Of a DNA stretch of 64,000 bases, positions 1 to 64,000 are shown piece by piece. Numbering within the stretch: position 1 is the stretch's first letter; the number at the start of each line of letters is the position of its first letter. The stretch is taken from positions 754,779 through 818,778 of the forward strand of contig OY781056.1 in NCBI GenBank assembly GCA_963676315.1. The letters are read 5' to 3'. The notes below the pieces were generated by a model. The model was not told the DNA's origin and made no database searches. It was given only the letters and a program-made list of their open reading frames with translations. This stretch comes from an uncultured Fusibacter sp. Its GTDB lineage: Bacteria > Bacillota > Clostridia > Peptostreptococcales > Acidaminobacteraceae. The position numbers were made by a program, and so were the translations under genes.

Positions 1-290
1 TGTTTAAGACCAACCTCTGTCGATAACCTGAGTTGCATTGCAAGTCCCATGCTTAAAATCATCGCTACTATGATAGATAAATAACTATCTCCCATTCTAA
101 ATTTTCCAAGTATAAAATAAGTCAAATAGTTTAACACAGCTTTTAAGGCACCTAAAAGTAAGATATTAGGTACAAAAATGCCACTTCTAAATGCTAGTAG
201 CGCAAATAATGAAAGGTCAATAAGCGCTACGAAATGCATAGGCGTAATAGGGTTCGGTTGTTTTTCTTTTTCAATCAAATAACTATTCAT
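1..290 (-). CDS. FtsW/RodA/SpoVE family protein, 5' part (runs off the left edge)
   Basis: Manual translation from ATG at 290: MNSYLIEKEK...MGDSYLSIIVAMILSMGLAMQLRLSTEVGLK, the hydrophobic N-terminus typical of FtsW-family genes that follow FHA genes. Overlaps the FHA stop by 8 nt. Not in the ORF track. Confidence 0.7.
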   Translation of the reverse strand, partial: MNSYLIEKEKQPNPITPMHFVALIDLSLFALLAFRSGIFVPNILLLGALKAVLNYLTYFILGKFRMGDSYLSIIVAMILSMGLAMQLRLSTEVGLK

Positions 291-747
291 GTAATTTCCC
301 ACCTTCAGAAAATACAAGTTTTGTGATGCCAAGCGATATTTCATCGCCCTCTTTGAGTAGAACAGGACTAGAAAGTCTCGTTCCATTTACATAGGTGCCA
401 TTGGCACTCCCTAGATCTAAAATGGTAAACCCTTGGCTCGTTTTATCAAGTTGTACATGCTGTGAGGAAATATGAGGATCTGAAATCGCTATCTCACATT
501 CCAAAGACCTGCCAATTATAATCCTTGAATTATTTAGAGGATAAATTTCAGTGATTGCATTTTCTCCTTTTTGTTCAATAGATGAAAGTAAATTTAAATG
601 TGGGTTGGTGACCTTAGTCTCTTCCCAAACTGTCATCTTCTTTATATCCACATAAATCAATTTTGCAATTTTTAAGATAAAAACGTAGATAATAAATGTT
701 AATATATATTTCGTTGCCATTGCAATTAATTCGTACATAAAAACCAC
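283..747 (-). CDS. FHA domain protein with N-terminal membrane anchor
   Basis: IIGR...ISSQH...DLGSANGTYVNG FHA motifs after a hydrophobic N-terminus. Confidence 0.9.
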   Translation of the reverse strand: MVFMYELIAMATKYILTFIIYVFILKIAKLIYVDIKKMTVWEETKVTNPHLNLLSSIEQKGENAITEIYPLNNSRIIIGRSLECEIAISDPHISSQHVQLDKTSQGFTILDLGSANGTYVNGTRLSSPVLLKEGDEISLGITKLVFSEGGKLHE

Positions 748-929
748 CTCAAAATAGATTGATAATTACAATTTGTTGCTAATTTTGATTATATCATAAG
801 TTTCTTAAAAAGATGATATAGCTAGATTTAAACTTAATTTAATTAATCACCGCGGAAACCATATAGATATAAAATAACCTCGTAAAAGTTAGATATGTCA
901 TCTGACTATCACGAGGTATATACTTGAAT

Positions 930-2180
930 TTAACTAAACTTGTTATATAGTAACTCCGCCACGATACTTGGGTCATTCCATTTTTCAATTTTATTTGCAA
1001 AATCAATGGCTTTCTTTTTTGCATCTTCATCTGCCAATAGTTGTTCAATTGCTACTTGTACTTTTTCTCCAACATCTTTCGACTTTGGTAGTCTAATTGC
1101 AAATCCTTCTCGAACAAGACATGAAATGTTAGCACGTTGTTCTGGCTGCATACCAATCCCAACAACAGGTCTCCCAGAATAGGCTGCATTCATTACCGTA
1201 CCAACTCCGCCATGGATCACAGCTATATCAGCCATCTTATTTATTTCAAGTGCAGGCAACCAATCTGTAACATATACATTTGAAGGAATCTTTATATTTG
1301 GATTTTTTGCAATTAAAGATTTAACAGGTGCTATAACTCTATAAGGTTTTCCTTCAAAACTCTCAATAATTTTTGATACTATTTCTGGTATACCAGAGCT
1401 CCCCATTGCAAAGAATACAATTGGCTTATCAAAAGGAATATTTTTCACCTCATCAGGAATAGGAAAATCTTCTCTTGCAAAAAGTGGACCTATAAAGTAG
1501 TAATCCTCTGGTAACTTAGCTCCTGAAAATTCAGGTGGTTCTGCAACCAAGGTTACTTTACCTTCAAAAAAAGAGAATATTGGTTTATAACTTTTTAGCT
1601 TGAAATATTTTGCTGCCTGGTTAACAGGATGAATAAAGCCATACCACATCCAAAATTTGATAAAGGAAAATATAAAGAAATCCGCTATTTCCTTAATCAA
1701 CTTAGATTTCAATTCATCAGTAATCCCCGCCCCTTTTGAAAAAAAATCTTTGAACCAAGTTGATTGTACAGCCCACACTAGTGGAATATCTAGTACTTTG
1801 CATGAAACTGGCATACTTAAATATGAACCAGTAATGACTGCTACTGGTTTAATTTGTTTCAGATACTTTATATCAGTATTCACCTTTTGAATCATTTCTT
1901 TTTTAGTGTATATAGGTGCAAATTTTTCTTCATCATTCACCGCATAGATATGTTCAATTTTTTCATCAGTCAGACTTGGGTCTACCGTTATATAATTAAA
2001 GTTATTTTTTCGAATCAATTCTTCAAACTTACCCCCTTCAGAGATAAATTGAATATCAAAAACCTCATTTGCCTTGGGATGATTCCTAATTGCCTTAGCA
2101 ATTTCGGTCATGCGACTGGTTTCTGCAAAATTATAAGCTGCAGGTGCAAATAATAGTACCTTTTTTGTCATGTCATTCAC
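930..2180 (-). CDS. GT-B glycosyltransferase, family 1 (MGT/UDP-glycosyltransferase-like)
   Basis: C-terminal nucleotide-sugar motif WLPALEINKMADIAVIHGGVGT...GMQPEQRAN. Confidence 0.85.
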   Translation of the reverse strand: MNDMTKKVLLFAPAAYNFAETSRMTEIAKAIRNHPKANEVFDIQFISEGGKFEELIRKNNFNYITVDPSLTDEKIEHIYAVNDEEKFAPIYTKKEMIQKVNTDIKYLKQIKPVAVITGSYLSMPVSCKVLDIPLVWAVQSTWFKDFFSKGAGITDELKSKLIKEIADFFIFSFIKFWMWYGFIHPVNQAAKYFKLKSYKPIFSFFEGKVTLVAEPPEFSGAKLPEDYYFIGPLFAREDFPIPDEVKNIPFDKPIVFFAMGSSGIPEIVSKIIESFEGKPYRVIAPVKSLIAKNPNIKIPSNVYVTDWLPALEINKMADIAVIHGGVGTVMNAAYSGRPVVGIGMQPEQRANISCLVREGFAIRLPKSKDVGEKVQVAIEQLLADEDAKKKAIDFANKIEKWNDPSIVAELLYNKFS

Positions 2181-2201
2181 TCCTTATCATTTTAATAAAT
2201 T

Positions 2202-2813
2202 CTAGTGATGAACCAAAATAAATTTGATCTGTGACTTTAATTTTGTTGTAATCTGAGAAAATTCCATTTCATCAGAGAACATATACCCCATCAGTTGAAA
2301 AGTTACAGCACTATAAATTAACTCTACAGCTTCTTCTACTTTAAAATCACTTTCCAGCAATTTCTTCTCTTGAAGACTTTCTAAAAGGCGTTTGATCCCA
2401 TCCATAAAATCATATTCAACTTTAATGATGCGTTCAATCATCTGATTATTCGACTTCATAGAACTAAAATAAACAGAAATTACTTCTCGCCATACTTTTT
2501 TACTAAAAACATCTATTTTAATGAGTAACTCAATTATATAGTCAAACACTAAATCCTCAATATGCTTATCAAAGTCTTGATTTACAACAAAAGCATTATC
2601 ATTTATTGCAAAAATTTGATCAGACATTATTAACAAAAATAGTTCATCCTTTGAAGTAAAATAGTTATATGCAGTGCCAAGTCCTACTTCAGCACGAGTT
2701 GCAATCTGTTCCATTGTGGCTTGTTCATAGCCATTTTCTAAAAATACTTCCTTTGATGCTATAAGAATCTTTTCTTTTAAAACTTTCTTTTTTTCTTCTC
2801 TTTTACCAGCCAT
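2202..2813 (-). CDS. TetR/AcrR family regulator
   Basis: N-terminal HTH ATMEQIATRAEVGLGTAYNYFTSKDEL. Confidence 0.92.
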   Translation of the reverse strand: MAGKREEKKKVLKEKILIASKEVFLENGYEQATMEQIATRAEVGLGTAYNYFTSKDELFLLIMSDQIFAINDNAFVVNQDFDKHIEDLVFDYIIELLIKIDVFSKKVWREVISVYFSSMKSNNQMIERIIKVEYDFMDGIKRLLESLQEKKLLESDFKVEEAVELIYSAVTFQLMGYMFSDEMEFSQITTKLKSQIKFILVHH

Positions 2814-2830
2814 TACACACCTCTTTATTT

Positions 2831-2885
2831 ATGAATTCATTCGTGAATATATTCATATATTACAATGATATTCTTTCATTGTCAA
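2831..2885 (-). promoter_or_regulatory. Sigma-70-type promoter with probable TetR operators
   Basis: TTGACA (2880-2885), 17-nt spacer, TAATAT (2857-2862). Palindromes TGAATATATTCA (2844-2855) and ATGAATTCAT (2831-2840), plus ACAATGA-N7-TCATTGT (2862-2882). Confidence 0.6.
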
Positions 2886-2927
2886 ACTTAATTAATATTG
2901 CTTTCATTATTTTAACGGTGTTTTGAC

Positions 2928-2973
2928 AAAAAAAAATCAAGCTTTAACACTTTAACTTTGTTAAAACTTGATT
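2928..2973 (-). terminator. Intrinsic terminator after the MFS gene
   Basis: 15-bp stem AATCAAGTTTTAACA/TGTTAAAGCTTGATT followed by a T-run on the minus strand. Confidence 0.75.
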
Positions 2974-2999
2974 TAAAAATGAAATATTTAATGTTACCT

Positions 3000-4271
3000 C
3001 TACACGTGGACTTTCTCTTTATCATTCATAAACAATACTGAGATAAAACTTAGAATTGCTGATACAAGCACCAAAATCATGGCTATTTTAAATACTTCTT
3101 CACCACTATAAGCTGACGATTTTAAACTTTTAATGAGATACCCCATGGTCATAGAAATGATGCCACTACCGACAAATTCTCCTATATTCACAACTGAGAT
3201 TGCAATACCAGTATATTTTAGAGGGTTTATGTTTTTTACATTTGAAAAGACAAGTATATGGCAAATAATCATAATTCCCATTAAAAAGAATATGATTGGC
3301 CATTGATTGACTGGCGGTTGTCCTTTAAAAGCTACTAAGATATAAACCCACAGTAAAACATAACCAGCGCTTGCGAAAATCATAATTTTCTTTATTTCGC
3401 CCCCAAGTAAATCTGAAACTTTTCCAACGATTGGTGCACCTATGATAAATCCATAGGTGATAAACGAAAGATAGTAGGCTGCTTTTTCACCAGTCATATG
3501 ATATACCGTTTTAAGATACCCATTGCCCCATAACCCCAGTACTGCAGTTAAAGAACCTACAAAGAATACCATTATAAAGAAGTTAGGATAATTCATTTTG
3601 TTGGTCAAAACAAATTTCACGCCTTCTTTGATTTTTATTTTACCTTCATGCGTTTCTTGTGGTGCTTCTTTCACAAATAGAAAAATTGCAAAAGATAAAG
3701 CAACTGTGATCACACCAAGGATCACAAAGGTATCACGCCATCCATAATTAAGCGCTATAAAAGTTAAGGGGATGGTAGCAAAAAAAGCACCGAAGTTTCC
3801 AAAAAGAGAAGTTAACCCTGATAATGTCGAATACATATTTTTCGGAAATAGTGTAGCTTGTAGCTTCATTATAGATACGATGATGACAGACGTACCTAAA
3901 CCCACCAACAATCTTGCAAAATAAGTTAAATAGATTAGGTGTGAAAATCCAAAGAGTAATGACCCGAGTGCGGTCACTGCCATACCCGCAGTACAAATTT
4001 TCCTAACGCCAATAGTGTCGACCATGATGCCAACAGGTAATTGCATCAGTGCATACCCATAAAACGTCATTGCGGCTAGATTAGCGATCTGTACACTGTC
4101 TAGTTTTAAATCATTCATCAACTGATCTGCAACTGAACCAATTGCCAATCTATGGAAAAACACAATTACAAAACCAAAGACCAATATTCCCCATGAAACC
4201 CAACGATTTGTTTTTGTCATATTTACTCCTAATGTTTTTATACACGAAATATGTTTCATTTTATTATACAT
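3000..4271 (-). CDS. MFS transporter
   Basis: About 12 hydrophobic segments; MFS loop motif GIMVDTIGVRK. Confidence 0.9.
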   Translation of the reverse strand: MYNKMKHISCIKTLGVNMTKTNRWVSWGILVFGFVIVFFHRLAIGSVADQLMNDLKLDSVQIANLAAMTFYGYALMQLPVGIMVDTIGVRKICTAGMAVTALGSLLFGFSHLIYLTYFARLLVGLGTSVIIVSIMKLQATLFPKNMYSTLSGLTSLFGNFGAFFATIPLTFIALNYGWRDTFVILGVITVALSFAIFLFVKEAPQETHEGKIKIKEGVKFVLTNKMNYPNFFIMVFFVGSLTAVLGLWGNGYLKTVYHMTGEKAAYYLSFITYGFIIGAPIVGKVSDLLGGEIKKIMIFASAGYVLLWVYILVAFKGQPPVNQWPIIFFLMGIMIICHILVFSNVKNINPLKYTGIAISVVNIGEFVGSGIISMTMGYLIKSLKSSAYSGEEVFKIAMILVLVSAILSFISVLFMNDKEKVHV

Positions 4272-4311
4272 GAAATCACTTAAATCTTAATTATAAAATT
4301 CTAATTAAATC

Positions 4312-4357
4312 AAAAAAAAACAAGCTTCAACAGAATAACATTTGTCAAAACTTGATT
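4312..4357 (-). terminator. Intrinsic terminator (same sequence family as 2928-2973)
   Basis: CAAGCTTCAACA...TGTCAAAACTTG stem plus T-run on the minus strand. Confidence 0.65.
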
Positions 4358-4442
4358 TAAACTTAAAGTGTGTTTAATCTACTCGGTTATTTGCAGTAAC
4401 ATCAACCTACTTTTAACATACAAAAGTATTTTTTGGGTATGA

Positions 4443-4742
4443 TCATACATCAAACGAACTGGCTAGTAATAGCTCTTTTGCACTCTCTTTGTTCATAATA
4501 GGGAAGCCAGGAACTAGATCAAAATTGCCATTTTTCTTAAAAAGGACAAAGTATCCCATTTTGTTATGATATTTAAACTTGAATTCATTTTCATCCGAAA
4601 ATCTTCCAAAATCAAATTTACTTTCATTAAAAGTCTCAACTAGCTCTTTTTTAAACGTTTCAAGAATAAATTTCTCCTTAAAGTTCATCTCATATTTGAC
4701 CATATTGATGCCTTTGTACATGACTGTATTTGCTTTCATCAT
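4443..4742 (-). CDS. Hypothetical protein
   Basis: 99-aa ORF with an RBS-like GGAGG upstream; no recognised motif. Confidence 0.55.
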   Translation of the reverse strand: MMKANTVMYKGINMVKYEMNFKEKFILETFKKELVETFNESKFDFGRFSDENEFKFKYHNKMGYFVLFKKNGNFDLVPGFPIMNKESAKELLLASSFDV

Positions 4743-4823
4743 TACCTCCCTTTTGTTTGATTATACTTCTTTATATATAAAGAGTACATGACGATTATTG
4801 CTCAATCCATTTTACACATCTAT

Positions 4824-6059
4824 TTATTTATCAAAATAACTAGTTTGAGCCATCCACGAAATATAATCAGCAGATAATTCTTCCAGACTTATTCCCAGAA
4901 CATCAAAAATTACATTGCTTGTCGTTCTTATATTCTGAGATTTAAAATCATTATTCATATAACTATTGTTGAAGGGTTGCTCCCCTGCTTTTCTTAAAAT
5001 TTCCTCAATTTTCTCCTCACCATATTTTTCAATAATATACACCACATAAGCGTATCCTGTATTATACCAATCCCATATAATTTCTTTAGTTTTTGGGGCA
5101 TAAAGGTCAGTACTGTCAAGTTCGGCTATAGTCATCGTCATTCGTTCTGGCACTAAATTCGATAAATTATTAGAAAAAGATTTGTCAAACTTTGCGTTTC
5201 CATAATAAACTGCCAAACCTTCTAAAAACCAATTTGCAAGATTATTATTACACATCTTAAGCGTGATATGATGGACTAATTCATGTTGTATAATGCCATT
5301 ATAACTTTCAAGCTTGGGTAGACCTGTGAAAAGCTTTAATGATTCGTTAGGTTCTCCCCAGCCAGTAAATAATCCACCTATTGACGGAATCGTCCTTTGA
5401 CGTAATAGTTCTCTATCATTAAACAATTTGATTTGAAAGTTAGGGTCTGGTACTTCGTCAAATACACCCTCTAAGTAATCGTAAGCGTCATCAATCATCT
5501 CTATAAAAGCGTCAACTCTGGTTTCACCCATCATATATTTTAAGGTATATCTATCCCGAGAAATACTCTCAAAATCGTAACCACAATCCTTCCACCCATA
5601 TTTTTCTAGTTTAAACAAAAGTGGGTATTCAAAATCAAAGGCATCATTGTAAAAATGATGTTGCTTAATAATTGCAACAAGCGTTTTATCATCCTTTAGT
5701 TCAATTGATTTAACTTTTAAAGATAAATTTGCCATCCCGTCTTTTGTCATTTCCATAAACCAGCGTCTTTGTTCGTTTGGGTAATACGGATCTTCCTTAG
5801 ACACAGTCCTCATATATAGTTCATCATTTTTTGTTGTGATTGCCAAAACTTTTTGTGCCATAATAGCGTTGATTTTCATCATCAGTGTATCTTTATTCTC
5901 TAATTCAGTAGTTTCCGTACCCTTAAATTCTATTGTGGTATTCTCTATTTGGGTAGTTTCGTCATTTTCTGACGATTGACATCCTATGGTCACTAAAGCA
6001 CTGAAAAATACTGTAACTACCATCAAAGTAATTTTGTGCTTTTTCTTTAACTTGTTCAC
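4824..6059 (-). CDS. Lipoprotein, zinc metallopeptidase (peptidase MA/gluzincin-like)
   Basis: Lipobox-like LVTIGC; HELVH (HExxH) followed by WFLEGLA. Confidence 0.8.
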   Translation of the reverse strand: MNKLKKKHKITLMVVTVFFSALVTIGCQSSENDETTQIENTTIEFKGTETTELENKDTLMMKINAIMAQKVLAITTKNDELYMRTVSKEDPYYPNEQRRWFMEMTKDGMANLSLKVKSIELKDDKTLVAIIKQHHFYNDAFDFEYPLLFKLEKYGWKDCGYDFESISRDRYTLKYMMGETRVDAFIEMIDDAYDYLEGVFDEVPDPNFQIKLFNDRELLRQRTIPSIGGLFTGWGEPNESLKLFTGLPKLESYNGIIQHELVHHITLKMCNNNLANWFLEGLAVYYGNAKFDKSFSNNLSNLVPERMTMTIAELDSTDLYAPKTKEIIWDWYNTGYAYVVYIIEKYGEEKIEEILRKAGEQPFNNSYMNNDFKSQNIRTTSNVIFDVLGISLEELSADYISWMAQTSYFDK

Positions 6060-6081
6060 TTCTGCCCCCTTGTCTCGATGA

Positions 6082-7071
6082 CTAATAGCTTGTCTTTCTG
6101 TTCATTGTTCTTTTCATTATTGGTTTGATTTTAGCGAAGGACGCCATGAAGGAAACGCTACAAATGAACCTTCCGAAGTAGTCGTCATTTTTTTTGACCT
6201 GTGACCCGTCTGAATTCATTACACATACTTCTGAAATTTCACTTCCATTATAACTGGATATAAAAACAATTTGAGTGCCATCACTAGACCATCTTGCACT
6301 TGAATCCAAATAATCGTTTTGCGTCAATAAATCTACTTCGCCATTGCTAACTTTTAACTTACATATTTCAAAACTACTTATATCGGCTTTTCCTTCATTA
6401 GTATCATATCTTTCAAATAAAAGAAACTTACTGTCTGGTGACCAAAAGGGAAATGTTTCATTACTTTCTGATTCAAGAACTTGAATACGATTTGTTCCAT
6501 CGCTGTTACATGTATATAAATCTTCATTGCCATCAGTGAAATCGCTAAAAACAATACTATTCCCATCAGGTGACCAGCTCCCAGCATAACCATCAGTGAT
6601 TTTTATCTGATCACTACCGTCTCGATTCATGCTCCAAATTTCATTTCTATCATTTTCCAACAAATACTGTCTCGTAAATATTATCTTTTCACCATTGCTA
6701 TCCCAATGTGGAAACATATCATAAACATCATTTTTATCAGTTAACCGTATTAACTCTTCAGAAGTAGTATCGTAAGTATAAATTGAAATCATCATAGGAG
6801 TATGCCATCCCCAAATTGCCATTACCCTACCATCTGGTGCCCAATCCGGTTGATTGAAACCAATATTGGAAGCCTTTAAAAGCATTTGTTCCTCCGTATC
6901 CTTGGCATCGCTATTTACTTGGTAGATATTAAACATATGATATTTGGCGTCCTTTGGAACAAAACAATAAGTCAAATATGGATCGCTTTCCATTATCGGT
7001 GTGTTGGTCTTGCAAGCTGTCAATAAAGCAAATATCAAGCATATAACAATAAAAAACTCTATCTTTTTCAT
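6082..7071 (-). CDS. TolB-like/PD40 beta-propeller lipoprotein; last repeat frameshifted at an A8 run
   Basis: Lipobox LLTAC; repeats PDWAPDG, PHWDSNG, GSWSPDG, PFWSPDS, ARWSSDG. The final FPSWRP repeat is in another frame after the homopolymer at 6188-6195. Confidence 0.85.
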   Translation of the reverse strand: MKKIEFFIVICLIFALLTACKTNTPIMESDPYLTYCFVPKDAKYHMFNIYQVNSDAKDTEEQMLLKASNIGFNQPDWAPDGRVMAIWGWHTPMMISIYTYDTTSEELIRLTDKNDVYDMFPHWDSNGEKIIFTRQYLLENDRNEIWSMNRDGSDQIKITDGYAGSWSPDGNSIVFSDFTDGNEDLYTCNSDGTNRIQVLESESNETFPFWSPDSKFLLFERYDTNEGKADISSFEICKLKVSNGEVDLLTQNDYLDSSARWSSDGTQIVFISSYNGSEISEVCVMNSDGSQVKKNDDYFGRFICSVSFMASFAKIKPIMKRTMNRKTSY

Positions 7072-7205
7072 AAAATTCTCCTTATTAAATAGTGAATATT
7101 ATTCATGACATCACCAGTATCTCTGTTAATTATAATAATAGCAGATATTTGAAATTAAGTCTACACATGTAGACGTAATTAAGTTAGAATTTAAACTGTT
7201 TCTAT

Positions 7206-7248
7206 AAAAAAATCAAGCCCCAACAAAATACTTTGTCTGAGCTTGATT
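7206..7248 (-). terminator. Intrinsic terminator after the Mrp-type operon
   Basis: AATCAAGC...GCTTGATT stem plus T-run; same family as 2928-2973. Confidence 0.7.
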
Positions 7249-7294
7249 CATAATTTACACTATTTAGGATTTCACGTTTTAGGATTATTGATCA

Positions 7295-9385
7295 CTATCT
7301 AGTCAAAAAAACAAATAAGAAGCTAAATACTAAAACGATCTCTATCAGAAATATAGAAGCTGTCACTGTTGAAGCTTTTGCAAAGATATCAGAAAGTGAT
7401 TGCTTCTTTTTCTCAACTTCGTCTGAAGCTCGAGTCACATGTTCATTTTTATCAGTCTTTATTATATCAGTCTTTCTTTTATCCAACATTAAATGTGAGA
7501 CAATATCAGACATTTTATTTTGATCTTCATTAATCCCCATGGCGATCATCCTATTTTTAAGTGATCTTTCACCAAGATTTTGCCATTCAATTTTTGGGAT
7601 GATAACACTCTCCATTCCATTAATCCATTTCATCAACCTACTCGTATAATCGACAGCATGTATTAATATATTATCCAGCGCTTTAAATATGACCGTCATT
7701 GCTTTATAGATTCCTGATAGTATCGGGCCAAATACATTTTTTTCAAGACTAATCCAATCACGTGATGGATTGACATATACTTCGCCTTCTGACGTCTTTG
7801 TGACCAATAGCTTTCTGATGATCACAAAGTAGATTACCATGCCAATGACGATGGAAGTTAACGAATAACCAATAGCTGCAGGTGTAAAATAATTAACTTC
7901 AAGTTGAATATTCATGCCTATGCTTTCAGCATAACCCATTAAACGATTCACTATTCCAGATGGAAATACACCTATCCATACAATTAACAGTGCTAGAACG
8001 CTCATCGGAATCAATGCCCTTTTACTGATCTCCGTTTTATATTGTCCATAGAATTTTGGATTCTTTTCAATAAATATGGCATAAAACAATTTAGCCATAT
8101 ATGCAACAGTAAGGCCACCACCTACCATAAAGAGTACTTCTGTCACTTTAAAGATAGGATTATGCGTTAAATGAGATGCCTCTAGTATCGCATCATGCAA
8201 CATCGTTTTTGAGATGTAGCCACTAAACCCTGGAACACCAGTTACACCTAAAGTTCCAATCAAGAAAATTCCTTTTAGAACAGTTTTCTCCCTACCAAAA
8301 CCTTTGATGAAATTTATACTTAGTTCCCCAAGCACCATATAGATAATACCAGCACCAAGGAAAAGCAATGCAATGATGAAAGCGTGATTCATCATATAAA
8401 GAATTGTTGCCGCAAGTGCAAGGCCACCTTCTTCGCCTAATATTCCAACAAGACCCAGCCCCATCAACATAAAGCCCATCTGGCTCAAACTACTAAAAGC
8501 AAGAATACGTTTGATATTTCGCTGCATCATTGCCAAACACCCCCCCAGAAAGATATTGACAATTCCAAGTAAATAAAGTGCCATCGCTATGGGATAATCA
8601 AATGGGAATAGTTCTATAACAATGATGATTAAACCAAAAAGACCTGCTTTAACCAAGATACTACTAAGAATGGCACTTGCTGGAGCAGGTGCAGCTGGAT
8701 AGGCTTTTGGTAACCAGGAATGCAGTGGAAAAACACTCGCTTTTATCATAAAACCAAACATAATCAGTATTGCAGTGATGTATTTGTTACCACCTAAACT
8801 TGATAATTTAGTACCCATTTCTGACAGTTCAAGCGTTCCAGTATAGTCAAAGGCTAAAAATATACCAAAAAGGGTCACCATACCCCCTGCAATCGCCATT
8901 GAAAGATACGTTCTTCCAGCTTCATGACTGTATGCATCCTCATCATGAATAACAAGGAGGTATGAGGTAAATGATAGTCCTTCAAAAAAAGTGAATAGAT
9001 TGAGTAAGTTAGCAGACATGAACATGCCAACAGTAGTTGCATACGTCAACATAACGAAAAGGTAATAGCGATTTCTATTTTTATACTTGATCAGATATTG
9101 AGTGGAATAAATCGTCGTCAGCAACCAAATAAGTGATGTGATAAATAGCAGAGAATATCTTAGGAGATCAACTTTCAGATGAATACCCGTTCCCATGATA
9201 TGGGGCACACTGTATTCAATAGGTCCATCATTAAGCGCTGGAAATAGCATTAACACCAGCAAAAATTCAACTATCGTAAATAATATGTTGAACGCATTTC
9301 TATGTCTTTCACTGCGTCGACCTAAGGAAAAACCAATAAGTGATGCAAGGAAAGGAAGTATTAAAATCGTAAGCATAATATACAT
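7295..9385 (-). CDS. Proton-conducting membrane subunit (MrpA/NuoL/HyfB-like) with C-terminal extension
   Basis: FPLHSWLPKAYPAAPAPASAILS, KRILAFSSLSQMG and YMMNHAF antiporter-like motifs. Confidence 0.88.
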   Translation of the reverse strand: MYIMLTILILPFLASLIGFSLGRRSERHRNAFNILFTIVEFLLVLMLFPALNDGPIEYSVPHIMGTGIHLKVDLLRYSLLFITSLIWLLTTIYSTQYLIKYKNRNRYYLFVMLTYATTVGMFMSANLLNLFTFFEGLSFTSYLLVIHDEDAYSHEAGRTYLSMAIAGGMVTLFGIFLAFDYTGTLELSEMGTKLSSLGGNKYITAILIMFGFMIKASVFPLHSWLPKAYPAAPAPASAILSSILVKAGLFGLIIIVIELFPFDYPIAMALYLLGIVNIFLGGCLAMMQRNIKRILAFSSLSQMGFMLMGLGLVGILGEEGGLALAATILYMMNHAFIIALLFLGAGIIYMVLGELSINFIKGFGREKTVLKGIFLIGTLGVTGVPGFSGYISKTMLHDAILEASHLTHNPIFKVTEVLFMVGGGLTVAYMAKLFYAIFIEKNPKFYGQYKTEISKRALIPMSVLALLIVWIGVFPSGIVNRLMGYAESIGMNIQLEVNYFTPAAIGYSLTSIVIGMVIYFVIIRKLLVTKTSEGEVYVNPSRDWISLEKNVFGPILSGIYKAMTVIFKALDNILIHAVDYTSRLMKWINGMESVIIPKIEWQNLGERSLKNRMIAMGINEDQNKMSDIVSHLMLDKRKTDIIKTDKNEHVTRASDEVEKKKQSLSDIFAKASTVTASIFLIEIVLVFSFLFVFLTR

Positions 9386-9395
9386 CTAAGTCCTC

Positions 9396-10916
9396 CTAAA
9401 ACGCGTCTAAGATAATGCCATTTAAAAAACTTATCACTGGATTTGGAAAAAGACCAAGTATGACGATAAGAATAGTCAAACCTATAATAGGCAAAAGCAT
9501 TGCCTTTTCAGGATCCAGACTAACCGTCGTCACCTGAAGTTCTGCATCATGTGGATTTACTTCTCTAGAATTGCTTTGTGTATTGGGTTCATCGCCTTTG
9601 TAGTTTTTGAAAAATGCAGTAACCACAATTGGAAGCAGATAACCCGCCGTTAAAAAAGCACTTAGCAATAAAATAAAGATATAACTGAAATTACTACCGT
9701 TCATTGCACCTAAGCCAAGGTACCATTTACTAACAAAGCCATTCGTCGGTGGGATACCCACAAGAGATATTGCAGCTACCGCAAAACAGAGCATCGAAAT
9801 TGGCATTTGCTTTCCTAAACCATCAATCTGATGAATATACTTTTTCCCAGTTTTCAAAGTAATCGCGCCAACTATGAAAAAAAGTGTGATTTTTATAAGG
9901 GCATGATTAATCATATGAAGCATTGCCCCACTTAGACCATTTGGATTCAGCATCAAGATGCCGAGAAGCATATAACCAAGTTGTGAAATCGTAGAATATG
10001 CCAGTCTCTTTTTCAAGTGATCCTGGTGAAGTGCTAAAAACGACCCCATAACTATGGTAAGCACAACAAATGGCATTAAGTATTTTGGTGCATCGAGAGC
10101 TCTAACTGCAGTTGCACCAAATATAAAATAAGTCATCCTGATTAAGGAAAAAACACCACTTTTGACGACAGCAACCGCATGAAGTAAAGCACTCACTGGT
10201 GTCGGTGCGACCATTGCATCAGGTAACCAAGAATGAAAAGGTACAAGTGCTGCTTTAACGCCAAATCCTAAAAACATAACAATATAACTCAGCAATAAAA
10301 TACTGTAATTGTTTGAGTCGATTTGCGTCAAAATACCTCTAGGTGAAAACGCCATTGTACCCGTTACTGAATATAGAAGCATCATGCCAAACAAGATAAG
10401 CGTGGCGCCACTAAACGAATAGATGATGTATTTCTTCCCGCTTGAAAGTGCTTGTTCTGTACCGTTGTACATCACAAGTGGTAGCGTGGATAAAGTTAAT
10501 AACTCATAATACACATATAGCGTAAATAAATTCCCTGAAAAGGCAATTCCCAAAACAATCCCCAGTGTCAATGTAAAGAATGAATAAAACTGTCTAAGCC
10601 TTTTTTTGTTTTTCATATAACCAAAAGCATAGAAAGCAGTCAACACCCATAAAAATGAAGCCATTAACGTAAACAATCTGCTCAATTGATCAATTCTGAT
10701 ATATAAATCTAAGAAATTATTTACTTTTAATAGATGTAACTGTGTAAGGGAATTTTGATAGATTGAACACCAAGCTAAAATCGCGTTCAATAGGACTGTG
10801 ACAGCTACGACTTTTGTAATTTGCGATTCCTTAATTAACCGATTATTAGATATTAAAAGTGCACTAAATATAGGAACAATTAAGGGCAATACCAATAGAA
10901 CTTTTTCCATTATCAT
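9396..10916 (-). CDS. mrpD: Proton-conducting membrane subunit (MrpD-like)
   Basis: PFHSWLPDAMVAPTPVSALLHA and LKKRLAYSTISQLGY. Confidence 0.85.
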   Translation of the reverse strand: MIMEKVLLVLPLIVPIFSALLISNNRLIKESQITKVVAVTVLLNAILAWCSIYQNSLTQLHLLKVNNFLDLYIRIDQLSRLFTLMASFLWVLTAFYAFGYMKNKKRLRQFYSFFTLTLGIVLGIAFSGNLFTLYVYYELLTLSTLPLVMYNGTEQALSSGKKYIIYSFSGATLILFGMMLLYSVTGTMAFSPRGILTQIDSNNYSILLLSYIVMFLGFGVKAALVPFHSWLPDAMVAPTPVSALLHAVAVVKSGVFSLIRMTYFIFGATAVRALDAPKYLMPFVVLTIVMGSFLALHQDHLKKRLAYSTISQLGYMLLGILMLNPNGLSGAMLHMINHALIKITLFFIVGAITLKTGKKYIHQIDGLGKQMPISMLCFAVAAISLVGIPPTNGFVSKWYLGLGAMNGSNFSYIFILLLSAFLTAGYLLPIVVTAFFKNYKGDEPNTQSNSREVNPHDAELQVTTVSLDPEKAMLLPIIGLTILIVILGLFPNPVISFLNGIILDAF

Positions 10917-10971
10917 CTCTCCATTTTCATTGGATTATTATGGCAATTGCATAGTAAATTATAAGATTTTC

Positions 10972-12465
10972 TTAGTTAAAATAGATACCGCGATCGATAA
11001 AGTCAATGATTGTTCCAGACATAAATCCAATTAAAATCATAATGATTGACAGGATAATCAGTGGTAAGAGCGTCTTGATTGGCTTACTCTTAGATTTGAA
11101 AACTTTTCCATCCAAATTGTCTTCACCGAAATACCCATTGATGATAATCGGAAAATAATAAGAAGCATTGAGCAAACTACTCGCAAGCAATATAGCTAGT
11201 AAATAAATCCGTCCGCTTTCAATCGCTGCCATCGAAAGATTCCACTTACTGATAAATCCTGGCAAAACAGGTATACCAATCATGGATAATCCACAGAGCG
11301 TAAAGATACCTAGTGTTACGGGCATTTCTTTACCAATCCCTTTGAAATCGTCTATCTTCTTTTTACCTGTTTGTTCAATAAAAGAACCTGCTGCTAAAAA
11401 TAAATTGGATTTAGTCACACCATGGGCAACCATATGATAGATTGCCATAGCAAGCCCTAAGCGATTACCAAGGCCGATACCAAAGAAAATATAACCCATT
11501 TGTGATACGCTCGAATAAGCAATCATGCGTTTCAGTTCTGTTTGAGATCGTGCTAAAAGCGAGCCTGCAATCATTCCAAGTGAACCAAAAACAAGCAACA
11601 GGTTTAGCACAACTGTGCCACTTAATATTTCGAATCCAAATACGAGGTAATAAATTTTGATTAAAAAAATGATTGGCGCTTTGATCACTAGTGCTGAAAG
11701 AATTGCACTAGAAGGCGAAGGTGCGGATGAATGCGCATCTGGTAACCAAATATGAATTGGAAACATAGCACCTTTGATGCCTAAACCTACAGTAAACAAG
11801 ATTAAACTTATCAAAATGGTGTTCTCATTCCCAACTACGTTGGTCGATAAAACGGTTTGGATGTATGCCATACTCAGATGCCCTGACATAGAATACACAA
11901 GTGCAATGCCCATCAGTACAAGACCAGAACCGAGTGTACTCAATATTAAGTATTTAAGTGTCGCTTTGACATTTTCTTTTTTATCTTTGATGATTATAAT
12001 ACCGCAAGCGGCCAATGTGCTCACTTCAATAAATACATAACCGTTGAATAAATCATAAGTGTAGACAATGCCTAGAAGTGATGCCAAAAGTAAAGATATC
12101 AATGTATAAAAAAAGCCTGTCTTACGACTGGGTATTTCCTTTTCCAGTCCATAATATGAATACCATGCAATCATCAACATCACAAAAGCAAATAAAAGGC
12201 CAATGACTGCTTCAATTTCTCCAATTCTAAAAGTAATGCCAAACGGCGCTTTGAAATGTCCAATTACCATGACGTATGCGCCATGAAGTGAGACAAAACT
12301 CAAATTAATGATATTTAAAATAACGACAAGGCTATTAATTGACATAAACAAAATATAACTCATTTTCTTATTCTTAATGAGTGGCATAATAAAGGCAGCC
12401 ACCATAAGCCCCATAATCGTTAAAAGTGGAATGAGTTTAATTAGACTATCATTCATTAATTTCAC
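10972..12465 (-). CDS. mrpD: Proton-conducting membrane subunit (MrpD-like)
   Basis: YDLFNGYVFIEV, FPIHIWLPDAHSSAPSP and LKRMIAYSSVSQMGY. Confidence 0.88.
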   Translation of the reverse strand: MKLMNDSLIKLIPLLTIMGLMVAAFIMPLIKNKKMSYILFMSINSLVVILNIINLSFVSLHGAYVMVIGHFKAPFGITFRIGEIEAVIGLLFAFVMLMIAWYSYYGLEKEIPSRKTGFFYTLISLLLASLLGIVYTYDLFNGYVFIEVSTLAACGIIIIKDKKENVKATLKYLILSTLGSGLVLMGIALVYSMSGHLSMAYIQTVLSTNVVGNENTILISLILFTVGLGIKGAMFPIHIWLPDAHSSAPSPSSAILSALVIKAPIIFLIKIYYLVFGFEILSGTVVLNLLLVFGSLGMIAGSLLARSQTELKRMIAYSSVSQMGYIFFGIGLGNRLGLAMAIYHMVAHGVTKSNLFLAAGSFIEQTGKKKIDDFKGIGKEMPVTLGIFTLCGLSMIGIPVLPGFISKWNLSMAAIESGRIYLLAILLASSLLNASYYFPIIINGYFGEDNLDGKVFKSKSKPIKTLLPLIILSIIMILIGFMSGTIIDFIDRGIYFN

Positions 12466-12868
12466 CTCTTATCGCTTTGATTTCATCTAGTTCAATGGTG
12501 CCATAGTAAGCGTGGTACTTAATCGTAAGGGCAAGCATACAAGCTGTTACACTTACAGCTACTACGATCCCTGTAAGCATTAAAGATGAGGGTATAGGAT
12601 TGATATAGCCTGTTGTACTCATTTTACCGCCAACTATTATAGGTGCCTCCTTACCATCAATGTTCCCTAACGTAATAAACAAAAGAAATATTGACGTGTC
12701 CATGATATTCATGCCTATGATTTTCTTTATCAAGTTGTTGTTGAGTAAAAGTATCATGAAACCGATACCGAATAAGATGATTGCTCCTACCTGAATATAA
12801 TTAGTCCCTAACATCGCCATGAGCTGTATCTCCTTCTTCAAATAGAGTTGCAATGACATAAAAAGCAA
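12449..12868 (-). CDS. mrpC: MrpC/MnhC subunit (true start probably near 12820)
   Basis: NLIKKIIGMNI...NPIPSSLMLTGIVVAVS. Confidence 0.9.
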   Translation of the reverse strand: MLFMSLQLYLKKEIQLMAMLGTNYIQVGAIILFGIGFMILLLNNNLIKKIIGMNIMDTSIFLLFITLGNIDGKEAPIIVGGKMSTTGYINPIPSSLMLTGIVVAVSVTACMLALTIKYHAYYGTIELDEIKAIRGEINE

Positions 12869-13274
12869 TTGCCACTACTGCTCCGATTAAGATATTCAGT
12901 GGTAATATAAAACCACCACTTATCAAAGTTGCAGGAACGCCAGTACCAATTAAAGTGTGGCCACCAAAAAATGCCCCAATAAAGACAGAACCTTTGATGA
13001 TACCATAGAGAATCAGTGCAATACTTACTATTTTCAACAAATTGCTTTTATTATATTTTGCATCAGTTTTTACAGGACCGTTTAAATAGCGATAGATAAT
13101 CATACTTGCACCTAAGATACTTCCACCTGCAAATCCACCACCTGGAGAAAGATGTCCATATAAAACCACATAGATGCCAAACACTTGAATAAAAGGTAAC
13201 AGCAATTTGATGATATTTGATATAATACTACTTTTCATCTCCTGATCCCCTTTCCTTGATAACAACCCTGACAA
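12801..13274 (-). CDS. mrpB: MrpB/MnhB subunit (true start probably near 13238)
   Basis: GHLSPGGGFAGG motif. Confidence 0.9.
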   Translation of the reverse strand: MSGLLSRKGDQEMKSSIISNIIKLLLPFIQVFGIYVVLYGHLSPGGGFAGGSILGASMIIYRYLNGPVKTDAKYNKSNLLKIVSIALILYGIIKGSVFIGAFFGGHTLIGTGVPATLISGGFILPLNILIGAVVAIAFYVIATLFEEGDTAHGDVRD

Positions 13275-13515
13275 AGATGAGCGCTGTGAAGATCACTGAG
13301 GCTTCTATAAACGTATCAAAAGCCCGATAATCTAAGATAACTGCCGATACAATATTGATTGCGCCTGTATCTTTTATTGCATCTTGAATATATTTGTCCA
13401 TGACTTCGTTATGCGTGATAGGATCATCCGAGCCTAGTTCTGGCATCTCTACCACTGCCATCAAGAGAAATCCTATGAATAACACTGTAACCACAATAGC
13501 CGTTAACTGTTTCAT
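13228..13515 (-). CDS. MrpB-associated small subunit (MbhE-like)
   Basis: TGAINIVSAVILDYRAFDTFIE motif. Confidence 0.8.
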   Translation of the reverse strand: MKQLTAIVVTVLFIGFLLMAVVEMPELGSDDPITHNEVMDKYIQDAIKDTGAINIVSAVILDYRAFDTFIEASVIFTALIFVRVVIKERGSGDEK

Positions 13516-13757
13516 TTTTTAACCACCTTGATCTTTCTATAGGTTACCAAAAACAATATAGAAGTAATCCCTGTTCCAACAGATACTTCCGTGATGGCCA
13601 AATCTGGTGCATTTAATTGCTGCCATAGGATAGACATCATCATCGTATACACCATGAAAATGATGATGGCACTTAGTAAGTTCTTTGTTTTAGCAGCTGC
13701 AATAGAACCGATGATCATGATGATCAGCACAATAACTATAAACACCTTCATCATCAT
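13512..13757 (-). CDS. Small Mrp/Mbh subunit (DUF4040/MbhD-like)
   Basis: LNAPDLAITEVSVGTG motif. Confidence 0.8.
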   Translation of the reverse strand: MMMKVFIVIVLIIMIIGSIAAAKTKNLLSAIIIFMVYTMMMSILWQQLNAPDLAITEVSVGTGITSILFLVTYRKIKVVKK

Positions 13758-14050
13758 TCCTCCTTAAATCCTTTATTGTAAATTGCTTTGGCAATCATAT
13801 GCGTTGCAGTTGGATTAGCCGTCCATAAGAAACATACAATCAATATGAGTTTGATCGTCACTGGGCTAAACCCTGCTTGTAAAACCAAGCCCAATATACA
13901 TAAGACCGCTCCAAGCGTATCCGCTTTTGCAGCGCCATGTGCTCTTGTTAAAGCATCTGGAAATCTCAAGATGCCTACAGTCCCTACGAAAAAGAAGAAG
14001 AGTCCAAATACAATTAAGAATTTCGAAATCAAATCAATCATTGTTTGCAC
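13754..14050 (-). CDS. mrpG: MrpG/MnhG subunit
   Basis: GILRFPDALTRAHGAAKADTLG and NPTATH. Confidence 0.9.
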   Translation of the reverse strand: MQTMIDLISKFLIVFGLFFFFVGTVGILRFPDALTRAHGAAKADTLGAVLCILGLVLQAGFSPVTIKLILIVCFLWTANPTATHMIAKAIYNKGFKEE

Positions 14051-14309
14051 CTCCTGAAATTTCTCTCGAAATCATATAAGAACCTATAAAACTAATAAGT
14101 GCATATACTATAACTACATCTATGAAGTAAGTTTCCTTTAAGATAAATGAAACCATGGCAATTATAACCATCGTTTTGGTACCAATCACGTTGATGCCTA
14201 TAATTCTATCTCCTTTTGTCGGGCCTTTTATAACCCGGATCATACAAAGTAAAACTGTAATGCCTAAAAAAATGATAGCAAAAGTTAAAAATCTATCCAT
14301 TATATTCAC
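14034..14309 (-). CDS. mrpF: MrpF/MnhF subunit
   Basis: RVIKGPTKGDRIIGINVIG and IDVVIVYALISF. Confidence 0.9.
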   Translation of the reverse strand: MNIMDRFLTFAIIFLGITVLLCMIRVIKGPTKGDRIIGINVIGTKTMVIIAMVSFILKETYFIDVVIVYALISFIGSYMISREISGGANND

Positions 14310-14778
14310 CTTCTATCTTAAAGAGTAGTTTTTCAAGCACCATTACATTTAAACTATCCGCATAGTTCTTATTCAAACAATGAATTTTCAACAGATTATT
14401 ACTGATATCCACTGACATCGTTCCAGGTGTCAGGGTGATCACATTTGCAAGAATTGTTAATAACCAGTTGTTTTTAATTCTACTCTCATACATGACAATT
14501 TGAGGTTCTAGTTTCATATCGACAGATAAGGCTATTTTTGCCACTTGAAAATTGGCTTTGACGATTTCAATAAAGAGCATTATCAAGAATATAAACCATG
14601 TCGTAATTGTTCTTAGGTTGATTAATTTAGCCAGTTCACCACTATTCTTGTTGAGACTATAGACGATGAGGCCCACAACTATTGAAACAGCAATATTTAC
14701 AATGGTTATCTTTTCACTTAGCGCTAAAAAAAATGAAATATATATTCCAATGGATAAAAGAGTTTTTTTCATCATCAC
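14293..14778 (-). CDS. mrpE: MrpE/MnhE subunit
   Basis: LANVITLTPGTMSVD...LKIHCL. Confidence 0.9.
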   Translation of the reverse strand: MMMKKTLLSIGIYISFFLALSEKITIVNIAVSIVVGLIVYSLNKNSGELAKLINLRTITTWFIFLIMLFIEIVKANFQVAKIALSVDMKLEPQIVMYESRIKNNWLLTILANVITLTPGTMSVDISNNLLKIHCLNKNYADSLNVMVLEKLLFKIEGEYNG

Positions 14779-14796
14779 ACCTCCATAATCTATATA

Positions 14797-14812
14797 TGCA
14801 ATTAACTAGCCA
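14797..14812 (-). promoter_or_regulatory. Sigma-54 (-24/-12) promoter of the Mrp-type operon
   Basis: Minus strand reads TGGCTAGTTAATTGCA (GG-N10-GC), just upstream of the mrpE RBS GGAGG. Confidence 0.8.
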
Positions 14813-14960
14813 GTTTATATTTTTTTTTATAATTTTACTCAATAAATATATACAAACCTTCAAATAACTCATGTTTACAAATAAAAATAAATTTTTGTGA
14901 TAATTTATGCAATAAAAAACACTCACTCATTTAATGAATTTTCGTCATCAAAAAAGCAAG

Positions 14961-15042
14961 TGTTCCATTATGAACCACTTTGTGTCGTAAAAAAAGCTTT
15001 AAATGCACCATATCGGTACATATGTACCGATATGGTGCATTT
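14961..15042. promoter_or_regulatory. Probable enhancer (UAS) sites for the adjacent sigma-54 activator, including a 42-bp perfect palindrome
   Basis: AAATGCACCATATCGGTACAT|ATGTACCGATATGGTGCATTT at 15001-15042; related site TGTTCCATTATGAACCA at 14961-14977. Confidence 0.6.
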
Positions 15043-15043
15043 T

Positions 15044-17017
15044 TTAAGAAATATCGTATTTCTCCATTTTTCTGTAAAGTGTAGTTCTCCCAATTTCTAG
15101 CATTTTGGCTGCTTGAACGACATTGTGATCAGATATATTCAAAGCATTAATAATTGCTTCTTTTTCAATTAGATTAAGCGGTCTAACCAATTGATCATCT
15201 TGATCATTTGATGTAGTAACTCCGACTTTTTCTTTGATATAATCAGGAATTTGTTGACTCGTAAGTCTCTTTTTATCAGGGCTTAAGTTCGTAATCATCT
15301 GCATAACATTTTGTAGTTCTCTTACATTTCCAGGCCATGAAAATTGTGACATCACTTTATAAAAATTCTCATCTATTGGCACTTTTAATTTTTCGTTTTT
15401 AGTGAACTGCAGGTAAAAATAATCGATCATCACCCTTATATCTTCTTTGCGATCCCTAAGAGATGGCGTTGAAATAGGCATCACATTGAGACGATAGAAC
15501 AAATCACTTCTAAAATTCCCCTTCCTTACCTCTTCCACAAGATCTTTATGTGTCGCAGCAATCACTCTAACATCTACAGGTATAACTTCATTGCCACCCA
15601 CTCTTACAACTTCTTTGGTTTCAAGCACCCTAAGCAAATTAGCTTGTGTATCTAGAGGCATATCACCAATCTCATCTAAAAATAGCGTTCCACCATCAGC
15701 CAGCTCAAACTTACCTGGGTTCCCACCTTTCCTAGCGCCTGTAAAAGCACCTTCTTCGTAACCAAAAAGTTCACTGGCCACCAAGTCCCTTGGAATTGCG
15801 CCACAATTGATAAAAACAAACGAATTATTTTTTCTTGGAGATTCGTTATGAATTCCTTGCGCAAACAATTCCTTACCCGTTCCACTTTCACCGTTAAGAA
15901 GGATAGTAGCATCCGTCATAGATACCGTTTTGGCCAATCTCACGGCGTCTTTAATCAATTTGCTTGATCCAATGATATCCTCAAATGTATAGATTGCCTT
16001 AGAACCAAATAATTTATTGACTTGCGAATAGACGTTCTTCGTTTCTCTAAATGTAATAAGATACTCTCTTAAATTGTCATCTTTATAATGAATCGGCTTA
16101 AAAGAAAATAAAATCGTTCTTTTCCGTCCTCTAACACTGAACTGAACTTCCTTCTCCTCAGAGGCAGAAATCTCATTGCGTATCATATGCATAATGGGTT
16201 TGCCTGTAATTTCGTCAATGTTTTTTCCGAAAAGCTCAGAAAATTGTCTCTTGAGTATTTTAAGCGCCGAACGATTGACATCGGTAATTACACCTTCATG
16301 TGTAATGGTCAATATCCCTTCGACAATGGTTTGCATCATTGCATCTAAATGATTGATCATTCTTTTTAGCTCATCATTGGTTTTAATCAATTTTATCTCA
16401 TGTTCAATGGCGAGAGCAGATGCCAAAATCATCCCCAAAGTATGGGGATGGACGATATCGTTTTTTTCTGAAATACTAAGTACTGCTAGAAGGTTGCCCT
16501 CCTCATCTTTGATTGGAGCTGCTGATGTTGTGATGCTATGGAACATCTTGCTATAATGTTCTGGACCACTAACCTGATAAGGCATCCCCCTTTTAATGAC
16601 GATGCCGATAGCGTTTGTACCCACTTCTTCTTCAGAAACATTGATGCCTTCATATCGGTCCCGTTCAGCATATACAACTTCGTCTCCTAGATATGCAAGA
16701 ACATATCCTTGTGCATCTGTGAATCTCACTTCCATGCCACTATCACCAATATCTTTATAAATGGTTTCCATAAATGGAAATGCTATTTTTAAAAAAGGTT
16801 CAAATGCCTTTTGCCTTTGCTCAAGGGCAATTTTATCAATTTTTGTTTTTACTACTTCATTAAAAGGATCGATTCCATAAGCACTACTACGTATCCAAGA
16901 ATCGGCTATTCCTTTGCGGACAAAAGAAGCGTCAATTTCACCTTTTGTGACAAACCGCTCCCATATCTTGAAAAGTTTAGTTCTCGCTTGAATCGTTCTG
17001 ATTGTTGGCAAAGTCAT
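15044..17017 (-). CDS. Sigma-54-dependent transcriptional activator (AcoR-like GAF-PAS-AAA+-HTH)
   Basis: GESGTGKELFA, GAFTGA, LFLDEIGD, FRSDLFYRLNV, WPGNVREL and a C-terminal Fis-type HTH. Confidence 0.95.
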   Translation of the reverse strand: MTLPTIRTIQARTKLFKIWERFVTKGEIDASFVRKGIADSWIRSSAYGIDPFNEVVKTKIDKIALEQRQKAFEPFLKIAFPFMETIYKDIGDSGMEVRFTDAQGYVLAYLGDEVVYAERDRYEGINVSEEEVGTNAIGIVIKRGMPYQVSGPEHYSKMFHSITTSAAPIKDEEGNLLAVLSISEKNDIVHPHTLGMILASALAIEHEIKLIKTNDELKRMINHLDAMMQTIVEGILTITHEGVITDVNRSALKILKRQFSELFGKNIDEITGKPIMHMIRNEISASEEKEVQFSVRGRKRTILFSFKPIHYKDDNLREYLITFRETKNVYSQVNKLFGSKAIYTFEDIIGSSKLIKDAVRLAKTVSMTDATILLNGESGTGKELFAQGIHNESPRKNNSFVFINCGAIPRDLVASELFGYEEGAFTGARKGGNPGKFELADGGTLFLDEIGDMPLDTQANLLRVLETKEVVRVGGNEVIPVDVRVIAATHKDLVEEVRKGNFRSDLFYRLNVMPISTPSLRDRKEDIRVMIDYFYLQFTKNEKLKVPIDENFYKVMSQFSWPGNVRELQNVMQMITNLSPDKKRLTSQQIPDYIKEKVGVTTSNDQDDQLVRPLNLIEKEAIINALNISDHNVVQAAKMLEIGRTTLYRKMEKYDIS

Positions 17018-17101
17018 TCCTCCTTAGTTTACCGATACTTTTCATCTTTATTAATCGTAATATGATTGGATTTTTTAGTCAACCTAATCATTATTGTATT
17101 T

Positions 17102-17626
17102 TTATTCTCCACTAAAACGCTTCGCCCATTCAGCAACTCTACGACTACTTTCTTCTTCTGACAAATCTTCAACTCTAGTCATTATTGACCACCTTACCCC
17201 ATATGGATCTAATATACTGCCAAATCGGTCACCAGAAACGAAACTCGTTATAGGTTCTCTTATTTTGGCACCATTTACGACTGCAACTTCAACCGTTTGA
17301 TCTGCATTTAAAACGTAAATCGCTAACGAATAACACGCATTGTCTTCATCAGGTGGTAAAACCAATTTATAATCTGGATTTGCAGCTCCAAGCTGTAAAA
17401 AACCATTTCCAAAATCTAATTCCGCATGAACTATAATTTTATTGCCATTTCCATCAGGAAATTCAGTAACATCCTTAACCCTTGCACCAAAAACGGTTTT
17501 ATAAAAAGCAATTGCTTCAGATGGATTTTTCACAACTATAAATGGCGTAATGGTTGTAAAACCATTTGGAGTTCCATTCTTTGTATATTTACCCGAGATG
17601 CCTATATTTCCGTTATTTTCTTCCAT
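17102..17626 (-). CDS. VOC/glyoxalase family protein
   Basis: AIAFYKTVFGA...HAELDFG...GDRFGSILDPYGVRWSI. Confidence 0.88.
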   Translation of the reverse strand: MEENNGNIGISGKYTKNGTPNGFTTITPFIVVKNPSEAIAFYKTVFGARVKDVTEFPDGNGNKIIVHAELDFGNGFLQLGAANPDYKLVLPPDEDNACYSLAIYVLNADQTVEVAVVNGAKIREPITSFVSGDRFGSILDPYGVRWSIMTRVEDLSEEESSRRVAEWAKRFSGE

Positions 17627-17669
17627 TTTTATCCTCCATTAATCAATTTAAATAAAATGCATAATAACT

Positions 17670-18326
17670 TCACTGTCTTGAATTCATCAACTCGTAGAAA
17701 TATTTGCCCTCATGTGTTTTATTTAGATTATACCATGCCTCTAATGTTTTTGAAGAAAATACCTCTAATGCTTTCAAGACTTGTACTGTAAATTCAAGTG
17801 GTGCTATTCCAGAAGCTGTAATTAATTTTTGATCCGTTACTGCAGACGCTGTTTTATAATACTTCTCACCTGTATAAGTGGGACAAACCATCTTAAGATA
17901 ATCTAGATCATTACTTGTATGCAATCGAGAATTAAGAAGTCCACTTTGAACTAGCCCAATCGTAGCGCCACAAATTGCTGCAACCCATATACCTTCATGT
18001 AAACATCTCTGGGCGATTTCTAAGATAGGTTGATGAACTGATTCTGTCCAAGTGTTACCACCCGGTAAAATCAATGCATCTGTACTTTCAATAATAATTT
18101 CATCCAGTTTGATATCAGGTTGTATTTTTAGTCCACCCATTGTAGTTATAGCTGTCTTTTCAATTCCCACAGTCACAACTTTTGTAGGGTTAAGTCCCTT
18201 TTTATAGTATCTTCCCGAATTTAACTCGGCAGTTAAGTAACCTATTTCCCAGTCTGACATGGTGTCAAACACATAAAGATAAACTGAATTATTCATTTGT
18301 AAGTTCTCCTGATTTTTATTCATCAA
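17670..18326 (-). CDS. DJ-1/PfpI family protein
   Basis: DALILPGG, VAAICGAT nucleophile elbow, LITASG. Confidence 0.9.
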   Translation of the reverse strand: MMNKNQENLQMNNSVYLYVFDTMSDWEIGYLTAELNSGRYYKKGLNPTKVVTVGIEKTAITTMGGLKIQPDIKLDEIIIESTDALILPGGNTWTESVHQPILEIAQRCLHEGIWVAAICGATIGLVQSGLLNSRLHTSNDLDYLKMVCPTYTGEKYYKTASAVTDQKLITASGIAPLEFTVQVLKALEVFSSKTLEAWYNLNKTHEGKYFYELMNSRQ

Positions 18327-18361
18327 GTGATACCCCTAAGTGATAATCAATGACTACCTTC

Positions 18362-18404
18362 ATTATAAAACAACTTCACTGACATCTACTGTCAGTGAAG
18401 TTGT
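18362..18404 (-). promoter_or_regulatory. 15-bp-arm perfect inverted repeat overlapping the -35 position of a TATAAT promoter; probable WYL-regulator site
   Basis: ACAACTTCACTGACA-N5-TGTCAGTGAAGTTGT at 18370-18404; TATAAT on the minus strand at 18362-18367. Confidence 0.65.
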
Positions 18405-18430
18405 AAAAGTTGTGAGAATTATTATATTGA

Positions 18431-19393
18431 TTAAAGCATGTAATATTTCATTAATTCTGAAGTAACAAAAACAAGCTTTTCCTTCAAACTCTGTGGTTCA
18501 ATTACTTGGATAGCTTTCCCATAGGATAGAAGAAAATATGGAACATAAAGATGCAATGCTTCTTCTTCAAGTAAAAATACTGCTTGATCAGATGTCCGCT
18601 CTTTCAGATGATGTCCTAAAAACCAATGTAGACATAAGTCATCTAAAGCTTCTGCTCTTCCGCTAATTACCAATGAGACTAAACCCTCTCTTCCCACTAA
18701 ATCAGGTAAAAGATTTTGCATGAAAAAATCACGGGCTGAAAAATCTTCTGGCCGTTTAAACGATTTTGGGGTACGGTTTATTTGAATAATACGTTCAATA
18801 CGAAAACTGCGAATTTCATTTCTTAGATGACAAAACGCAACCGTATACCATTTATTGTTCCAGAAGATCATGCCATAAGGGTCTATCATTCGACGCTTAG
18901 CCTTAACCTCACGACCAGAGCGATAATCAATTTCAATAGACATTTCATCTGCAATAGTCTGTTCAAGTTCTGTCAATAACGGCTGAATAGAAGGCGCGCC
19001 CCTACGATTGATCACTTCAAAACCAGCTAAATGGCGACTGAGGACGTCCTCATGTTCTTGACTAGAATACAATCTAAGCTTTGAAGTTGCATGATCTAAC
19101 GCTTCATTAAAAGGATAACCAGCTTCTTTTGCAAATACGGCTGCATGTAGAAGTGCTTTTTTTTCTTCTATATCAAATATCAATGGTGCTTTAATTAAAT
19201 TACTTTGCAAGCTATATCCGCCATTGTGACCTGCATCTGAAATTATAGGTATGCCACTAGCACTTAATGCATCAATATATCGATAAACCGTCCGAATATT
19301 TATTTCTAATTTCTCGGCGATTTGTTTCGCAGTCACTTTTGCACCTGAATTCAGCATCCACAGTATTGCCAACATATTGTCGTTTTTTGCCAT
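18431..19393 (-). CDS. YafY-family HTH-WYL transcriptional regulator
   Basis: HTH IAEKLEINIRTVYRYIDAL; WYL core DPYGMIFWNNKWYTVAFCHLRNEIRSFRIERI. Confidence 0.93.
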   Translation of the reverse strand: MAKNDNMLAILWMLNSGAKVTAKQIAEKLEINIRTVYRYIDALSASGIPIISDAGHNGGYSLQSNLIKAPLIFDIEEKKALLHAAVFAKEAGYPFNEALDHATSKLRLYSSQEHEDVLSRHLAGFEVINRRGAPSIQPLLTELEQTIADEMSIEIDYRSGREVKAKRRMIDPYGMIFWNNKWYTVAFCHLRNEIRSFRIERIIQINRTPKSFKRPEDFSARDFFMQNLLPDLVGREGLVSLVISGRAEALDDLCLHWFLGHHLKERTSDQAVFLLEEEALHLYVPYFLLSYGKAIQVIEPQSLKEKLVFVTSELMKYYML

Positions 19394-19424
19394 AGTATGC
19401 TCCCATTTATTAAAGCCAGAATTC

Positions 19425-20327
19425 TTAAGCTTTTTCTATAATAGTGGTTATTCCACCTTCATTGTTTGCAGTATATACTTTGGGTTCATGTAGATCAGAT
19501 GCCACTACAAATGAAAATTCCACATTTGTACCAACGCCCCAGTCCCCTTGGTTATTGACGCATACCAGAGAAATCGCACCAACGACACCATTTTTCCGCT
19601 TTAGCTTTTCAGAAAAATCATTCACTGCTTTGTCAGCAGCGTTTTGTGGCGTATATCCTTCTTCCATCAGTCTAACGACTTCGTAAGACAAGCATCCTTT
19701 CATGATATCTTCACCAAGTCCAGTCGCTGTTGCGCCTCCAATTTCGCTATCGACAAAATAGCCGGAACCTGGAAGCGCCGAATCACCTATTCTACCAGGT
19801 TTCTTCATAAATAATCCACTTGTAGAAGTAGCTGCAACCATAGACTTATTATGATCTATAATAACCATACCCACCGTATCATGTCCATCGTAAGGACTTA
19901 AGTTTTTCTCATGAATCTCTTTAATTCTTTCTTCCCATGTCTTTTTTGAAGACTCAGTTAACATATTTTTGCGCTCAAAACCATGACTGTGGGCATATGC
20001 CTCAGCTCCTGAACCGACTAAGAATATATTAAATCGATCTTCACTTAATTTTTTAGCTATAGAAACTGGGTTTGCATAGTCTTTTATACTTGCTACGGCG
20101 CCTATTCCCATGGTATCGCCATTCATATACGCTGCATCAAGCTCTACAGTTCCTATGAAGTTAGGTAAACCGCCATACCCCACGGATCCATACATCGGAT
20201 TATCCTCAACGCATTTAATTGCAGTTTCAATTGCCTCTGATGCACTGCCTTTTTCTTTTAATATTTTAGTAGCTTCACTGACACCATCAAATGCCATCTG
20301 CCAAGTTGCTATGATTGTAAAGCTCAT
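19425..20327 (-). CDS. Ntn-hydrolase asparaginase 2 family (N4-(beta-N-acetylglucosaminyl)-L-asparaginase / isoaspartyl peptidase)
   Basis: HDTVG autocleavage site, TSTSG...KPGRIGDS, ATGLGEDIM. Confidence 0.9.
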   Translation of the reverse strand: MSFTIIATWQMAFDGVSEATKILKEKGSASEAIETAIKCVEDNPMYGSVGYGGLPNFIGTVELDAAYMNGDTMGIGAVASIKDYANPVSIAKKLSEDRFNIFLVGSGAEAYAHSHGFERKNMLTESSKKTWEERIKEIHEKNLSPYDGHDTVGMVIIDHNKSMVAATSTSGLFMKKPGRIGDSALPGSGYFVDSEIGGATATGLGEDIMKGCLSYEVVRLMEEGYTPQNAADKAVNDFSEKLKRKNGVVGAISLVCVNNQGDWGVGTNVEFSFVVASDLHEPKVYTANNEGGITTIIEKA

Positions 20328-20379
20328 TCGTTGATCCTCCTTTATTATATAAGGTAAAGATTAATAATTATTTATTCAT

Positions 20380-21672
20380 CTAAACAACTATTTTTTTCAT
20401 TTCGTTTTCTATTATATTTATAGTATTTTCTTTGATATTAATTGACCTCGCAATTGCTCGCCACTTTTTAACAGCACTGTCTACTTCGTCTAAGATTTTC
20501 TTGCATTTATACTTCGTGAGGTCCATATTTTGACCACATGCCATCATATCATCCACCAATATGTTCGACTTTTTACCATTAATCGTCATTTGATGTGCCT
20601 GAAGCCATTTATTACCTGAATCACTTGCAAATGTTATATCATAAGCTGGAGACAAAGACCAGACCCCATTTCTATCCATTAAAAATGAAATGTTCTTTAC
20701 ATGGTCATCCTGATTGACTGCTAAAACATTAAATACCATTCTTTTGAAAAACTGTTCTATATCACTACTTGGCAAACCCAATCTTCTTGCAGTTAAAGCC
20801 GCTAATTCATAGCTACATAATCCAGGTTCATTATAGTCAATATGCAAGAGTGCCCCTAACGACTGCATATGCAACTTCTTACCATCCGTTCTATCGAATC
20901 TCTTTGTCATAAAATGTTTGCGACTGCCTTCTTCAAGTAGCTTACACTCGCTCATCACAATTCCTGCCTCAAGTGCCATTTTATAATACGCATATTCAAT
21001 CAAAGTATATTCTACAACATCTTGAAGATTATGATCTCCATTTTTTGTGACGCCATCAAACTTAATTAACCAATAATCGTACCCATCATCAAGGTCAACT
21101 TGCCCAGAACGGATATCTCCTGTTGTATTATTGAAGGCAATGACAGCTTTTGCTCTCGCACCACCAGCTGATGTTCCAAGTTTTAAAAGTTGTTTAAACT
21201 CAACTTCATTCTGTGATGATAACAATATATTTTCTTTCTCAGCTAATACTGCTGAAGCAAAATCCACTAATCTTGCAATGCTTATTTTATCATCCTGGTT
21301 TCCTAGTACATTAAATGCTGGGGCATATTCCAGTGCACCCATTCCACGTTTTCCTGTATAACATAAGCGCTCTATGACATTAAAAGATTCTGGTGTTCTG
21401 CCTTCTGCCGCAAGCCACTGATCGATCACTGCATTGCCAAACTTATCTGGCAATGAATCTGCTATTAAGCCTGGAACACCTTTAAAAGCTGGTGATACCA
21501 GTTCAGGAAACTCATATACTCTATTTGATAATGGCATCTTGAGGGGGGATACCTCGATTCCCATGCTCAGAAAGTTCTTGTCGTATTCAAACGATACATA
21601 CCTTTTGCCTTCTTCTAAATGAAAGTAGCCCACTGTTGTTCCCCAAAGCGATACAGTCGCAGTATTGTTCAT
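20380..21672 (-). CDS. hipA: HipA-family toxin kinase
   Basis: GTSAGGARAK, WLIKF, NQDDHVKNISF and LSPAYD. Confidence 0.92.
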   Translation of the reverse strand: MNNTATVSLWGTTVGYFHLEEGKRYVSFEYDKNFLSMGIEVSPLKMPLSNRVYEFPELVSPAFKGVPGLIADSLPDKFGNAVIDQWLAAEGRTPESFNVIERLCYTGKRGMGALEYAPAFNVLGNQDDKISIARLVDFASAVLAEKENILLSSQNEVEFKQLLKLGTSAGGARAKAVIAFNNTTGDIRSGQVDLDDGYDYWLIKFDGVTKNGDHNLQDVVEYTLIEYAYYKMALEAGIVMSECKLLEEGSRKHFMTKRFDRTDGKKLHMQSLGALLHIDYNEPGLCSYELAALTARRLGLPSSDIEQFFKRMVFNVLAVNQDDHVKNISFLMDRNGVWSLSPAYDITFASDSGNKWLQAHQMTINGKKSNILVDDMMACGQNMDLTKYKCKKILDEVDSAVKKWRAIARSINIKENTINIIENEMKKIVV

Positions 21673-22019
21673 AGGTTTTCATCTCCCCATCTAATATCGG
21701 TCTTTGGTTTTTTAGATACTTTAACGCTTACGCGTTTTCTTTGTGGTGGAATCGATTTATCTTTTAAGTAATTCGAGGGTCTCTTTTGAGGGTCTGGAAC
21801 AAGCATATCAAGATTGGCATCTAAATCAAGTGCTATGAGTACCTTTATAAGGTTTCCAAACTGTATATCTTCACCATTTTCCATGCGTGAAATACTTCGT
21901 TTAGCGATGCCAGATTTAAGTGCTAATTCATCTTGCGACAATGGAAAATCTATTCTATAAGCTTTAAGTCTAGCACCAATTTCAGTTAATGCGCTATGAG
22001 AAGTTAAATATTTACCCAT
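21669..22019 (-). CDS. HipB-like XRE HTH antitoxin
   Basis: LSQDELALKSGIAKRSISRMENG HTH; 4-nt overlap with hipA. Confidence 0.82.
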   Translation of the reverse strand: MGKYLTSHSALTEIGARLKAYRIDFPLSQDELALKSGIAKRSISRMENGEDIQFGNLIKVLIALDLDANLDMLVPDPQKRPSNYLKDKSIPPQRKRVSVKVSKKPKTDIRWGDENL

Positions 22020-22257
22020 AATCTCACTCCCTTCTTATACATCTATTGATGTGTAATATTAAATCATTTAAGCTATCATGATTTTAATCAAACAAATTTT
22101 ACCTGCTATGTCTACATTATAATACCACTAATTTTAAATAGCAATATTTTGCATTATAAATAGCAATAATCGTATTTAAGTGCCATATATGGCTTTTTTA
22201 TTTTATTAATACTTATTCTTATAAAAGGCAAGTTACAAATAATATTGCGTCTGAACT

Positions 22258-22297
22258 AAAAAAAGTCCTAACATCAAAATGTCAGAACTTGATTTAA
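22258..22297 (-). terminator. Probable terminator, degenerate member of the AATCAAG family
   Basis: Shares the TGTCAGAACTTGATTTAAA arm and flanking A-run with 2928, 4312 and 7206. Confidence 0.5.
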
Positions 22298-22571
22298 ATT
22301 TATTGTCAATTCCAGATTAAAGCTTAGAATTTTAGTTTTAACCCACTGATGATCGATAAAGTGTTTATACATTGCCATGCATGCCATTCCAAGTTGATTT
22401 TCCTTCTTCACCCAGTCATTAAATGTAGTGGCTTATATGTCCTCGGTAATAATCCCTTGACTTATTGCATCATCTCTCATCTAACCGGGTATTTTCCAAT
22501 ATTTTATTGGTTTACCTGAGATATGTGTTTTAATCAAATAAATGGTCGCGCATGAGATATCTTCTTATTGT

Positions 22572-23414
22572 TTAGTCTTTTTTAGGCACCCAAGAAATAA
22601 TGTATTGTGTATTCGAAGGAATCTCAATAGTTTCTTGTGAGGATTGTTCAAATGTGCCAGATAAACTTTGTTCCAATGCTGTCTGATGAAAATGACTTAT
22701 GCCAATTCCAAGATCAACACGCTTAATAAAAAGTTCATCTTCCTTTGTATTGGCATTATGCGTTTCATAAAAATGAAAGACTTCATCCTTTAGGAGAACC
22801 CTCCACGGTTGAGCATTGGTAGCTGAAGGTGCTATACGTAACATTTGTAAGGGTAATGCGTATTTCTCAGCTTCCATTTCAGTCAGAGGCGTTAAAAAAT
22901 CATTCTTGAAAAATAAAGTCTCCCACGGCTTGCGTTGATCAGACTTCATCAGCTTTCGCATAAGAGATTCCTTAAGTCTTTTCTTCACAGGATAGCCAAC
23001 TGGTGAAATGGCTGGAAAATGGTCATCCGCTTTGATTCCCATTGCAGCGGAAAATTGGTCGCGGCTAAAAGTTGCAGCCAACCAAACAGTTCCAAGCCCT
23101 AAATGAGTCGCATATAGAATCAAATTTTCAAATTCGTATCCAACTGCTTCCAATCCTAATTTGGTATTGGCAACTGATGCGCCAATAAAAAAATTGGCTC
23201 CTTTAATAACGCCATATGTTCCGAGTTTTTCTCCATTTGTTTCTGTGTTCTTTTCAATAAAATGAAAATTTACCTTTTCACCGAAGGGATTCGATAAGTT
23301 ATTTGCAAATTCCTTCAGCCTTTCTTTATCACTATCTGTCAGTTTTCTTTCTTCAAAAGTTCTAACGCTATTTCGTTTCTTAATTGTTTGTTCTACAGGA
23401 ATGTTAATTTTCAT
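22572..23414 (-). CDS. Nitroreductase family protein
   Basis: KRNSVRTF, LGLGTVWL, APSATNAQPW and VDLGIGISHF. Confidence 0.9.
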   Translation of the reverse strand: MKINIPVEQTIKKRNSVRTFEERKLTDSDKERLKEFANNLSNPFGEKVNFHFIEKNTETNGEKLGTYGVIKGANFFIGASVANTKLGLEAVGYEFENLILYATHLGLGTVWLAATFSRDQFSAAMGIKADDHFPAISPVGYPVKKRLKESLMRKLMKSDQRKPWETLFFKNDFLTPLTEMEAEKYALPLQMLRIAPSATNAQPWRVLLKDEVFHFYETHNANTKEDELFIKRVDLGIGISHFHQTALEQSLSGTFEQSSQETIEIPSNTQYIISWVPKKD

Positions 23415-23437
23415 TTTGGGTCTCCATTATATATTTT

Positions 23438-24442
23438 TTATGATTCAAAAGTTACGATCACTTTTCCTTGAGCATGACCTTTGGCAACATGATCCAAAGC
23501 TTCATTAATTTGTGTAAAAGGATATACCTTGTCAATTGTAGGCTTGATGCTGTTTAATTCTAAGATTTCAGCTACCTTTTTAAGTTGCTCACCATTTGAC
23601 TGCACAAAAAAGAAATGATATTCCTTTCCTTGTTTCTCTGCCATTCGATCATACTTACTGCCCACAAACCCAAATAACAATGTTTTCAATAATGAAAAAT
23701 CATTATCTTTGGCAAACCGACGGTTAGGAACACCTTTTAATGACACCAGTTTCCCATGGGGCTTCAAGATCTTTAACTCATTTCTAAGTTCACTTGGACC
23801 TAAAGTATCTATCACATAGTCGATATTTGATAGTAAATCGATATAGTTTTGCTGTTTATAGTTAATAAACTGCTCTACTCCCATTGCTAACATACGTTCC
23901 TGTCCACTCTCGCTACCACTTGTAATAACGCGTAAACCCATGTATTTTGCTATAGGGATAACCATCGCTCCTAATCCTCCAGTACCACCTGGTAAAAAAA
24001 CACTTTGCCCCTTTTTAGCTTTCATCACGTCATTTAATACTTGCTAGCCTGTTAATCCTGTTAACGGAACTGCAGTTGCTTCAACATAATTCAAATGAGC
24101 TGGCATCAAAGCAATCGCTTTTGCATCAACGGCTACATATTCAGAAAAAGCACCAATTTGATCTACTGGTAATCGTGTCATTATTTTATCGCCTACCTTG
24201 AAATGACTAACTTTCTCTCCTGTTTTTTCAATAACACCTACGAGCTCGTTGCCAAGTGTTAATGGAAACTGATAACGCTGTACTAATCGAATACTACCAC
24301 TTGCAATAAGTAGATCAACAGGGTTAACACCCGCAGCTTTAACTTTGACCAAAACTTCATTATCTTTGATCTTAGGTATCTCAATTTCATTCATCGCTAA
24401 TTTTACTTGTTTTGAATACTTTGTAATTTGTGCTACTTTCAT
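23438..24442 (-). pseudogene. NADP-dependent (MDR/quinone) oxidoreductase split by an in-frame TAG
   Basis: Two in-frame ORFs read PLTGLTG*QVLNDVMKAKKGQSVFLPGGTGGLG; TAG at 24044-24046 sits where the family has an aromatic residue (TAW/TAY-QAL). Confidence 0.85.
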
Positions 24443-24464
24443 AATTTTCTCCTTATTTAAGATG

Positions 24465-25043
24465 TCATTTCTGTAAAACCCTTAATGTCATCTCAACAAC
24501 TTGTTTTAATTTTTCAAAATCCCCTGCAGTTTTTAATTGAACTCGAATCCCAATTAATGCGTTATGAATAAACTTAGTAGTAATGTCTAGATCCAATTGA
24601 GTTGAAAACTCTCCTATTGTTTGACCAAATTGTAACAATTGATAAATGACATTCTCAGTCTCATCAAAATTAGTGCGAACAATCTGAGCGATCGCTTCAT
24701 CATGTAGCGCTAATTCTACTGCTGTATTTACAACCAAACACCCTTTTCCTTGTTTTTCATTACTCTGCATTGAATAGTCAAATAAAGCACTTATTTTATC
24801 AAATGCTGACTCTTTATGCTCAAGTTGTGTAAGTATTTCTTCACTAACACTTTGCTTATAATATGCTAAAACCTTTAGAAATAATGCGTGCTTATTTCCA
24901 AAAGTATCATAAATGCTTTTACGGTGTACCCCCATGTGATTCACCAAATCATCCATAGATGTTTTTTCATAACCTTGAATCCAAAACAATTGCATTGCTT
25001 TCATTAATGCTTCGTTTTCATCAAATTCCCTTTTTCTAGCCAT
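24465..25043 (-). CDS. TetR family regulator (NemR/ComR-like)
   Basis: MARKREFD...TSMDDLVNHMGVHRKSIYDTFGNK and GCLVVNT. Confidence 0.92.
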   Translation of the reverse strand: MARKREFDENEALMKAMQLFWIQGYEKTSMDDLVNHMGVHRKSIYDTFGNKHALFLKVLAYYKQSVSEEILTQLEHKESAFDKISALFDYSMQSNEKQGKGCLVVNTAVELALHDEAIAQIVRTNFDETENVIYQLLQFGQTIGEFSTQLDLDITTKFIHNALIGIRVQLKTAGDFEKLKQVVEMTLRVLQK

Positions 25044-25080
25044 TTCGCTCTCCTCATAAGCATCTAATAAAGAACATTTT

Positions 25081-25143
25081 TAAAGAACGTTCATTCTTTA
25101 ATCAAGATAAAATTATTATAGGTATTAAAGAACGATCAGTCAA
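25081..25143 (-). promoter_or_regulatory. Sigma-70 promoter with two TetR operator-like sites
   Basis: TTGACT (25138-25143), 17-nt spacer, TATAAT (25115-25120). TAAAGAA-N6-TTCTTTA at 25081-25100 and a second TAAAGAACG at 25126. Confidence 0.72.
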
Positions 25144-25191
25144 GTATAATTTTAATACATTTCTAAAAGATTTATGAGTAGTCAAATTAAG

Positions 25192-25231
25192 AAAAAGCGA
25201 GAAAGATATCAATTTATCTTTCTCGCTTTTT
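25192..25231 (-). terminator. Intrinsic terminator downstream of galE
   Basis: Perfect 17-bp arms AAAAAGCGAGAAAGATA/TATCTTTCTCGCTTTTT with a 6-nt loop. Confidence 0.8.
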
Positions 25232-25413
25232 TAATTTAGATAGTGCTTTTACATATATTCTTTTAGATTGCTGAGATCCACACTTCTTGTAGGTTATCTT
25301 GTAAACAATGTTCAATCACTTGCAGATTTGCCAGTACATAACCTATACAATGAAGCCATACCTAATAAATCTTAATTGAAACTCGAATAGAGCGTCTTGG
25401 ACAGACCTCGTGA

Positions 25414-26430
25414 TTATTCAGAGTATCCCGATGGATTCTGCAACTGCCATCTCCAAGAATCACGCACCATATCTTCCAAATTATACATTGCTTTCCATGA
25501 TAACTTTTTAATGCTCTTTTCTGGGTTTGAAAAACAAACGCCAATATCGCCATCTCTTCTCTCGATTATTTTATAGCAAATATCCATATTATTAACTTTA
25601 TTAAAGGTATGGACCATCTCTAAAACTGAGTAGCCAGTACCCGTTCCTAAATTAAACGCTTCGCACCCTTTGTTATACTCTAAGTACTCAACTGCTGCCA
25701 CATGACCTTTAGCCAGGTCAACCACATGAATATAGTCCCTTACGCCAGTGCCGTCTTCTGTATCATAGTCATCACCATAGATGCTGAGAAATTCTCGACG
25801 ACCAATTGCCACTTGTGTTATAAAAGGCATAAGATTCGTTGGAGTACCTCGCGGGTCTTCGCCAATTTGTCCAGAACGATGTGCGCCTATAGGATTAAAA
25901 TACCTTAGTAAAACTACACCTAACTCTGAGTCTACATTGGACATATCTTTTAATATTTGCTCTGTCATATATTTAGTCCAACCATATGGATTTGTACAAT
26001 TTCCAGTTTTGCTCACTTCACTAAGTGGCATCGTATTATTAGCATCATAGACTGTTGCTGAAGATGAAAAAATGATATTTTTCACACAATATTTCGCCAT
26101 TACTTTTGTCAATACCAATGTAACATTTAAATTGTTGTCATAGTAATACCAAGGTTGACTAACAGAGTCACCTACAGCTTTCAGTCCTGCAAAATGTATG
26201 ACACAATCAATCTTATGCGTAGTGAAAATTTCTTCAAGTAAAGCTTGATCTCTTACATCACCTTCGTAAAACTTTACTTTTTTGTGTGTCAAAGCGCATA
26301 CTCTTTCTAAACTTTTAGCGTTAGAATTACACAAATTGTCTATCACAATGACATCATATCCGCTATTCAACAACTCTAAACATGTATGTGAACCAATATA
26401 ACCAGCACCGCCTGTTACTAATATTGTCAT
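25414..26430 (-). CDS. galE: UDP-glucose 4-epimerase
   Basis: VTGGAGYIGSHT, FSSSATVY, YGWTK, LRYFNPIGAH and GVRDYIHV. Confidence 0.96.
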   Translation of the reverse strand: MTILVTGGAGYIGSHTCLELLNSGYDVIVIDNLCNSNAKSLERVCALTHKKVKFYEGDVRDQALLEEIFTTHKIDCVIHFAGLKAVGDSVSQPWYYYDNNLNVTLVLTKVMAKYCVKNIIFSSSATVYDANNTMPLSEVSKTGNCTNPYGWTKYMTEQILKDMSNVDSELGVVLLRYFNPIGAHRSGQIGEDPRGTPTNLMPFITQVAIGRREFLSIYGDDYDTEDGTGVRDYIHVVDLAKGHVAAVEYLEYNKGCEAFNLGTGTGYSVLEMVHTFNKVNNMDICYKIIERRDGDIGVCFSNPEKSIKKLSWKAMYNLEDMVRDSWRWQLQNPSGYSE

Positions 26431-26468
26431 AATATACTCCTTGTTATAATCGTCAAGTTAAAGAAGTT

Positions 26469-27404
26469 CTATTGATCTTTTTCCCAAAGTGAATTCGGAT
26501 ATTGTCCTTCTTTTATCATCTTTGCAATAAAAGCTTTCACAATATGCTTATCTTCAGCATAAGTCACACCATACCATCTATCAGAAGTAGAAAGAACTTT
26601 TACAGTTGCCTTCTTTTCTTCAAGTAAATGCGACACAGTTGTCGGTAAAAAAAACTCTGCCTTTATTGGATTATTTAAAAGTGCTTGTTCTAAAAATGAA
26701 GAAAATAGAGAATCTGCCTCACTAAGTAAACTTGGAGTAAATCCCCACAAATTCATCGAAACAATGGTGTTATCAGGTAGTCCAATCCAAGAAATTCCCT
26801 CATCAAGTGTAAATTTAATCTCATCGTTAAACTTCTCAATTCGCGTGCGTTCAATAATAGACTCTAAATAGTACTCTTTGTTAGTACTGCATATTCCTCT
26901 AGAGACATAACCATTTTCAGTTACGGTTTTACTTAGTGCATAACCAACCATGCAGTAAGCATATTTCCGAGAATCTACTTGTTCAGCAAGATAACTATAA
27001 ATCATCTTATATGCTAATTTACCATAATAATCATCTGCATTAATCACTGCAAATGGTGAATTTCCAATAGCTTGTTTGGCACATAAAATCGCATGACCCG
27101 TTCCCCAAGGTTTAGTACGCTCTTCAGGCTGTTTATATATTTCTGGAATCATATTTACTTCTTGAAATGCAATGCGAATTTCTATAGGTGCACGGCTTAA
27201 TCTCTTTATGACGGTGTCCATAAAAATATCCTTGATGGACTCTTTAATCACAAATACTACTGTTTCAAATCCAGCTTCAATCGCATCATAAATTGAATAA
27301 TCTAATATCGCTTCACCACATGGCCCTATTGGATCAATTTGCTTTAATCCTCCATAACGACTGCCCATACCTGCTGCCATAACAACTAGAACTGGTTTAT
27401 TCAT
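26469..27404 (-). CDS. Sugar-1-phosphate nucleotidyltransferase (NTP_transferase family)
   Basis: VVMAAGMGSRYGGLKQ, KPWGTGHA and VINADDYYG. Confidence 0.88.
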   Translation of the reverse strand: MNKPVLVVMAAGMGSRYGGLKQIDPIGPCGEAILDYSIYDAIEAGFETVVFVIKESIKDIFMDTVIKRLSRAPIEIRIAFQEVNMIPEIYKQPEERTKPWGTGHAILCAKQAIGNSPFAVINADDYYGKLAYKMIYSYLAEQVDSRKYAYCMVGYALSKTVTENGYVSRGICSTNKEYYLESIIERTRIEKFNDEIKFTLDEGISWIGLPDNTIVSMNLWGFTPSLLSEADSLFSSFLEQALLNNPIKAEFFLPTTVSHLLEEKKATVKVLSTSDRWYGVTYAEDKHIVKAFIAKMIKEGQYPNSLWEKDQ

Positions 27405-27423
27405 CTTAAATTACTCCTTTTAT

Positions 27424-28509
27424 TTATTTGCCCTCTTCTTTGACTATTGATGACATCTCATCAAATTTTTTAATCATTTCTGTGGCTAACTTTAACTGTG
27501 TTCTACATCTATCTAAGTTATGATTTGTGTACTTAATACCAAAGTAGTGATCACCTTCCAAATAATCTGTTAGGAAACGAATTCCACATTCAAGTGTCAT
27601 GGTGAGCGCTCCAAGTGGTAGCACTTCTCGTTCAGTAGCAGTTAAACCAGGACAAGCGCTTAAGAACCCCCTTGTAAAAATACGATATAACTCCAGATCA
27701 ATGGTCATTTTGGTTAAATTCTTTTCGTCTTCTGCAGCAGTTGCTGCACCAAAACGAATAGAATCGCCAAAATCGTAAGCAGTAAGACCAGGCATTGTTG
27801 TATCTAGATCAATAACACATAGTGCCTTTCTGGTTTTTGCATCCAACATAACATTGTTTAGTTTTGTATCATTGTGTGTGACCTTTAATGGCAAATCACC
27901 TGATTTAAGTAAGCTAACCAAACGACTTGCAATTTCCTCCTGTTTAAAAATAAAGTCAATTTCTGGCTGTACCCATTTTGCTCGGTCTAATGGGTTATTT
28001 GCAATTGCTTTGCGCAATAATTTATATCGATTAGGCGTGTTATGAAAGTTTTCAATAGTTTCAAATAGTGTTTCTGCGGGAAAATCTTTTAATTGTTGCT
28101 GAAACGTTCCAAATCCAATAGCAGATTGGTAAAAATCTTCTGGAGATTCTGGGGTTTGAAGACAAATCGACGATTCAATAAAGTCATAGATTCGCCAATC
28201 ACTGGCGTCTTCAAGATGTAACCAAGCTTGACCTTCCACTGTCTTTATCACCTTTAATGCGCTATAAGGTGTGACGTTCTTCTCTTGTAAGTATTCGGTA
28301 ATTGCTAAGATATTTTGCTGAAGTTGAGATACATTTGGAAATGCTTTGTTGCTGATTTTTTGTAAAATATATCTTCGTCCAGTTCTAGTTACAACTAGAT
28401 AAGTTACATTGATGTGTCCATGGCCATATCGCTCACAAGAGATTGGTTCATCATCAATTCTAAATTGATTCAAAATATGCTCAAAAAATTTATCCATTAT
28501 TTTCTCCAA
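27424..28509 (-). CDS. nahK: N-acetylhexosamine 1-kinase-like phosphotransferase
   Basis: GHINVTY, THNDTKLNN, IDLDT and RFLTDYLEGDHYF; located next to the GH112 gene. Confidence 0.82.
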   Translation of the reverse strand: MEKIMDKFFEHILNQFRIDDEPISCERYGHGHINVTYLVVTRTGRRYILQKISNKAFPNVSQLQQNILAITEYLQEKNVTPYSALKVIKTVEGQAWLHLEDASDWRIYDFIESSICLQTPESPEDFYQSAIGFGTFQQQLKDFPAETLFETIENFHNTPNRYKLLRKAIANNPLDRAKWVQPEIDFIFKQEEIASRLVSLLKSGDLPLKVTHNDTKLNNVMLDAKTRKALCVIDLDTTMPGLTAYDFGDSIRFGAATAAEDEKNLTKMTIDLELYRIFTRGFLSACPGLTATEREVLPLGALTMTLECGIRFLTDYLEGDHYFGIKYTNHNLDRCRTQLKLATEMIKKFDEMSSIVKEEGK

Positions 28510-28545
28510 AAGGTATTTTAATATTGTCTTAAGCTGAATAAGGCT

Positions 28546-28576
28546 AAAAAAAAACCGCCCTGCTAAGCAGGACGGT
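28546..28576 (-). terminator. Intrinsic terminator between gnpA and nahK
   Basis: Minus strand reads ACCGTCCTGC-TTA-GCAGGGCGGT followed by a long T-run. Confidence 0.8.
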
Positions 28577-28581
28577 ATATG

Positions 28582-30744
28582 TTAGATCTCATACCACCTT
28601 ATCTCATTAGCATCCATTTTTAAGGCGAATGAGCCATTATTTGTAAATACAATCGTAGACTGAGGCGTGTACGTATTGTTCACTACGCAATATTTACCAT
28701 TTTTCACGAAGGCATGCACCTCTACGTTATAATTAGTTGAAAACCACTTGTTTAACTCCTCTTCACCATGTGCAGCCCATAAAATAGCTCGATATAATAT
28801 GCGACTATTTTCAAAAGTGTATGGTAAACCTGATATATAGACACTTCTACCATTTCCAAAGGTATTGACAGCCATTTGAACTTCTTTTTCACTTTGCAAG
28901 AGAATTTGTGTGTCTGGAAGTGCAAAGATATTTTTCTTGCCTTCACCAAAATCTACTGTATCTTTCACATCTTCCAAAATAAAATGTTCTTTTAAAGGCT
29001 CCCAGTTATATTTGTCGTAGTTTAATGTCATGCCTGTTTCTTTTTCAACCCCAAGTACTGAACTCAACTGTAAATAATGACCTTGGTATTGATGACCCGT
29101 TGGCTCGCCTACGCCAATAAATCCACCTCCACGATGAACAAAACCTCTTATTTGAGATGATACGATCGGATCTCTCCACTCTATACCACCTGTTTGGGCA
29201 GTATCACCATCACCTACATTTATGATGACATCAATATTATCAAGTATAGATGCATCATTTCGAATGTCATCAAATGAGATGAATTTCACATCAAAAGGAG
29301 CACCTGAAAGTGATTCAATGATCCCTGCATACGAGTAATTCTGCTTCTGATAAAGCGCATGATGCACCATATGACTTCCCCACGCTCTCATTTTTCCCCA
29401 ACTGTTAAGTACTGCAACCCTTTTTATACAATATGGCGTTGTTCCTTTTATATTTTCATAAAGCTCTCTAAATTCATTACACACCGACTCAATATATTCT
29501 ATAAAATCAGGAAACTGTAAAGCCAGCTTAAGATACCCTCCATAACCAATTCTATCTATAGGTTTTCTTAAAATCGCACGTCGAGCACCCACCCAGTTTT
29601 CTTTTGCTTCTTTTACAGGATTACCACCTTCATGGAAAGTGTCTGGAAAGAAATAAGGTAAAAATCTACCTTCAGTGTATTTGACATTTGGTATGTCTGA
29701 AATTAAGCGTAACGTCGAACCATTTCCGACTGAGCCAACTACTGCGTCCATCCCTATTGTTTTCCATTCCTCCATGAAAGGTTCCATGCCTATCCAGTGA
29801 TCGCCTAAAAACATCATTGCCTCTAGTCCAAGCGCATGGGTGATGTCCACCATTTCTTTACTTAACTTAGCAACTTCACGTCTTTGAAATGCTTGAAAAT
29901 CTTTAAACTCCTTTGATGGAATTCTATATTGATTGTTATAATAACCTTGATCTACTATATATTCTGGTCTAAATTTATAGCCAACTTCAGCTTCAAATTG
30001 TTCTAAAATATATGGCGAAACTGACGCAGAGTAACCATACCAGTCAACATACTTTTCACGTTTCAATTCATCAAACATCAAAGTGAACTGATGAAAAAAC
30101 GTCGTAAATCTTATAACATTAACATAGGGATTATCTTTAATAAATTGTCTTAATCGATCCATAGTAAATGCTTTTGTTTTGGGTTGTCTCACATCAAATG
30201 TAATCTGGTGTTCAAAGTTTTCCCAGTTGTTCGTAACCGCATTGTACATATGGACAGGGTCCCAAATGAGGTAACCTAAATACGCTACGGTATATTCATG
30301 ATATGGTAGTGGATTATGAATGATGACACTGGTGGTCTCTATATTGTATTTCCATTGGTCTGTCGCTAAAGGAACTCCAGTGGTTCTATCCATCACTTCC
30401 CACCAGCGTTTAATATCATCACGTGTATTGACCATTATAAGTTCAGAACAAATTCCCTTCATGAGGTTTATGCTTAAATCTCCTCCAACTGCAGTGTGAA
30501 ACCCCGTCATAATATAACATTGCTGCACTTCATCCGGATTTGCTTTAGCCCAAGTATTATCTTTACGAGTGGTATAATAGGTAGCGTAGATTTTTGCATT
30601 TTGGTCTTGTAATTCAACTGGAAAATCAGTACCATCACAGTCTCTTATTGCATCAGCTCCCCACTTTTTAATGAGTTCTATGGTCTCAGGTATTACATCT
30701 ATATCTGTTGGTATGGTCACACGACCATATTTGCTATTGTTCAT
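28582..30744 (-). CDS. gnpA: 1,3-beta-galactosyl-N-acetylhexosamine phosphorylase (GH112)
   Basis: GRVTIPTD, WGADAIRDCDGT, WDPVHMYN, FLGDHWIG, EGRFLPYFFPD; 720 aa. Confidence 0.95.
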   Translation of the reverse strand: MNNSKYGRVTIPTDIDVIPETIELIKKWGADAIRDCDGTDFPVELQDQNAKIYATYYTTRKDNTWAKANPDEVQQCYIMTGFHTAVGGDLSINLMKGICSELIMVNTRDDIKRWWEVMDRTTGVPLATDQWKYNIETTSVIIHNPLPYHEYTVAYLGYLIWDPVHMYNAVTNNWENFEHQITFDVRQPKTKAFTMDRLRQFIKDNPYVNVIRFTTFFHQFTLMFDELKREKYVDWYGYSASVSPYILEQFEAEVGYKFRPEYIVDQGYYNNQYRIPSKEFKDFQAFQRREVAKLSKEMVDITHALGLEAMMFLGDHWIGMEPFMEEWKTIGMDAVVGSVGNGSTLRLISDIPNVKYTEGRFLPYFFPDTFHEGGNPVKEAKENWVGARRAILRKPIDRIGYGGYLKLALQFPDFIEYIESVCNEFRELYENIKGTTPYCIKRVAVLNSWGKMRAWGSHMVHHALYQKQNYSYAGIIESLSGAPFDVKFISFDDIRNDASILDNIDVIINVGDGDTAQTGGIEWRDPIVSSQIRGFVHRGGGFIGVGEPTGHQYQGHYLQLSSVLGVEKETGMTLNYDKYNWEPLKEHFILEDVKDTVDFGEGKKNIFALPDTQILLQSEKEVQMAVNTFGNGRSVYISGLPYTFENSRILYRAILWAAHGEEELNKWFSTNYNVEVHAFVKNGKYCVVNNTYTPQSTIVFTNNGSFALKMDANEIRWYEI

Positions 30745-30765
30745 AGTATCTCCTAGGATGAAATA

Positions 30766-30954
30766 TTATTTGTATTTGTCATTGTAAATGCCCATCGAAG
30801 TAAGTAGCATCGCTACGCCAACTGCCATGATCCCCAACCCAGTCAACTTTCCAGTCATCTTCCAACCACTTATCACCATTACAATGCCTATAACACTAAA
30901 AATAGCGATTAAGATCATCCGCAAGGATTCATTTTCTTTAGGTAAATTTTTCAT
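30766..30954 (-). CDS. Small two-TM membrane protein in the GH112 locus
   Basis: 62 aa, two hydrophobic helices, short intergenic gaps on both sides. Confidence 0.75.
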   Translation of the reverse strand: MKNLPKENESLRMILIAIFSVIGIVMVISGWKMTGKLTGLGIMAVGVAMLLTSMGIYNDKYK

Positions 30955-30963
30955 CGCATCACC

Positions 30964-31854
30964 TTATCCTTTCAGTCCGCCAACGGTCATCCCCTTAGTC
31001 AGATTCTTTTGAACACAAACATAAAGTATGAGTGTTGGTAGCATTACTAAAACAAGTCCTGCATACATCGGTCCATAATTTGCCGCAGATTGCTGTGCCT
31101 GCATTAAATTCAATAATCCAACAGGAAGTGTTTTAGGACCTTTTGCAGAGCTCATAAGTGTCATTGAAATAATGTATTCATTCCAAAATGATAAAAAGTT
31201 AAATAAAACAACTGTAATAATCGATGGTTTTGCCATCGGGAAAATAATTTGTACCATCGTTCTGCCGTATCCAGCGCCATCAATATATGCCGCTTCTTCA
31301 AAGTCTTTGGGAATTGTCACAAAATAACTTGAGATTAGGTAGATTGTGAATGGTAAGGCCGTAGCAGCATAGACTACTGCAAGTACAGTTAAATTATTCA
31401 TTAAAAAGAAACTGCCAAATGTCTTTTTCATGATTTGATCCCCATCCTTGAGCATCAAGAATATTGGCACAACAATGTAATTTACATTGATAAAGAGTCC
31501 TGCCATAAAAGCAGCGTTTAAAAATTTTGCACCGCGAAACTTAAATCGAGCCAAACAATACGCTGCTGGTAATGCTACTATCAAAAGGATCACAATTGCA
31601 AGTGTGGTGACATAAACTGAATTCAGCATATATTCGCCCATTTTTGCAGTTGTCCAAGCTGTTTTAAAGTTCTCTATATAAAAACTTGAAGGCAAGCTCC
31701 ATGGATTAGCGTAGAATTCTACATTTTGTTTTATAGACGCCATGAATACCCAAGCTACAGGGATCAATATGGACAATGCCATCAACATTAACACAAAATA
31801 GATAAATATCTTATATAATTTACCACTTGATGAATTACGTTCTTTGGATTTCAT
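30964..31854 (-). CDS. Carbohydrate ABC transporter permease
   Basis: EAA motif FEEAAYIDGAG; FLSFWNEY. Confidence 0.93.
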   Translation of the reverse strand: MKSKERNSSSGKLYKIFIYFVLMLMALSILIPVAWVFMASIKQNVEFYANPWSLPSSFYIENFKTAWTTAKMGEYMLNSVYVTTLAIVILLIVALPAAYCLARFKFRGAKFLNAAFMAGLFINVNYIVVPIFLMLKDGDQIMKKTFGSFFLMNNLTVLAVVYAATALPFTIYLISSYFVTIPKDFEEAAYIDGAGYGRTMVQIIFPMAKPSIITVVLFNFLSFWNEYIISMTLMSSAKGPKTLPVGLLNLMQAQQSAANYGPMYAGLVLVMLPTLILYVCVQKNLTKGMTVGGLKG

Positions 31855-31864
31855 ATTTTCCTCC

Positions 31865-32770
31865 TTAATATTCTAGAACTTCACGCTTAGTAACCTTATT
31901 TACCAGCGCAGATAATGCAAAGGAAAATAGAAAAATCATAACGCCAATTGCCATTGAATAGCCAAACAATCCAGCATCTTTTTGGCTATACATATAGCCC
32001 AGTGCTACTTCAGATGAACCGTTTGGACCACCAGAGGTCATAGACTTTACAAACAAGAATGCCATGTTTATAGTTGAGATGATAAAAAAGGTTAAAGTAG
32101 TTCGTATATTTGTCCAAATTAGCGGAATTGTGATCTGAAAAAATTGTGTGAAGCGACTTGCACCCTCAAGTGAAGCACTTTCATAAAGGCTCTCAGGGAT
32201 ACTCGCCATTGAAGCCATATACATGACTAAATAATAGCCCACTGCTTGCCAAACCATAGCGATGATAATACTCACCATAACTAACTTCTCACCCTTCCAA
32301 AGTATGGGATTTGACATATCTGTAAACAGCCCTATGATGGCGTTTAGCATGCCATTTTCTGGTTTATAGATAGCTGAGAATATACCTGAAATTACAACAA
32401 TTGACAGAATATTAGGAATATAAAATACGATTCTAAAGAAATTCTGACCTTTGACATTTTCGCGCGTTAAAATAGCTGCAAATACCAGTGCGGTACAAAA
32501 AGTGATGATTGTCACAACAACAATTAATAATATGGTATTTTGCATTGATCTGATGAACTGAGCATCATTTATCAAATAAATAAAATTGTCTAAACCTACA
32601 AAAGTTTCATTTGGTGAATAGGCACCTCTTTGAAATAAAGACATCCTAAAAACATTAATTGTAGGTAAAATCATAAAAACAGTAAACAGTAATACTGCTG
32701 GAGCGACACACAGTAAAATAAAACTGCTCCGTCCTATACTCTTTTTCATAAATAAGTCGCTCCTCTCCAA
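31865..32770 (-). CDS. Carbohydrate ABC transporter permease
   Basis: EAA motif LYESASLEGASRFTQFFQITIP. Confidence 0.93.
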   Translation of the reverse strand: MERSDLFMKKSIGRSSFILLCVAPAVLLFTVFMILPTINVFRMSLFQRGAYSPNETFVGLDNFIYLINDAQFIRSMQNTILLIVVVTIITFCTALVFAAILTRENVKGQNFFRIVFYIPNILSIVVISGIFSAIYKPENGMLNAIIGLFTDMSNPILWKGEKLVMVSIIIAMVWQAVGYYLVMYMASMASIPESLYESASLEGASRFTQFFQITIPLIWTNIRTTLTFFIISTINMAFLFVKSMTSGGPNGSSEVALGYMYSQKDAGLFGYSMAIGVMIFLFSFALSALVNKVTKREVLEY

Positions 32771-32862
32771 GCTGATTCATACTTTTTCATATGTGACCAT
32801 CATCACATATCTTGTATTATACTATTGACATAAAATCTAACATCATTGTATATGTTTTATTT

Positions 32863-32892
32863 AAAAGGTGGTGGGTATCCCCGCCACCTTTT
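32863..32892 (-). terminator. Stem-loop after the solute-binding protein gene
   Basis: AAAAGGTGGTGGG...CCCCGCCACCTTTT. Confidence 0.7.
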
Positions 32893-32910
32893 ATTTAAGA
32901 AGATTAATTA

Positions 32911-34287
32911 TTATTTTAAATTTTCACGCAATTGGTCATTTACTGATTTGATATTTTCTAACCAACCATCGACCGTTAACTCACCAGATACCAGTGAATT
33001 TACTGGCTCAAAGAACACTGTTGAAGTTTCTACACCAGGAATTGCTTCAAATGCAGCAAAGTTACCCATTGCAGATTTTGCACCATTGTCATATATTGAA
33101 TAGAACATCACATTATCACCTTGAAGCTTTTCAGCGATTCCCAGTACAGGTTGAATCGCACCATATTGAGCGAAAATTTCTGTAGCTACATCAGAATATA
33201 AAAATGCTATAAACGCTTTAGCAGCATCAACATTTTTGGCACCTGATGGAATCCATGCTTGCTCAAACCAACTGTAAGAATATCCAGCTTCACCTTTATT
33301 TACTGCCGGTAAAGCAGTCATGCCCCATTCGAAGCCGTCAGCTCTTGGTGCTTCTGCCATCTCGCCAACAATCCAAGTCCCATTTGGCATAAATAAAGCT
33401 TTGTTATCTAGAACCAATTGTTGATTTTGGGTAAAATCTTGATTATTAGCTTGCGCTGGTGTAATTGGATCCGTATAAGAAGCCAGTTTTCCTATAATCT
33501 CAAAAATTTGTTTAGATTCATCAGTATCCCAAATGCCTGCCTCATAATGTGTTGCAGCATCAAAATAATCAGCACCGCCAACAGAATACATTAAAGCGTA
33601 TAAAAAGGCATCAAAATAGCCTGCAGTTGGATAAGTAAACAGAGAAATTCCTTCAGCTTTTGCAGTATCACCAAGTGCCCACATTTCGTCCCAAGTCGTT
33701 GGCACTGCCCATCCTTTTTCTTTAAACAAACCTGCATTATAGAACAAACCACATGGAGAATAGAACATTGGAGCTAAATATGTTTTTCCGTCTCCATAAG
33801 GATTTGTTAGTGAAGTATCTGTAAATCCACCTGCTATTTTATCAGAAACCTTACCGGTTTCACCTGGTATTGTCATTGTTAATACATCAGTTATATCAAC
33901 CAAATTATTGTCTTTTATAAATTGTTCAGTTAAACCTGCTGGACGACCCGTTGCTAAGTGAATAACATCTGGAAATTCGCCGCCTTGCATAGCTGGACCG
34001 ATTAGATCTTCTAGATTTTTATCTGTTGTTAATTCGACTTTGATCCCTGTTTGTGCTGTGAAAGCCTCCGCAACTTGAATCCAGCCTTCAGTGCCATATG
34101 CAGTTTCAATTGCAGCTACTGAAATTGTCACATCACTCCCCGCCACTTCTGATGACGTTGTTTCACTGTTTGTTGCATTGGTTGTTTCTGAAGTTTGCTC
34201 TGTAGTTGAACCACATGCAACCATACTTAAAGTCATGACAAAAACTAATAGTATTGCAATGATCTTTTTCATTGTTAATTCCTCCAT
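32911..34287 (-). CDS. Sugar ABC solute-binding lipoprotein (probable GNB/LNB binder)
   Basis: Lipobox SMVAC, Ser/Thr-rich linker, FMPNGTW; locus context. Confidence 0.88.
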   Translation of the reverse strand: MEELTMKKIIAILLVFVMTLSMVACGSTTEQTSETTNATNSETTSSEVAGSDVTISVAAIETAYGTEGWIQVAEAFTAQTGIKVELTTDKNLEDLIGPAMQGGEFPDVIHLATGRPAGLTEQFIKDNNLVDITDVLTMTIPGETGKVSDKIAGGFTDTSLTNPYGDGKTYLAPMFYSPCGLFYNAGLFKEKGWAVPTTWDEMWALGDTAKAEGISLFTYPTAGYFDAFLYALMYSVGGADYFDAATHYEAGIWDTDESKQIFEIIGKLASYTDPITPAQANNQDFTQNQQLVLDNKALFMPNGTWIVGEMAEAPRADGFEWGMTALPAVNKGEAGYSYSWFEQAWIPSGAKNVDAAKAFIAFLYSDVATEIFAQYGAIQPVLGIAEKLQGDNVMFYSIYDNGAKSAMGNFAAFEAIPGVETSTVFFEPVNSLVSGELTVDGWLENIKSVNDQLRENLK

Positions 34288-34577
34288 TAATCGTTTTTTT
34301 GTCTTATTGTCTTTTTTAAACCTATATTCAGTATAGACTTATAGAATCAATAAGCAATCAGGATTTTGCCTATAATTTTATATATATTGCGGTATTTAAA
34401 ATTTTTCAATAAAATTAGTACCGTTTTTTTAAACAACTCACAATATAGATATTCAAAGGTTTTCATGTGTTTATCGACTTGGAATGGATAATGATTATTA
34501 ATAATTGGTATTTGAAATTTTAGAAGATTAGCAATATACTACAAGTATATATCAACATTTTTAGTCAGGAGCATATT

Positions 34578-35411
34578 ATGAGTCACAAACGGTTCTCTTT
34601 AAATCCAAATACGAATCTTAGAAGTTCTTTAAAATTACTTAATGTTGACAGTTCAAAATACTCAGGAGACTGGGATTCATTTCCGCATTCTCATATGTAT
34701 GCTGAATTGTTTTATGTGTTAGGTGGCAAGGGTAAATTTCAGATTGATCAAGAGTTCTATCCCGTTTCTCCAAAGCAATTAATTATTATCAATCCAAATG
34801 TACTTCATACTGAGATTAGTTATCAAGATTCGCCTTTAGAATATGCTGTTCTTGGGATTGAAGGACTTGAACTATCAGACTATACAGAGAGCGAAAGTAG
34901 ATTTAGAATATTAGATTTTAACGAAGGCGACGATATCACGACCTGTTTGCGCAATATTATACAAGAAACTACCAATAACCTGCCTGGTAACGAAACGATC
35001 TGCCAAGCATACATGGAAATATTAATTGTTCGTTTGATGCGAAGAATTAATTTTTCTCTTAACGCCACACCTCTTCCCACCTCAAGTAGACAGTGCGCAA
35101 TCGTTCGAAGATACATTGATGCACATTATAAAGAAACGATCACTTTAGATCAGTTGGCTACATTATCACATCTGAACAAATATTACCTTGTTCACTCTTT
35201 TAAAGAAGAATATGGCATTAGCCCTATAAATTATCAAATTGATCGTCGGGTATTAGAAAGTTGTGCATTATTAACTCAGACTGATATGTCATTATCTCAG
35301 ATCTCACAAGTGGTGGGATTTTCCTCACCAAGTTACTTTTCTCAAACCTTTCGCAAAAACAAAGGAATGAATCCTATTCAGTATCGAAATATCAAAAGCA
35401 ATCAAATATAA
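34578..35411 (+). CDS. AraC family regulator (cupin + double HTH), divergent from the GH112 locus
   Basis: HSHMYAELFY cupin; SQVVGFSSPSYFSQTFRK. Confidence 0.93.
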   Translation: MSHKRFSLNPNTNLRSSLKLLNVDSSKYSGDWDSFPHSHMYAELFYVLGGKGKFQIDQEFYPVSPKQLIIINPNVLHTEISYQDSPLEYAVLGIEGLELSDYTESESRFRILDFNEGDDITTCLRNIIQETTNNLPGNETICQAYMEILIVRLMRRINFSLNATPLPTSSRQCAIVRRYIDAHYKETITLDQLATLSHLNKYYLVHSFKEEYGISPINYQIDRRVLESCALLTQTDMSLSQISQVVGFSSPSYFSQTFRKNKGMNPIQYRNIKSNQI

Positions 35412-35812
35412 AGAACTGTATCATAAAACGATTGATTCATCAAATAAAAATGCCTATTTAAGGAATTGGTTTAATTCTTAATTACGCTACATATTAGTAC
35501 TCGATTATTTCGAAAACACCCCTTTTGCTTGAATTGAAGGAAATACCCCCAACTGCGATTTTTGTAAACGGTTCAGTTTGGAACATTCTAAACCGAACCA
35601 ACCAATAAGAGTTTAGATGTTAGAGAGCATACTACTTTGATTTGTTGTACAGATAGGTCAGTAATTAGGAAACTGTATTAAGGATAAGTATATTTAGAAT
35701 GTTGTCGTTGAACCAGAGCATTAGAAATGTTAATATAAAGTAATAACTAATTAAATTTCTCAAAATTTTCACGTTAATAGCGCATTTTTTTCCAATTTGA
35801 AAAGAGGGCTTA

Positions 35813-38062
35813 ATGATGAATACAAAAATTCTGGACTATTTCGATTTTGAAAAAGCTAATATTTTACTTGAAGGTTTCAATAAAACTACAGGATTTGTTA
35901 CTGCAATATTAGACAATTCTGGTAATGTTTTGTCCCAATCTGGATGGAGAGAAATATGCACGGAATTTCATCGAAAGAATTCAAGAACTGCAATGAATTG
36001 TACGATTAGTGACATCGCTTTAGCTGGTGAAATGAAAGTTAATGAAAAATATCGTTTTTATAAATGTCTTAACGGCTTAATCGATGTTAAGGTTCCTATC
36101 GTCATTCAAGGTGAACATTTTGCAAACCTTTATTCAGGACAATTCTTTTTTGAAGAACCAGATTTATCATTCTTTAAAAAGCAAGCCGAAGAATATGGAT
36201 TTGAAGAGATTTCATATCTAGCAGCACTTGAGAAAGTGCCAGTGCTTTCAAAAGAAAAAGTAGAAGTTGCCATGGAATTTTTACTTGAATTAATCCAGAT
36301 GATTATCGAAACAACAGCCGAAAAATTAGAGCAAGTTGAATTAAATGAAGTGATTAAAAAGAGTGAAACCGCTCTTAAAATGAGCCAAGTTCAACTTGAA
36401 CATAATATAAATGATTTATTGGCAACACAACGAAAAGCACATTTAGGCACTTGGCGTTTAGATTTAACTTCGAATCAAGTGGTGTGGTCAGAGGAACTCT
36501 ATAGAATGTATGGGTTTGATCCAACCCTTCCACCCCCACCTTATACTGAGCACATGAAGTTATTTTCAACAGAAAGTTGGAATAAACTCTCTACATCACT
36601 AGAACAAGCAACTACATTGGGAATTCCTTATGAACTGGAACTTGAAACTGTCACTCATGATGGTTCAAGTGGTTGGATGTGGGTTATGGGAGAGCCTATA
36701 AAGGATACAGACGGCAATATTACTGGTCTATGGGGAGCTGCTCAAGATGTCACGGATCGCATAAAGTCAGAGAAAGAGATTCTAAAAGTAAATGATGAAC
36801 TGACTGCAGCTAGTGAAGAACTTGGCGCTATGAACGAAGAACTAGAAGCGATGAACGAAGAATTAAGGGCAACTATGGAAGATCTTGAAGTACTCAATAA
36901 GGACCTCAATATTGCAAAGAAAAAGGCAGAGGAAGCAAATGCAGCAAAAAGCCAGTTTCTCTCAAATATGAGTCATGAGATAAGAACACCAATGAATGGC
37001 TTTGTGGGCATGTTGCAGCTTTTACAAACTACGAAACTCTCTAAGGAACAGAAAGAGTATACGCAAATAGCCAGAACTTCGGCAAATTCACTTTTAGTAC
37101 TTGTCAATGATATTTTAGATCACTCTAGAATAGAAGCTGGAAAAATGGAACTTGTTAAAAAGACATTTAAGCCTAGAGAATTAATCAGCGAGGTCTTATC
37201 ACTCTTTAAAATTTCAGCTTCAGCATCGGGATTGTCATTGGAAGCAATTATTGATGAAGATGTTCCAGAGCAGTTATTGGGGGATCCTTTTAGATTAAAA
37301 CAAGTCCTATCAAATCTTATAGGAAATGCCATAAAATTCACACAACATGGTGGCATAAAAGTATTTGTTTCGAATGCTACGTTACAAAACCATGATAAAG
37401 TTAAATTAGAATTTTTAGTAAAAGATACTGGTATAGGCATCCCTCAAGATAAAGTGGATCTTCTATTCAAAAGATTCAGTCAGGTAGATAACTCTAACAC
37501 ACGTCAATACGGTGGCAGTGGTTTGGGACTTTCTATTTGTAAAGGACTCATTGAAAAAATGGGTGGTGAAATTTGGGTAAAAACCAAAGTAGATGAAGGG
37601 AGTAGTTTCTACTTTACTTGTTTGCTTGAAATTACCACTGAAAAAGTAAAAAATAAAACTTCCTCACTTTTGAAGCAACATAATACTCAAAAGAATGTAC
37701 ATATACTCTTAGTTGAAGACGATGAGGTAAGTGGCATAATTATCGAAAAAGTAGCGGAAAAAAATGGCTGGCATGTAACGAGTACAAGAAATGGTTTAGA
37801 AGCAGTTGAGACATTCAAACATAAACATTTTGATTTGATTCTTATGGATATTCAAATGCCTATGATGAACGGCTTTAAAGCTACTAATTTGATTCGAAAA
37901 CTTGAACATAACAAAGAAATACGTACGCCAATTATCGCTTTATCAGCTGATATCGTAAAAAATGACAAGGAAAAATGCTTTGAAGCTGGGATGGATGATT
38001 ATTTACTTAAACCACTTAATTTAAGTGACTTAAGTGAAATGGTTTTTAAGTGGGCCAAATAA
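35813..38062 (+). CDS. Hybrid sensor kinase (PocR-PAS-coiled coil-HisKA-HATPase-REC)
   Basis: [14 protein letters not shown] (PocR), [32 protein letters not shown] and LILMDIQMP. Confidence 0.93.
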
Positions 38063-38093
38063 TAACATTTAGTATAAAGCATATTGAACGCAT

Positions 38094-38228
38094 TAGAACC
38101 GCCCCCAATAAGTTAGACTTAAAAATCTAACCTATTGAGGGCGGTTTCTTATGTTAAAATATAGCTTTGTGCTTAAACTGAAAATTGTTTAAAAATATTT
38201 TAATATAGAAGGCAGATACAAATACTGC
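38094..38228 (+). mobile_element. Solo left end of an IS3-family (IS150-group) element with a degenerate orfA start
   Basis: Hairpin with 21-nt arms (19/21 match; 38097-38117 and 38126-38146). 18 bp are identical to the IS end at 57648-57665. It is followed by MLKYSFVLKLKIV*KYFNIEGRYKYC, resembling IS3 orfA N-termini. Confidence 0.7.
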
Positions 38229-38256
38229 CTTGGAATAAGCAATTATTTGAACACAA

Positions 38257-41200
38257 TTATCGGCTTAATACATTGTAAATCAATTGTGCGACTTCAGCTC
38301 TACTCGCTAAACTTTGTGGATTCAATTGACTGTGACTACCGTTTAAAACACCTGCTTGAACCAGTGTTAGTATGGCTTCTTCAGCCCATTTATCTACTTC
38401 TTTTGCATCGTTAAAGGCGTCTAATGAAATCGAATTTGTCGATGGTGGTAATTGTCCTAATACTTTTAATGAACTGTAAAGCATAGACGCCATTTCTTGT
38501 CTATTGATAGCTCTATCTGGCGCAAAGAGGTTTTTTCCTATCCCGTTAGTTATTCCGAGTGCTTTTGCAACTGCCAAGTAGCCAGTATAGTATTGATTAC
38601 CTGCATCTACAAAATTATCTGTTATACTCGCATCCGGTTTAATCCCATAGGCTTTTAAGATCATGGTTATAAACTCACCTCTTGTGACTTTATCCAAAGG
38701 TTTAAAAAGGAGTTTATCTTTACCTGTGGCAATTTCTCTTGAAGCTAAAAACGCAACGGCAGTTTGGTACCAATCATTTTCTTTGACATCGCTAAAAGTA
38801 ACTTTATGATAACCAACAGCATACATGGAAAAGTGATTTGTATCGAACTGAACAGTTCCAGAATTTTCATCATATCTACAATTTGAAACCAGTTCCACTG
38901 TACCATCAGGTTTCAAATAATAAATAACAATAGCGTTTAAATCTTCATCTTTTGAAGGCACATAAGGTAATTTTACGGTAATACTGCCACCAAATTCTGA
39001 AATCAACTTATCACCACTGGTCACACTGAATTGGTAAACTGGGCGATCGGCTATTTCTGTTTGTGCAGCACTTGATAAACTCGTGGGATCGACTTTTGCT
39101 GCAGCTATTTTCAGATTTCCATCTGAAACATTAGCTAACCCTTTGAGTGCTTGTGCATCAAAAGATAGGCTGGCGATTTGTGATTCAAAAGTCAAGCCCT
39201 TCACTGTACTATCAGCTAGCGCTTTCAAAGCTTTTATTGATAAATCAGCTTCTATAGACGTCGCACCTGCCATAGGATCTACCTTAATCACAAAATTTTG
39301 AACTTGATTTTGTTTTTCAACATAAGCTATTGATGCTTCGATTTGCTTGTCGGTGACAGTAGCCACAGCTTTACCCTTCTCATCGATTTTAACTGTTGGT
39401 ATAACCGTTTCAGAAACGCCATTTCCTGACCCTTGCGCAGGGGTTGTTGAACCCGTCGCAGGCGTCGGAGTTGGTGTCGGTGTTGGATCAGGTGTTTCAG
39501 GTGTTGTACCACCATTGTTAGGGGTGTTTGAAAGCCATTCTGCAAAAAGAACCACATCATCGGTCATATTTGAAGCGTTGATGGTTGCATCAACTGCATA
39601 GTGAGTACCTGTCCCATTTGCCTTTGTATTCCACCCATTAAAGGTATACCCTGGTTTAACCAGATTTCCAGTGTTTCCTTGTATGGTTGCACTGCTTGAA
39701 GATTGCAGCATCACTTCTGTTGGTGCAAAACCTTTGATTGCACCATTATGATGGTATTTTAACATATAATCATATGTTTGCTGTGTGAAATTCGTCCAAG
39801 GATCTGCATCAAATCCCGTCGCACCAGTTTTATGGTATATAATTAAATCATTTTGTGTGCCTTCAAGAAAATTACCCGCTGCATCTTCCAAAGTTGGCGC
39901 ATTTCCCTCAAAAATCAAAGTGCTAAGACTGTTGCAATTGCTAAAATTATCTTTAACAATACTTGTGACTGATTTAGGAATTCTAATACGGTCGATGACT
40001 GCATTATTACCAATCGCTAAAGATTCCAGTGTCGTCAATGAATCGGGTAAATAGAGTGAGACCAATTTGGAAGCTTCGTTAAGAAAATACTCACTTAACA
40101 CGGTATAACCTTCATCAATGGAAACACTAGTAACATCTTCGTTATAATAGAAAAGAGCATCGTAAAGGTCTAAAGCTTTAGTTCCGTTAACAACTGATGG
40201 GATAACCACATCATTATTGGTACCATAATACCAAGTTACTGACCATCTCCCGTCAACATTGCATGCGCCGAAATCTGAGTTATCAGGTTCGAAATAAGCA
40301 GATACAACCGTATTTCCACCCGGCATCATAAATGAATAATCATATTCAGAATCACGATTCGTAATAGCCGTATCTACACCATTATGACTATAATAGACTG
40401 ATTTTTCTGAAACTCTATAACCTGCATCTGGCATGATAGTGATACGAATACGTTCATCCTGGATGGCATTATTTACTGAAACGTCATTTGACTTAATGAT
40501 GATTGTCCCATGACTGATGGATGGACTTGCAGACAGACTATAAACTGGTAACCACATCGCATGGAGCGTTACATTTGAGTTACCTATAGTGATGACATCG
40601 CCAGGTCTGTATGAAATACCTTTTCCATCTTCAGATGTATTCCATACCACAAGCCTATAACCCGGATTGATCAGATAGCTACCCTCAGGTACGATCCGCT
40701 TACTGCCAATCGTACCTGAAATTAAACCCGGAACTGCACCCATGCCTGAAGTGTTACTGAAATCAACTTCATGAACTTCAGTTGGGTCATAAGTTTCATG
40801 TAAAATGCCCTCAAAGCCCGTGGCACCTATTGTAACATATATTTTAATTTCAGGACTTGAGCCATTAAACGCTTGAGCCGATTGTGACGGTGCATTACCT
40901 AAAAAATAGATTGTTCTTAACCTTTGACAATTTTCAAATGCACTATATCCAAATTCTGTAACACTTGCTGGAATCGTCAAACTTTGTAATACACTGCATC
41001 CCAAAAACGCCTCTTTACCAATGTATTCAAGCCCTTCAGGAAGTGTCACATCTTGAAGATTCGTGCTGTATCTAAAGGCATACTTCTCTATACGCTTTAC
41101 CGTATTTGGAATCGAAAGCGTTCTGAATGAATTATTATTAAAAGCCCCTTCACGGATGACAGATATACCACTCGGGAGTATTAGATCATTGAGCCTATTC

Positions 41201-41853
41201 GCGTTAAATGCATATCTGCCTATATACTGTAGTCCAGAAGGCAAGTCCACAGACTTAAATTCACATGATGCAAATGCAAAGTCATCAATGAGAGTCACGG
41301 TGTCAGGTATGACAATACTAGAAAGATAAAGTTGATCAAACGCTCTTTGCCCAATACTCGTAACGACTTGACCATTTATCGTATTTGGAATAACGACATC
41401 GGAATTGATGCCTATATATCCAACTACACTGCCATTACAGAAGAGGAAATCACCTTCCTCGACGTACTCTAAAACATTGATGTATAGGGTGTTGCTTATA
41501 TCATTATTTTGTTGCACCAATCCGCCAGCCGGTATGGTGACTTGAATCGTTCCGGATAATGGGCGCTTATCGATATACATAACAAATTCAGTATCGCTTA
41601 CACGATCTACAGAAGAGATGTCATCAGGTGTAAGTCCTGTGGTTCCAAAATCGATCTGATAAGCGATAGAGGAAGTAAATGTATCGTTTTCTACCTCTAT
41701 ATTGATGCTCTGAAAGTCTTGTGCTGTAGTGAGTTGAGAAGTTGTATATATCAGTGCCGAGCTATCGGCAAAACCTGGTTGTATACCTGTATTCATTCCA
41801 ATTAGTAAAGTTATAATCATGAACCAAGCTATCCATTTCTTCTTATCTTTCAT
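38257..41853 (-). CDS. Cell-surface protein: signal peptide, BspA-like LRR_5 repeats, InlB B-repeat-like units, PT linker, three SLH domains
   Basis: VIPDTVTLIDDFAF-type repeats, KPGYTFNGWNT, PTPTPTP and FSDVKENDWY...TRGEF SLH motifs. Start reassigned to ATG 41853 (track: 41940). Confidence 0.9.
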   Translation of the reverse strand: MKDKKKWIAWFMIITLLIGMNTGIQPGFADSSALIYTTSQLTTAQDFQSINIEVENDTFTSSIAYQIDFGTTGLTPDDISSVDRVSDTEFVMYIDKRPLSGTIQVTIPAGGLVQQNNDISNTLYINVLEYVEEGDFLFCNGSVVGYIGINSDVVIPNTINGQVVTSIGQRAFDQLYLSSIVIPDTVTLIDDFAFASCEFKSVDLPSGLQYIGRYAFNANRLNDLILPSGISVIREGAFNNNSFRTLSIPNTVKRIEKYAFRYSTNLQDVTLPEGLEYIGKEAFLGCSVLQSLTIPASVTEFGYSAFENCQRLRTIYFLGNAPSQSAQAFNGSSPEIKIYVTIGATGFEGILHETYDPTEVHEVDFSNTSGMGAVPGLISGTIGSKRIVPEGSYLINPGYRLVVWNTSEDGKGISYRPGDVITIGNSNVTLHAMWLPVYSLSASPSISHGTIIIKSNDVSVNNAIQDERIRITIMPDAGYRVSEKSVYYSHNGVDTAITNRDSEYDYSFMMPGGNTVVSAYFEPDNSDFGACNVDGRWSVTWYYGTNNDVVIPSVVNGTKALDLYDALFYYNEDVTSVSIDEGYTVLSEYFLNEASKLVSLYLPDSLTTLESLAIGNNAVIDRIRIPKSVTSIVKDNFSNCNSLSTLIFEGNAPTLEDAAGNFLEGTQNDLIIYHKTGATGFDADPWTNFTQQTYDYMLKYHHNGAIKGFAPTEVMLQSSSSATIQGNTGNLVKPGYTFNGWNTKANGTGTHYAVDATINASNMTDDVVLFAEWLSNTPNNGGTTPETPDPTPTPTPTPATGSTTPAQGSGNGVSETVIPTVKIDEKGKAVATVTDKQIEASIAYVEKQNQVQNFVIKVDPMAGATSIEADLSIKALKALADSTVKGLTFESQIASLSFDAQALKGLANVSDGNLKIAAAKVDPTSLSSAAQTEIADRPVYQFSVTSGDKLISEFGGSITVKLPYVPSKDEDLNAIVIYYLKPDGTVELVSNCRYDENSGTVQFDTNHFSMYAVGYHKVTFSDVKENDWYQTAVAFLASREIATGKDKLLFKPLDKVTRGEFITMILKAYGIKPDASITDNFVDAGNQYYTGYLAVAKALGITNGIGKNLFAPDRAINRQEMASMLYSSLKVLGQLPPSTNSISLDAFNDAKEVDKWAEEAILTLVQAGVLNGSHSQLNPQSLASRAEVAQLIYNVLSR

Positions 41854-41882
41854 ATAGTGCCACCCTTCTTTCTCTTTAATCG

Positions 41883-42113
41883 TTATTTCTGTGCCATTAG
41901 AAAAATCTCGCTGACAGAGATTTCTACCTGATTTTGCCATCTGATAAAGTGTCCATCTGTGGTAACTTGATTAAAAAAATTCGGATCAGACAGCACACTA
42001 AATCTAACGGTATTGATTTTTTGTTTCATGTTGAGTACCACGTGATTTCCATTGTCAAATGTAATATGAAGCTGGAAATCCTCTAACGTTTCTACCTTTT
42101 CAATTTGAGTCAT
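41883..42113 (-). CDS. DUF2442-like small protein
   Basis: IEKVETLEDFQLHITFDNG...RFSVLSDPNFFNQV..DG..IRW pattern; start reassigned to ATG 42113. Confidence 0.7.
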   Translation of the reverse strand: MTQIEKVETLEDFQLHITFDNGNHVVLNMKQKINTVRFSVLSDPNFFNQVTTDGHFIRWQNQVEISVSEIFLMAQK

Positions 42114-42138
42114 CACAACCCCCCATTCATTTTCAGAT

Positions 42139-42204
42139 AAAAAAAGAACCACCATATGAAGTATATAGCGGTTCTTAACTGATTTGTATCACCCAACGGG
42201 TGAT
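42139..42204 (-). promoter_or_regulatory. Overlapping terminator / activator-dependent promoter
   Basis: Palindrome ATCACCC-AAC-GGGTGAT (42188-42204), TATACT -10 (42160-42165) and a terminator hairpin with T-run (42139-42176). Confidence 0.55.
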
Positions 42205-42206
42205 TT

Positions 42207-44705
42207 TTACGATTCTGATAGCGCTTTTTTCAATAAAGCCCTGGAATTTATCTCTAACTTTTCAAAAATTGCTTTAAGTTGTGTTTTAATTGTGTTTTGA
42301 GAAATATACAATTTTTCACTGATTTCTTTATTGGTTAAACCTTCTGCTGCCAACACAGCAATTTCATATTCACGTTTAGATAATTTAGGTTTTTCTGAAT
42401 CAAAATATAAACGATTGATGTCTTTGACAGTCTTACTAAAAACATCGTAATACAAAAAAATGCGTTCTATTTCCGTCTGATAAAGGCCTTCATTAGCACA
42501 TTTTATTAACAAAGAGTTGATTATATCTCCATTTTCTACAAAAGGCATGATCAATTGATCGGGCATGGCTAATGATAAAGCGTCTTTTATATGCTGTAAA
42601 GCTTCATTTAATCTACCGATTTTTTCAAATGCAGCTGCTTGGTAAATCTCAATATAGATTATTGCTAACACATTCGGAAAGAAAGTGGCTATGTTCATAT
42701 GCGCTTCAATGCTGCCAAGCAACTTGAGATACTCGCCTTGAAGTATCAAGGCTCTTTCATAAACCATGTTAATCAAACCATGTGCAGGAAACATCAACCT
42801 CGTTTTCGTAAGGTCTCCATCAGAAAGACGCTCTGATATCATATCTGTATGACCCAACAAACCGTAAATATAGCCCTCACAAAGTTCTAGCATATGCACA
42901 AAAAAATTGTCCGAACGATATTGTACATTTTTTTTCATATTGGAAAACCGAAGTTTAAGTGCTATAAAGTCCCCTTTCATCAAAGAAAGCCTTAACTGTA
43001 AAAATTCAGCACACATAACCATTTCTATTTCAGATTTATTTTGTGCTTTGAGTAATGCTTTTTGAACCGATATTTCAGCACTATCAAAATCACCCATATA
43101 AAAGAATCTTTCAGCTTCAAAAAGAAGCTCTCCACCACTTCCATGTCCTTCTGTTAAGCGATTGTAATAGGGCATCGCTTCGATTAAGTCATTTACATGT
43201 TGCTCTAACTTACCTGATTCTCTGTAGAACATATATAGGACAGAAAAAGAACCAAATGTCCACCTGCTGTTGGTATCATAAATCGAAGTTGGTTTCATGA
43301 GCATGTCACATGCCACTTTGTGATGTGTTACCATTCGCTGAATATCATTGTATTCTGTAAAACTAATCATCAGTTCAAACTCTCCAAGTAGCTCACTTTT
43401 TCTTGATTCGCTTAAGGTGGTATTCATCTGTATACTCTGTAAGATATCTTCGCAGCATTTTTCAAAGTTTGCAAGTAAGTTAAATGTAAATAAATGCATC
43501 GCATAAATAAGCAACGCCAATGGATATTTAAACTTGATCGCCGTAGGGCAGGATTCCATATATTCAACCAAAAGGTTTTTATTATCACCATTAAAACTGT
43601 TACTTTTATCAGCTTCTATCGTTTGAATTAGCAATTCAAAATTTCTACACAAGTAAAAGAAATGCATCGCTTTATCATATTCACGCTTTTCTAGATGCCA
43701 TAAACCAGCCCTTTCATAAAGTCGATTAGCGTCATCATGGCTTTCCAATTGATTTTTTAGAAAATTTGTAAAAAGATGATGCATTTGATAAGTTCTCGTC
43801 TCAGGATCATAGGTTATAAAGGCATTTTTGTATACAACTTCGTTTAACACCATCAATAGGTTGATCTCAATGTGTACATCAAACATAAATCTTGCCTGCT
43901 CCAATGAAAAACTGCTGAAAAGACATATCGATAAAAGGAAAGACTTCACTTCATCTGAAAAGTGTTTATAAATTGCTTCATCAATAAGTTTATAGATATT
44001 TGGTATTTTCCCTATACTTTCTACACCCTTGAAGTTAAGCATCAGGAGATATATCGCACTAATCCAGCCCTCAGTATATTTATAGAGTGCATCTGCACCA
44101 CTTTCAGTGAGTTTAATACCGCATAACTTATAATATTGCGCAATTTCAAAACTCGTAAACTCTAAATCCTCTTTCACAATATGTTTGATATAACCCTTAA
44201 GTTTGAGTTCTTCAATATCTGGAAGTCCAATAAATCGCGTTACAATAACGATCCTTAGTCGTTCGATTTCAGCTTTAATTAAGCATTCAATAAAAGTATT
44301 AACTTCATCGCAATCAATTAGATGAAAATCGTCGATGATTAGTACTGAGCACTCCGTAAATAAAACGCTTTCAATTAAACTCACTGCATCGTGAACCATG
44401 AGTCTTTCATCTGGAAATGACATATTTTCAAGTCTTGTAGCAACTGATTCATCAATTTTATGTATCCAATTACATAAACTCTTCCAAAATAAAGATTTTG
44501 ATGCTTCTGTTATTTTAAGGGTTGTGATATTTAAGCTTAAATTTTTCAACCCTTCTTTTACAGCAGTCGTTTTCCCATAACCCATTGGTGCTTCAATAAT
44601 TGTAAGCGGAAATTCTTGAAAGTTTGAAAGCTCATTTTTCAACCGATTGGAAAGATAAATCTGTCTAGATTTATCTTTCATTTTATCATGGGTAGCCTCT
44701 TGCAT
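42207..44705 (-). CDS. MalT-like large LuxR-family regulator
   Basis: N-terminal Walker A EAPMGYGKTT, LIIDDFH, YTEGW, C-terminal LSKREYEIAVLAAEGLTNKEIS HTH. Confidence 0.92.
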   Translation of the reverse strand: MQEATHDKMKDKSRQIYLSNRLKNELSNFQEFPLTIIEAPMGYGKTTAVKEGLKNLSLNITTLKITEASKSLFWKSLCNWIHKIDESVATRLENMSFPDERLMVHDAVSLIESVLFTECSVLIIDDFHLIDCDEVNTFIECLIKAEIERLRIVIVTRFIGLPDIEELKLKGYIKHIVKEDLEFTSFEIAQYYKLCGIKLTESGADALYKYTEGWISAIYLLMLNFKGVESIGKIPNIYKLIDEAIYKHFSDEVKSFLLSICLFSSFSLEQARFMFDVHIEINLLMVLNEVVYKNAFITYDPETRTYQMHHLFTNFLKNQLESHDDANRLYERAGLWHLEKREYDKAMHFFYLCRNFELLIQTIEADKSNSFNGDNKNLLVEYMESCPTAIKFKYPLALLIYAMHLFTFNLLANFEKCCEDILQSIQMNTTLSESRKSELLGEFELMISFTEYNDIQRMVTHHKVACDMLMKPTSIYDTNSRWTFGSFSVLYMFYRESGKLEQHVNDLIEAMPYYNRLTEGHGSGGELLFEAERFFYMGDFDSAEISVQKALLKAQNKSEIEMVMCAEFLQLRLSLMKGDFIALKLRFSNMKKNVQYRSDNFFVHMLELCEGYIYGLLGHTDMISERLSDGDLTKTRLMFPAHGLINMVYERALILQGEYLKLLGSIEAHMNIATFFPNVLAIIYIEIYQAAAFEKIGRLNEALQHIKDALSLAMPDQLIMPFVENGDIINSLLIKCANEGLYQTEIERIFLYYDVFSKTVKDINRLYFDSEKPKLSKREYEIAVLAAEGLTNKEISEKLYISQNTIKTQLKAIFEKLEINSRALLKKALSES

Positions 44706-44736
44706 CGACTTCTCCTTTGACTACAAATTTAACATC

Positions 44737-45285
44737 TTAAACTTTCAAATTGACTTTAGCAAAATGTAATAAATCATAATAATTTCCTTCAATCAATGAT
44801 TCATTCTTTTCTCGTCCCACTAATTGATAGCCATTTTTTTCTAATATTTTGACAGAACCAACATTTATTTCAACTACATTGGCTTTAATTTTACGAAGTT
44901 TAAGCGAATCAAATGCAAACTCAGTAACCAAAGCTACACTTTCAGAGCCATATCCTTTCCCCCAAAAATCTCTATGAAAAACATATCCAATTTCAGCCAA
45001 TTCTGAAACTTCATCAAAATTGAAAAGCATAACAGTTCCTATGATCAAATGATTTGATTTCAAAACAACAGACGCATATAAATGTGTACCTGCCAGTTCA
45101 CGGTTTATCATCAAATCGACATGATTAAAAGTTTCATCTATGCTATGCATTAAATTCCAGCCTATAAACCGTTTCACTTCTTTATCTGATGCATAATGAT
45201 GTATTTCTTGTACATCATCTAAACTCAATGCTTTAAAATAAACATTTTCACCTTCTAACACATGAAATAGATCTGAATTCATCAT
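44737..45285 (-). CDS. GNAT acetyltransferase (RimJ/RimL-like)
   Basis: AEIGYVFHRDFWGKGYGSE and NVGSVKILEKNGY; start reassigned behind the AAGGAG RBS (track: 45414). Confidence 0.9.
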   Translation of the reverse strand: MMNSDLFHVLEGENVYFKALSLDDVQEIHHYASDKEVKRFIGWNLMHSIDETFNHVDLMINRELAGTHLYASVVLKSNHLIIGTVMLFNFDEVSELAEIGYVFHRDFWGKGYGSESVALVTEFAFDSLKLRKIKANVVEINVGSVKILEKNGYQLVGREKNESLIEGNYYDLLHFAKVNLKV

Positions 45286-45560
45286 TTCTCCTTCTAAACT
45301 ATTATTACAATGCAAACCGTTATGTCTATTCGACAAAAGTTTCAATTTTCCTTTAATAAAGATTAATATTTTGAAGGTTACTACTAAAATGAAATCTATA
45401 TATTTTTTCGCCACAGTCTTTATTAAATCTATATTAATCTTATTATATAAAATTAAGATGTAAATTAATCCTCTCCATTGATTTAAAGTTTTGATTAGCT
45501 TTAGATAATTGGGTTCTGTCTACTGCAGCCTTCCAATCTGATTGCAAGTTTATCAGTTTA

Positions 45561-45638
45561 ATTGCTTAATTTATTTGCTTAATTTATTTGCTTAATTTAT
45601 TTGCTTAATTTAATTGCTCAATTTGAATGTTCAATTTG
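45561..45638. repeat. 13-bp tandem repeat (4 near-exact + 2 degenerate copies)
   Basis: (A/T)TTGCTTAATTTA x4, then ATTGCTCAATTTG and AATGTTCAATTTG. Confidence 0.9.
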
Positions 45639-45698
45639 ATTCTTTGACCTTTTCATAGCTTTCTTCTCTATATTTTTCTCTGATTAAGAGATTTAGTA

Positions 45699-45733
45699 TA
45701 AAAAAATAGAACCCTCTTATAAAAGGTTCTATT
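45699..45733 (-). terminator. Intrinsic terminator after the DUF1398-like gene
   Basis: AATAGAACC...GGTTCTATT stem plus T-run on the minus strand. Confidence 0.7.
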
Positions 45734-45780
45734 ATTCAACAATAACTATCTACTTTTTATCTCTCTTGAAATCACAAGGA

Positions 45781-46173
45781 TTATACACTTGGAATATTTT
45801 CAATAATAACGACTTGTTCCATTCTGTCAAAATAAGAGCAGGTCATTGCATCTAAATCAGATACCCATTTATAAATACCTGCCTTGGCTACTTCATTACA
45901 AAAAGAATAGAAATCAGACTCACCTCTTTGATTTCTCTGTAGTGCAATAATTGCTTCCTCATACTTTCCTGCCTCACGTGTATCAAATTTCATTTTAATA
46001 CCAGTACTTACAAGGGTATCACCTGAACGGCTGACATACGTTACTTTACCTGTTTCCAAATCAAAGATATTAGTAATCATATCCATCGATTTAAACGCCT
46101 TGATCAATTTTGGAAAATCCGGACCCGTATACAGTTTATGTGCTTCTTGAATTGAAACAAGTGAAAATTCCAT
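45781..46173 (-). CDS. DUF1398-like protein
   Basis: TGPDFPKLIKAFKSM...GESDFYSFCNEVAKAGIYKWVSDLDAMTCSY; start reassigned behind the AAAGGAG RBS. Confidence 0.75.
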   Translation of the reverse strand: MEFSLVSIQEAHKLYTGPDFPKLIKAFKSMDMITNIFDLETGKVTYVSRSGDTLVSTGIKMKFDTREAGKYEEAIIALQRNQRGESDFYSFCNEVAKAGIYKWVSDLDAMTCSYFDRMEQVVIIENIPSV

Positions 46174-46389
46174 GATTTTATCTCCTTTATTATTAAATTG
46201 ATGGACTTTTTCCTCAATAGGAACAATAATTTCTTTCAAAGTAAACTCAGACAAATTACAACTACTTAATTAAATAGTTTAAATATTGCAAAATGAATTA
46301 TTGATTTACCATTAATGCTGAACTTCAAAAAAAGCAGCCAGTGAAAATTGGTTTTTTTATACTTATCTAGACGAACATCGACTTATCAA

Positions 46390-47850
46390 TTAATTACCCT
46401 TATAAAGTGAAACCATTACATTTATTAACAAGAAAACAACTATTATAGGCATTAAGCTTAAAAACATGTTCAAAGATATAAGTAATGAAGCAATCAAAGT
46501 CTGTGCATGAGCTATAAATAAAAATATAACACAACTCACGGTTAACATACTTAAAATTACGTTTATGAAAATAGCGATTGTGAGGAAAATTATTGTTCCT
46601 ATGAATAAAAGCATGATATTACGTCTATCTGTACAGCCTACGATCCACAAACGATACATTTCGTTTTTTCGTTTTCTAAATACTTACTCACTAAAACCGC
46701 ATATGTTAAAAAAGATATAATTTGAGTCAATCGATTGATGATATTGGTTGATATATGAATGCCCTTCATTAAATATTGACTGGTTGTATACTTTCCAATT
46801 ATCGCTGTTCCACCAAAATAATGTGACTGTATGTAACTTCCCATATCCAGTAAATCACGATAATCTCTTATGTTGACAATCGCTGTATTCAATTGCTTGG
46901 CATCGTATATGATTTGTTCGATGTCAGGATGTTTCTCTAGTTGTTTGATGCTGACTATTACTTGCTCTTCTGTATATAGATGTTCCTGCAGCGTATCTTC
47001 AAACTGCCATCTTATTGTTCTATTCGTTTCAACATCTGCTTGTACTTCTTCCTCTGTAATATTTAAAATACATGCCGATATCATTTGCGTGGAAAAAAAG
47101 ATAAAAAGCCCGATTGAGAAAATCGTTATAAAATGTCGACTTGAGTTTTTACTCCCCCTCATGCTCATCCAAAGATAATACCCCATTTTTATCATTCCAC
47201 CACTTCGACAATGGCATCTAAAGGTTGGCTGGCGTTGATTCTCTTAAGGTTCATAAGACATGAAATTATCGGTAATAGTGTTAGCATGACAAAAGTACAA
47301 ATTACATCTCGACTTTCGAAAATCAATTTTAAATCTCTAAAAAAAGTGACCCATTATCAATTATGAATTTCTGTCCTATGCCCAAAAAATTAAACTGAAT
47401 ATCATCGTTGCGAGGTAAGTACAGATTCCCCATACAGCTATTTCCATCAATATTATAAAATTGATATTCTTATCTTCATATCCCAATGCCTTCAAAATCC
47501 CTATTTCATTTGTCTAAGTACTATGATTCGCTTTACAAGTGCCTTTTATAATAAAAATCCTAGAAAAAATAGTATCAAACTTATAAACGTTACCAGTTGC
47601 ATAAATGGTTCTATCATTCTTAGCCCAGAGCCTGGTCGTGAACGCATATGCATCATAGCGCTATAATTTTTTAATAAAACTGTATGTCAGCAATCGTTTC
47701 ATTTGCTTGTTTTTCATCATCCACCATAAGTGAATAGACGACATAAAGTTGTTCATTCATATCATTTGAGACAGTTCCACCATGTCGATGGCTTTTTGAT
47801 AATCAATTATACCTGTACAGGATAATTGATGTGCCTTTAAATTATCATAA
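46390..47850 (-). pseudogene. Degraded FtsX/MacB-like ABC permease remnants
   Basis: Broken hydrophobic frames; NEIGILKALGY permease motif near 47475-47510 with stops and frameshifts nearby. Confidence 0.55.
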
Positions 47851-48639
47851 ACAACGATCACAGTGAATGTATCTATGTACTTATTTTTCTTTACCAATTT
47901 GTTATCTATCTCTTTATACGAAAAATAGCTTACTTGTATTGTTTTACCAATTTTAATCCACCTATCCTCTACAAGTCATTCAACACTTGACTCTCATATG
48001 ATACAACCACTGACCCTTAAACAACTCATTGGGTATCCTTATTGCATGGTTGAATCTGCTGGTTAAGACCATATCCGGGTGTCTATCCATGCATCCAAAC
48101 ACAATCACACCGACCAGTCCCTTTTCGGTGTGATGACCATCTATAATATTGAATTAATCCACCTACTTGTTTAGTGAAAAGGACTTAAGATTTAAACTTC
48201 TTTAGATGGTATTGCTATCAGCATTTAAATCTCAAGCGATAAAAACTATTTAAAATCAAGGCTTTAAACTCAAAACGATTCTGCTCCAATGCATTGAGTT
48301 GCGCCTCAATCCAATGTCACTCAGCAGTCAAGCGGATCTTTAAGGCATCCACTACTGGTTCCTATCCCTTAAAGCTCATCTGACCTGAAACTCATAGGCA
48401 GTCAACGGATGGATATACAGTACCTATTAATGGTTATGAGACTCAAAAAGTACCCTGAAGGCTTCGTTAATACAACCTTATTTGTACCCAAAATTCTCCA
48501 TAACAATTCTACTAATCATATAAGTATTCCTCCCCACAATGCTTGCACTCGTATCATTATAGAACTTTAGTAGCGGTTATTTTGCAACAATCCTTCTTCG
48601 CTTATACTACTATTCGTCCTTAGAATTACTCAACTAGAC

Positions 48640-49917
48640 TTAAAAAATAAACGATAGATCCGAACGCTTTACTACAACTCCAAAAGGAGTAATAAACTCT
48701 TTTAAAAAGCTTTGATCTACAATTCCCTTAACCATCTCATTCGCTTTACTATAACCTTCCAATTCAACGTTACAGTTTTTTATAATCTCATCAACAGATT
48801 TATGATCTACTCTATAGCATGTCTTAGCTATTTTCATCCACTTGTTTAAGTAGTACCGCTCAACTTCTTCAGAATGACTGTTTGAAGCTATCTTACACTT
48901 CTCAATTGCAGCTTTTAATAACTCTGAAACATATTCCTCATCATATCTATGCAAATATCGATTTTTTTCTTTCATTACAGCATCTACTACACCACAAAAA
49001 ATCTGATCTTGAACTCCACTTGGTCCAATCGTGACTGATTTGATAGGGCAAATTTTCACCAAGTTATTATCGCTTTCCTTTCTTAGAAATTGAATGGACA
49101 TATATGGTTTTAGTATCCCATTGTCTTTACGAAAATATTCTACGACAGGTTCGTCAGGAGGTAAAAATAATACCCGAGTTTCGGACTCTCCCTTATAACC
49201 ATCTTCTTTGTAGAAAGAAGCTAGTGCCAGTAAATAAGCCTTTATTACATCTGTTTGATCATTCTTCATATTCGACTCTTGCTTCGTTGAAGAATCTCTG
49301 TCGTTAGATGGCCAAAAGGTTCTTTCGTAATCAGATTTATCATAAACATCCAATTCTCTTAGGGCTTCATTAAGGGAATCCTTAACATGATTAAGTGTTA
49401 AGGACTCTTTATCATACATTATAGAATACAAATTATCTGCTTTCAATTCTGTTGTAAAGTCAATTATTTGCTCTATTCCAAAGTACATACTCCCTTTATC
49501 CGTACCAGAATCTTGCTTTCCTATAAATAGATCTTTATCAAACTCTATACAAACCCCAGATTCTTTTGCATATGTTATCCATTGATGAAGTTCATCTGAT
49601 TTATTGGTAAAAGAAATAGAGAATGGCATTGTCAAGGGTATCTGCATCTCATCTTCAAGTTCATTTAATAAGTATGTTATAGTTGAATCAAATTCAAATA
49701 ATTTCTTCAATAAGGTTATTCCATACTTTATTTCTGTTGCATCATTCAAATAAAAAACATTTGTAGCTCTCATACAGCAGTTTTCCATAATTTTAATCAA
49801 CACATCCGTATTGGTATAGTGAAATAGAGCAATATCACCGCGATTTGATTGTGCATTTCTACTTCGTTCCAAAGCCTTTAAAGCAAGCGAGAATACATGA
49901 CTATTAGATTGTGACAT
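48640..49917 (-). CDS. DUF2971-like protein (gene 4 of the candidate defence operon)
   Basis: LFHYTN...RATNVFYLNDATEIKYG, QWITYAKESGVCIEFD, FYKEDGYKGESETR, IKSVTIGP. ATG 49917 overlaps the upstream stop by 14 nt. Confidence 0.8.
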   Translation of the reverse strand: MSQSNSHVFSLALKALERSRNAQSNRGDIALFHYTNTDVLIKIMENCCMRATNVFYLNDATEIKYGITLLKKLFEFDSTITYLLNELEDEMQIPLTMPFSISFTNKSDELHQWITYAKESGVCIEFDKDLFIGKQDSGTDKGSMYFGIEQIIDFTTELKADNLYSIMYDKESLTLNHVKDSLNEALRELDVYDKSDYERTFWPSNDRDSSTKQESNMKNDQTDVIKAYLLALASFYKEDGYKGESETRVLFLPPDEPVVEYFRKDNGILKPYMSIQFLRKESDNNLVKICPIKSVTIGPSGVQDQIFCGVVDAVMKEKNRYLHRYDEEYVSELLKAAIEKCKIASNSHSEEVERYYLNKWMKIAKTCYRVDHKSVDEIIKNCNVELEGYSKANEMVKGIVDQSFLKEFITPFGVVVKRSDLSFIF

Positions 49918-50611
49918 TTCCACCAACTCCATTTTTCTTAAAATAATATCCAATACTATTGAGTAACTCAATAGTATTGGTGTATCGTAAACTTAAAACT
50001 AAGTTTGCTCCTAAAAAACCTTTAATTGGTTTCTGGCCTTCATTATATAATAACTCATCACCTTCTAAAATGTTATCAATCCATTTAGCAGCATCAGAAA
50101 CAGATACAGATGAGTAAAGAACAATAATCATTGCTTTTTTGTTTTCATCAATCTTGTCTTCTAAACTACTTTTTAAATAATTTTTTAAAGCATAGGGTGC
50201 TTCAAAAGGCTCTGTAAAAAGCCATGCGAAATCACAGAATACTAAACAATTGGCAAAGTTTATTTCATCTACAACTTCTTCTGAAAATTTACTTTCTTCA
50301 CTTTTTTCTGTAACAAGATACCAGTCTATTTCTTCTACTTTTTTTTCTGGCTGTTCCCCACCTGGTTTTAGCAAATAACTAATTTTCACTGGTTCATATT
50401 TTCTTTGATTCGTCTGTGATCTTTTCTGTGTATACAAAAATATTTCAGCATCACATTTCACTTCATATTTTTTTTCATTTCTTTCTGATTTATTAACTGA
50501 AACAAGCGATTCATTAATTCTGGAAATGACATTAGCTAAAAAATGCTCTTCTGAAAGCTCCGCTTTAAAATCATCAAAGAAAAATACTCTATCAAAAATA
50601 ATCGTTTGCAT
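49904..50611 (-). CDS. Divergent response-regulator receiver-like protein without an output domain
   Basis: VFFFDD (beta1 acidic pair), LVFCDFAW (phospho-Asp strand), IIVLYSS (beta4 Ser); long insertion after beta1; GGAGGA RBS. Confidence 0.55.
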   Translation of the reverse strand: MQTIIFDRVFFFDDFKAELSEEHFLANVISRINESLVSVNKSERNEKKYEVKCDAEIFLYTQKRSQTNQRKYEPVKISYLLKPGGEQPEKKVEEIDWYLVTEKSEESKFSEEVVDEINFANCLVFCDFAWLFTEPFEAPYALKNYLKSSLEDKIDENKKAMIIVLYSSVSVSDAAKWIDNILEGDELLYNEGQKPIKGFLGANLVLSLRYTNTIELLNSIGYYFKKNGVGGNVTI

Positions 50612-50623
50612 AACTTTATCCTC

Positions 50624-53600
50624 CTATTCAAAAACCTTTAGTTTTACGACAATACACTTTTCGATATTGTCATAAAAAATATCCAGTGTCTTTGCCTTAA
50701 TAGCTTCGTTCTCTCGCTCCTCTAGGTCAATATCACACTTTCCTTGATCATTTTTAACTATATTAATCGTTTTTTCTAATGTCCAAAGAGTAATCCCGTT
50801 TCCATATTTATACAACGGTGGGATGCCCATTTCCGTTTTAATATCTTTAATTTTCTTCTCTATGTCACTGCCATCAAGCTTGTTCTTAACAACTAAATAA
50901 CTTCCTTCACGGTGACAACTGACAGTTAGTTCATCAATAGTATCAAAATAATCACCACCTAATTTCTGATGCTGAACCGCATTACTTGCTAGCAAAATAA
51001 TAAGTAGGAAAAAATATCTCACTGAACTAGGGCTTTGTGAAGCAAATATAAAATTTACATTCTCATCAAAGATATTTTTGCTCAATTCTATTTTTACAGA
51101 TCTTGTCTCATTACTATACTTATTAAAAACGTCTAACCTAATGAAATATATGTTGTCTTCAACAGATATCTTATATTGTTCGCTACACTCTGAAAGAAAA
51201 TCACTCATTGATGATGATTCATATCTAAGATCATAATCTTTCATATTTTTAAAATATTCTCGTTTAATGACATTTCGGTATAATTTTGATATGAATTGAT
51301 GAGCAAGTAACTGGACGTATCTATTAAACCAGTTAAATGAGTTATCAAACTCTTGAGGGTTTGATAATAGTTTAGCAAATGGTTGACCATCAAAATATAC
51401 CGTTTCATTATGGTGGCCAGCCTTATTTATTGATAATGCCTTAGCTATCTGAACAGATCGAAGCTCCTCTATCAATGAATCAATATTTTTATCATCGATT
51501 ACCTTTGCAAATTTTGACCTTAAAGTCAAAAGACACCGTATAAAAAAAATATGCTTTTTATCACTGAACGTAAGTGGGTCATTTTGATCAAAATTAATAC
51601 GATAATTTTCTACATCATTTTTTGAAGCGAATTTTACGAATATATACATGCTACTTTCATCACTTACATGTCCATTGATTTTGATTATAATGTTTTTTGT
51701 ATCATAGCAGTGACTACTAACATCAGAGTCATTTACCACTCTTCTCATGAATATGGTATCATTAAAGACTTCACTTTGCTCCAAGCTTAAAAGGCAGTCA
51801 ATCTCATTGAAATTCTTTTGGCTATAGAAATCAGCTTCATTACCACCTTGATTATGACTCTCTGATAAATCTTTGAATATGATATCATCCAACTCATAAT
51901 ACTTTACCCACTCATTGTTATGAACATTTGGATCCACAAGAAACAAGCTTATTTTGTCGATATCCTCAAATAAAAGCTTTATACAATGCTTTGTTTCTCT
52001 CCAGGTCAACCTGCTTTGATTGTCTAACAGCTTTGAGAGTTCATTGTAGTCTTTTGCATATTTGTAAAATTCACTTACAACAGTTTCGTTCTTACTATCA
52101 TTATAAAGACAGAACATTTTATAAAAATTCTCAAGATAATATGGTACTTGAGACTTGTCACTTTTACCTTCAAATCCATTCTTATCGATAGCATCTTTTA
52201 ACCCATCAGATAGTATCTGGCTATTTTCTATTAATAATCTCACTCTATTGCCTATTCCTATATTGTGCAATACTTCTAATGACTTTAAGTTAGCGGTAGG
52301 TTTCTGTTGTTCCTTTACGATACCTTTATTAAAAAACCGTTTTTCACTTCCATCGATTAAAACATATTCTAATAGCATTGTTTTTGTATCATCATTTGAC
52401 ATGGATGTTAATTTCTTTATTGCCCTTCGGTACACTAGTGAGTTAAACAATGTTATATATTCACTAGAAGTTTCCTTAATTCCATTAACTCTATTTGCGA
52501 GTTTAAATAAATTTGACATCACTTCAGATCTAATTAAATAATTGGATTGTAAGTCAGATAGGGCATTTACTAATGCCGCTAGCAATGATAATTGTCCATA
52601 ACTAATTCGTTCTAAATCAATACTCAATATTTCTTGAGCTTTTTCAATACAAAACTCAAATGCAGCTTGCCGTTTTCGTAAGTGATAAATAAAAAACGGT
52701 CTTGAAATTACCTTTACAAAAGCTACTCTAGCAACAAATGGATCATAAGGTTCAAAGTCCATCCACTTAAATTTTTTATTCTGAATCTGTTCATATAGAG
52801 CTTGGATTGCAAAGAGTATATCTTCCTTAATTTCCTTGTTTATTGGCGTACCATTTTTAAAATTATTGTCAAAGTCTATCCCATGATATTCTTTTTTTGA
52901 GAACTCTCCTCTTAATCGATTAGAGAGAATTTCTTCAATTATATGAGTAATAATCAGCATGCATTTTTTTTCATTATTTGCATTAATTTGATTTAAGCTA
53001 CGGAAGTCATCAATTTTGTGCCTTACTATAAAATCTTTGCAATATTTGCTCATTTCATTTGTTGAAACATATTCTCTTTCAATCTTATCATAAGACTTAG
53101 TTAATTGACATATCGTACAAGCATCCTTAAAATTTCTCATTGGAGAAATTGATAAATGAGCATATTCATAAAAGCTCTTAGTACTTCCTACTAATCCGGT
53201 CTTAGTCGCAGTAGAGTTTCTACCAATCAAAACGATCGCTGATGAAAATATTTCAATTTTACAAGAGTTTGAAATATCATTAGTATTATCAAAATTAACA
53301 AGTGACGATATTAGATTACGCATTCTTGTAAAATTTTTAGCAGAATAAATCGAATCATCAACGTAATGAAATCTTATCACTGACTTTTGTCCGCTATTTC
53401 GAATATTTTCAACCAATCTAAAAATATCTGAGTATTTAGCATGCATATTTCCTCGAAACTCTTTCATTACTTCAAAATATAAAATTCTAGCAGTGCTATT
53501 GAATACGAATCTATTGACACTTTGAATTAGTCCAGCATTACTAAAATGCCTTGGTGCCACAATAAAATCAAGCTTTAAAACATCATCAATTATTTTATCA

Positions 53601-54814
53601 TTATCTCCCCAATACCTTTTTACTCTTTGACGATATGTCATGTCGATACATTTTTTCACAGAACAAGTATGTACTTTACAACTAATGCAATGGTTTTCTG
53701 TAATCTTATATTCACTGGTGTCACAGCCTCGCAACCATTTTTCTATATATCCCATACTATTTTCTGAATGATAAAACCGATCTGACTGAAAATAGAATTG
53801 ATGATGATTTCCATCTTGTTCAACATGATGATAGACTACCATGTTTGCAAGTCTTATGATGCGCTCCAAATTTAATTTAGCACTTAGATTGATTCTCGCA
53901 TCATATGGTATTGTTGGACTAATAACTCCAAGCTGGAACATGGGTACAATTGATTCTCTATTTACTTCAAAAATAGGCTTTTCTTTTGCATACTCATTAT
54001 TATGGGGAAAACAATCAATACAAGTTGATGTGTCAGACCAACTTGTATTGACCCACGCTAAATAATAAACTACATCATTTATTAAAAATTCTAGTTTACG
54101 GTCTGTAAGTTTCAATGATTTTGTTGATAAATCTCTATGCCAAATTTCGTTATTTTCAACATCTGGAGCAATCATAACTAATGCTATATTTATATGAGAT
54201 GCATATAAATATTTATTATTATCACTATAAAACTTTGCCATCATTTTATCATGTGTAGTAAGAGTGGTATTAATTGGAACAACAAATGCTATAAAGGTTT
54301 TTTCAATCGCGTTGGAAAACTCCTCAATTATCTCAATATTTGAATATCGTATTGAATTAGAACTATCACTTTGCCTTTCAAAAACACCATAGACACATTT
54401 AATATCTCTCTCGACAAAGAACAAATCTAATAAATCCATAATCTCACAAAGAAGTATTTCACTAAATGCCTCATAGCCTACAACAATAATTTTCTCTACA
54501 TCTTCAGGCATACAAGAATATATCTTATCTGCAACTAAATACGCAAAATTCTTGTTGTAATATCCGTTTTGGAATAATATTTCTGCTTCAATAAAATCGG
54601 ATACATGCTTCTTTGATCCTAAATGTGTGTGACAATTGTGGATTTTACATCCTTGAGAGCTTTGTAATTGTAAATCCTCATTAAGTATGTTCTCAACATT
54701 CTCAATAAAGAGCTCTCTATGATCATTACAATTTTTCTCAGTTTCAAAATTAGTGTTTCTATAAGATTTTACTGCTAATTCAAATGGAAAAATGTCACTC
54801 ATAGTTTCCCCCAA
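50624..54814 (-). CDS. 1,396-aa protein: tandem PRTase-like domains + helical region + degenerate histidine-kinase/GHKL C-terminus
   Basis: FHYVDDSIYSAKNF (PRPP-binding-loop-like); degenerate first copy FVVPINTTLTT; CxxC pairs (CIDC, CTIC); C-terminal LLASNAVQH and GNGITLW. Likely ATG start at 54802. Confidence 0.6.
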   Translation of the reverse strand: MGETMSDIFPFELAVKSYRNTNFETEKNCNDHRELFIENVENILNEDLQLQSSQGCKIHNCHTHLGSKKHVSDFIEAEILFQNGYYNKNFAYLVADKIYSCMPEDVEKIIVVGYEAFSEILLCEIMDLLDLFFVERDIKCVYGVFERQSDSSNSIRYSNIEIIEEFSNAIEKTFIAFVVPINTTLTTHDKMMAKFYSDNNKYLYASHINIALVMIAPDVENNEIWHRDLSTKSLKLTDRKLEFLINDVVYYLAWVNTSWSDTSTCIDCFPHNNEYAKEKPIFEVNRESIVPMFQLGVISPTIPYDARINLSAKLNLERIIRLANMVVYHHVEQDGNHHQFYFQSDRFYHSENSMGYIEKWLRGCDTSEYKITENHCISCKVHTCSVKKCIDMTYRQRVKRYWGDNDKIIDDVLKLDFIVAPRHFSNAGLIQSVNRFVFNSTARILYFEVMKEFRGNMHAKYSDIFRLVENIRNSGQKSVIRFHYVDDSIYSAKNFTRMRNLISSLVNFDNTNDISNSCKIEIFSSAIVLIGRNSTATKTGLVGSTKSFYEYAHLSISPMRNFKDACTICQLTKSYDKIEREYVSTNEMSKYCKDFIVRHKIDDFRSLNQINANNEKKCMLIITHIIEEILSNRLRGEFSKKEYHGIDFDNNFKNGTPINKEIKEDILFAIQALYEQIQNKKFKWMDFEPYDPFVARVAFVKVISRPFFIYHLRKRQAAFEFCIEKAQEILSIDLERISYGQLSLLAALVNALSDLQSNYLIRSEVMSNLFKLANRVNGIKETSSEYITLFNSLVYRRAIKKLTSMSNDDTKTMLLEYVLIDGSEKRFFNKGIVKEQQKPTANLKSLEVLHNIGIGNRVRLLIENSQILSDGLKDAIDKNGFEGKSDKSQVPYYLENFYKMFCLYNDSKNETVVSEFYKYAKDYNELSKLLDNQSRLTWRETKHCIKLLFEDIDKISLFLVDPNVHNNEWVKYYELDDIIFKDLSESHNQGGNEADFYSQKNFNEIDCLLSLEQSEVFNDTIFMRRVVNDSDVSSHCYDTKNIIIKINGHVSDESSMYIFVKFASKNDVENYRINFDQNDPLTFSDKKHIFFIRCLLTLRSKFAKVIDDKNIDSLIEELRSVQIAKALSINKAGHHNETVYFDGQPFAKLLSNPQEFDNSFNWFNRYVQLLAHQFISKLYRNVIKREYFKNMKDYDLRYESSSMSDFLSECSEQYKISVEDNIYFIRLDVFNKYSNETRSVKIELSKNIFDENVNFIFASQSPSSVRYFFLLIILLASNAVQHQKLGGDYFDTIDELTVSCHREGSYLVVKNKLDGSDIEKKIKDIKTEMGIPPLYKYGNGITLWTLEKTINIVKNDQGKCDIDLEERENEAIKAKTLDIFYDNIEKCIVVKLKVFE

Positions 54815-54848
54815 CTTTTTATGAAATAAAAACTAACACCAATTAAAA

Positions 54849-56954
54849 CTATCTATCAAATATTCGAGTAATTGCTTCAATATGCTTAGGAGAATATCCC
54901 CTCATTGCAGTCATCTGTTTAATACTATGTTTTACCGAACTTAATGACTTTCCATGAATGACAATTTCTTCTCCAGCAGTTTTACCTCGAATATAGATTT
55001 CGACATTCTCCATCTTTGCATTTTCTCCATGTTTATTATAATAAAGAGAAATTATTCTAATTAGCTCTAAAATTTTGCTATCAGAATAACCCACTAAAGC
55101 AAATCTTAATTTAGATTTAGATGTACAATTTTTATGTCTTGAAAATATAAAAACAAGAATTCCCTTCATTAGAACCTCAGTATCTATGTTACTAGCTCTG
55201 ATTAAATAGTGTGAGTTTGAACTCAATCTTTCAAGCTGCATTTTTATACTCTTAACTTGGCTTTCTTTATCTCCATTAAGCATTTCTTTATCAAACACCA
55301 CATTAACAAAATTTGATGATGTTCTATTTTGAATTAGATACTTAAGATCATACGTAAGCATCGCATCATAACTGCTTTCATTCGAAATAACTCTTGTTGC
55401 CATAGGCAAAAGTAAAGAATATGAACTACCAGTCCGTTTTCCTTGAATTCTAAGTGGTGAGGATGAATTCTGAGTATTGCAATACTCGTCAGATCCTGAT
55501 GTTGCTGAAAAAACACCGCTTTTAGCAGTAAGAATTGAATCAAATATTTGCAGTCCATAATGATTTACAGCCTTATTTGCATCATCAAAAAATAATTCCC
55601 AAAACGATTGAGACTCTGCAGGAGCGAAAAAATCTTTTAACTTTAATGCTTCGAATATATTTTTTTGATGTCCCATTTTTTCATTTACATATTCAATATT
55701 CTTTTCTCTAAACTTATCAGCAACAGTTGTGGAAGACAAATCTGCAACTATTACCTCAAGAAAGTACTTGCATTTATTAAACTGATCAACTCCAATTTGA
55801 TGTATGTTATACTTTTGGTTTAGCAAGGGAATATCCCCATTTTCATGGAGATGAATACTTAACAAACCTTCTCCATCATCTTGATGATTAGATTGTCCAG
55901 CGTGCTTGACTACATTTTCAATCAACTGCAGCAAACCTTCAGAGATTATAGTTGCCTCTAAAACTTCATTTACCAAAAATGAACTGATTACTTCATTTGT
56001 TTTATCACCAACTCGATGATAATCAATTAAATCTTTATTGAAGTAACCTTCCTCTTCAGTGACCCTATTAGCGTCATAATACTCTCTTGAATAATCTATA
56101 GACTTAGTTTTCCCACTAATATGTTGAAATGCATAAGAGAAATCTCTCTCATATAAAGTCACTTTCTCTTGACCTGTCAAACTCTTAATATTTTTTTTCC
56201 AAGTATCTACTGCATCATGCCTATAGGAATAATCAAAAAGTGCAAAAATTACTAATGAAAGTAACGGTCTTCCTATAAAATGTTCTTTAAAATTTCCCTT
56301 TACTTTTTCAGAACCTATAAATATTTTCTCTCTTAAATCCGAAAGACCCTTCTCATTATCTATGGTCGTTAGTAATCGATAACACATGTTATGTAAAATA
56401 TCAGATAGTTCAGCATTTGGCTTTAACATTGTAGAGCTAAGAGATATCATACTCTCAAAAGTTTTAGTTGTGACTGGAGATTTTAATATATTATAACTTT
56501 CTTTATTTATTTTTATAATTGGAAGCATTCTCTTTGCGTTCACTTTATTTGCATTAATATATTCGATTGTGCCATCAGTATAGACTATGAATGTTCTGAC
56601 TGAAGAATTATCAAAATACTCTTTTATTAACGCTACCGTAGATTGTAGCCTATAATAATTATCATCTTGGATTACATTACCTTTTTTAATCGACGAATAC
56701 GGAAAATTGCAATGAATGTTAACAATCGAAAACTGATTACGAAGTCTAAGTGCTATTAAATAGGCTTCTAAAACTAATGAAAGATCGATAGTTCCTGAAA
56801 TTACTTCAAAGTAGATTTCGAAAAATAGGCTGAATCCCTTTGAATTTTTGCCTTCTAAAAATTCACAATGATACTGACTGTAGTATTTTGAATAGTCTTC
56901 ATATTTTTTTATAACAAAATTATACCTTTTTGCATTAGAATCATCCATCATCAC
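54849..56954 (-). CDS. 701-aa GHKL/HATPase-domain protein (anti-sigma-kinase-like), gene 1 of the operon
   Basis: LLQLIENVVKHA (N box), LEVIVADL (G1-like), NHYGLQIF (G2-like) and GSSYSLLLP (terminal strand). Confidence 0.65.
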   Translation of the reverse strand: MMMDDSNAKRYNFVIKKYEDYSKYYSQYHCEFLEGKNSKGFSLFFEIYFEVISGTIDLSLVLEAYLIALRLRNQFSIVNIHCNFPYSSIKKGNVIQDDNYYRLQSTVALIKEYFDNSSVRTFIVYTDGTIEYINANKVNAKRMLPIIKINKESYNILKSPVTTKTFESMISLSSTMLKPNAELSDILHNMCYRLLTTIDNEKGLSDLREKIFIGSEKVKGNFKEHFIGRPLLSLVIFALFDYSYRHDAVDTWKKNIKSLTGQEKVTLYERDFSYAFQHISGKTKSIDYSREYYDANRVTEEEGYFNKDLIDYHRVGDKTNEVISSFLVNEVLEATIISEGLLQLIENVVKHAGQSNHQDDGEGLLSIHLHENGDIPLLNQKYNIHQIGVDQFNKCKYFLEVIVADLSSTTVADKFREKNIEYVNEKMGHQKNIFEALKLKDFFAPAESQSFWELFFDDANKAVNHYGLQIFDSILTAKSGVFSATSGSDEYCNTQNSSSPLRIQGKRTGSSYSLLLPMATRVISNESSYDAMLTYDLKYLIQNRTSSNFVNVVFDKEMLNGDKESQVKSIKMQLERLSSNSHYLIRASNIDTEVLMKGILVFIFSRHKNCTSKSKLRFALVGYSDSKILELIRIISLYYNKHGENAKMENVEIYIRGKTAGEEIVIHGKSLSSVKHSIKQMTAMRGYSPKHIEAITRIFDR

Positions 56955-57639
56955 TTGTCATCCGTAAATTTAAATTTACGTTCCTTTCACATTAGTATTA
57001 TTGGTTAGAATATAATCATTATTCAATTTAGCATTCCAAAACTAACTTAAGATTAGCATTTGTGAGCTCAAATAACAATGATTAATTATCTGAATTTTCT
57101 TGCTTTTTTCTATTTTTTTACACTCTTAGAACTATTGAATGATTTAATAAAATAGAAAAAGCCTCTACTACAATGCTATAGTAAAAACTTTTCATTATTT
57201 TTGAACCAATTTATGATACTTTGGAATATCTATTTAAATCCTTGATTAGGTATAATAAGAACTTATAACAAATCAAAATGTCAAACATCTCTTCCATGCG
57301 CTTCATAGATGCATACTTGGGATTTTACATTTTGTTCTAGTAGTCATAATCACAAATAACGTGCGACTATAACGATGTCGTTGTTTGAATATAAATTCTT
57401 AATTCCGTTCAAACACGATTTATAGAAAAAAATCCCAATTGAAAGAAGTAATAACTATTAATTAATCACTTTGAATGCCGTTAGGCAATCAGATCTAATT
57501 TATATATATATCAAAGCTCAGTTCTTTTAGTTAGAAAGTAAACGATAAATAACCTATATCCATTCTCTCTTCTCTTTTATCACATTCATTTCAATTAATT
57601 TTATGATTCAATTGCAAAAAAAATCCCCCTATCTATAAG

Positions 57640-58623
57640 TGATATGACCCCAATAAGTTAGACTTTATAGCGAAGTAGTTATTCTACTCCGCTATATTTA
57701 TGCAGCTAAACGAAAAAGCCTGTATTCCACTGGACACATCCAGTTTAGCTTTTCTTTGATCCTCTTATCGTTACAATTCATGTTATATGATATTATATCT
57801 TCTTTCAATTCCTCATAATAATAATATACCTTGCTGTAGTACATCTCTTGTTTCATTATTCCAAAGAAATTTTCCATAACTGAGTTATCATAGCAATTTC
57901 CTTTTCTAGACATACTTTGATAAATCTTGTTCTTCTTCAGCTCCAAGTTATATACTTTCATTTGATAGCCCCAGCCCCAATCAGAATGAAATGTTCATCT
58001 ATACTTACAGTCGTTTGTAATTTTTATAGCATCCTATAATGCACTTATTATGTTAGATACTGAAGGTTTTGGCGATATCCCATAGCTGATTATTTCTCGA
58101 TTATATAAGTCCATAAACGGATCTAGATACATTTTTTTGATTACCATTCTTCCCGTATCATCAACTTCATAATATTTAAACTCAGTCGTGTCCGTCACAA
58201 TCTTCTGGTGGGGCATAGTACTCTCAAATCTCCTTCGGACTCTGTTTGGCGCAACTCTACCTACATTTCCTTTATAGGAGTTGTACTTACGACTTTTTCG
58301 AATGAATGATGTAACTTGAATCCCAAATTTTTGGGTGATAAGTTGAACCTTCTTTTTTTAACTACGATGGCACTTTTGCGAAGTTCTCCGTAAATCCTGC
58401 GGTATCCAAAATACTTATGCTTACAACGTATCCTTAGAATAATATTCTCCAGTTCTTGATTTGTATTTTCACAATCAAATCTCTTTTGCCAATACATATA
58501 TGTGGATTTTGGAAAGGCTGCAAATGCGAGAATATCTTTCACTCTAAATTCTCCTCGGAGGCTGTGGATGATTCTCACTGTTTTTTAAGAAGAGCTTCCT
58601 CTTCTAAACGCAGTCTCCTCAGT
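57640..58623 (-). mobile_element. IS3-family (IS150-group) remnant: right IR, fragmented orfB, orfA tail
   Basis: Terminal TGATATGACCCCAATAAGTTAGACTT at 57640; IVTDTTEF, LYNREIISY, QSMSRKGNCYDNSVMENFFG. A6C frameshift site at 58580-58586 before the orfB GTG; several stops and frameshifts. Confidence 0.9.
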
Positions 58624-58737
58624 TCATTGAAACTGCATTGCTAAAACCTTATACATGTCTACACACTTATGGACTTAATTATCTTTCAATAGTTCCAACA
58701 CTGGTTTCATAAATTCATGATATTTTGGTATTGCCAC
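58624..58737 (-). pseudogene. mrr: 5' stub of an Mrr-type restriction endonuclease gene
   Basis: AGGAGG RBS + GTG: MAIPKYHEFMKPVLELLKDN*VHKCVDMYKVLAMQFQ*, matching the Mrr N-terminal domain start. Not in the ORF track. Confidence 0.75.
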
Positions 58738-58749
58738 TTGCTCACCTCC

Positions 58750-61700
58750 TTAATTACTCAACCTGCCATTAATCTGATCAATAACCCCAATGATACGCTT
58801 TGCCACATCGAGTTTGCCATCAAATAAGTGCATGACATTACCTCGCTTATTAAATGGATGTTCATTGAGCACTCATTTATCTAGACTTCCGTTTTTGATA
58901 ATATAGTTGATTACTAGCTTTACAAACTCCATCTGTTTCAGATTTAGACTTTCTTCAGATAAGAATTCTGAAAACACTTCATTGGCAGCATGCGGGTCTA
59001 GTCCGATGATTTTGCTTACCAGTTTGAGTTGTGGCTCGTCACCAAACTCTTTTTCATAATCTTCTCTTGTACCGATTTCTTGCCATAATATCTTTTCAAA
59101 ATACTTAATATCATCTTCTGTTAAAGACTTATATTTCTAAATTTATAAATTACCAAATCATTTTGATGCTCCATCAAATACTTGTTCACCTTTTTTTGGT
59201 AATTTTGAATATTATTCACAGAATATTCACCTTGATTGTCTACAGTTTGAATGATTACATCAACAAAATTAGTATAATAGATTTCACTTGACTTACTATC
59301 AAGGAATTTAATTAAGTCTCTCAATGCCACGCGGACTTCTTCATAGTCAAAAATATCTGCTTCTTCCCAGTACTCATTGGTCTGAACTTTATAGATTAAG
59401 TCTTCCTGCTGTTTTGCCTTTTCAATAGTACCTTTAGAAGAGAGTTTTTCAGCTGTATTTATCACTCTATTTTTAGGATTTGAAGCTGGGACACGCTTAA
59501 TATCAGCATATTCAATAGTATACATTAAATAATCAAACCGCTTAGCTAATTCATCATCATCGATGGCTGGTACAAGTTGGGCAACGTGTTCTTCCAGTTC
59601 TCTGACATCAGCATCGGACAAACTTTCAAAAACACTTTCCTGATTGAATTTATGAAGAAACTAAAGCTTCATTCTGGCATTAAATTTTGTTTCGTCAACT
59701 ACCTTAACTTCTTTTAATATCCCTTCAATCAGTGTGTTTGTATGGTCAATATACTCATCAGTCTGATAATCAAAGACTTGAAGTTCTTTAATAATCCCTA
59801 TACGGATATTGAAAAGATTTTCTGTCAGTGACTTCATCATCTTGTCTTCTTTACCGTTTTTGTTGGTTTTAAAAAACTCAAAATTCCCACAGTAATCAAA
59901 AATTCTAAAACCTTCTTTATCAATGCTTACACCATACAAATCTTCACAAAGACGTGTACCACGACCAATTATCTGCCAAAACTTAGTCTTGGATCGCACT
60001 TTCTTGAAGAATACAAGATTAAGAATATCAGGAATATCAATCCCTGAATCCAGCATATCTACAGATACTGCTATCTGGGGAAGTTTATTTTTTGATTCAA
60101 AATCTTCTATGGTCGTTTCAACATAATTGATTCCTGTATATATAGGCTTTGCAAAATTACCATAGTATTCTGGATATAAGCTATTAAAGCGTTTTACGAT
60201 GAAATCTGCATGTTTTTTATTCTTAGCAAAGATTATGGTTTTGCCTAGTTTATCGTCACCTTCTACTTTTAAACCCTTCTCCATCAGCTCCTGTAGTACT
60301 ATATCTATTATATTGTCATTATACAGAAATGAATTCAAAGCTTCGCCACTGATATCTTTCACATCATCGTCAAATGTTTCTTCAAACAATTCCTTTTCTA
60401 AGTCTGTCAAATCATCATAATGAATCCCTTTTTCTGGGAATTTCAACTTAGTTTCTATTGTGTGATAAGGCACTAAATATCCATCTTCAATGGCTTCTCC
60501 CAGCTCATAAGCATAAGTTGGTACATTGTTTTCAAGCTCAAAAATGTAATAGGTGTTTTTATCAAGATCATTTTTAGGTGTCGCTGTAAGCCCTAATAAA
60601 ATGGCATCAAAATAACTAAAAATATCCTGATACTTTTTATAGATACTTCGGTGACTCTCATCAATGATAATGAGGTCAAAATGACCTCTAGTAAATATCT
60701 TTTCACTGCGTTTGTTCGTAATATCATCAATAGCATTCATAATAGTTGGATAGGTTGAAAATACTATTCGACTCTCTGGATTATCTTTCCCGTCTAATAG
60801 ATTGCATAGTGACAATTCAGGCAAAAGCGCTTTAAAGTTTTTCTTAGCCTGTTTAACAAGAGCTGTCTGATCTGCAAGGAACAGGATATTTTTAACCCAT
60901 CCTTTGTTTATGAGCATATCAACAGTTGATATGGCAGTTCGTGTTTTGCCTGAACCTGTTGCCATTACAAGCAAAACTTTACGATTCCCTTTTTCTAAAG
61001 TATCACAAACCGATGTAATAGCCATTTTTTGATAATAACGATTTGTTATCTCCTCATTTATAATCGAATTCCTTAAAGAAAATTTATACGGCCTCTTGAA
61101 GTGAAGCCATTCTAAATCGTCTTTTGTAAAAATCCCAGATACAAGCCTCTCAGGGTACGATTTATCATCCCATAAATAATACTCAAATCCATTGGTATAG
61201 AATATAATCGGTCTAACATTATACTGTTTTTCTAAAACAATCTGCATAACGTTGTGCTTGTATTTGACCTACTCTTGGGTTCACACTGGTTTTCTTTGCT
61301 TCAATGATTGCTAGAGGCTTGCCATTATCACTAAACAGGACATAATCTACATAGCCAATTCCCGCCTGATTAGGCATACCTTCCACTTCAACTTCTTCAA
61401 GACAATCATTGCCAATCACCCATCCATTTAATTCTATTTCAAGATCAATATACATCTTGCGTGTCTTGAATTCAGAAATCTCATCTACCTTGAAATCGCG
61501 ATTTTTCTTATTATCAACACGCTTGGTTGCATTAACATGTCTTAGTTGTTCATTTTCTTTAATGATTTCTTCAAGTTTACGGTCTTTTGAACCCAGACGC
61601 TCATATAAGTCTTTTAGTTCATCTCTGGTTTTTCTTTCTTTTTCATTATCCCCAAGTAAGCTTTCATCAAAAGTTATCTCTTCATATTCATCAGAATAGC

Positions 61701-61890
61701 AATAATCAATCCAAGAAATAAACTCAAACAGATTACGAAGGACCAATACAGCCTGATCTCTTGAAATTGGCGTTGCTGAATGTACTGCTTTATTACCAAG
61801 CTTTTGAATGTAGGTAATCATGGGAAAAAGTTTGTTATCAATAATGCCATTAAAACGATAATCGTGTATTAAAGAAGCAAGGTTATCCTA
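58750..61890 (-). pseudogene. hsdR: Type I restriction enzyme R subunit (EcoAI/EcoEI-like), shattered
   Basis: YVDYVL...AIIEAKK nuclease motif, MATGSGKT, DESHRS, TATP, QIIGRGTR. At least five lesions (three in-frame stops, two frameshifts); 5' end missing. Confidence 0.92.
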
Positions 61891-62083
61891 GTTTTCAGGG
61901 CGTTTTTACATTATTTTTCATTTTGTCCAAAAGCAAACTGAAATCCAGTATTCACAGTGCTTTAGCGGTGTTTTGATTGCACTTTACAAAATAACCCATC
62001 CGCAATTTTTGAAGTTTCGCATCCCCTTTACACAGATGGGTTTCACGAGGTTTTTATTACTCAAGGGGTATCCCCCCTTATTT

Positions 62084-62160
62084 AATTGTGCGAAAACTCA
62101 TGCGAGAGGGGCGGACGGTCACCTGTGGCACTGTTTTGGAGATTTGCATCCCCCTAGGGG
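62084..62160 (-). other. GC-rich phage cos/packaging-region-like spacer
   Basis: G/C-run-rich segment immediately downstream of a terminase-type HNH gene; palindrome CCCCTAGGGG at 62151-62160. Confidence 0.35.
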
Positions 62161-62181
62161 GTCGCGCGTTACAATTCAAGA

Positions 62182-62535
62182 TTAAAATTTGTATTCTCGG
62201 TGTTAATCCTCATTTCTTGTCTTTCCGTCATGGCATCTCTTGCAAAGAGGTTGCCAGTTGCTTTCATCCCAGAAGAGTAGCTGGTCCCCTCGATGAGGAA
62301 TGATATGATCAACTACTATAGATTAAGTTAACATACCTTCAAACGCACAGCGTTTGCATAGAGGATTTGCTTTCAAGTATCGTTTGATTGCTTTCCTCCA
62401 ACGGCTATCATAGCCTCGCTTACTTGCACTTGGACTGTCATCAACGTGAAGTTTAACATGGAAATCGCAGTACGTGTCGTGGGTTAAGAGTGGACAGCCC
62501 AGATGCTTGCATGGCTTTTTCGGTTTCATTGGCAT
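62182..62535 (-). pseudogene. Phage terminase-associated HNH endonuclease, frameshifted
   Basis: MPMKPKKPC...RGYDSRW...NPLCKRC in one frame; VVDHIIPHRGD..LFWDESNWQPLCKRCHDGKT in another. Confidence 0.88.
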
Positions 62536-62718
62536 ATATATCATCTCCGTAGTTTTATAGAAATAGCAGGCAGTGACAGAAAGGAGTAATGCTCACTACC
62601 TGCAACTGTAAAAGGCATTAAGAAAGCCTCTAAAGGCTTCAACCTTTAAGGGCTAATATCTATGCTACTTCTACACTTTACATTATATCTTAGGTCGACT
62701 ATGCAAAACCAAGCAATG

Positions 62719-63162
62719 TTAAATACAGTTGTTTATTATTTTGTCAAATCTGTATACTTCCATTGCATCCTTTGCCTTTTGTGAGTAACAAATTTCCCAC
62801 TCTGGTAATGATTTTTGGTTAGGTTTTTTATAATTTTTTCCACTCAAAGGATATATATTTTTGGACCAGTCGGAAGCTGGTATCAAATATAACACTTTCT
62901 CCTTATCATTGTCTGGTAGGTATAAGATTGCCATGTAGAGAGATTGATCATTTAAATCAAACTTTGACTTCTCAATGAAAATATAACTTCCTATTATTGC
63001 AATCGACCTAACCTTGATTTTAAATGTTCTGCCTGACCTTGAAATTGCAAGAAAATTCACTTCACCAATTGGTTGAGGTGACTCTTCAATTGAATATCCC
63101 TTCTTAACAAGTTCGTTTTTAAACAATTCAATAGCATATTTATTTAATTGTCTCTTTTCCAT
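62719..63162 (-). CDS. Restriction-endonuclease-like (PD-(D/E)xK fold) protein with atypical catalytic residues
   Basis: EVNFLAISRSGRTFKIKVRS resembles vD...iQVK motifs; start reassigned to ATG 63162. Confidence 0.45.
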   Translation of the reverse strand: MEKRQLNKYAIELFKNELVKKGYSIEESPQPIGEVNFLAISRSGRTFKIKVRSIAIIGSYIFIEKSKFDLNDQSLYMAILYLPDNDKEKVLYLIPASDWSKNIYPLSGKNYKKPNQKSLPEWEICYSQKAKDAMEVYRFDKIINNCI

Positions 63163-63799
63163 GGCGACCCCCAAAGCAAATAACCTTAACATAATAAACC
63201 ATAAGTATTCATTTCCTTAACAGATTAGGAAGTTATATCACTCACTCAATTTGAGCCATTATCTTACATTTATTCATGGTTTATAAATTAATCAACATTT
63301 AACTTAATACTCCGTTCCACCATTTCGACACCATCACACAAAATTTTCACAATTATTATTAAAAAGGTTATAAGCGTTCTCCCCTAACCTAGAATAAGCT
63401 CTCATGACAATTTTTCAGTTGAATAATTATATATTTCGATATGTCGTATTTATTTGCGATTTCGTATGAAAAAGAACTCGATACTGAAATAACAATTAAC
63501 AGTTAATTAACAGATCTAATCGTCTCTAACTGCTTTTAAATCCGCATAATAGTTTATAATTAGTTGTTTCAAATTAGAAGCTAATTTGATCTTCTTGTTA
63601 AAGTTATAATACATTAGAAGGGCCGAACTAATGAAAACACAACACAATTAAGCAACTAGGTTATTCTATCCGCGTAAATGTATATTTCTGAGAAATAGTA
63701 CGACCCCCAGAAATAATAATTCCCCCAGAACATCGCTCTGAGGGAACATATTTAAAGTCCTTAAAAACACATGAAATTCGGGAATGCCTTTATATCAAG

Positions 63800-64000
63800 C
63801 TATTTGCGCTCTAGCAAAACAACGCACTCAACATGCTCCGTCCAAGGAAACATATCATACGCATGCATCTCATCAACTCTATACCCATTATTCACAAGAT
63901 ACTTAAGATCTCGTGCCAAAGACTCAGGCCCACATGATACATAAACAACGGTTTTAGGACCTAGCTTCACAAGTGAACTAAGGAATCGTTCATCACTACC
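63800..64000 (-). CDS. rlmD: 23S rRNA (uracil-5)-methyltransferase, 3' end
   Basis: Manual translation: VVYVSCGPESLARDLKYL...YDMFPWTEHVECVVLLERK*. Not in the ORF track. Confidence 0.92.
   Translation of the reverse strand, partial: GSDERFLSSLVKLGPKTVVYVSCGPESLARDLKYLVNNGYRVDEMHAYDMFPWTEHVECVVLLERK

Follow-up and report, generated by a model that had tools for sequence, protein, structure and literature searches.

What is the function of a very large protein in which searches of Pfam, NCBIfam, PADLOC, and PDB sequences recognize nothing? The question is raised by gene B (50624..54802; stop codon, 50624-50626), which lies on the minus strand, as do all features given with coordinates below, in the 64,000-nucleotide stretch of DNA that we analyzed (the window). 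A preliminary description had reported a 1,396-aa protein at 50624-54814. This open reading frame (ORF) of 1,396 codons is real and on the minus strand, but its start had to be revised. A GGGGGA ribosome-binding site lies 6 nt ahead of the true start, the ATG at 54802, and translation from there gives the 1,392-aa form that is on record (P0002); the TTG start of the longer version is an ORF-caller artifact. The motifs quoted in that description are all in the protein: HLGSKKH (residue 60), PINTT (176), CIDC (261), YHHVEQ (324), YVDD (480), CTIC (562), NKAGHH (1126), SNAVQH (1273), and GNGITLW (1334).

To define the layout of gene B, we used AF2 structure prediction, Foldseek fold searches, and hhalign profile-profile comparison with target profiles built from domains of the same genome; residue conservation was counted over 142 independent representatives. 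Among 5.8 billion proteins searched, 13 homologues (29-35% identity) were identified. The N-terminal module occurs in 1,138 clusters of a 1.84-billion-protein library, and clustering the double-module family at 50% identity yields about 1,100 clusters. The preliminary description had suggested a check for a Pfam match of the PRTase-CE type; no HMM match to this or any other Pfam family was found at E values up to 1. AF2 models of the two halves had pLDDT values of 69 and 72, with a pTM of 0.72 for the C half. The hhalign cross-controls mostly gave P values of >0.1, the lowest (P = 0.036) coming from the comparison of gene C with the PRTase profile. At the fold or profile level, the predicted layout consists of two alpha/beta modules, a helical region, a GAF/PAS-like domain, a His-bearing hairpin, and a degenerate histidine kinase (HK)-type ATP-binding domain.

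Module 2 (about residues 405-550; 53153..53590) is the better defined of the two alpha/beta modules. Foldseek matched gene B to HGPRT (1tc1) and OPRT (4fym) with a probability of 1.00 and a TM(target) of 0.40-0.47, the aligned module not being reported. Since Foldseek is silent on this point, the assignment to module 2 rests on hhalign, which matched it to 11 PRTases of the same genome with P values from 3e-4 to 9e-4 (above 0.29 for the controls) and placed its VDDxIxSGxT on the VDDxxxTGxT of those enzymes. Conservation and hhalign together delimit a PRPP-binding-type motif, FHYVDDSIYSAKNFTR (residues 478-493; 53324..53371). D482 is invariant (142/142), D483 is Asp or Glu in 130 of the 142 representatives, and R493 is present in 135; K456 and R528 are both found in 142/142. 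Residue 488 is Gly in 138/142 representatives and Ala in the window protein, as it is in the genome's own Hpt. We conclude that, at the fold or profile level, module 2 has the type I PRTase fold and that its PRPP-type motif for phosphoribosyl binding is intact, as had been proposed for the second of two blocks.

The first block had been called a degenerate PRTase. Module 1 (about residues 100-255; 54038..54505) has a PRTase-like topology, with the DSSP order beta-alpha-beta-(insert)-beta-alpha-beta-beta. P176-I177 stand where the acidic pair is expected, and a phosphate-loop-like TTLTTHxK is retained; P176, T183 (142/142), and K186 are conserved. Using hhalign, VPINTTLTT falls in register with the PRPP loop, but the sequence similarity to PRTases is not significant (P = 0.12 to 0.32), so we describe module 1 as PRTase-like by predicted topology and motif register only. 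The claim that the two blocks are similar likewise holds in part. In both, and with the same spacing, a His/Cys pair is followed by a beta1 motif, then by a phosphate loop after 65-67 residues and a CxxC after another 80-85, and their predicted beta-alpha order is identical, but their profile-profile likeness is not significant (P = 0.07 to 0.5).

Each module is bracketed by conserved His/Cys elements. Upstream of module 1 is the motif GCxIxxCHxHxGSKKHxxxFxEAExLFxN (residues 51-79; 54566..54652), in which C52 is conserved in 134/142 representatives and H58 and H66 in all 142; downstream is CxxC-1 (C261-I-D-C264; 54011..54022; 142/142). Module 2 lies between a second His motif, HHHIxRNxNH (H326 to H333; 53804..53827), with H326 in 142/142 and H333 in 137/142, and CxxC-2 (C562-T-I-C565; 53108..53119; 141/142). 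Both His motifs were modeled with a pLDDT below 50. We propose that the N-terminal motif may be the metal-binding partner of CxxC-1 and that the second His motif may play the same role for CxxC-2. The sole PDB-sequence match of the CxxC-2 segment, a weak one, is a zinc-ribbon ribosomal protein. A Cys/His-rich insertion, CDTSEYKITENHCISCKVHTCSVKKC (about residues 359-400; 53603..53728; alignment columns 430-480), occurs only in the window's protein and has a low pLDDT.

The AF2 models and conservation define a helical region beyond module 2 (about residues 600-945; 51968..53005), belonging to no assigned family, with conserved ISRPFF, LYxENN, and PYYL motifs. It is followed by a GAF/PAS-like alpha/beta domain (about residues 948-1058; 51629..51961; strands 268-378 of the C-half model) that has weak Foldseek matches to GAF domains (3lfv and 1ykd). 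A hairpin of long helices with a KAxxH motif (about residues 1079-1180; 51263..51568) carries H1131 (codon 51410-51412), which is conserved in 49/49 sequences of one alignment and in 112 of 121 aligned sequences of a wider set. Foldseek aligns the tail with the DHp+CA cores of histidine kinases (WalK, DivL, EnvZ, and HK853). The possible H-box noted previously contains this near-invariant His; hhalign found no profile match of the His-bearing helices to DHp, and the pLDDT around H1131 is below 50. We propose H1131 as a phospho-acceptor or catalytic His.

The C-terminal domain (about residues 1192-1389; 50636..51229) was identified by hhalign and Foldseek as a degenerate HK-type ATP-binding (Bergerat-fold) domain. 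It matches HATPase_c in hhalign (P = 7e-6) over 38 columns that cover the N-box and the next strand, and its Foldseek matches include the CA domains of ThkA (3a0x), VanS (8dvq), and AgrC (4bxi). The N-box SNAVQH, a G2 remnant (GITLW), and the closing VKL strand are present; the G1 box is absent, with Asn1307 in place of the G1 Asp and no DxGxG. The N-box N1274 is invariant in 12 close homologues, and in the wide family this position is Asn in 83/111 sequences and Ser in 23/111. Of GNGITLW, described earlier as a G-rich box, the Gly residues are variable and only I-T/S-L is conserved. The tail is therefore histidine-kinase-like, as first described, but because G1 is lost, only a remnant of G2 is left, and about a fifth of the family has Ser in place of the N-box Asn, it is probably not an autonomous kinase. 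Overall, the search for the features on which the preliminary description depended yielded a predicted PRTase core, a predicted Bergerat fold, and VDD and N-box residues conserved in most homologues.

At the profile level, a fuller kinase-type ATPase domain is supplied by gene A (701 aa; 54849..56954), located upstream of gene B, which encodes a GHKL/HATPase_c-type protein according to hhalign and has no Pfam match; its N- and C-terminal regions are unassigned. A 43-sequence profile of gene A matched the genome's HATPase_c domains with P = 2.4e-7 and a probability of 93% over 107 columns. The HATPase_c-like domain (residues 334-521; 55392..55955) in this alignment spans the N-box ENxxxH, the G1 residue Asp405, the G2 sequence HYGL, and the closing GTxYxxLLP; the conserved residues are E346, N347, H351, D405, G467, L468, G480, G509, and P517. 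Of 42 genome loci, about 30 have genes A and B fused as a single ORF of 1,950-2,170 aa, and so do 86 of the 142 representatives. The preliminary description had left gene A unconnected and had missed gene D, described below.

Downstream of gene B is gene C (235 aa; 49904..50611), which had been taken to be a receiver. The window copy has no Pfam match, and its relatives have sub-threshold matches to Response_reg (E = 0.018) and iREC (E = 0.007). When compared by hhalign with 62 receiver domains, gene C matched with P = 4.5e-5, and D127 was placed on the phospho-acceptor Asp. D127 is conserved in 35/36 sequences and D14 in 31/35; the alignment has no conserved receiver-type Lys. We conclude, at the profile level, that gene C encodes a divergent receiver-like protein whose conserved D127 occupies the place of the phospho-acceptor, in agreement with the original assignment. 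Gene C is not fused to the effector gene. Its 3' end contains an inverted repeat (49950..49980) whose 14-bp arms match perfectly around a 3-nt loop and which runs into a T-rich tail; the likely start of gene D comes shortly after it.

Gene D (48640..49971; 443 aa from a TTG, with a likely start at the ATG at 49932) matches Pfam DUF2971 with 23.8 bits (cutoff, 22), and DUF2971 was also matched at loci L005 and L003. An alignment of 32 sequences has conserved H51-Y52, Y134, and E262-x-E264-x-R266. DUF2971 has been predicted to be a DarT-like ADP-ribosyltransferase (ART) (PMC12522546) and is present in Aristaios, a validated antiphage protein (PMC11381338). We predict that gene D encodes a DarT-like ART effector. 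In a distant branch of the cassette (loci L041-L048), Metallophos, a calcineurin-like phosphoesterase, replaces gene D, either as the next gene or as a fusion.

The order A-B-C-D was kept in 6/6 metagenome loci. Gene B is never alone, and nearly all loci have a receiver-like ORF and a gene D homologue downstream. The cassette here has four genes; most relatives have three, with A and B fused. The gene B module was absent from 60/60 searched relatives of the source genome, and no match was found in plasmid or phage collections. The cassette has a GC content of about 30%, versus about 35% around it. Its neighbors include fragments of IS3 and a disrupted R gene of a type I restriction system. At other loci, the flanks are heterogeneous and often contain integrases and known defense genes. 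A resolvase, a HipA-like gene (faint Pfam matches), RhuM, and genes with strong PADLOC matches to LmuB, NsnB/C, HEC-02A, and AriA/GajA-like ATPases are among the neighbors; many other flanking genes have ordinary roles in metabolism or surface polysaccharides. Several copies have decayed through IS insertion or frameshift. No curated model recognizes gene A, B, or C. We conclude that the cassette is undescribed and named in no database and that it is rare and horizontally moving.

Most likely, the cassette is an antiphage system wired like a two-component signaling pathway. The defense reading is based on the effector swap, the DUF2971 precedent, the absence from 60 relatives, the low GC content, the IS3 and restriction neighbors, and the varied flanks. 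We give about an even chance to the specific proposal that gene B encodes the subunit that integrates signals at the center of a self-contained, horizontally mobile, Detocs-like defense cassette. In this proposal, the input would be a phosphoribosyl compound bound in the PRTase-like pockets of B, namely PRPP, a nucleotide, or an ADP-ribose derivative, and infection would alter either its level or its identity. The ligand signal would turn on the ATPase of A, leading to phosphorylation of His1131 of B, and a phosphoryl group or conformational signal would pass from B to Asp127 of C. C would then release or activate D, which would modify DNA, RNA, or protein so that the infected cell stops growing (abortive infection). 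In the distant branch, the same sensor would drive the calcineurin-like phosphoesterase instead. Several results weigh against the proposal: genes A, B, and C escape all curated models; profile comparison does not support a DHp identity for the helices around H1131, where model confidence is also low; the tail of B has lost G1 and, in about 20% of the family, its N-box Asn; C has neither a conserved receiver-type Lys nor a fusion to the effector; module 1 is not significantly similar to PRTases or to module 2; Foldseek leaves open which module matched the PRTases; and the plasmid and phage collections gave no match to the module.

Module 2 might instead be an enzyme that makes a PRPP-derived messenger activating the ART or that drains PRPP/purine pools, with the kinase-like parts having only a regulatory role. 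In favor of this, strong selection maintains the complete PRPP motif and the invariant basic residues R450, K456, R493, and R528. Signal synthesis has been proposed for the PRTases of Ter systems (PMC7824862), and ShosT is a PRTase-domain defense toxin that disrupts purine metabolism (PMC11961720). The Ala at the conserved Gly488 in the window protein argues against catalysis, though the genome's own Hpt has the same substitution. A separate, swappable effector (DUF2971 or Metallophos) is always present, which fits module 2 better as a sensor than as an effector, and we consider an enzymatic role unlikely, if still credible. Alternatively, the modules of B could be nucleic acid binders, so that phage DNA or RNA itself, and not a small molecule, would be sensed. 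ComF-family proteins combine a zinc finger with a PRTase domain and bind single-stranded DNA; the invariant His/Cys and CxxC elements around each module recall this layout. The weak zinc-ribbon match of CxxC-2 is also in its favor. However, the top 50 Foldseek matches (HGPRT and OPRT) include no ComF structure, B has an N-terminal His/Cys pair and a C-terminal CxxC rather than an N-terminal four-Cys finger, and metal binding by B is itself inferred. This makes a ComFC-like role improbable.

Two further readings concern the output of the cassette. Gene C could be a cRec-like enzyme or adaptor acting on an ADP-ribose-derived product of D that is read by the pockets of B, forming an NAD/ADP-ribose circuit with no phosphorelay. 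Domains of the cRec type resemble receivers, carry two Asp residues, and are found where ADP-ribose is processed (PMC9503650). C likewise keeps two Asp positions, D14 and D127; it has no receiver-type Lys, its matches to Response_reg and iREC are sub-threshold only, and the cassette pairs an ART with phosphoribosyl-binding folds. We nevertheless regard this circuit as quite improbable: cRec is reported never to occur with a histidine kinase (PMC9503650), whereas a kinase-like tail with a near-invariant His lies directly upstream of C. Moreover, D127 aligns with the phospho-acceptor Asp of ordinary receivers. Lastly, the cassette might serve no immune function, being either an addiction module of the toxin-antitoxin kind or a housekeeping signaling operon that responds to nucleotides. 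PyrR and PurR are PRTase-fold regulators that sense PRPP or nucleotides in metabolism, many flanking genes are of the ordinary kinds listed above, and a phage phenotype of the cassette is not on record. There is, however, no DNA-binding output, the output being a toxin-type ART or phosphoesterase; the module is missing from all 60 relatives; integrases and known defense genes are nearby; and the decay of several copies is typical of accessory conflict genes. We consider this last reading very improbable, the least probable of all.

The antiphage proposal has its closest counterpart in Detocs, which established that a histidine kinase and a receiver can form an antiphage system with swappable effectors and which consists of the histidine kinase DtcA, the buffer receiver DtcB, and the receiver-PNP effector DtcC (10.1101/2023.01.24.525353). 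Like Detocs, the cassette has a kinase-type ATPase, His, and receiver logic in a compact accessory operon, a stand-alone receiver protein, and, as predicted from its genes, an enzymatic cell-killing effector swapped between branches. It has no PADLOC match to Detocs and differs in several respects: where Detocs has TPRs, its putative sensor is a PRTase-like tandem; the ATP-binding and His-bearing parts are on separate polypeptides, or far apart when fused; beside the His, the kinase-like tail is degenerate; receiver and effector are separate proteins; and DUF2971/ART or Metallophos takes the place of the PNP nucleosidase as effector.

Module 2 resembles type I PRTases (PF00156; HGPRT and OPRT) in its fold, in the register of its PRPP motif, and in a flexible-loop region rich in conserved basic residues. 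Unlike those enzymes, it matches below every Pfam threshold, is embedded in a protein of 1,400-2,100 aa between His/Cys and CxxC elements, and belongs to a duplicated pair in which one copy lacks the acidic pair. A PRTase-like domain in an antiphage context, as proposed for gene B, is also found in retron type III-A effectors (PRTase-CE; PMC13712802 and PMC12746101) and in ShosT (PMC11961720). Gene B differs from these in having no reverse transcriptase or DprA-like partner and in coupling its PRTase-like part to kinase-like, receiver-like, and ART-like components. Gene D shares DUF2971 and the HY...Y...ExE motif set with Aristaios (PMC11381338) and DarT-type enzymes (PMC12522546). Aristaios is a single-gene lactococcal antiphage system (PMC11381338), whereas gene D encodes a protein of about 440 aa that is extended at its C terminus, and it always follows the genes for a giant putative sensor and a receiver-like protein.

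Gene B, which encodes the protein under study (50624-54802, minus strand; 1,392 aa), is the second of four co-directional genes that are closely spaced or overlapping. It follows gene A, encoding a kinase-type ATPase (54849-56954, minus strand; 701 aa), and is followed by gene C, encoding a receiver-like protein (49904-50611, minus strand; 235 aa), and gene D, encoding a DUF2971 protein (48640-49971, minus strand; 443 aa). The order A-B-C-D was the same in all six metagenome contigs that we fetched. The preliminary description had called a 1,396-codon ORF at 50624-54814; this ORF is real, and we corrected its strand to minus and its start to the ATG at 54802. An ORF of this length in DNA of ~30% GC, with homologues elsewhere, is not a chance occurrence. 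The TTG at 54814 falls within the ribosome-binding region of gene B (local sequence, AAAAAGTTGGGGGAAACTATG), and hence the ATG at 54802 is the true start; the database record of the product (P0002) is the same 1,392-aa form. All the motif strings that had been quoted were found in the protein: HLGSKKH (residue 60), PINTT (residue 176), CIDC (residue 261), YHHVEQ (residue 324), YVDD (residue 480), CTIC (residue 562), NKAGHH (residue 1126), SNAVQH (residue 1273), and GNGITLW (residue 1334).

A word-indexed search of 5.8 billion proteins returned 13 relatives of gene B with 29 to 35% identity, none of which has a Pfam domain or a name. For the gene B protein and these 13 homologues, there was no credible match in Pfam, NCBIfam, or PADLOC, and phmmer and profile searches of PDB sequences with the gene B protein were empty. 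A match to Nrap_D4 (E = 0.0017), which was below the cut-off and confined to a single family member, was rejected as a chance match. We then used a profile of the two alpha/beta modules in the N half of the protein (modules 1 and 2) against 1.84 billion representatives. This search identified 1,138 clusters, 925 of them at E <= 1e-30 (the family amounts to ~1,100 clusters counted at 50% identity), and 86 of its 142 new best matches had a length of 1,800 aa or more. All named genomes with the family are Bacillota, mostly gut or rumen isolates or metagenome-assembled genomes (MAGs). The architecture of gene B was not described in the literature on PRTase-CE, on DUF2971, or on phosphoribosyltransferases (PRTases) combined with a kinase and a receiver. 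We concluded that the gene B family is sizeable and is unannotated and undescribed in the databases and literature searched.

We predicted the structures of the two halves of the protein separately, each with an alignment of homologues. The model of the N half (residues 1 to 720) had a pLDDT of 69, and in this model modules 1 (residues ~100 to 255) and 2 (residues ~405 to 550) have an identical order of strands and helices. Foldseek searches of the PDB matched the N-half model to dozens of type I PRTases, including HGPRTs of Trypanosoma cruzi and humans (1tc1 among the HGPRT entries) and an OPRT (4fym), with a probability of 1.00 and TM(target) values of 0.40 to 0.47; these matches refer to the whole N-half model, which holds both modules, and the modules were told apart by using hhalign. 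Tandem AAA+ proteins (NSF, Cdc48, and Yta7) topped the Foldseek list and were rejected (TM, 0.10 to 0.16; rmsd, >25 Å; low probability); we judged them to be generic pairings of two alpha/beta domains.

For hhalign, profiles of parts of gene B (48 to 55 sequences each) were compared with PRTase, receiver, and HATPase_c profiles built from domains of genes of the same genome. Module 2 matched the PRTase profile (P = 3e-4 to 9e-4), versus P > 0.29 for the receiver and HATPase_c control profiles. In the PRTase alignment, FHYVDDtIxSGxTfxR pairs with VIlVDDxixTGgT, and the beta1 strand is likewise in register. The putative PRPP-binding motif of module 2 is FHYVDDSIYSAKNF, in which the strand, the acidic pair, and the x-x-[ST]-G-x-T pattern are all present. 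Across 142 representatives that are mutually <=50% identical, the VDD residues of the proposed intact copy held up well: D482 is conserved in 142/142 and G488 in 138/142, and position 483 is D or E in 130/142. The preliminary description had also raised the prospect of a match to the Pfam PRTase-CE families (type III-A retron effectors); none of the 14 members gave one (E up to 1). Similarly, PF00156 matched neither the gene B protein nor any of the 13 homologues (E up to 1), and a PF00156 scan of the whole genome identified 11 other genes, with gene B not among them. We concluded that module 2, as judged from the predicted model and the motif, has the PRTase fold and carries a canonical PRPP motif but lies outside every curated HMM.

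The comparison of module 1 with the PRTase profile was not significant (P = 0.12 to 0.32), and its best local alignment sets VPINTTLTTHxK on the PRPP loop. The loop of module 1, VPINTTLTT, lacks the acidic pair and thus the PRPP motif. Comparison of modules 1 and 2 with each other by hhalign was never significant with shallow or deep alignments or with relaxed settings. Module 1 would be PRTase-like only by its predicted topology and the register of its motif. Thus, of the pair of PRTase copies that had been proposed, one degenerate and one intact, the second stood by fold and motif, whereas the sequence signal for the first was not significant.

The strictly conserved layout around the two modules consists, in both cases, of a His/Cys motif before the module and a CxxC after it. 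Module 1 is preceded by C52, H58, and H66 and followed by C261/C264; module 2 is preceded by H326 and H333 and followed by C562/C565. The phosphate loop lies 67 residues from the beta1 motif in module 1 and 65 in module 2, and the CxxC is a further 85 and 80 residues away, respectively. H58, H66, C261, C264, and H326 are each present in 142/142 representatives, and C562/C565 are present in 141/142. The pLDDT of the N-half model drops below 50 exactly at these segments, as expected of a structure that depends on metal. From this residue pattern, we infer two putative metal sites, which would bracket the modules, and an origin of modules 1 and 2 by an ancient tandem duplication. Between the second His motif and module 2, there is also a Cys/His-rich insertion, CDTSEYKITENHCISCKVHTCSVKKC (53603-53728, minus strand; residues ~359 to 400), that is exclusive to the protein of the window; close homologues have no insertion or unrelated inserts at this position. 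It may be an extra zinc ribbon.

The model of the C half (residues 681 to 1392; pLDDT, 72; pTM, 0.72) consists of a helical region, a GAF/PAS-like alpha/beta domain (residues 268 to 378 of the C-half model), long helices (399 to 500), and a terminal alpha/beta domain (512 to 709). Foldseek matched this model to the histidine kinase WalK (9a5d; E = 2e-5). Other matches were to DivL (4q20), an EnvZ chimera (4kp4), HK853, HprS, the CA domains of ThkA, VanS, and AgrC, and PDK2, and GAF domains were matched weakly; the kinase matches other than WalK were modest (E of about 0.04; TM[target], 0.3 to 0.4). The model has the Bergerat fold behind a helical hairpin. Hence, both the PRTase core and the Bergerat fold anticipated in the preliminary description were matched by Foldseek on the predicted models.

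No Pfam HATPase_c match above threshold was found in gene B, and hhalign alone gave a signal, with the terminal domain matching HATPase_c at P = 7e-6 over 38 columns. The alignment spans the N-box (LLASNAVQH on LixNAiky) and the next strand and ends ahead of the G1 box. It stops there because the position of the G1 Asp is Asn1307 (in 100/111 sequences, with DxGxG absent), G2 is cut down to G-I-[TS]-L (with GxGxGL absent), and the spacer or lid is short, at ~25 residues. The closing "VKLP" strand is retained. Asn1274 of the N-box is invariant in 12 close homologues, but in the wide family 83/111 representatives have Asn at this position and 23/111 have Ser, so that its proposed conservation held among close relatives and in part beyond them. 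His1131, in KAxxH, is conserved in 49/49 and 112/121 sequences; it lies between the long helices, at a position where the model has a pLDDT of <50. The helices around it gave no profile match to DHp by hhalign. The tail is thus a histidine-kinase-like module with a probably essential His and a degraded ATP site: the kinase-like character that had been proposed is retained in the N-box and the Bergerat fold, but the G1 and G2 boxes are degraded. Overall, the earlier interpretation was largely right on the folds, with weak evidence for the first PRTase copy and a tail more degraded than it had supposed.

Gene A has no Pfam match. Its residues 334 to 521 matched the whole HATPase_c domain by profile (P = 2.4e-7 over 107 columns), with an N-box ENxxxH, a G1 Asp at position 405, a G2 HYGL, and a closing GTxYxxLLP, and there is no conserved His ahead of this domain. 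Gene A is the likely ATPase partner of the degraded tail of gene B. For gene C, the window copy has no Pfam match to the response regulator receiver family (PF00072), many homologues start with "KILLIEDD," and two relatives had sub-threshold matches, one to Response_reg (E = 0.018) and one to iREC (E = 0.007). In an hhalign comparison with a 62-sequence receiver profile (P = 4.5e-5), Asp127 aligned on the phospho-acceptor Asp. Asp127 is conserved in 35/36 sequences, and D14 is conserved too; the receiver-type Lys is not. Gene D belongs to DUF2971 (PF11185; 23.8 bits versus a cut-off of 22), with the conserved motif set HY / Y / ExE represented by H51-Y52, Y134, and E262-x-E264-x-R266. A published prediction makes DUF2971 an ADP-ribosyltransferase related closely to DarT (PMC12522546), and the DUF2971 proteins include Aristaios, a lactococcal single-gene antiphage system (PMC11381338). 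In all loci, the receiver-like protein and the effector are encoded by separate genes, C and D. Gene C contains, within its 3' end and ~18 nt ahead of the likely gene D start (ATG), an inverted repeat of 14 bp that is perfect and has a loop of 3 nt (CCAATACTATTGAG-TTA-CTCAATAGTATTGG); ATATTATTTT comes next (49950-49980, minus strand). This repeat might act as an attenuator within the operon or form a hairpin masking the ribosome-binding site of gene D.

A scan of species-representative genomes identified 42 loci, all in Bacillota and mostly in gut or rumen MAGs. At ~30 of the 42 loci, genes A and B are fused in a single ORF of 1,950 to 2,170 aa, and a receiver-sized ORF and a gene D homologue lie downstream of the fused ORFs. 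In the most distant branch (L041 to L048), the receiver-like and DUF2971 genes are absent, and a calcineurin-like metallophosphoesterase of ~750 to 810 aa directly follows, or is C-terminally fused with, the double-PRTase-like protein (for example, L041:10942-13317 and L046:5844-13550). Some copies are interrupted. At the locus L003, an IS110 transposase (11983-13035) separates genes B and C, and gene A (5928-8008) is split into 532 and 171 aa; at L005, gene B (8001-12080) is frameshifted and split into 1,096 and 221 aa.

We searched 60 relatives for the double module, namely, 9 species from the same genus, 27 from the family, and 24 from the order, and it was absent from all 60; tblastn gave no double-module match in plasmid and phage collections. 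The GC content of the cassette is ~30%, versus ~35% around it. Just upstream are fragments of an IS3 transposase (rve and HTH_21; 57698-58578) and a type I restriction R gene (59661-61821) that is split into two overlapping ORFs of 200 and 528 aa; this neighborhood looks like a decaying mobile and defense region. The flanks vary between loci, indicating that the cassette is self-contained: L001 has a tyrosine integrase, L005 has a resolvase and a HipA-like gene (by faint Pfam matches alone), and L080 has RhuM. Among the 142 ORFs lying nearest to the cassettes of 38 loci were three integrases, AAA_21/AAA_15 ATPases, FRG domains, and strong PADLOC matches to LmuB (3e-137), HEC-02A (4.5e-121), NsnB (4.9e-93), NsnC, and AriA/GajA-like ATPases.

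Other features near the cassettes were recorded in passing. At L081 (318-3867), upstream of the cassette, are a 681-aa protein without a Pfam match, gene A-like in size, an Anti-Pycsar Apyc1-type metallo-beta-lactamase gene, and a 208-aa gene, which together may be a second conflict module. In the window, ~1.4 kb downstream of the cassette (47200-48640) has no ORF of at least 60 aa on either strand and may represent former coding sequence in decay or a large non-coding region bordering the island. A MalT-like LuxR regulator (832 aa; AAA, TPR_MalT, and GerE) and a leucine-rich-repeat surface protein (1,227 aa), both within 38257-44705, appear unrelated to the cassette.

We are highly confident that gene B and the cassette have the predicted architecture described here, and we consider a role in defense to be rather probable. 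In the mechanism that we propose, the PRTase-type pockets of B would be the input and would bind a phosphoribosyl compound; the intact ATP site of A would phosphorylate His1131 of B; the signal would pass from B to Asp127 of C; and C would control D, which would ADP-ribosylate a target and arrest the cell. Phosphorylation of His1131 by A would explain both the loss of G1 and G2 in B despite its conserved His and the lack of a His in A itself. This picture of a defense cassette, from a phosphoribosyl input through an A/B kinase and C to an ADP-ribosyltransferase, D, seems to us evenly balanced between right and wrong as a whole, and genuine His-to-Asp phosphotransfer within it is quite possible, with the balance slightly against. 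More tentative again is the broadest reading, that B is the signature protein of a new prokaryotic immune family and a giant sensor of a phosphoribosyl metabolite or nucleotide, pairing catalytically dead and intact metal-bracketed PRTase pockets with a split kinase, the ATPase and the His being on different modules, a stand-alone receiver, and interchangeable killers, either a DarT-like ADP-ribosyltransferase or a calcineurin-like phosphoesterase.

Four alternatives are less probable. The PRPP motif of module 2 would also suit an enzyme, either a maker of the signal or a metabolite drain like ShosT; we consider this reading unlikely. That the metal-bracketed modules bind nucleic acid, like ComF proteins, is less likely still. 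Gene C might instead encode a cRec-like protein that works in an ADP-ribose circuit (PMC9503650), which would agree with an ADP-ribosyltransferase as gene D; we regard this as improbable. Least probable of all is an addiction or housekeeping role for the cassette; its absence from the 60 relatives and the known defense genes nearby speak against such a role.

If the phosphoribosyl-input cassette is confirmed, signal input would become a new role for the PRTase fold, and module 2 would, if this is true, be part of the first case in which a PRTase fold serves as the input domain of a phosphorelay. Sensing of a nucleotide or PRPP would be tied to growth arrest based on ADP-ribosylation, and, since no database annotates the family, thousands of genes labeled hypothetical would gain a context. 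The split form in the window is convenient for biochemical reconstitution because each of its four components is a polypeptide of its own: the ATPase, the putative sensor carrying the His, the receiver, and the effector.

The closest known system in logic is Detocs, which combines a histidine kinase and a stand-alone receiver with a receiver-linked killer that varies from branch to branch (10.1101/2023.01.24.525353). PADLOC models of DtcA, DtcB, and DtcC did not match A, B, C, D, or the fused forms. In contrast to Detocs, the cassette has a different sensor, a split kinase, different effectors, and a receiver that is not fused to the effector. We concluded that the cassette is not a member of Detocs. 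The gene B family looks like a new two-component-style defense system and, if confirmed, would stand beside Detocs as a second, structurally unrelated family of defensive two-component systems.
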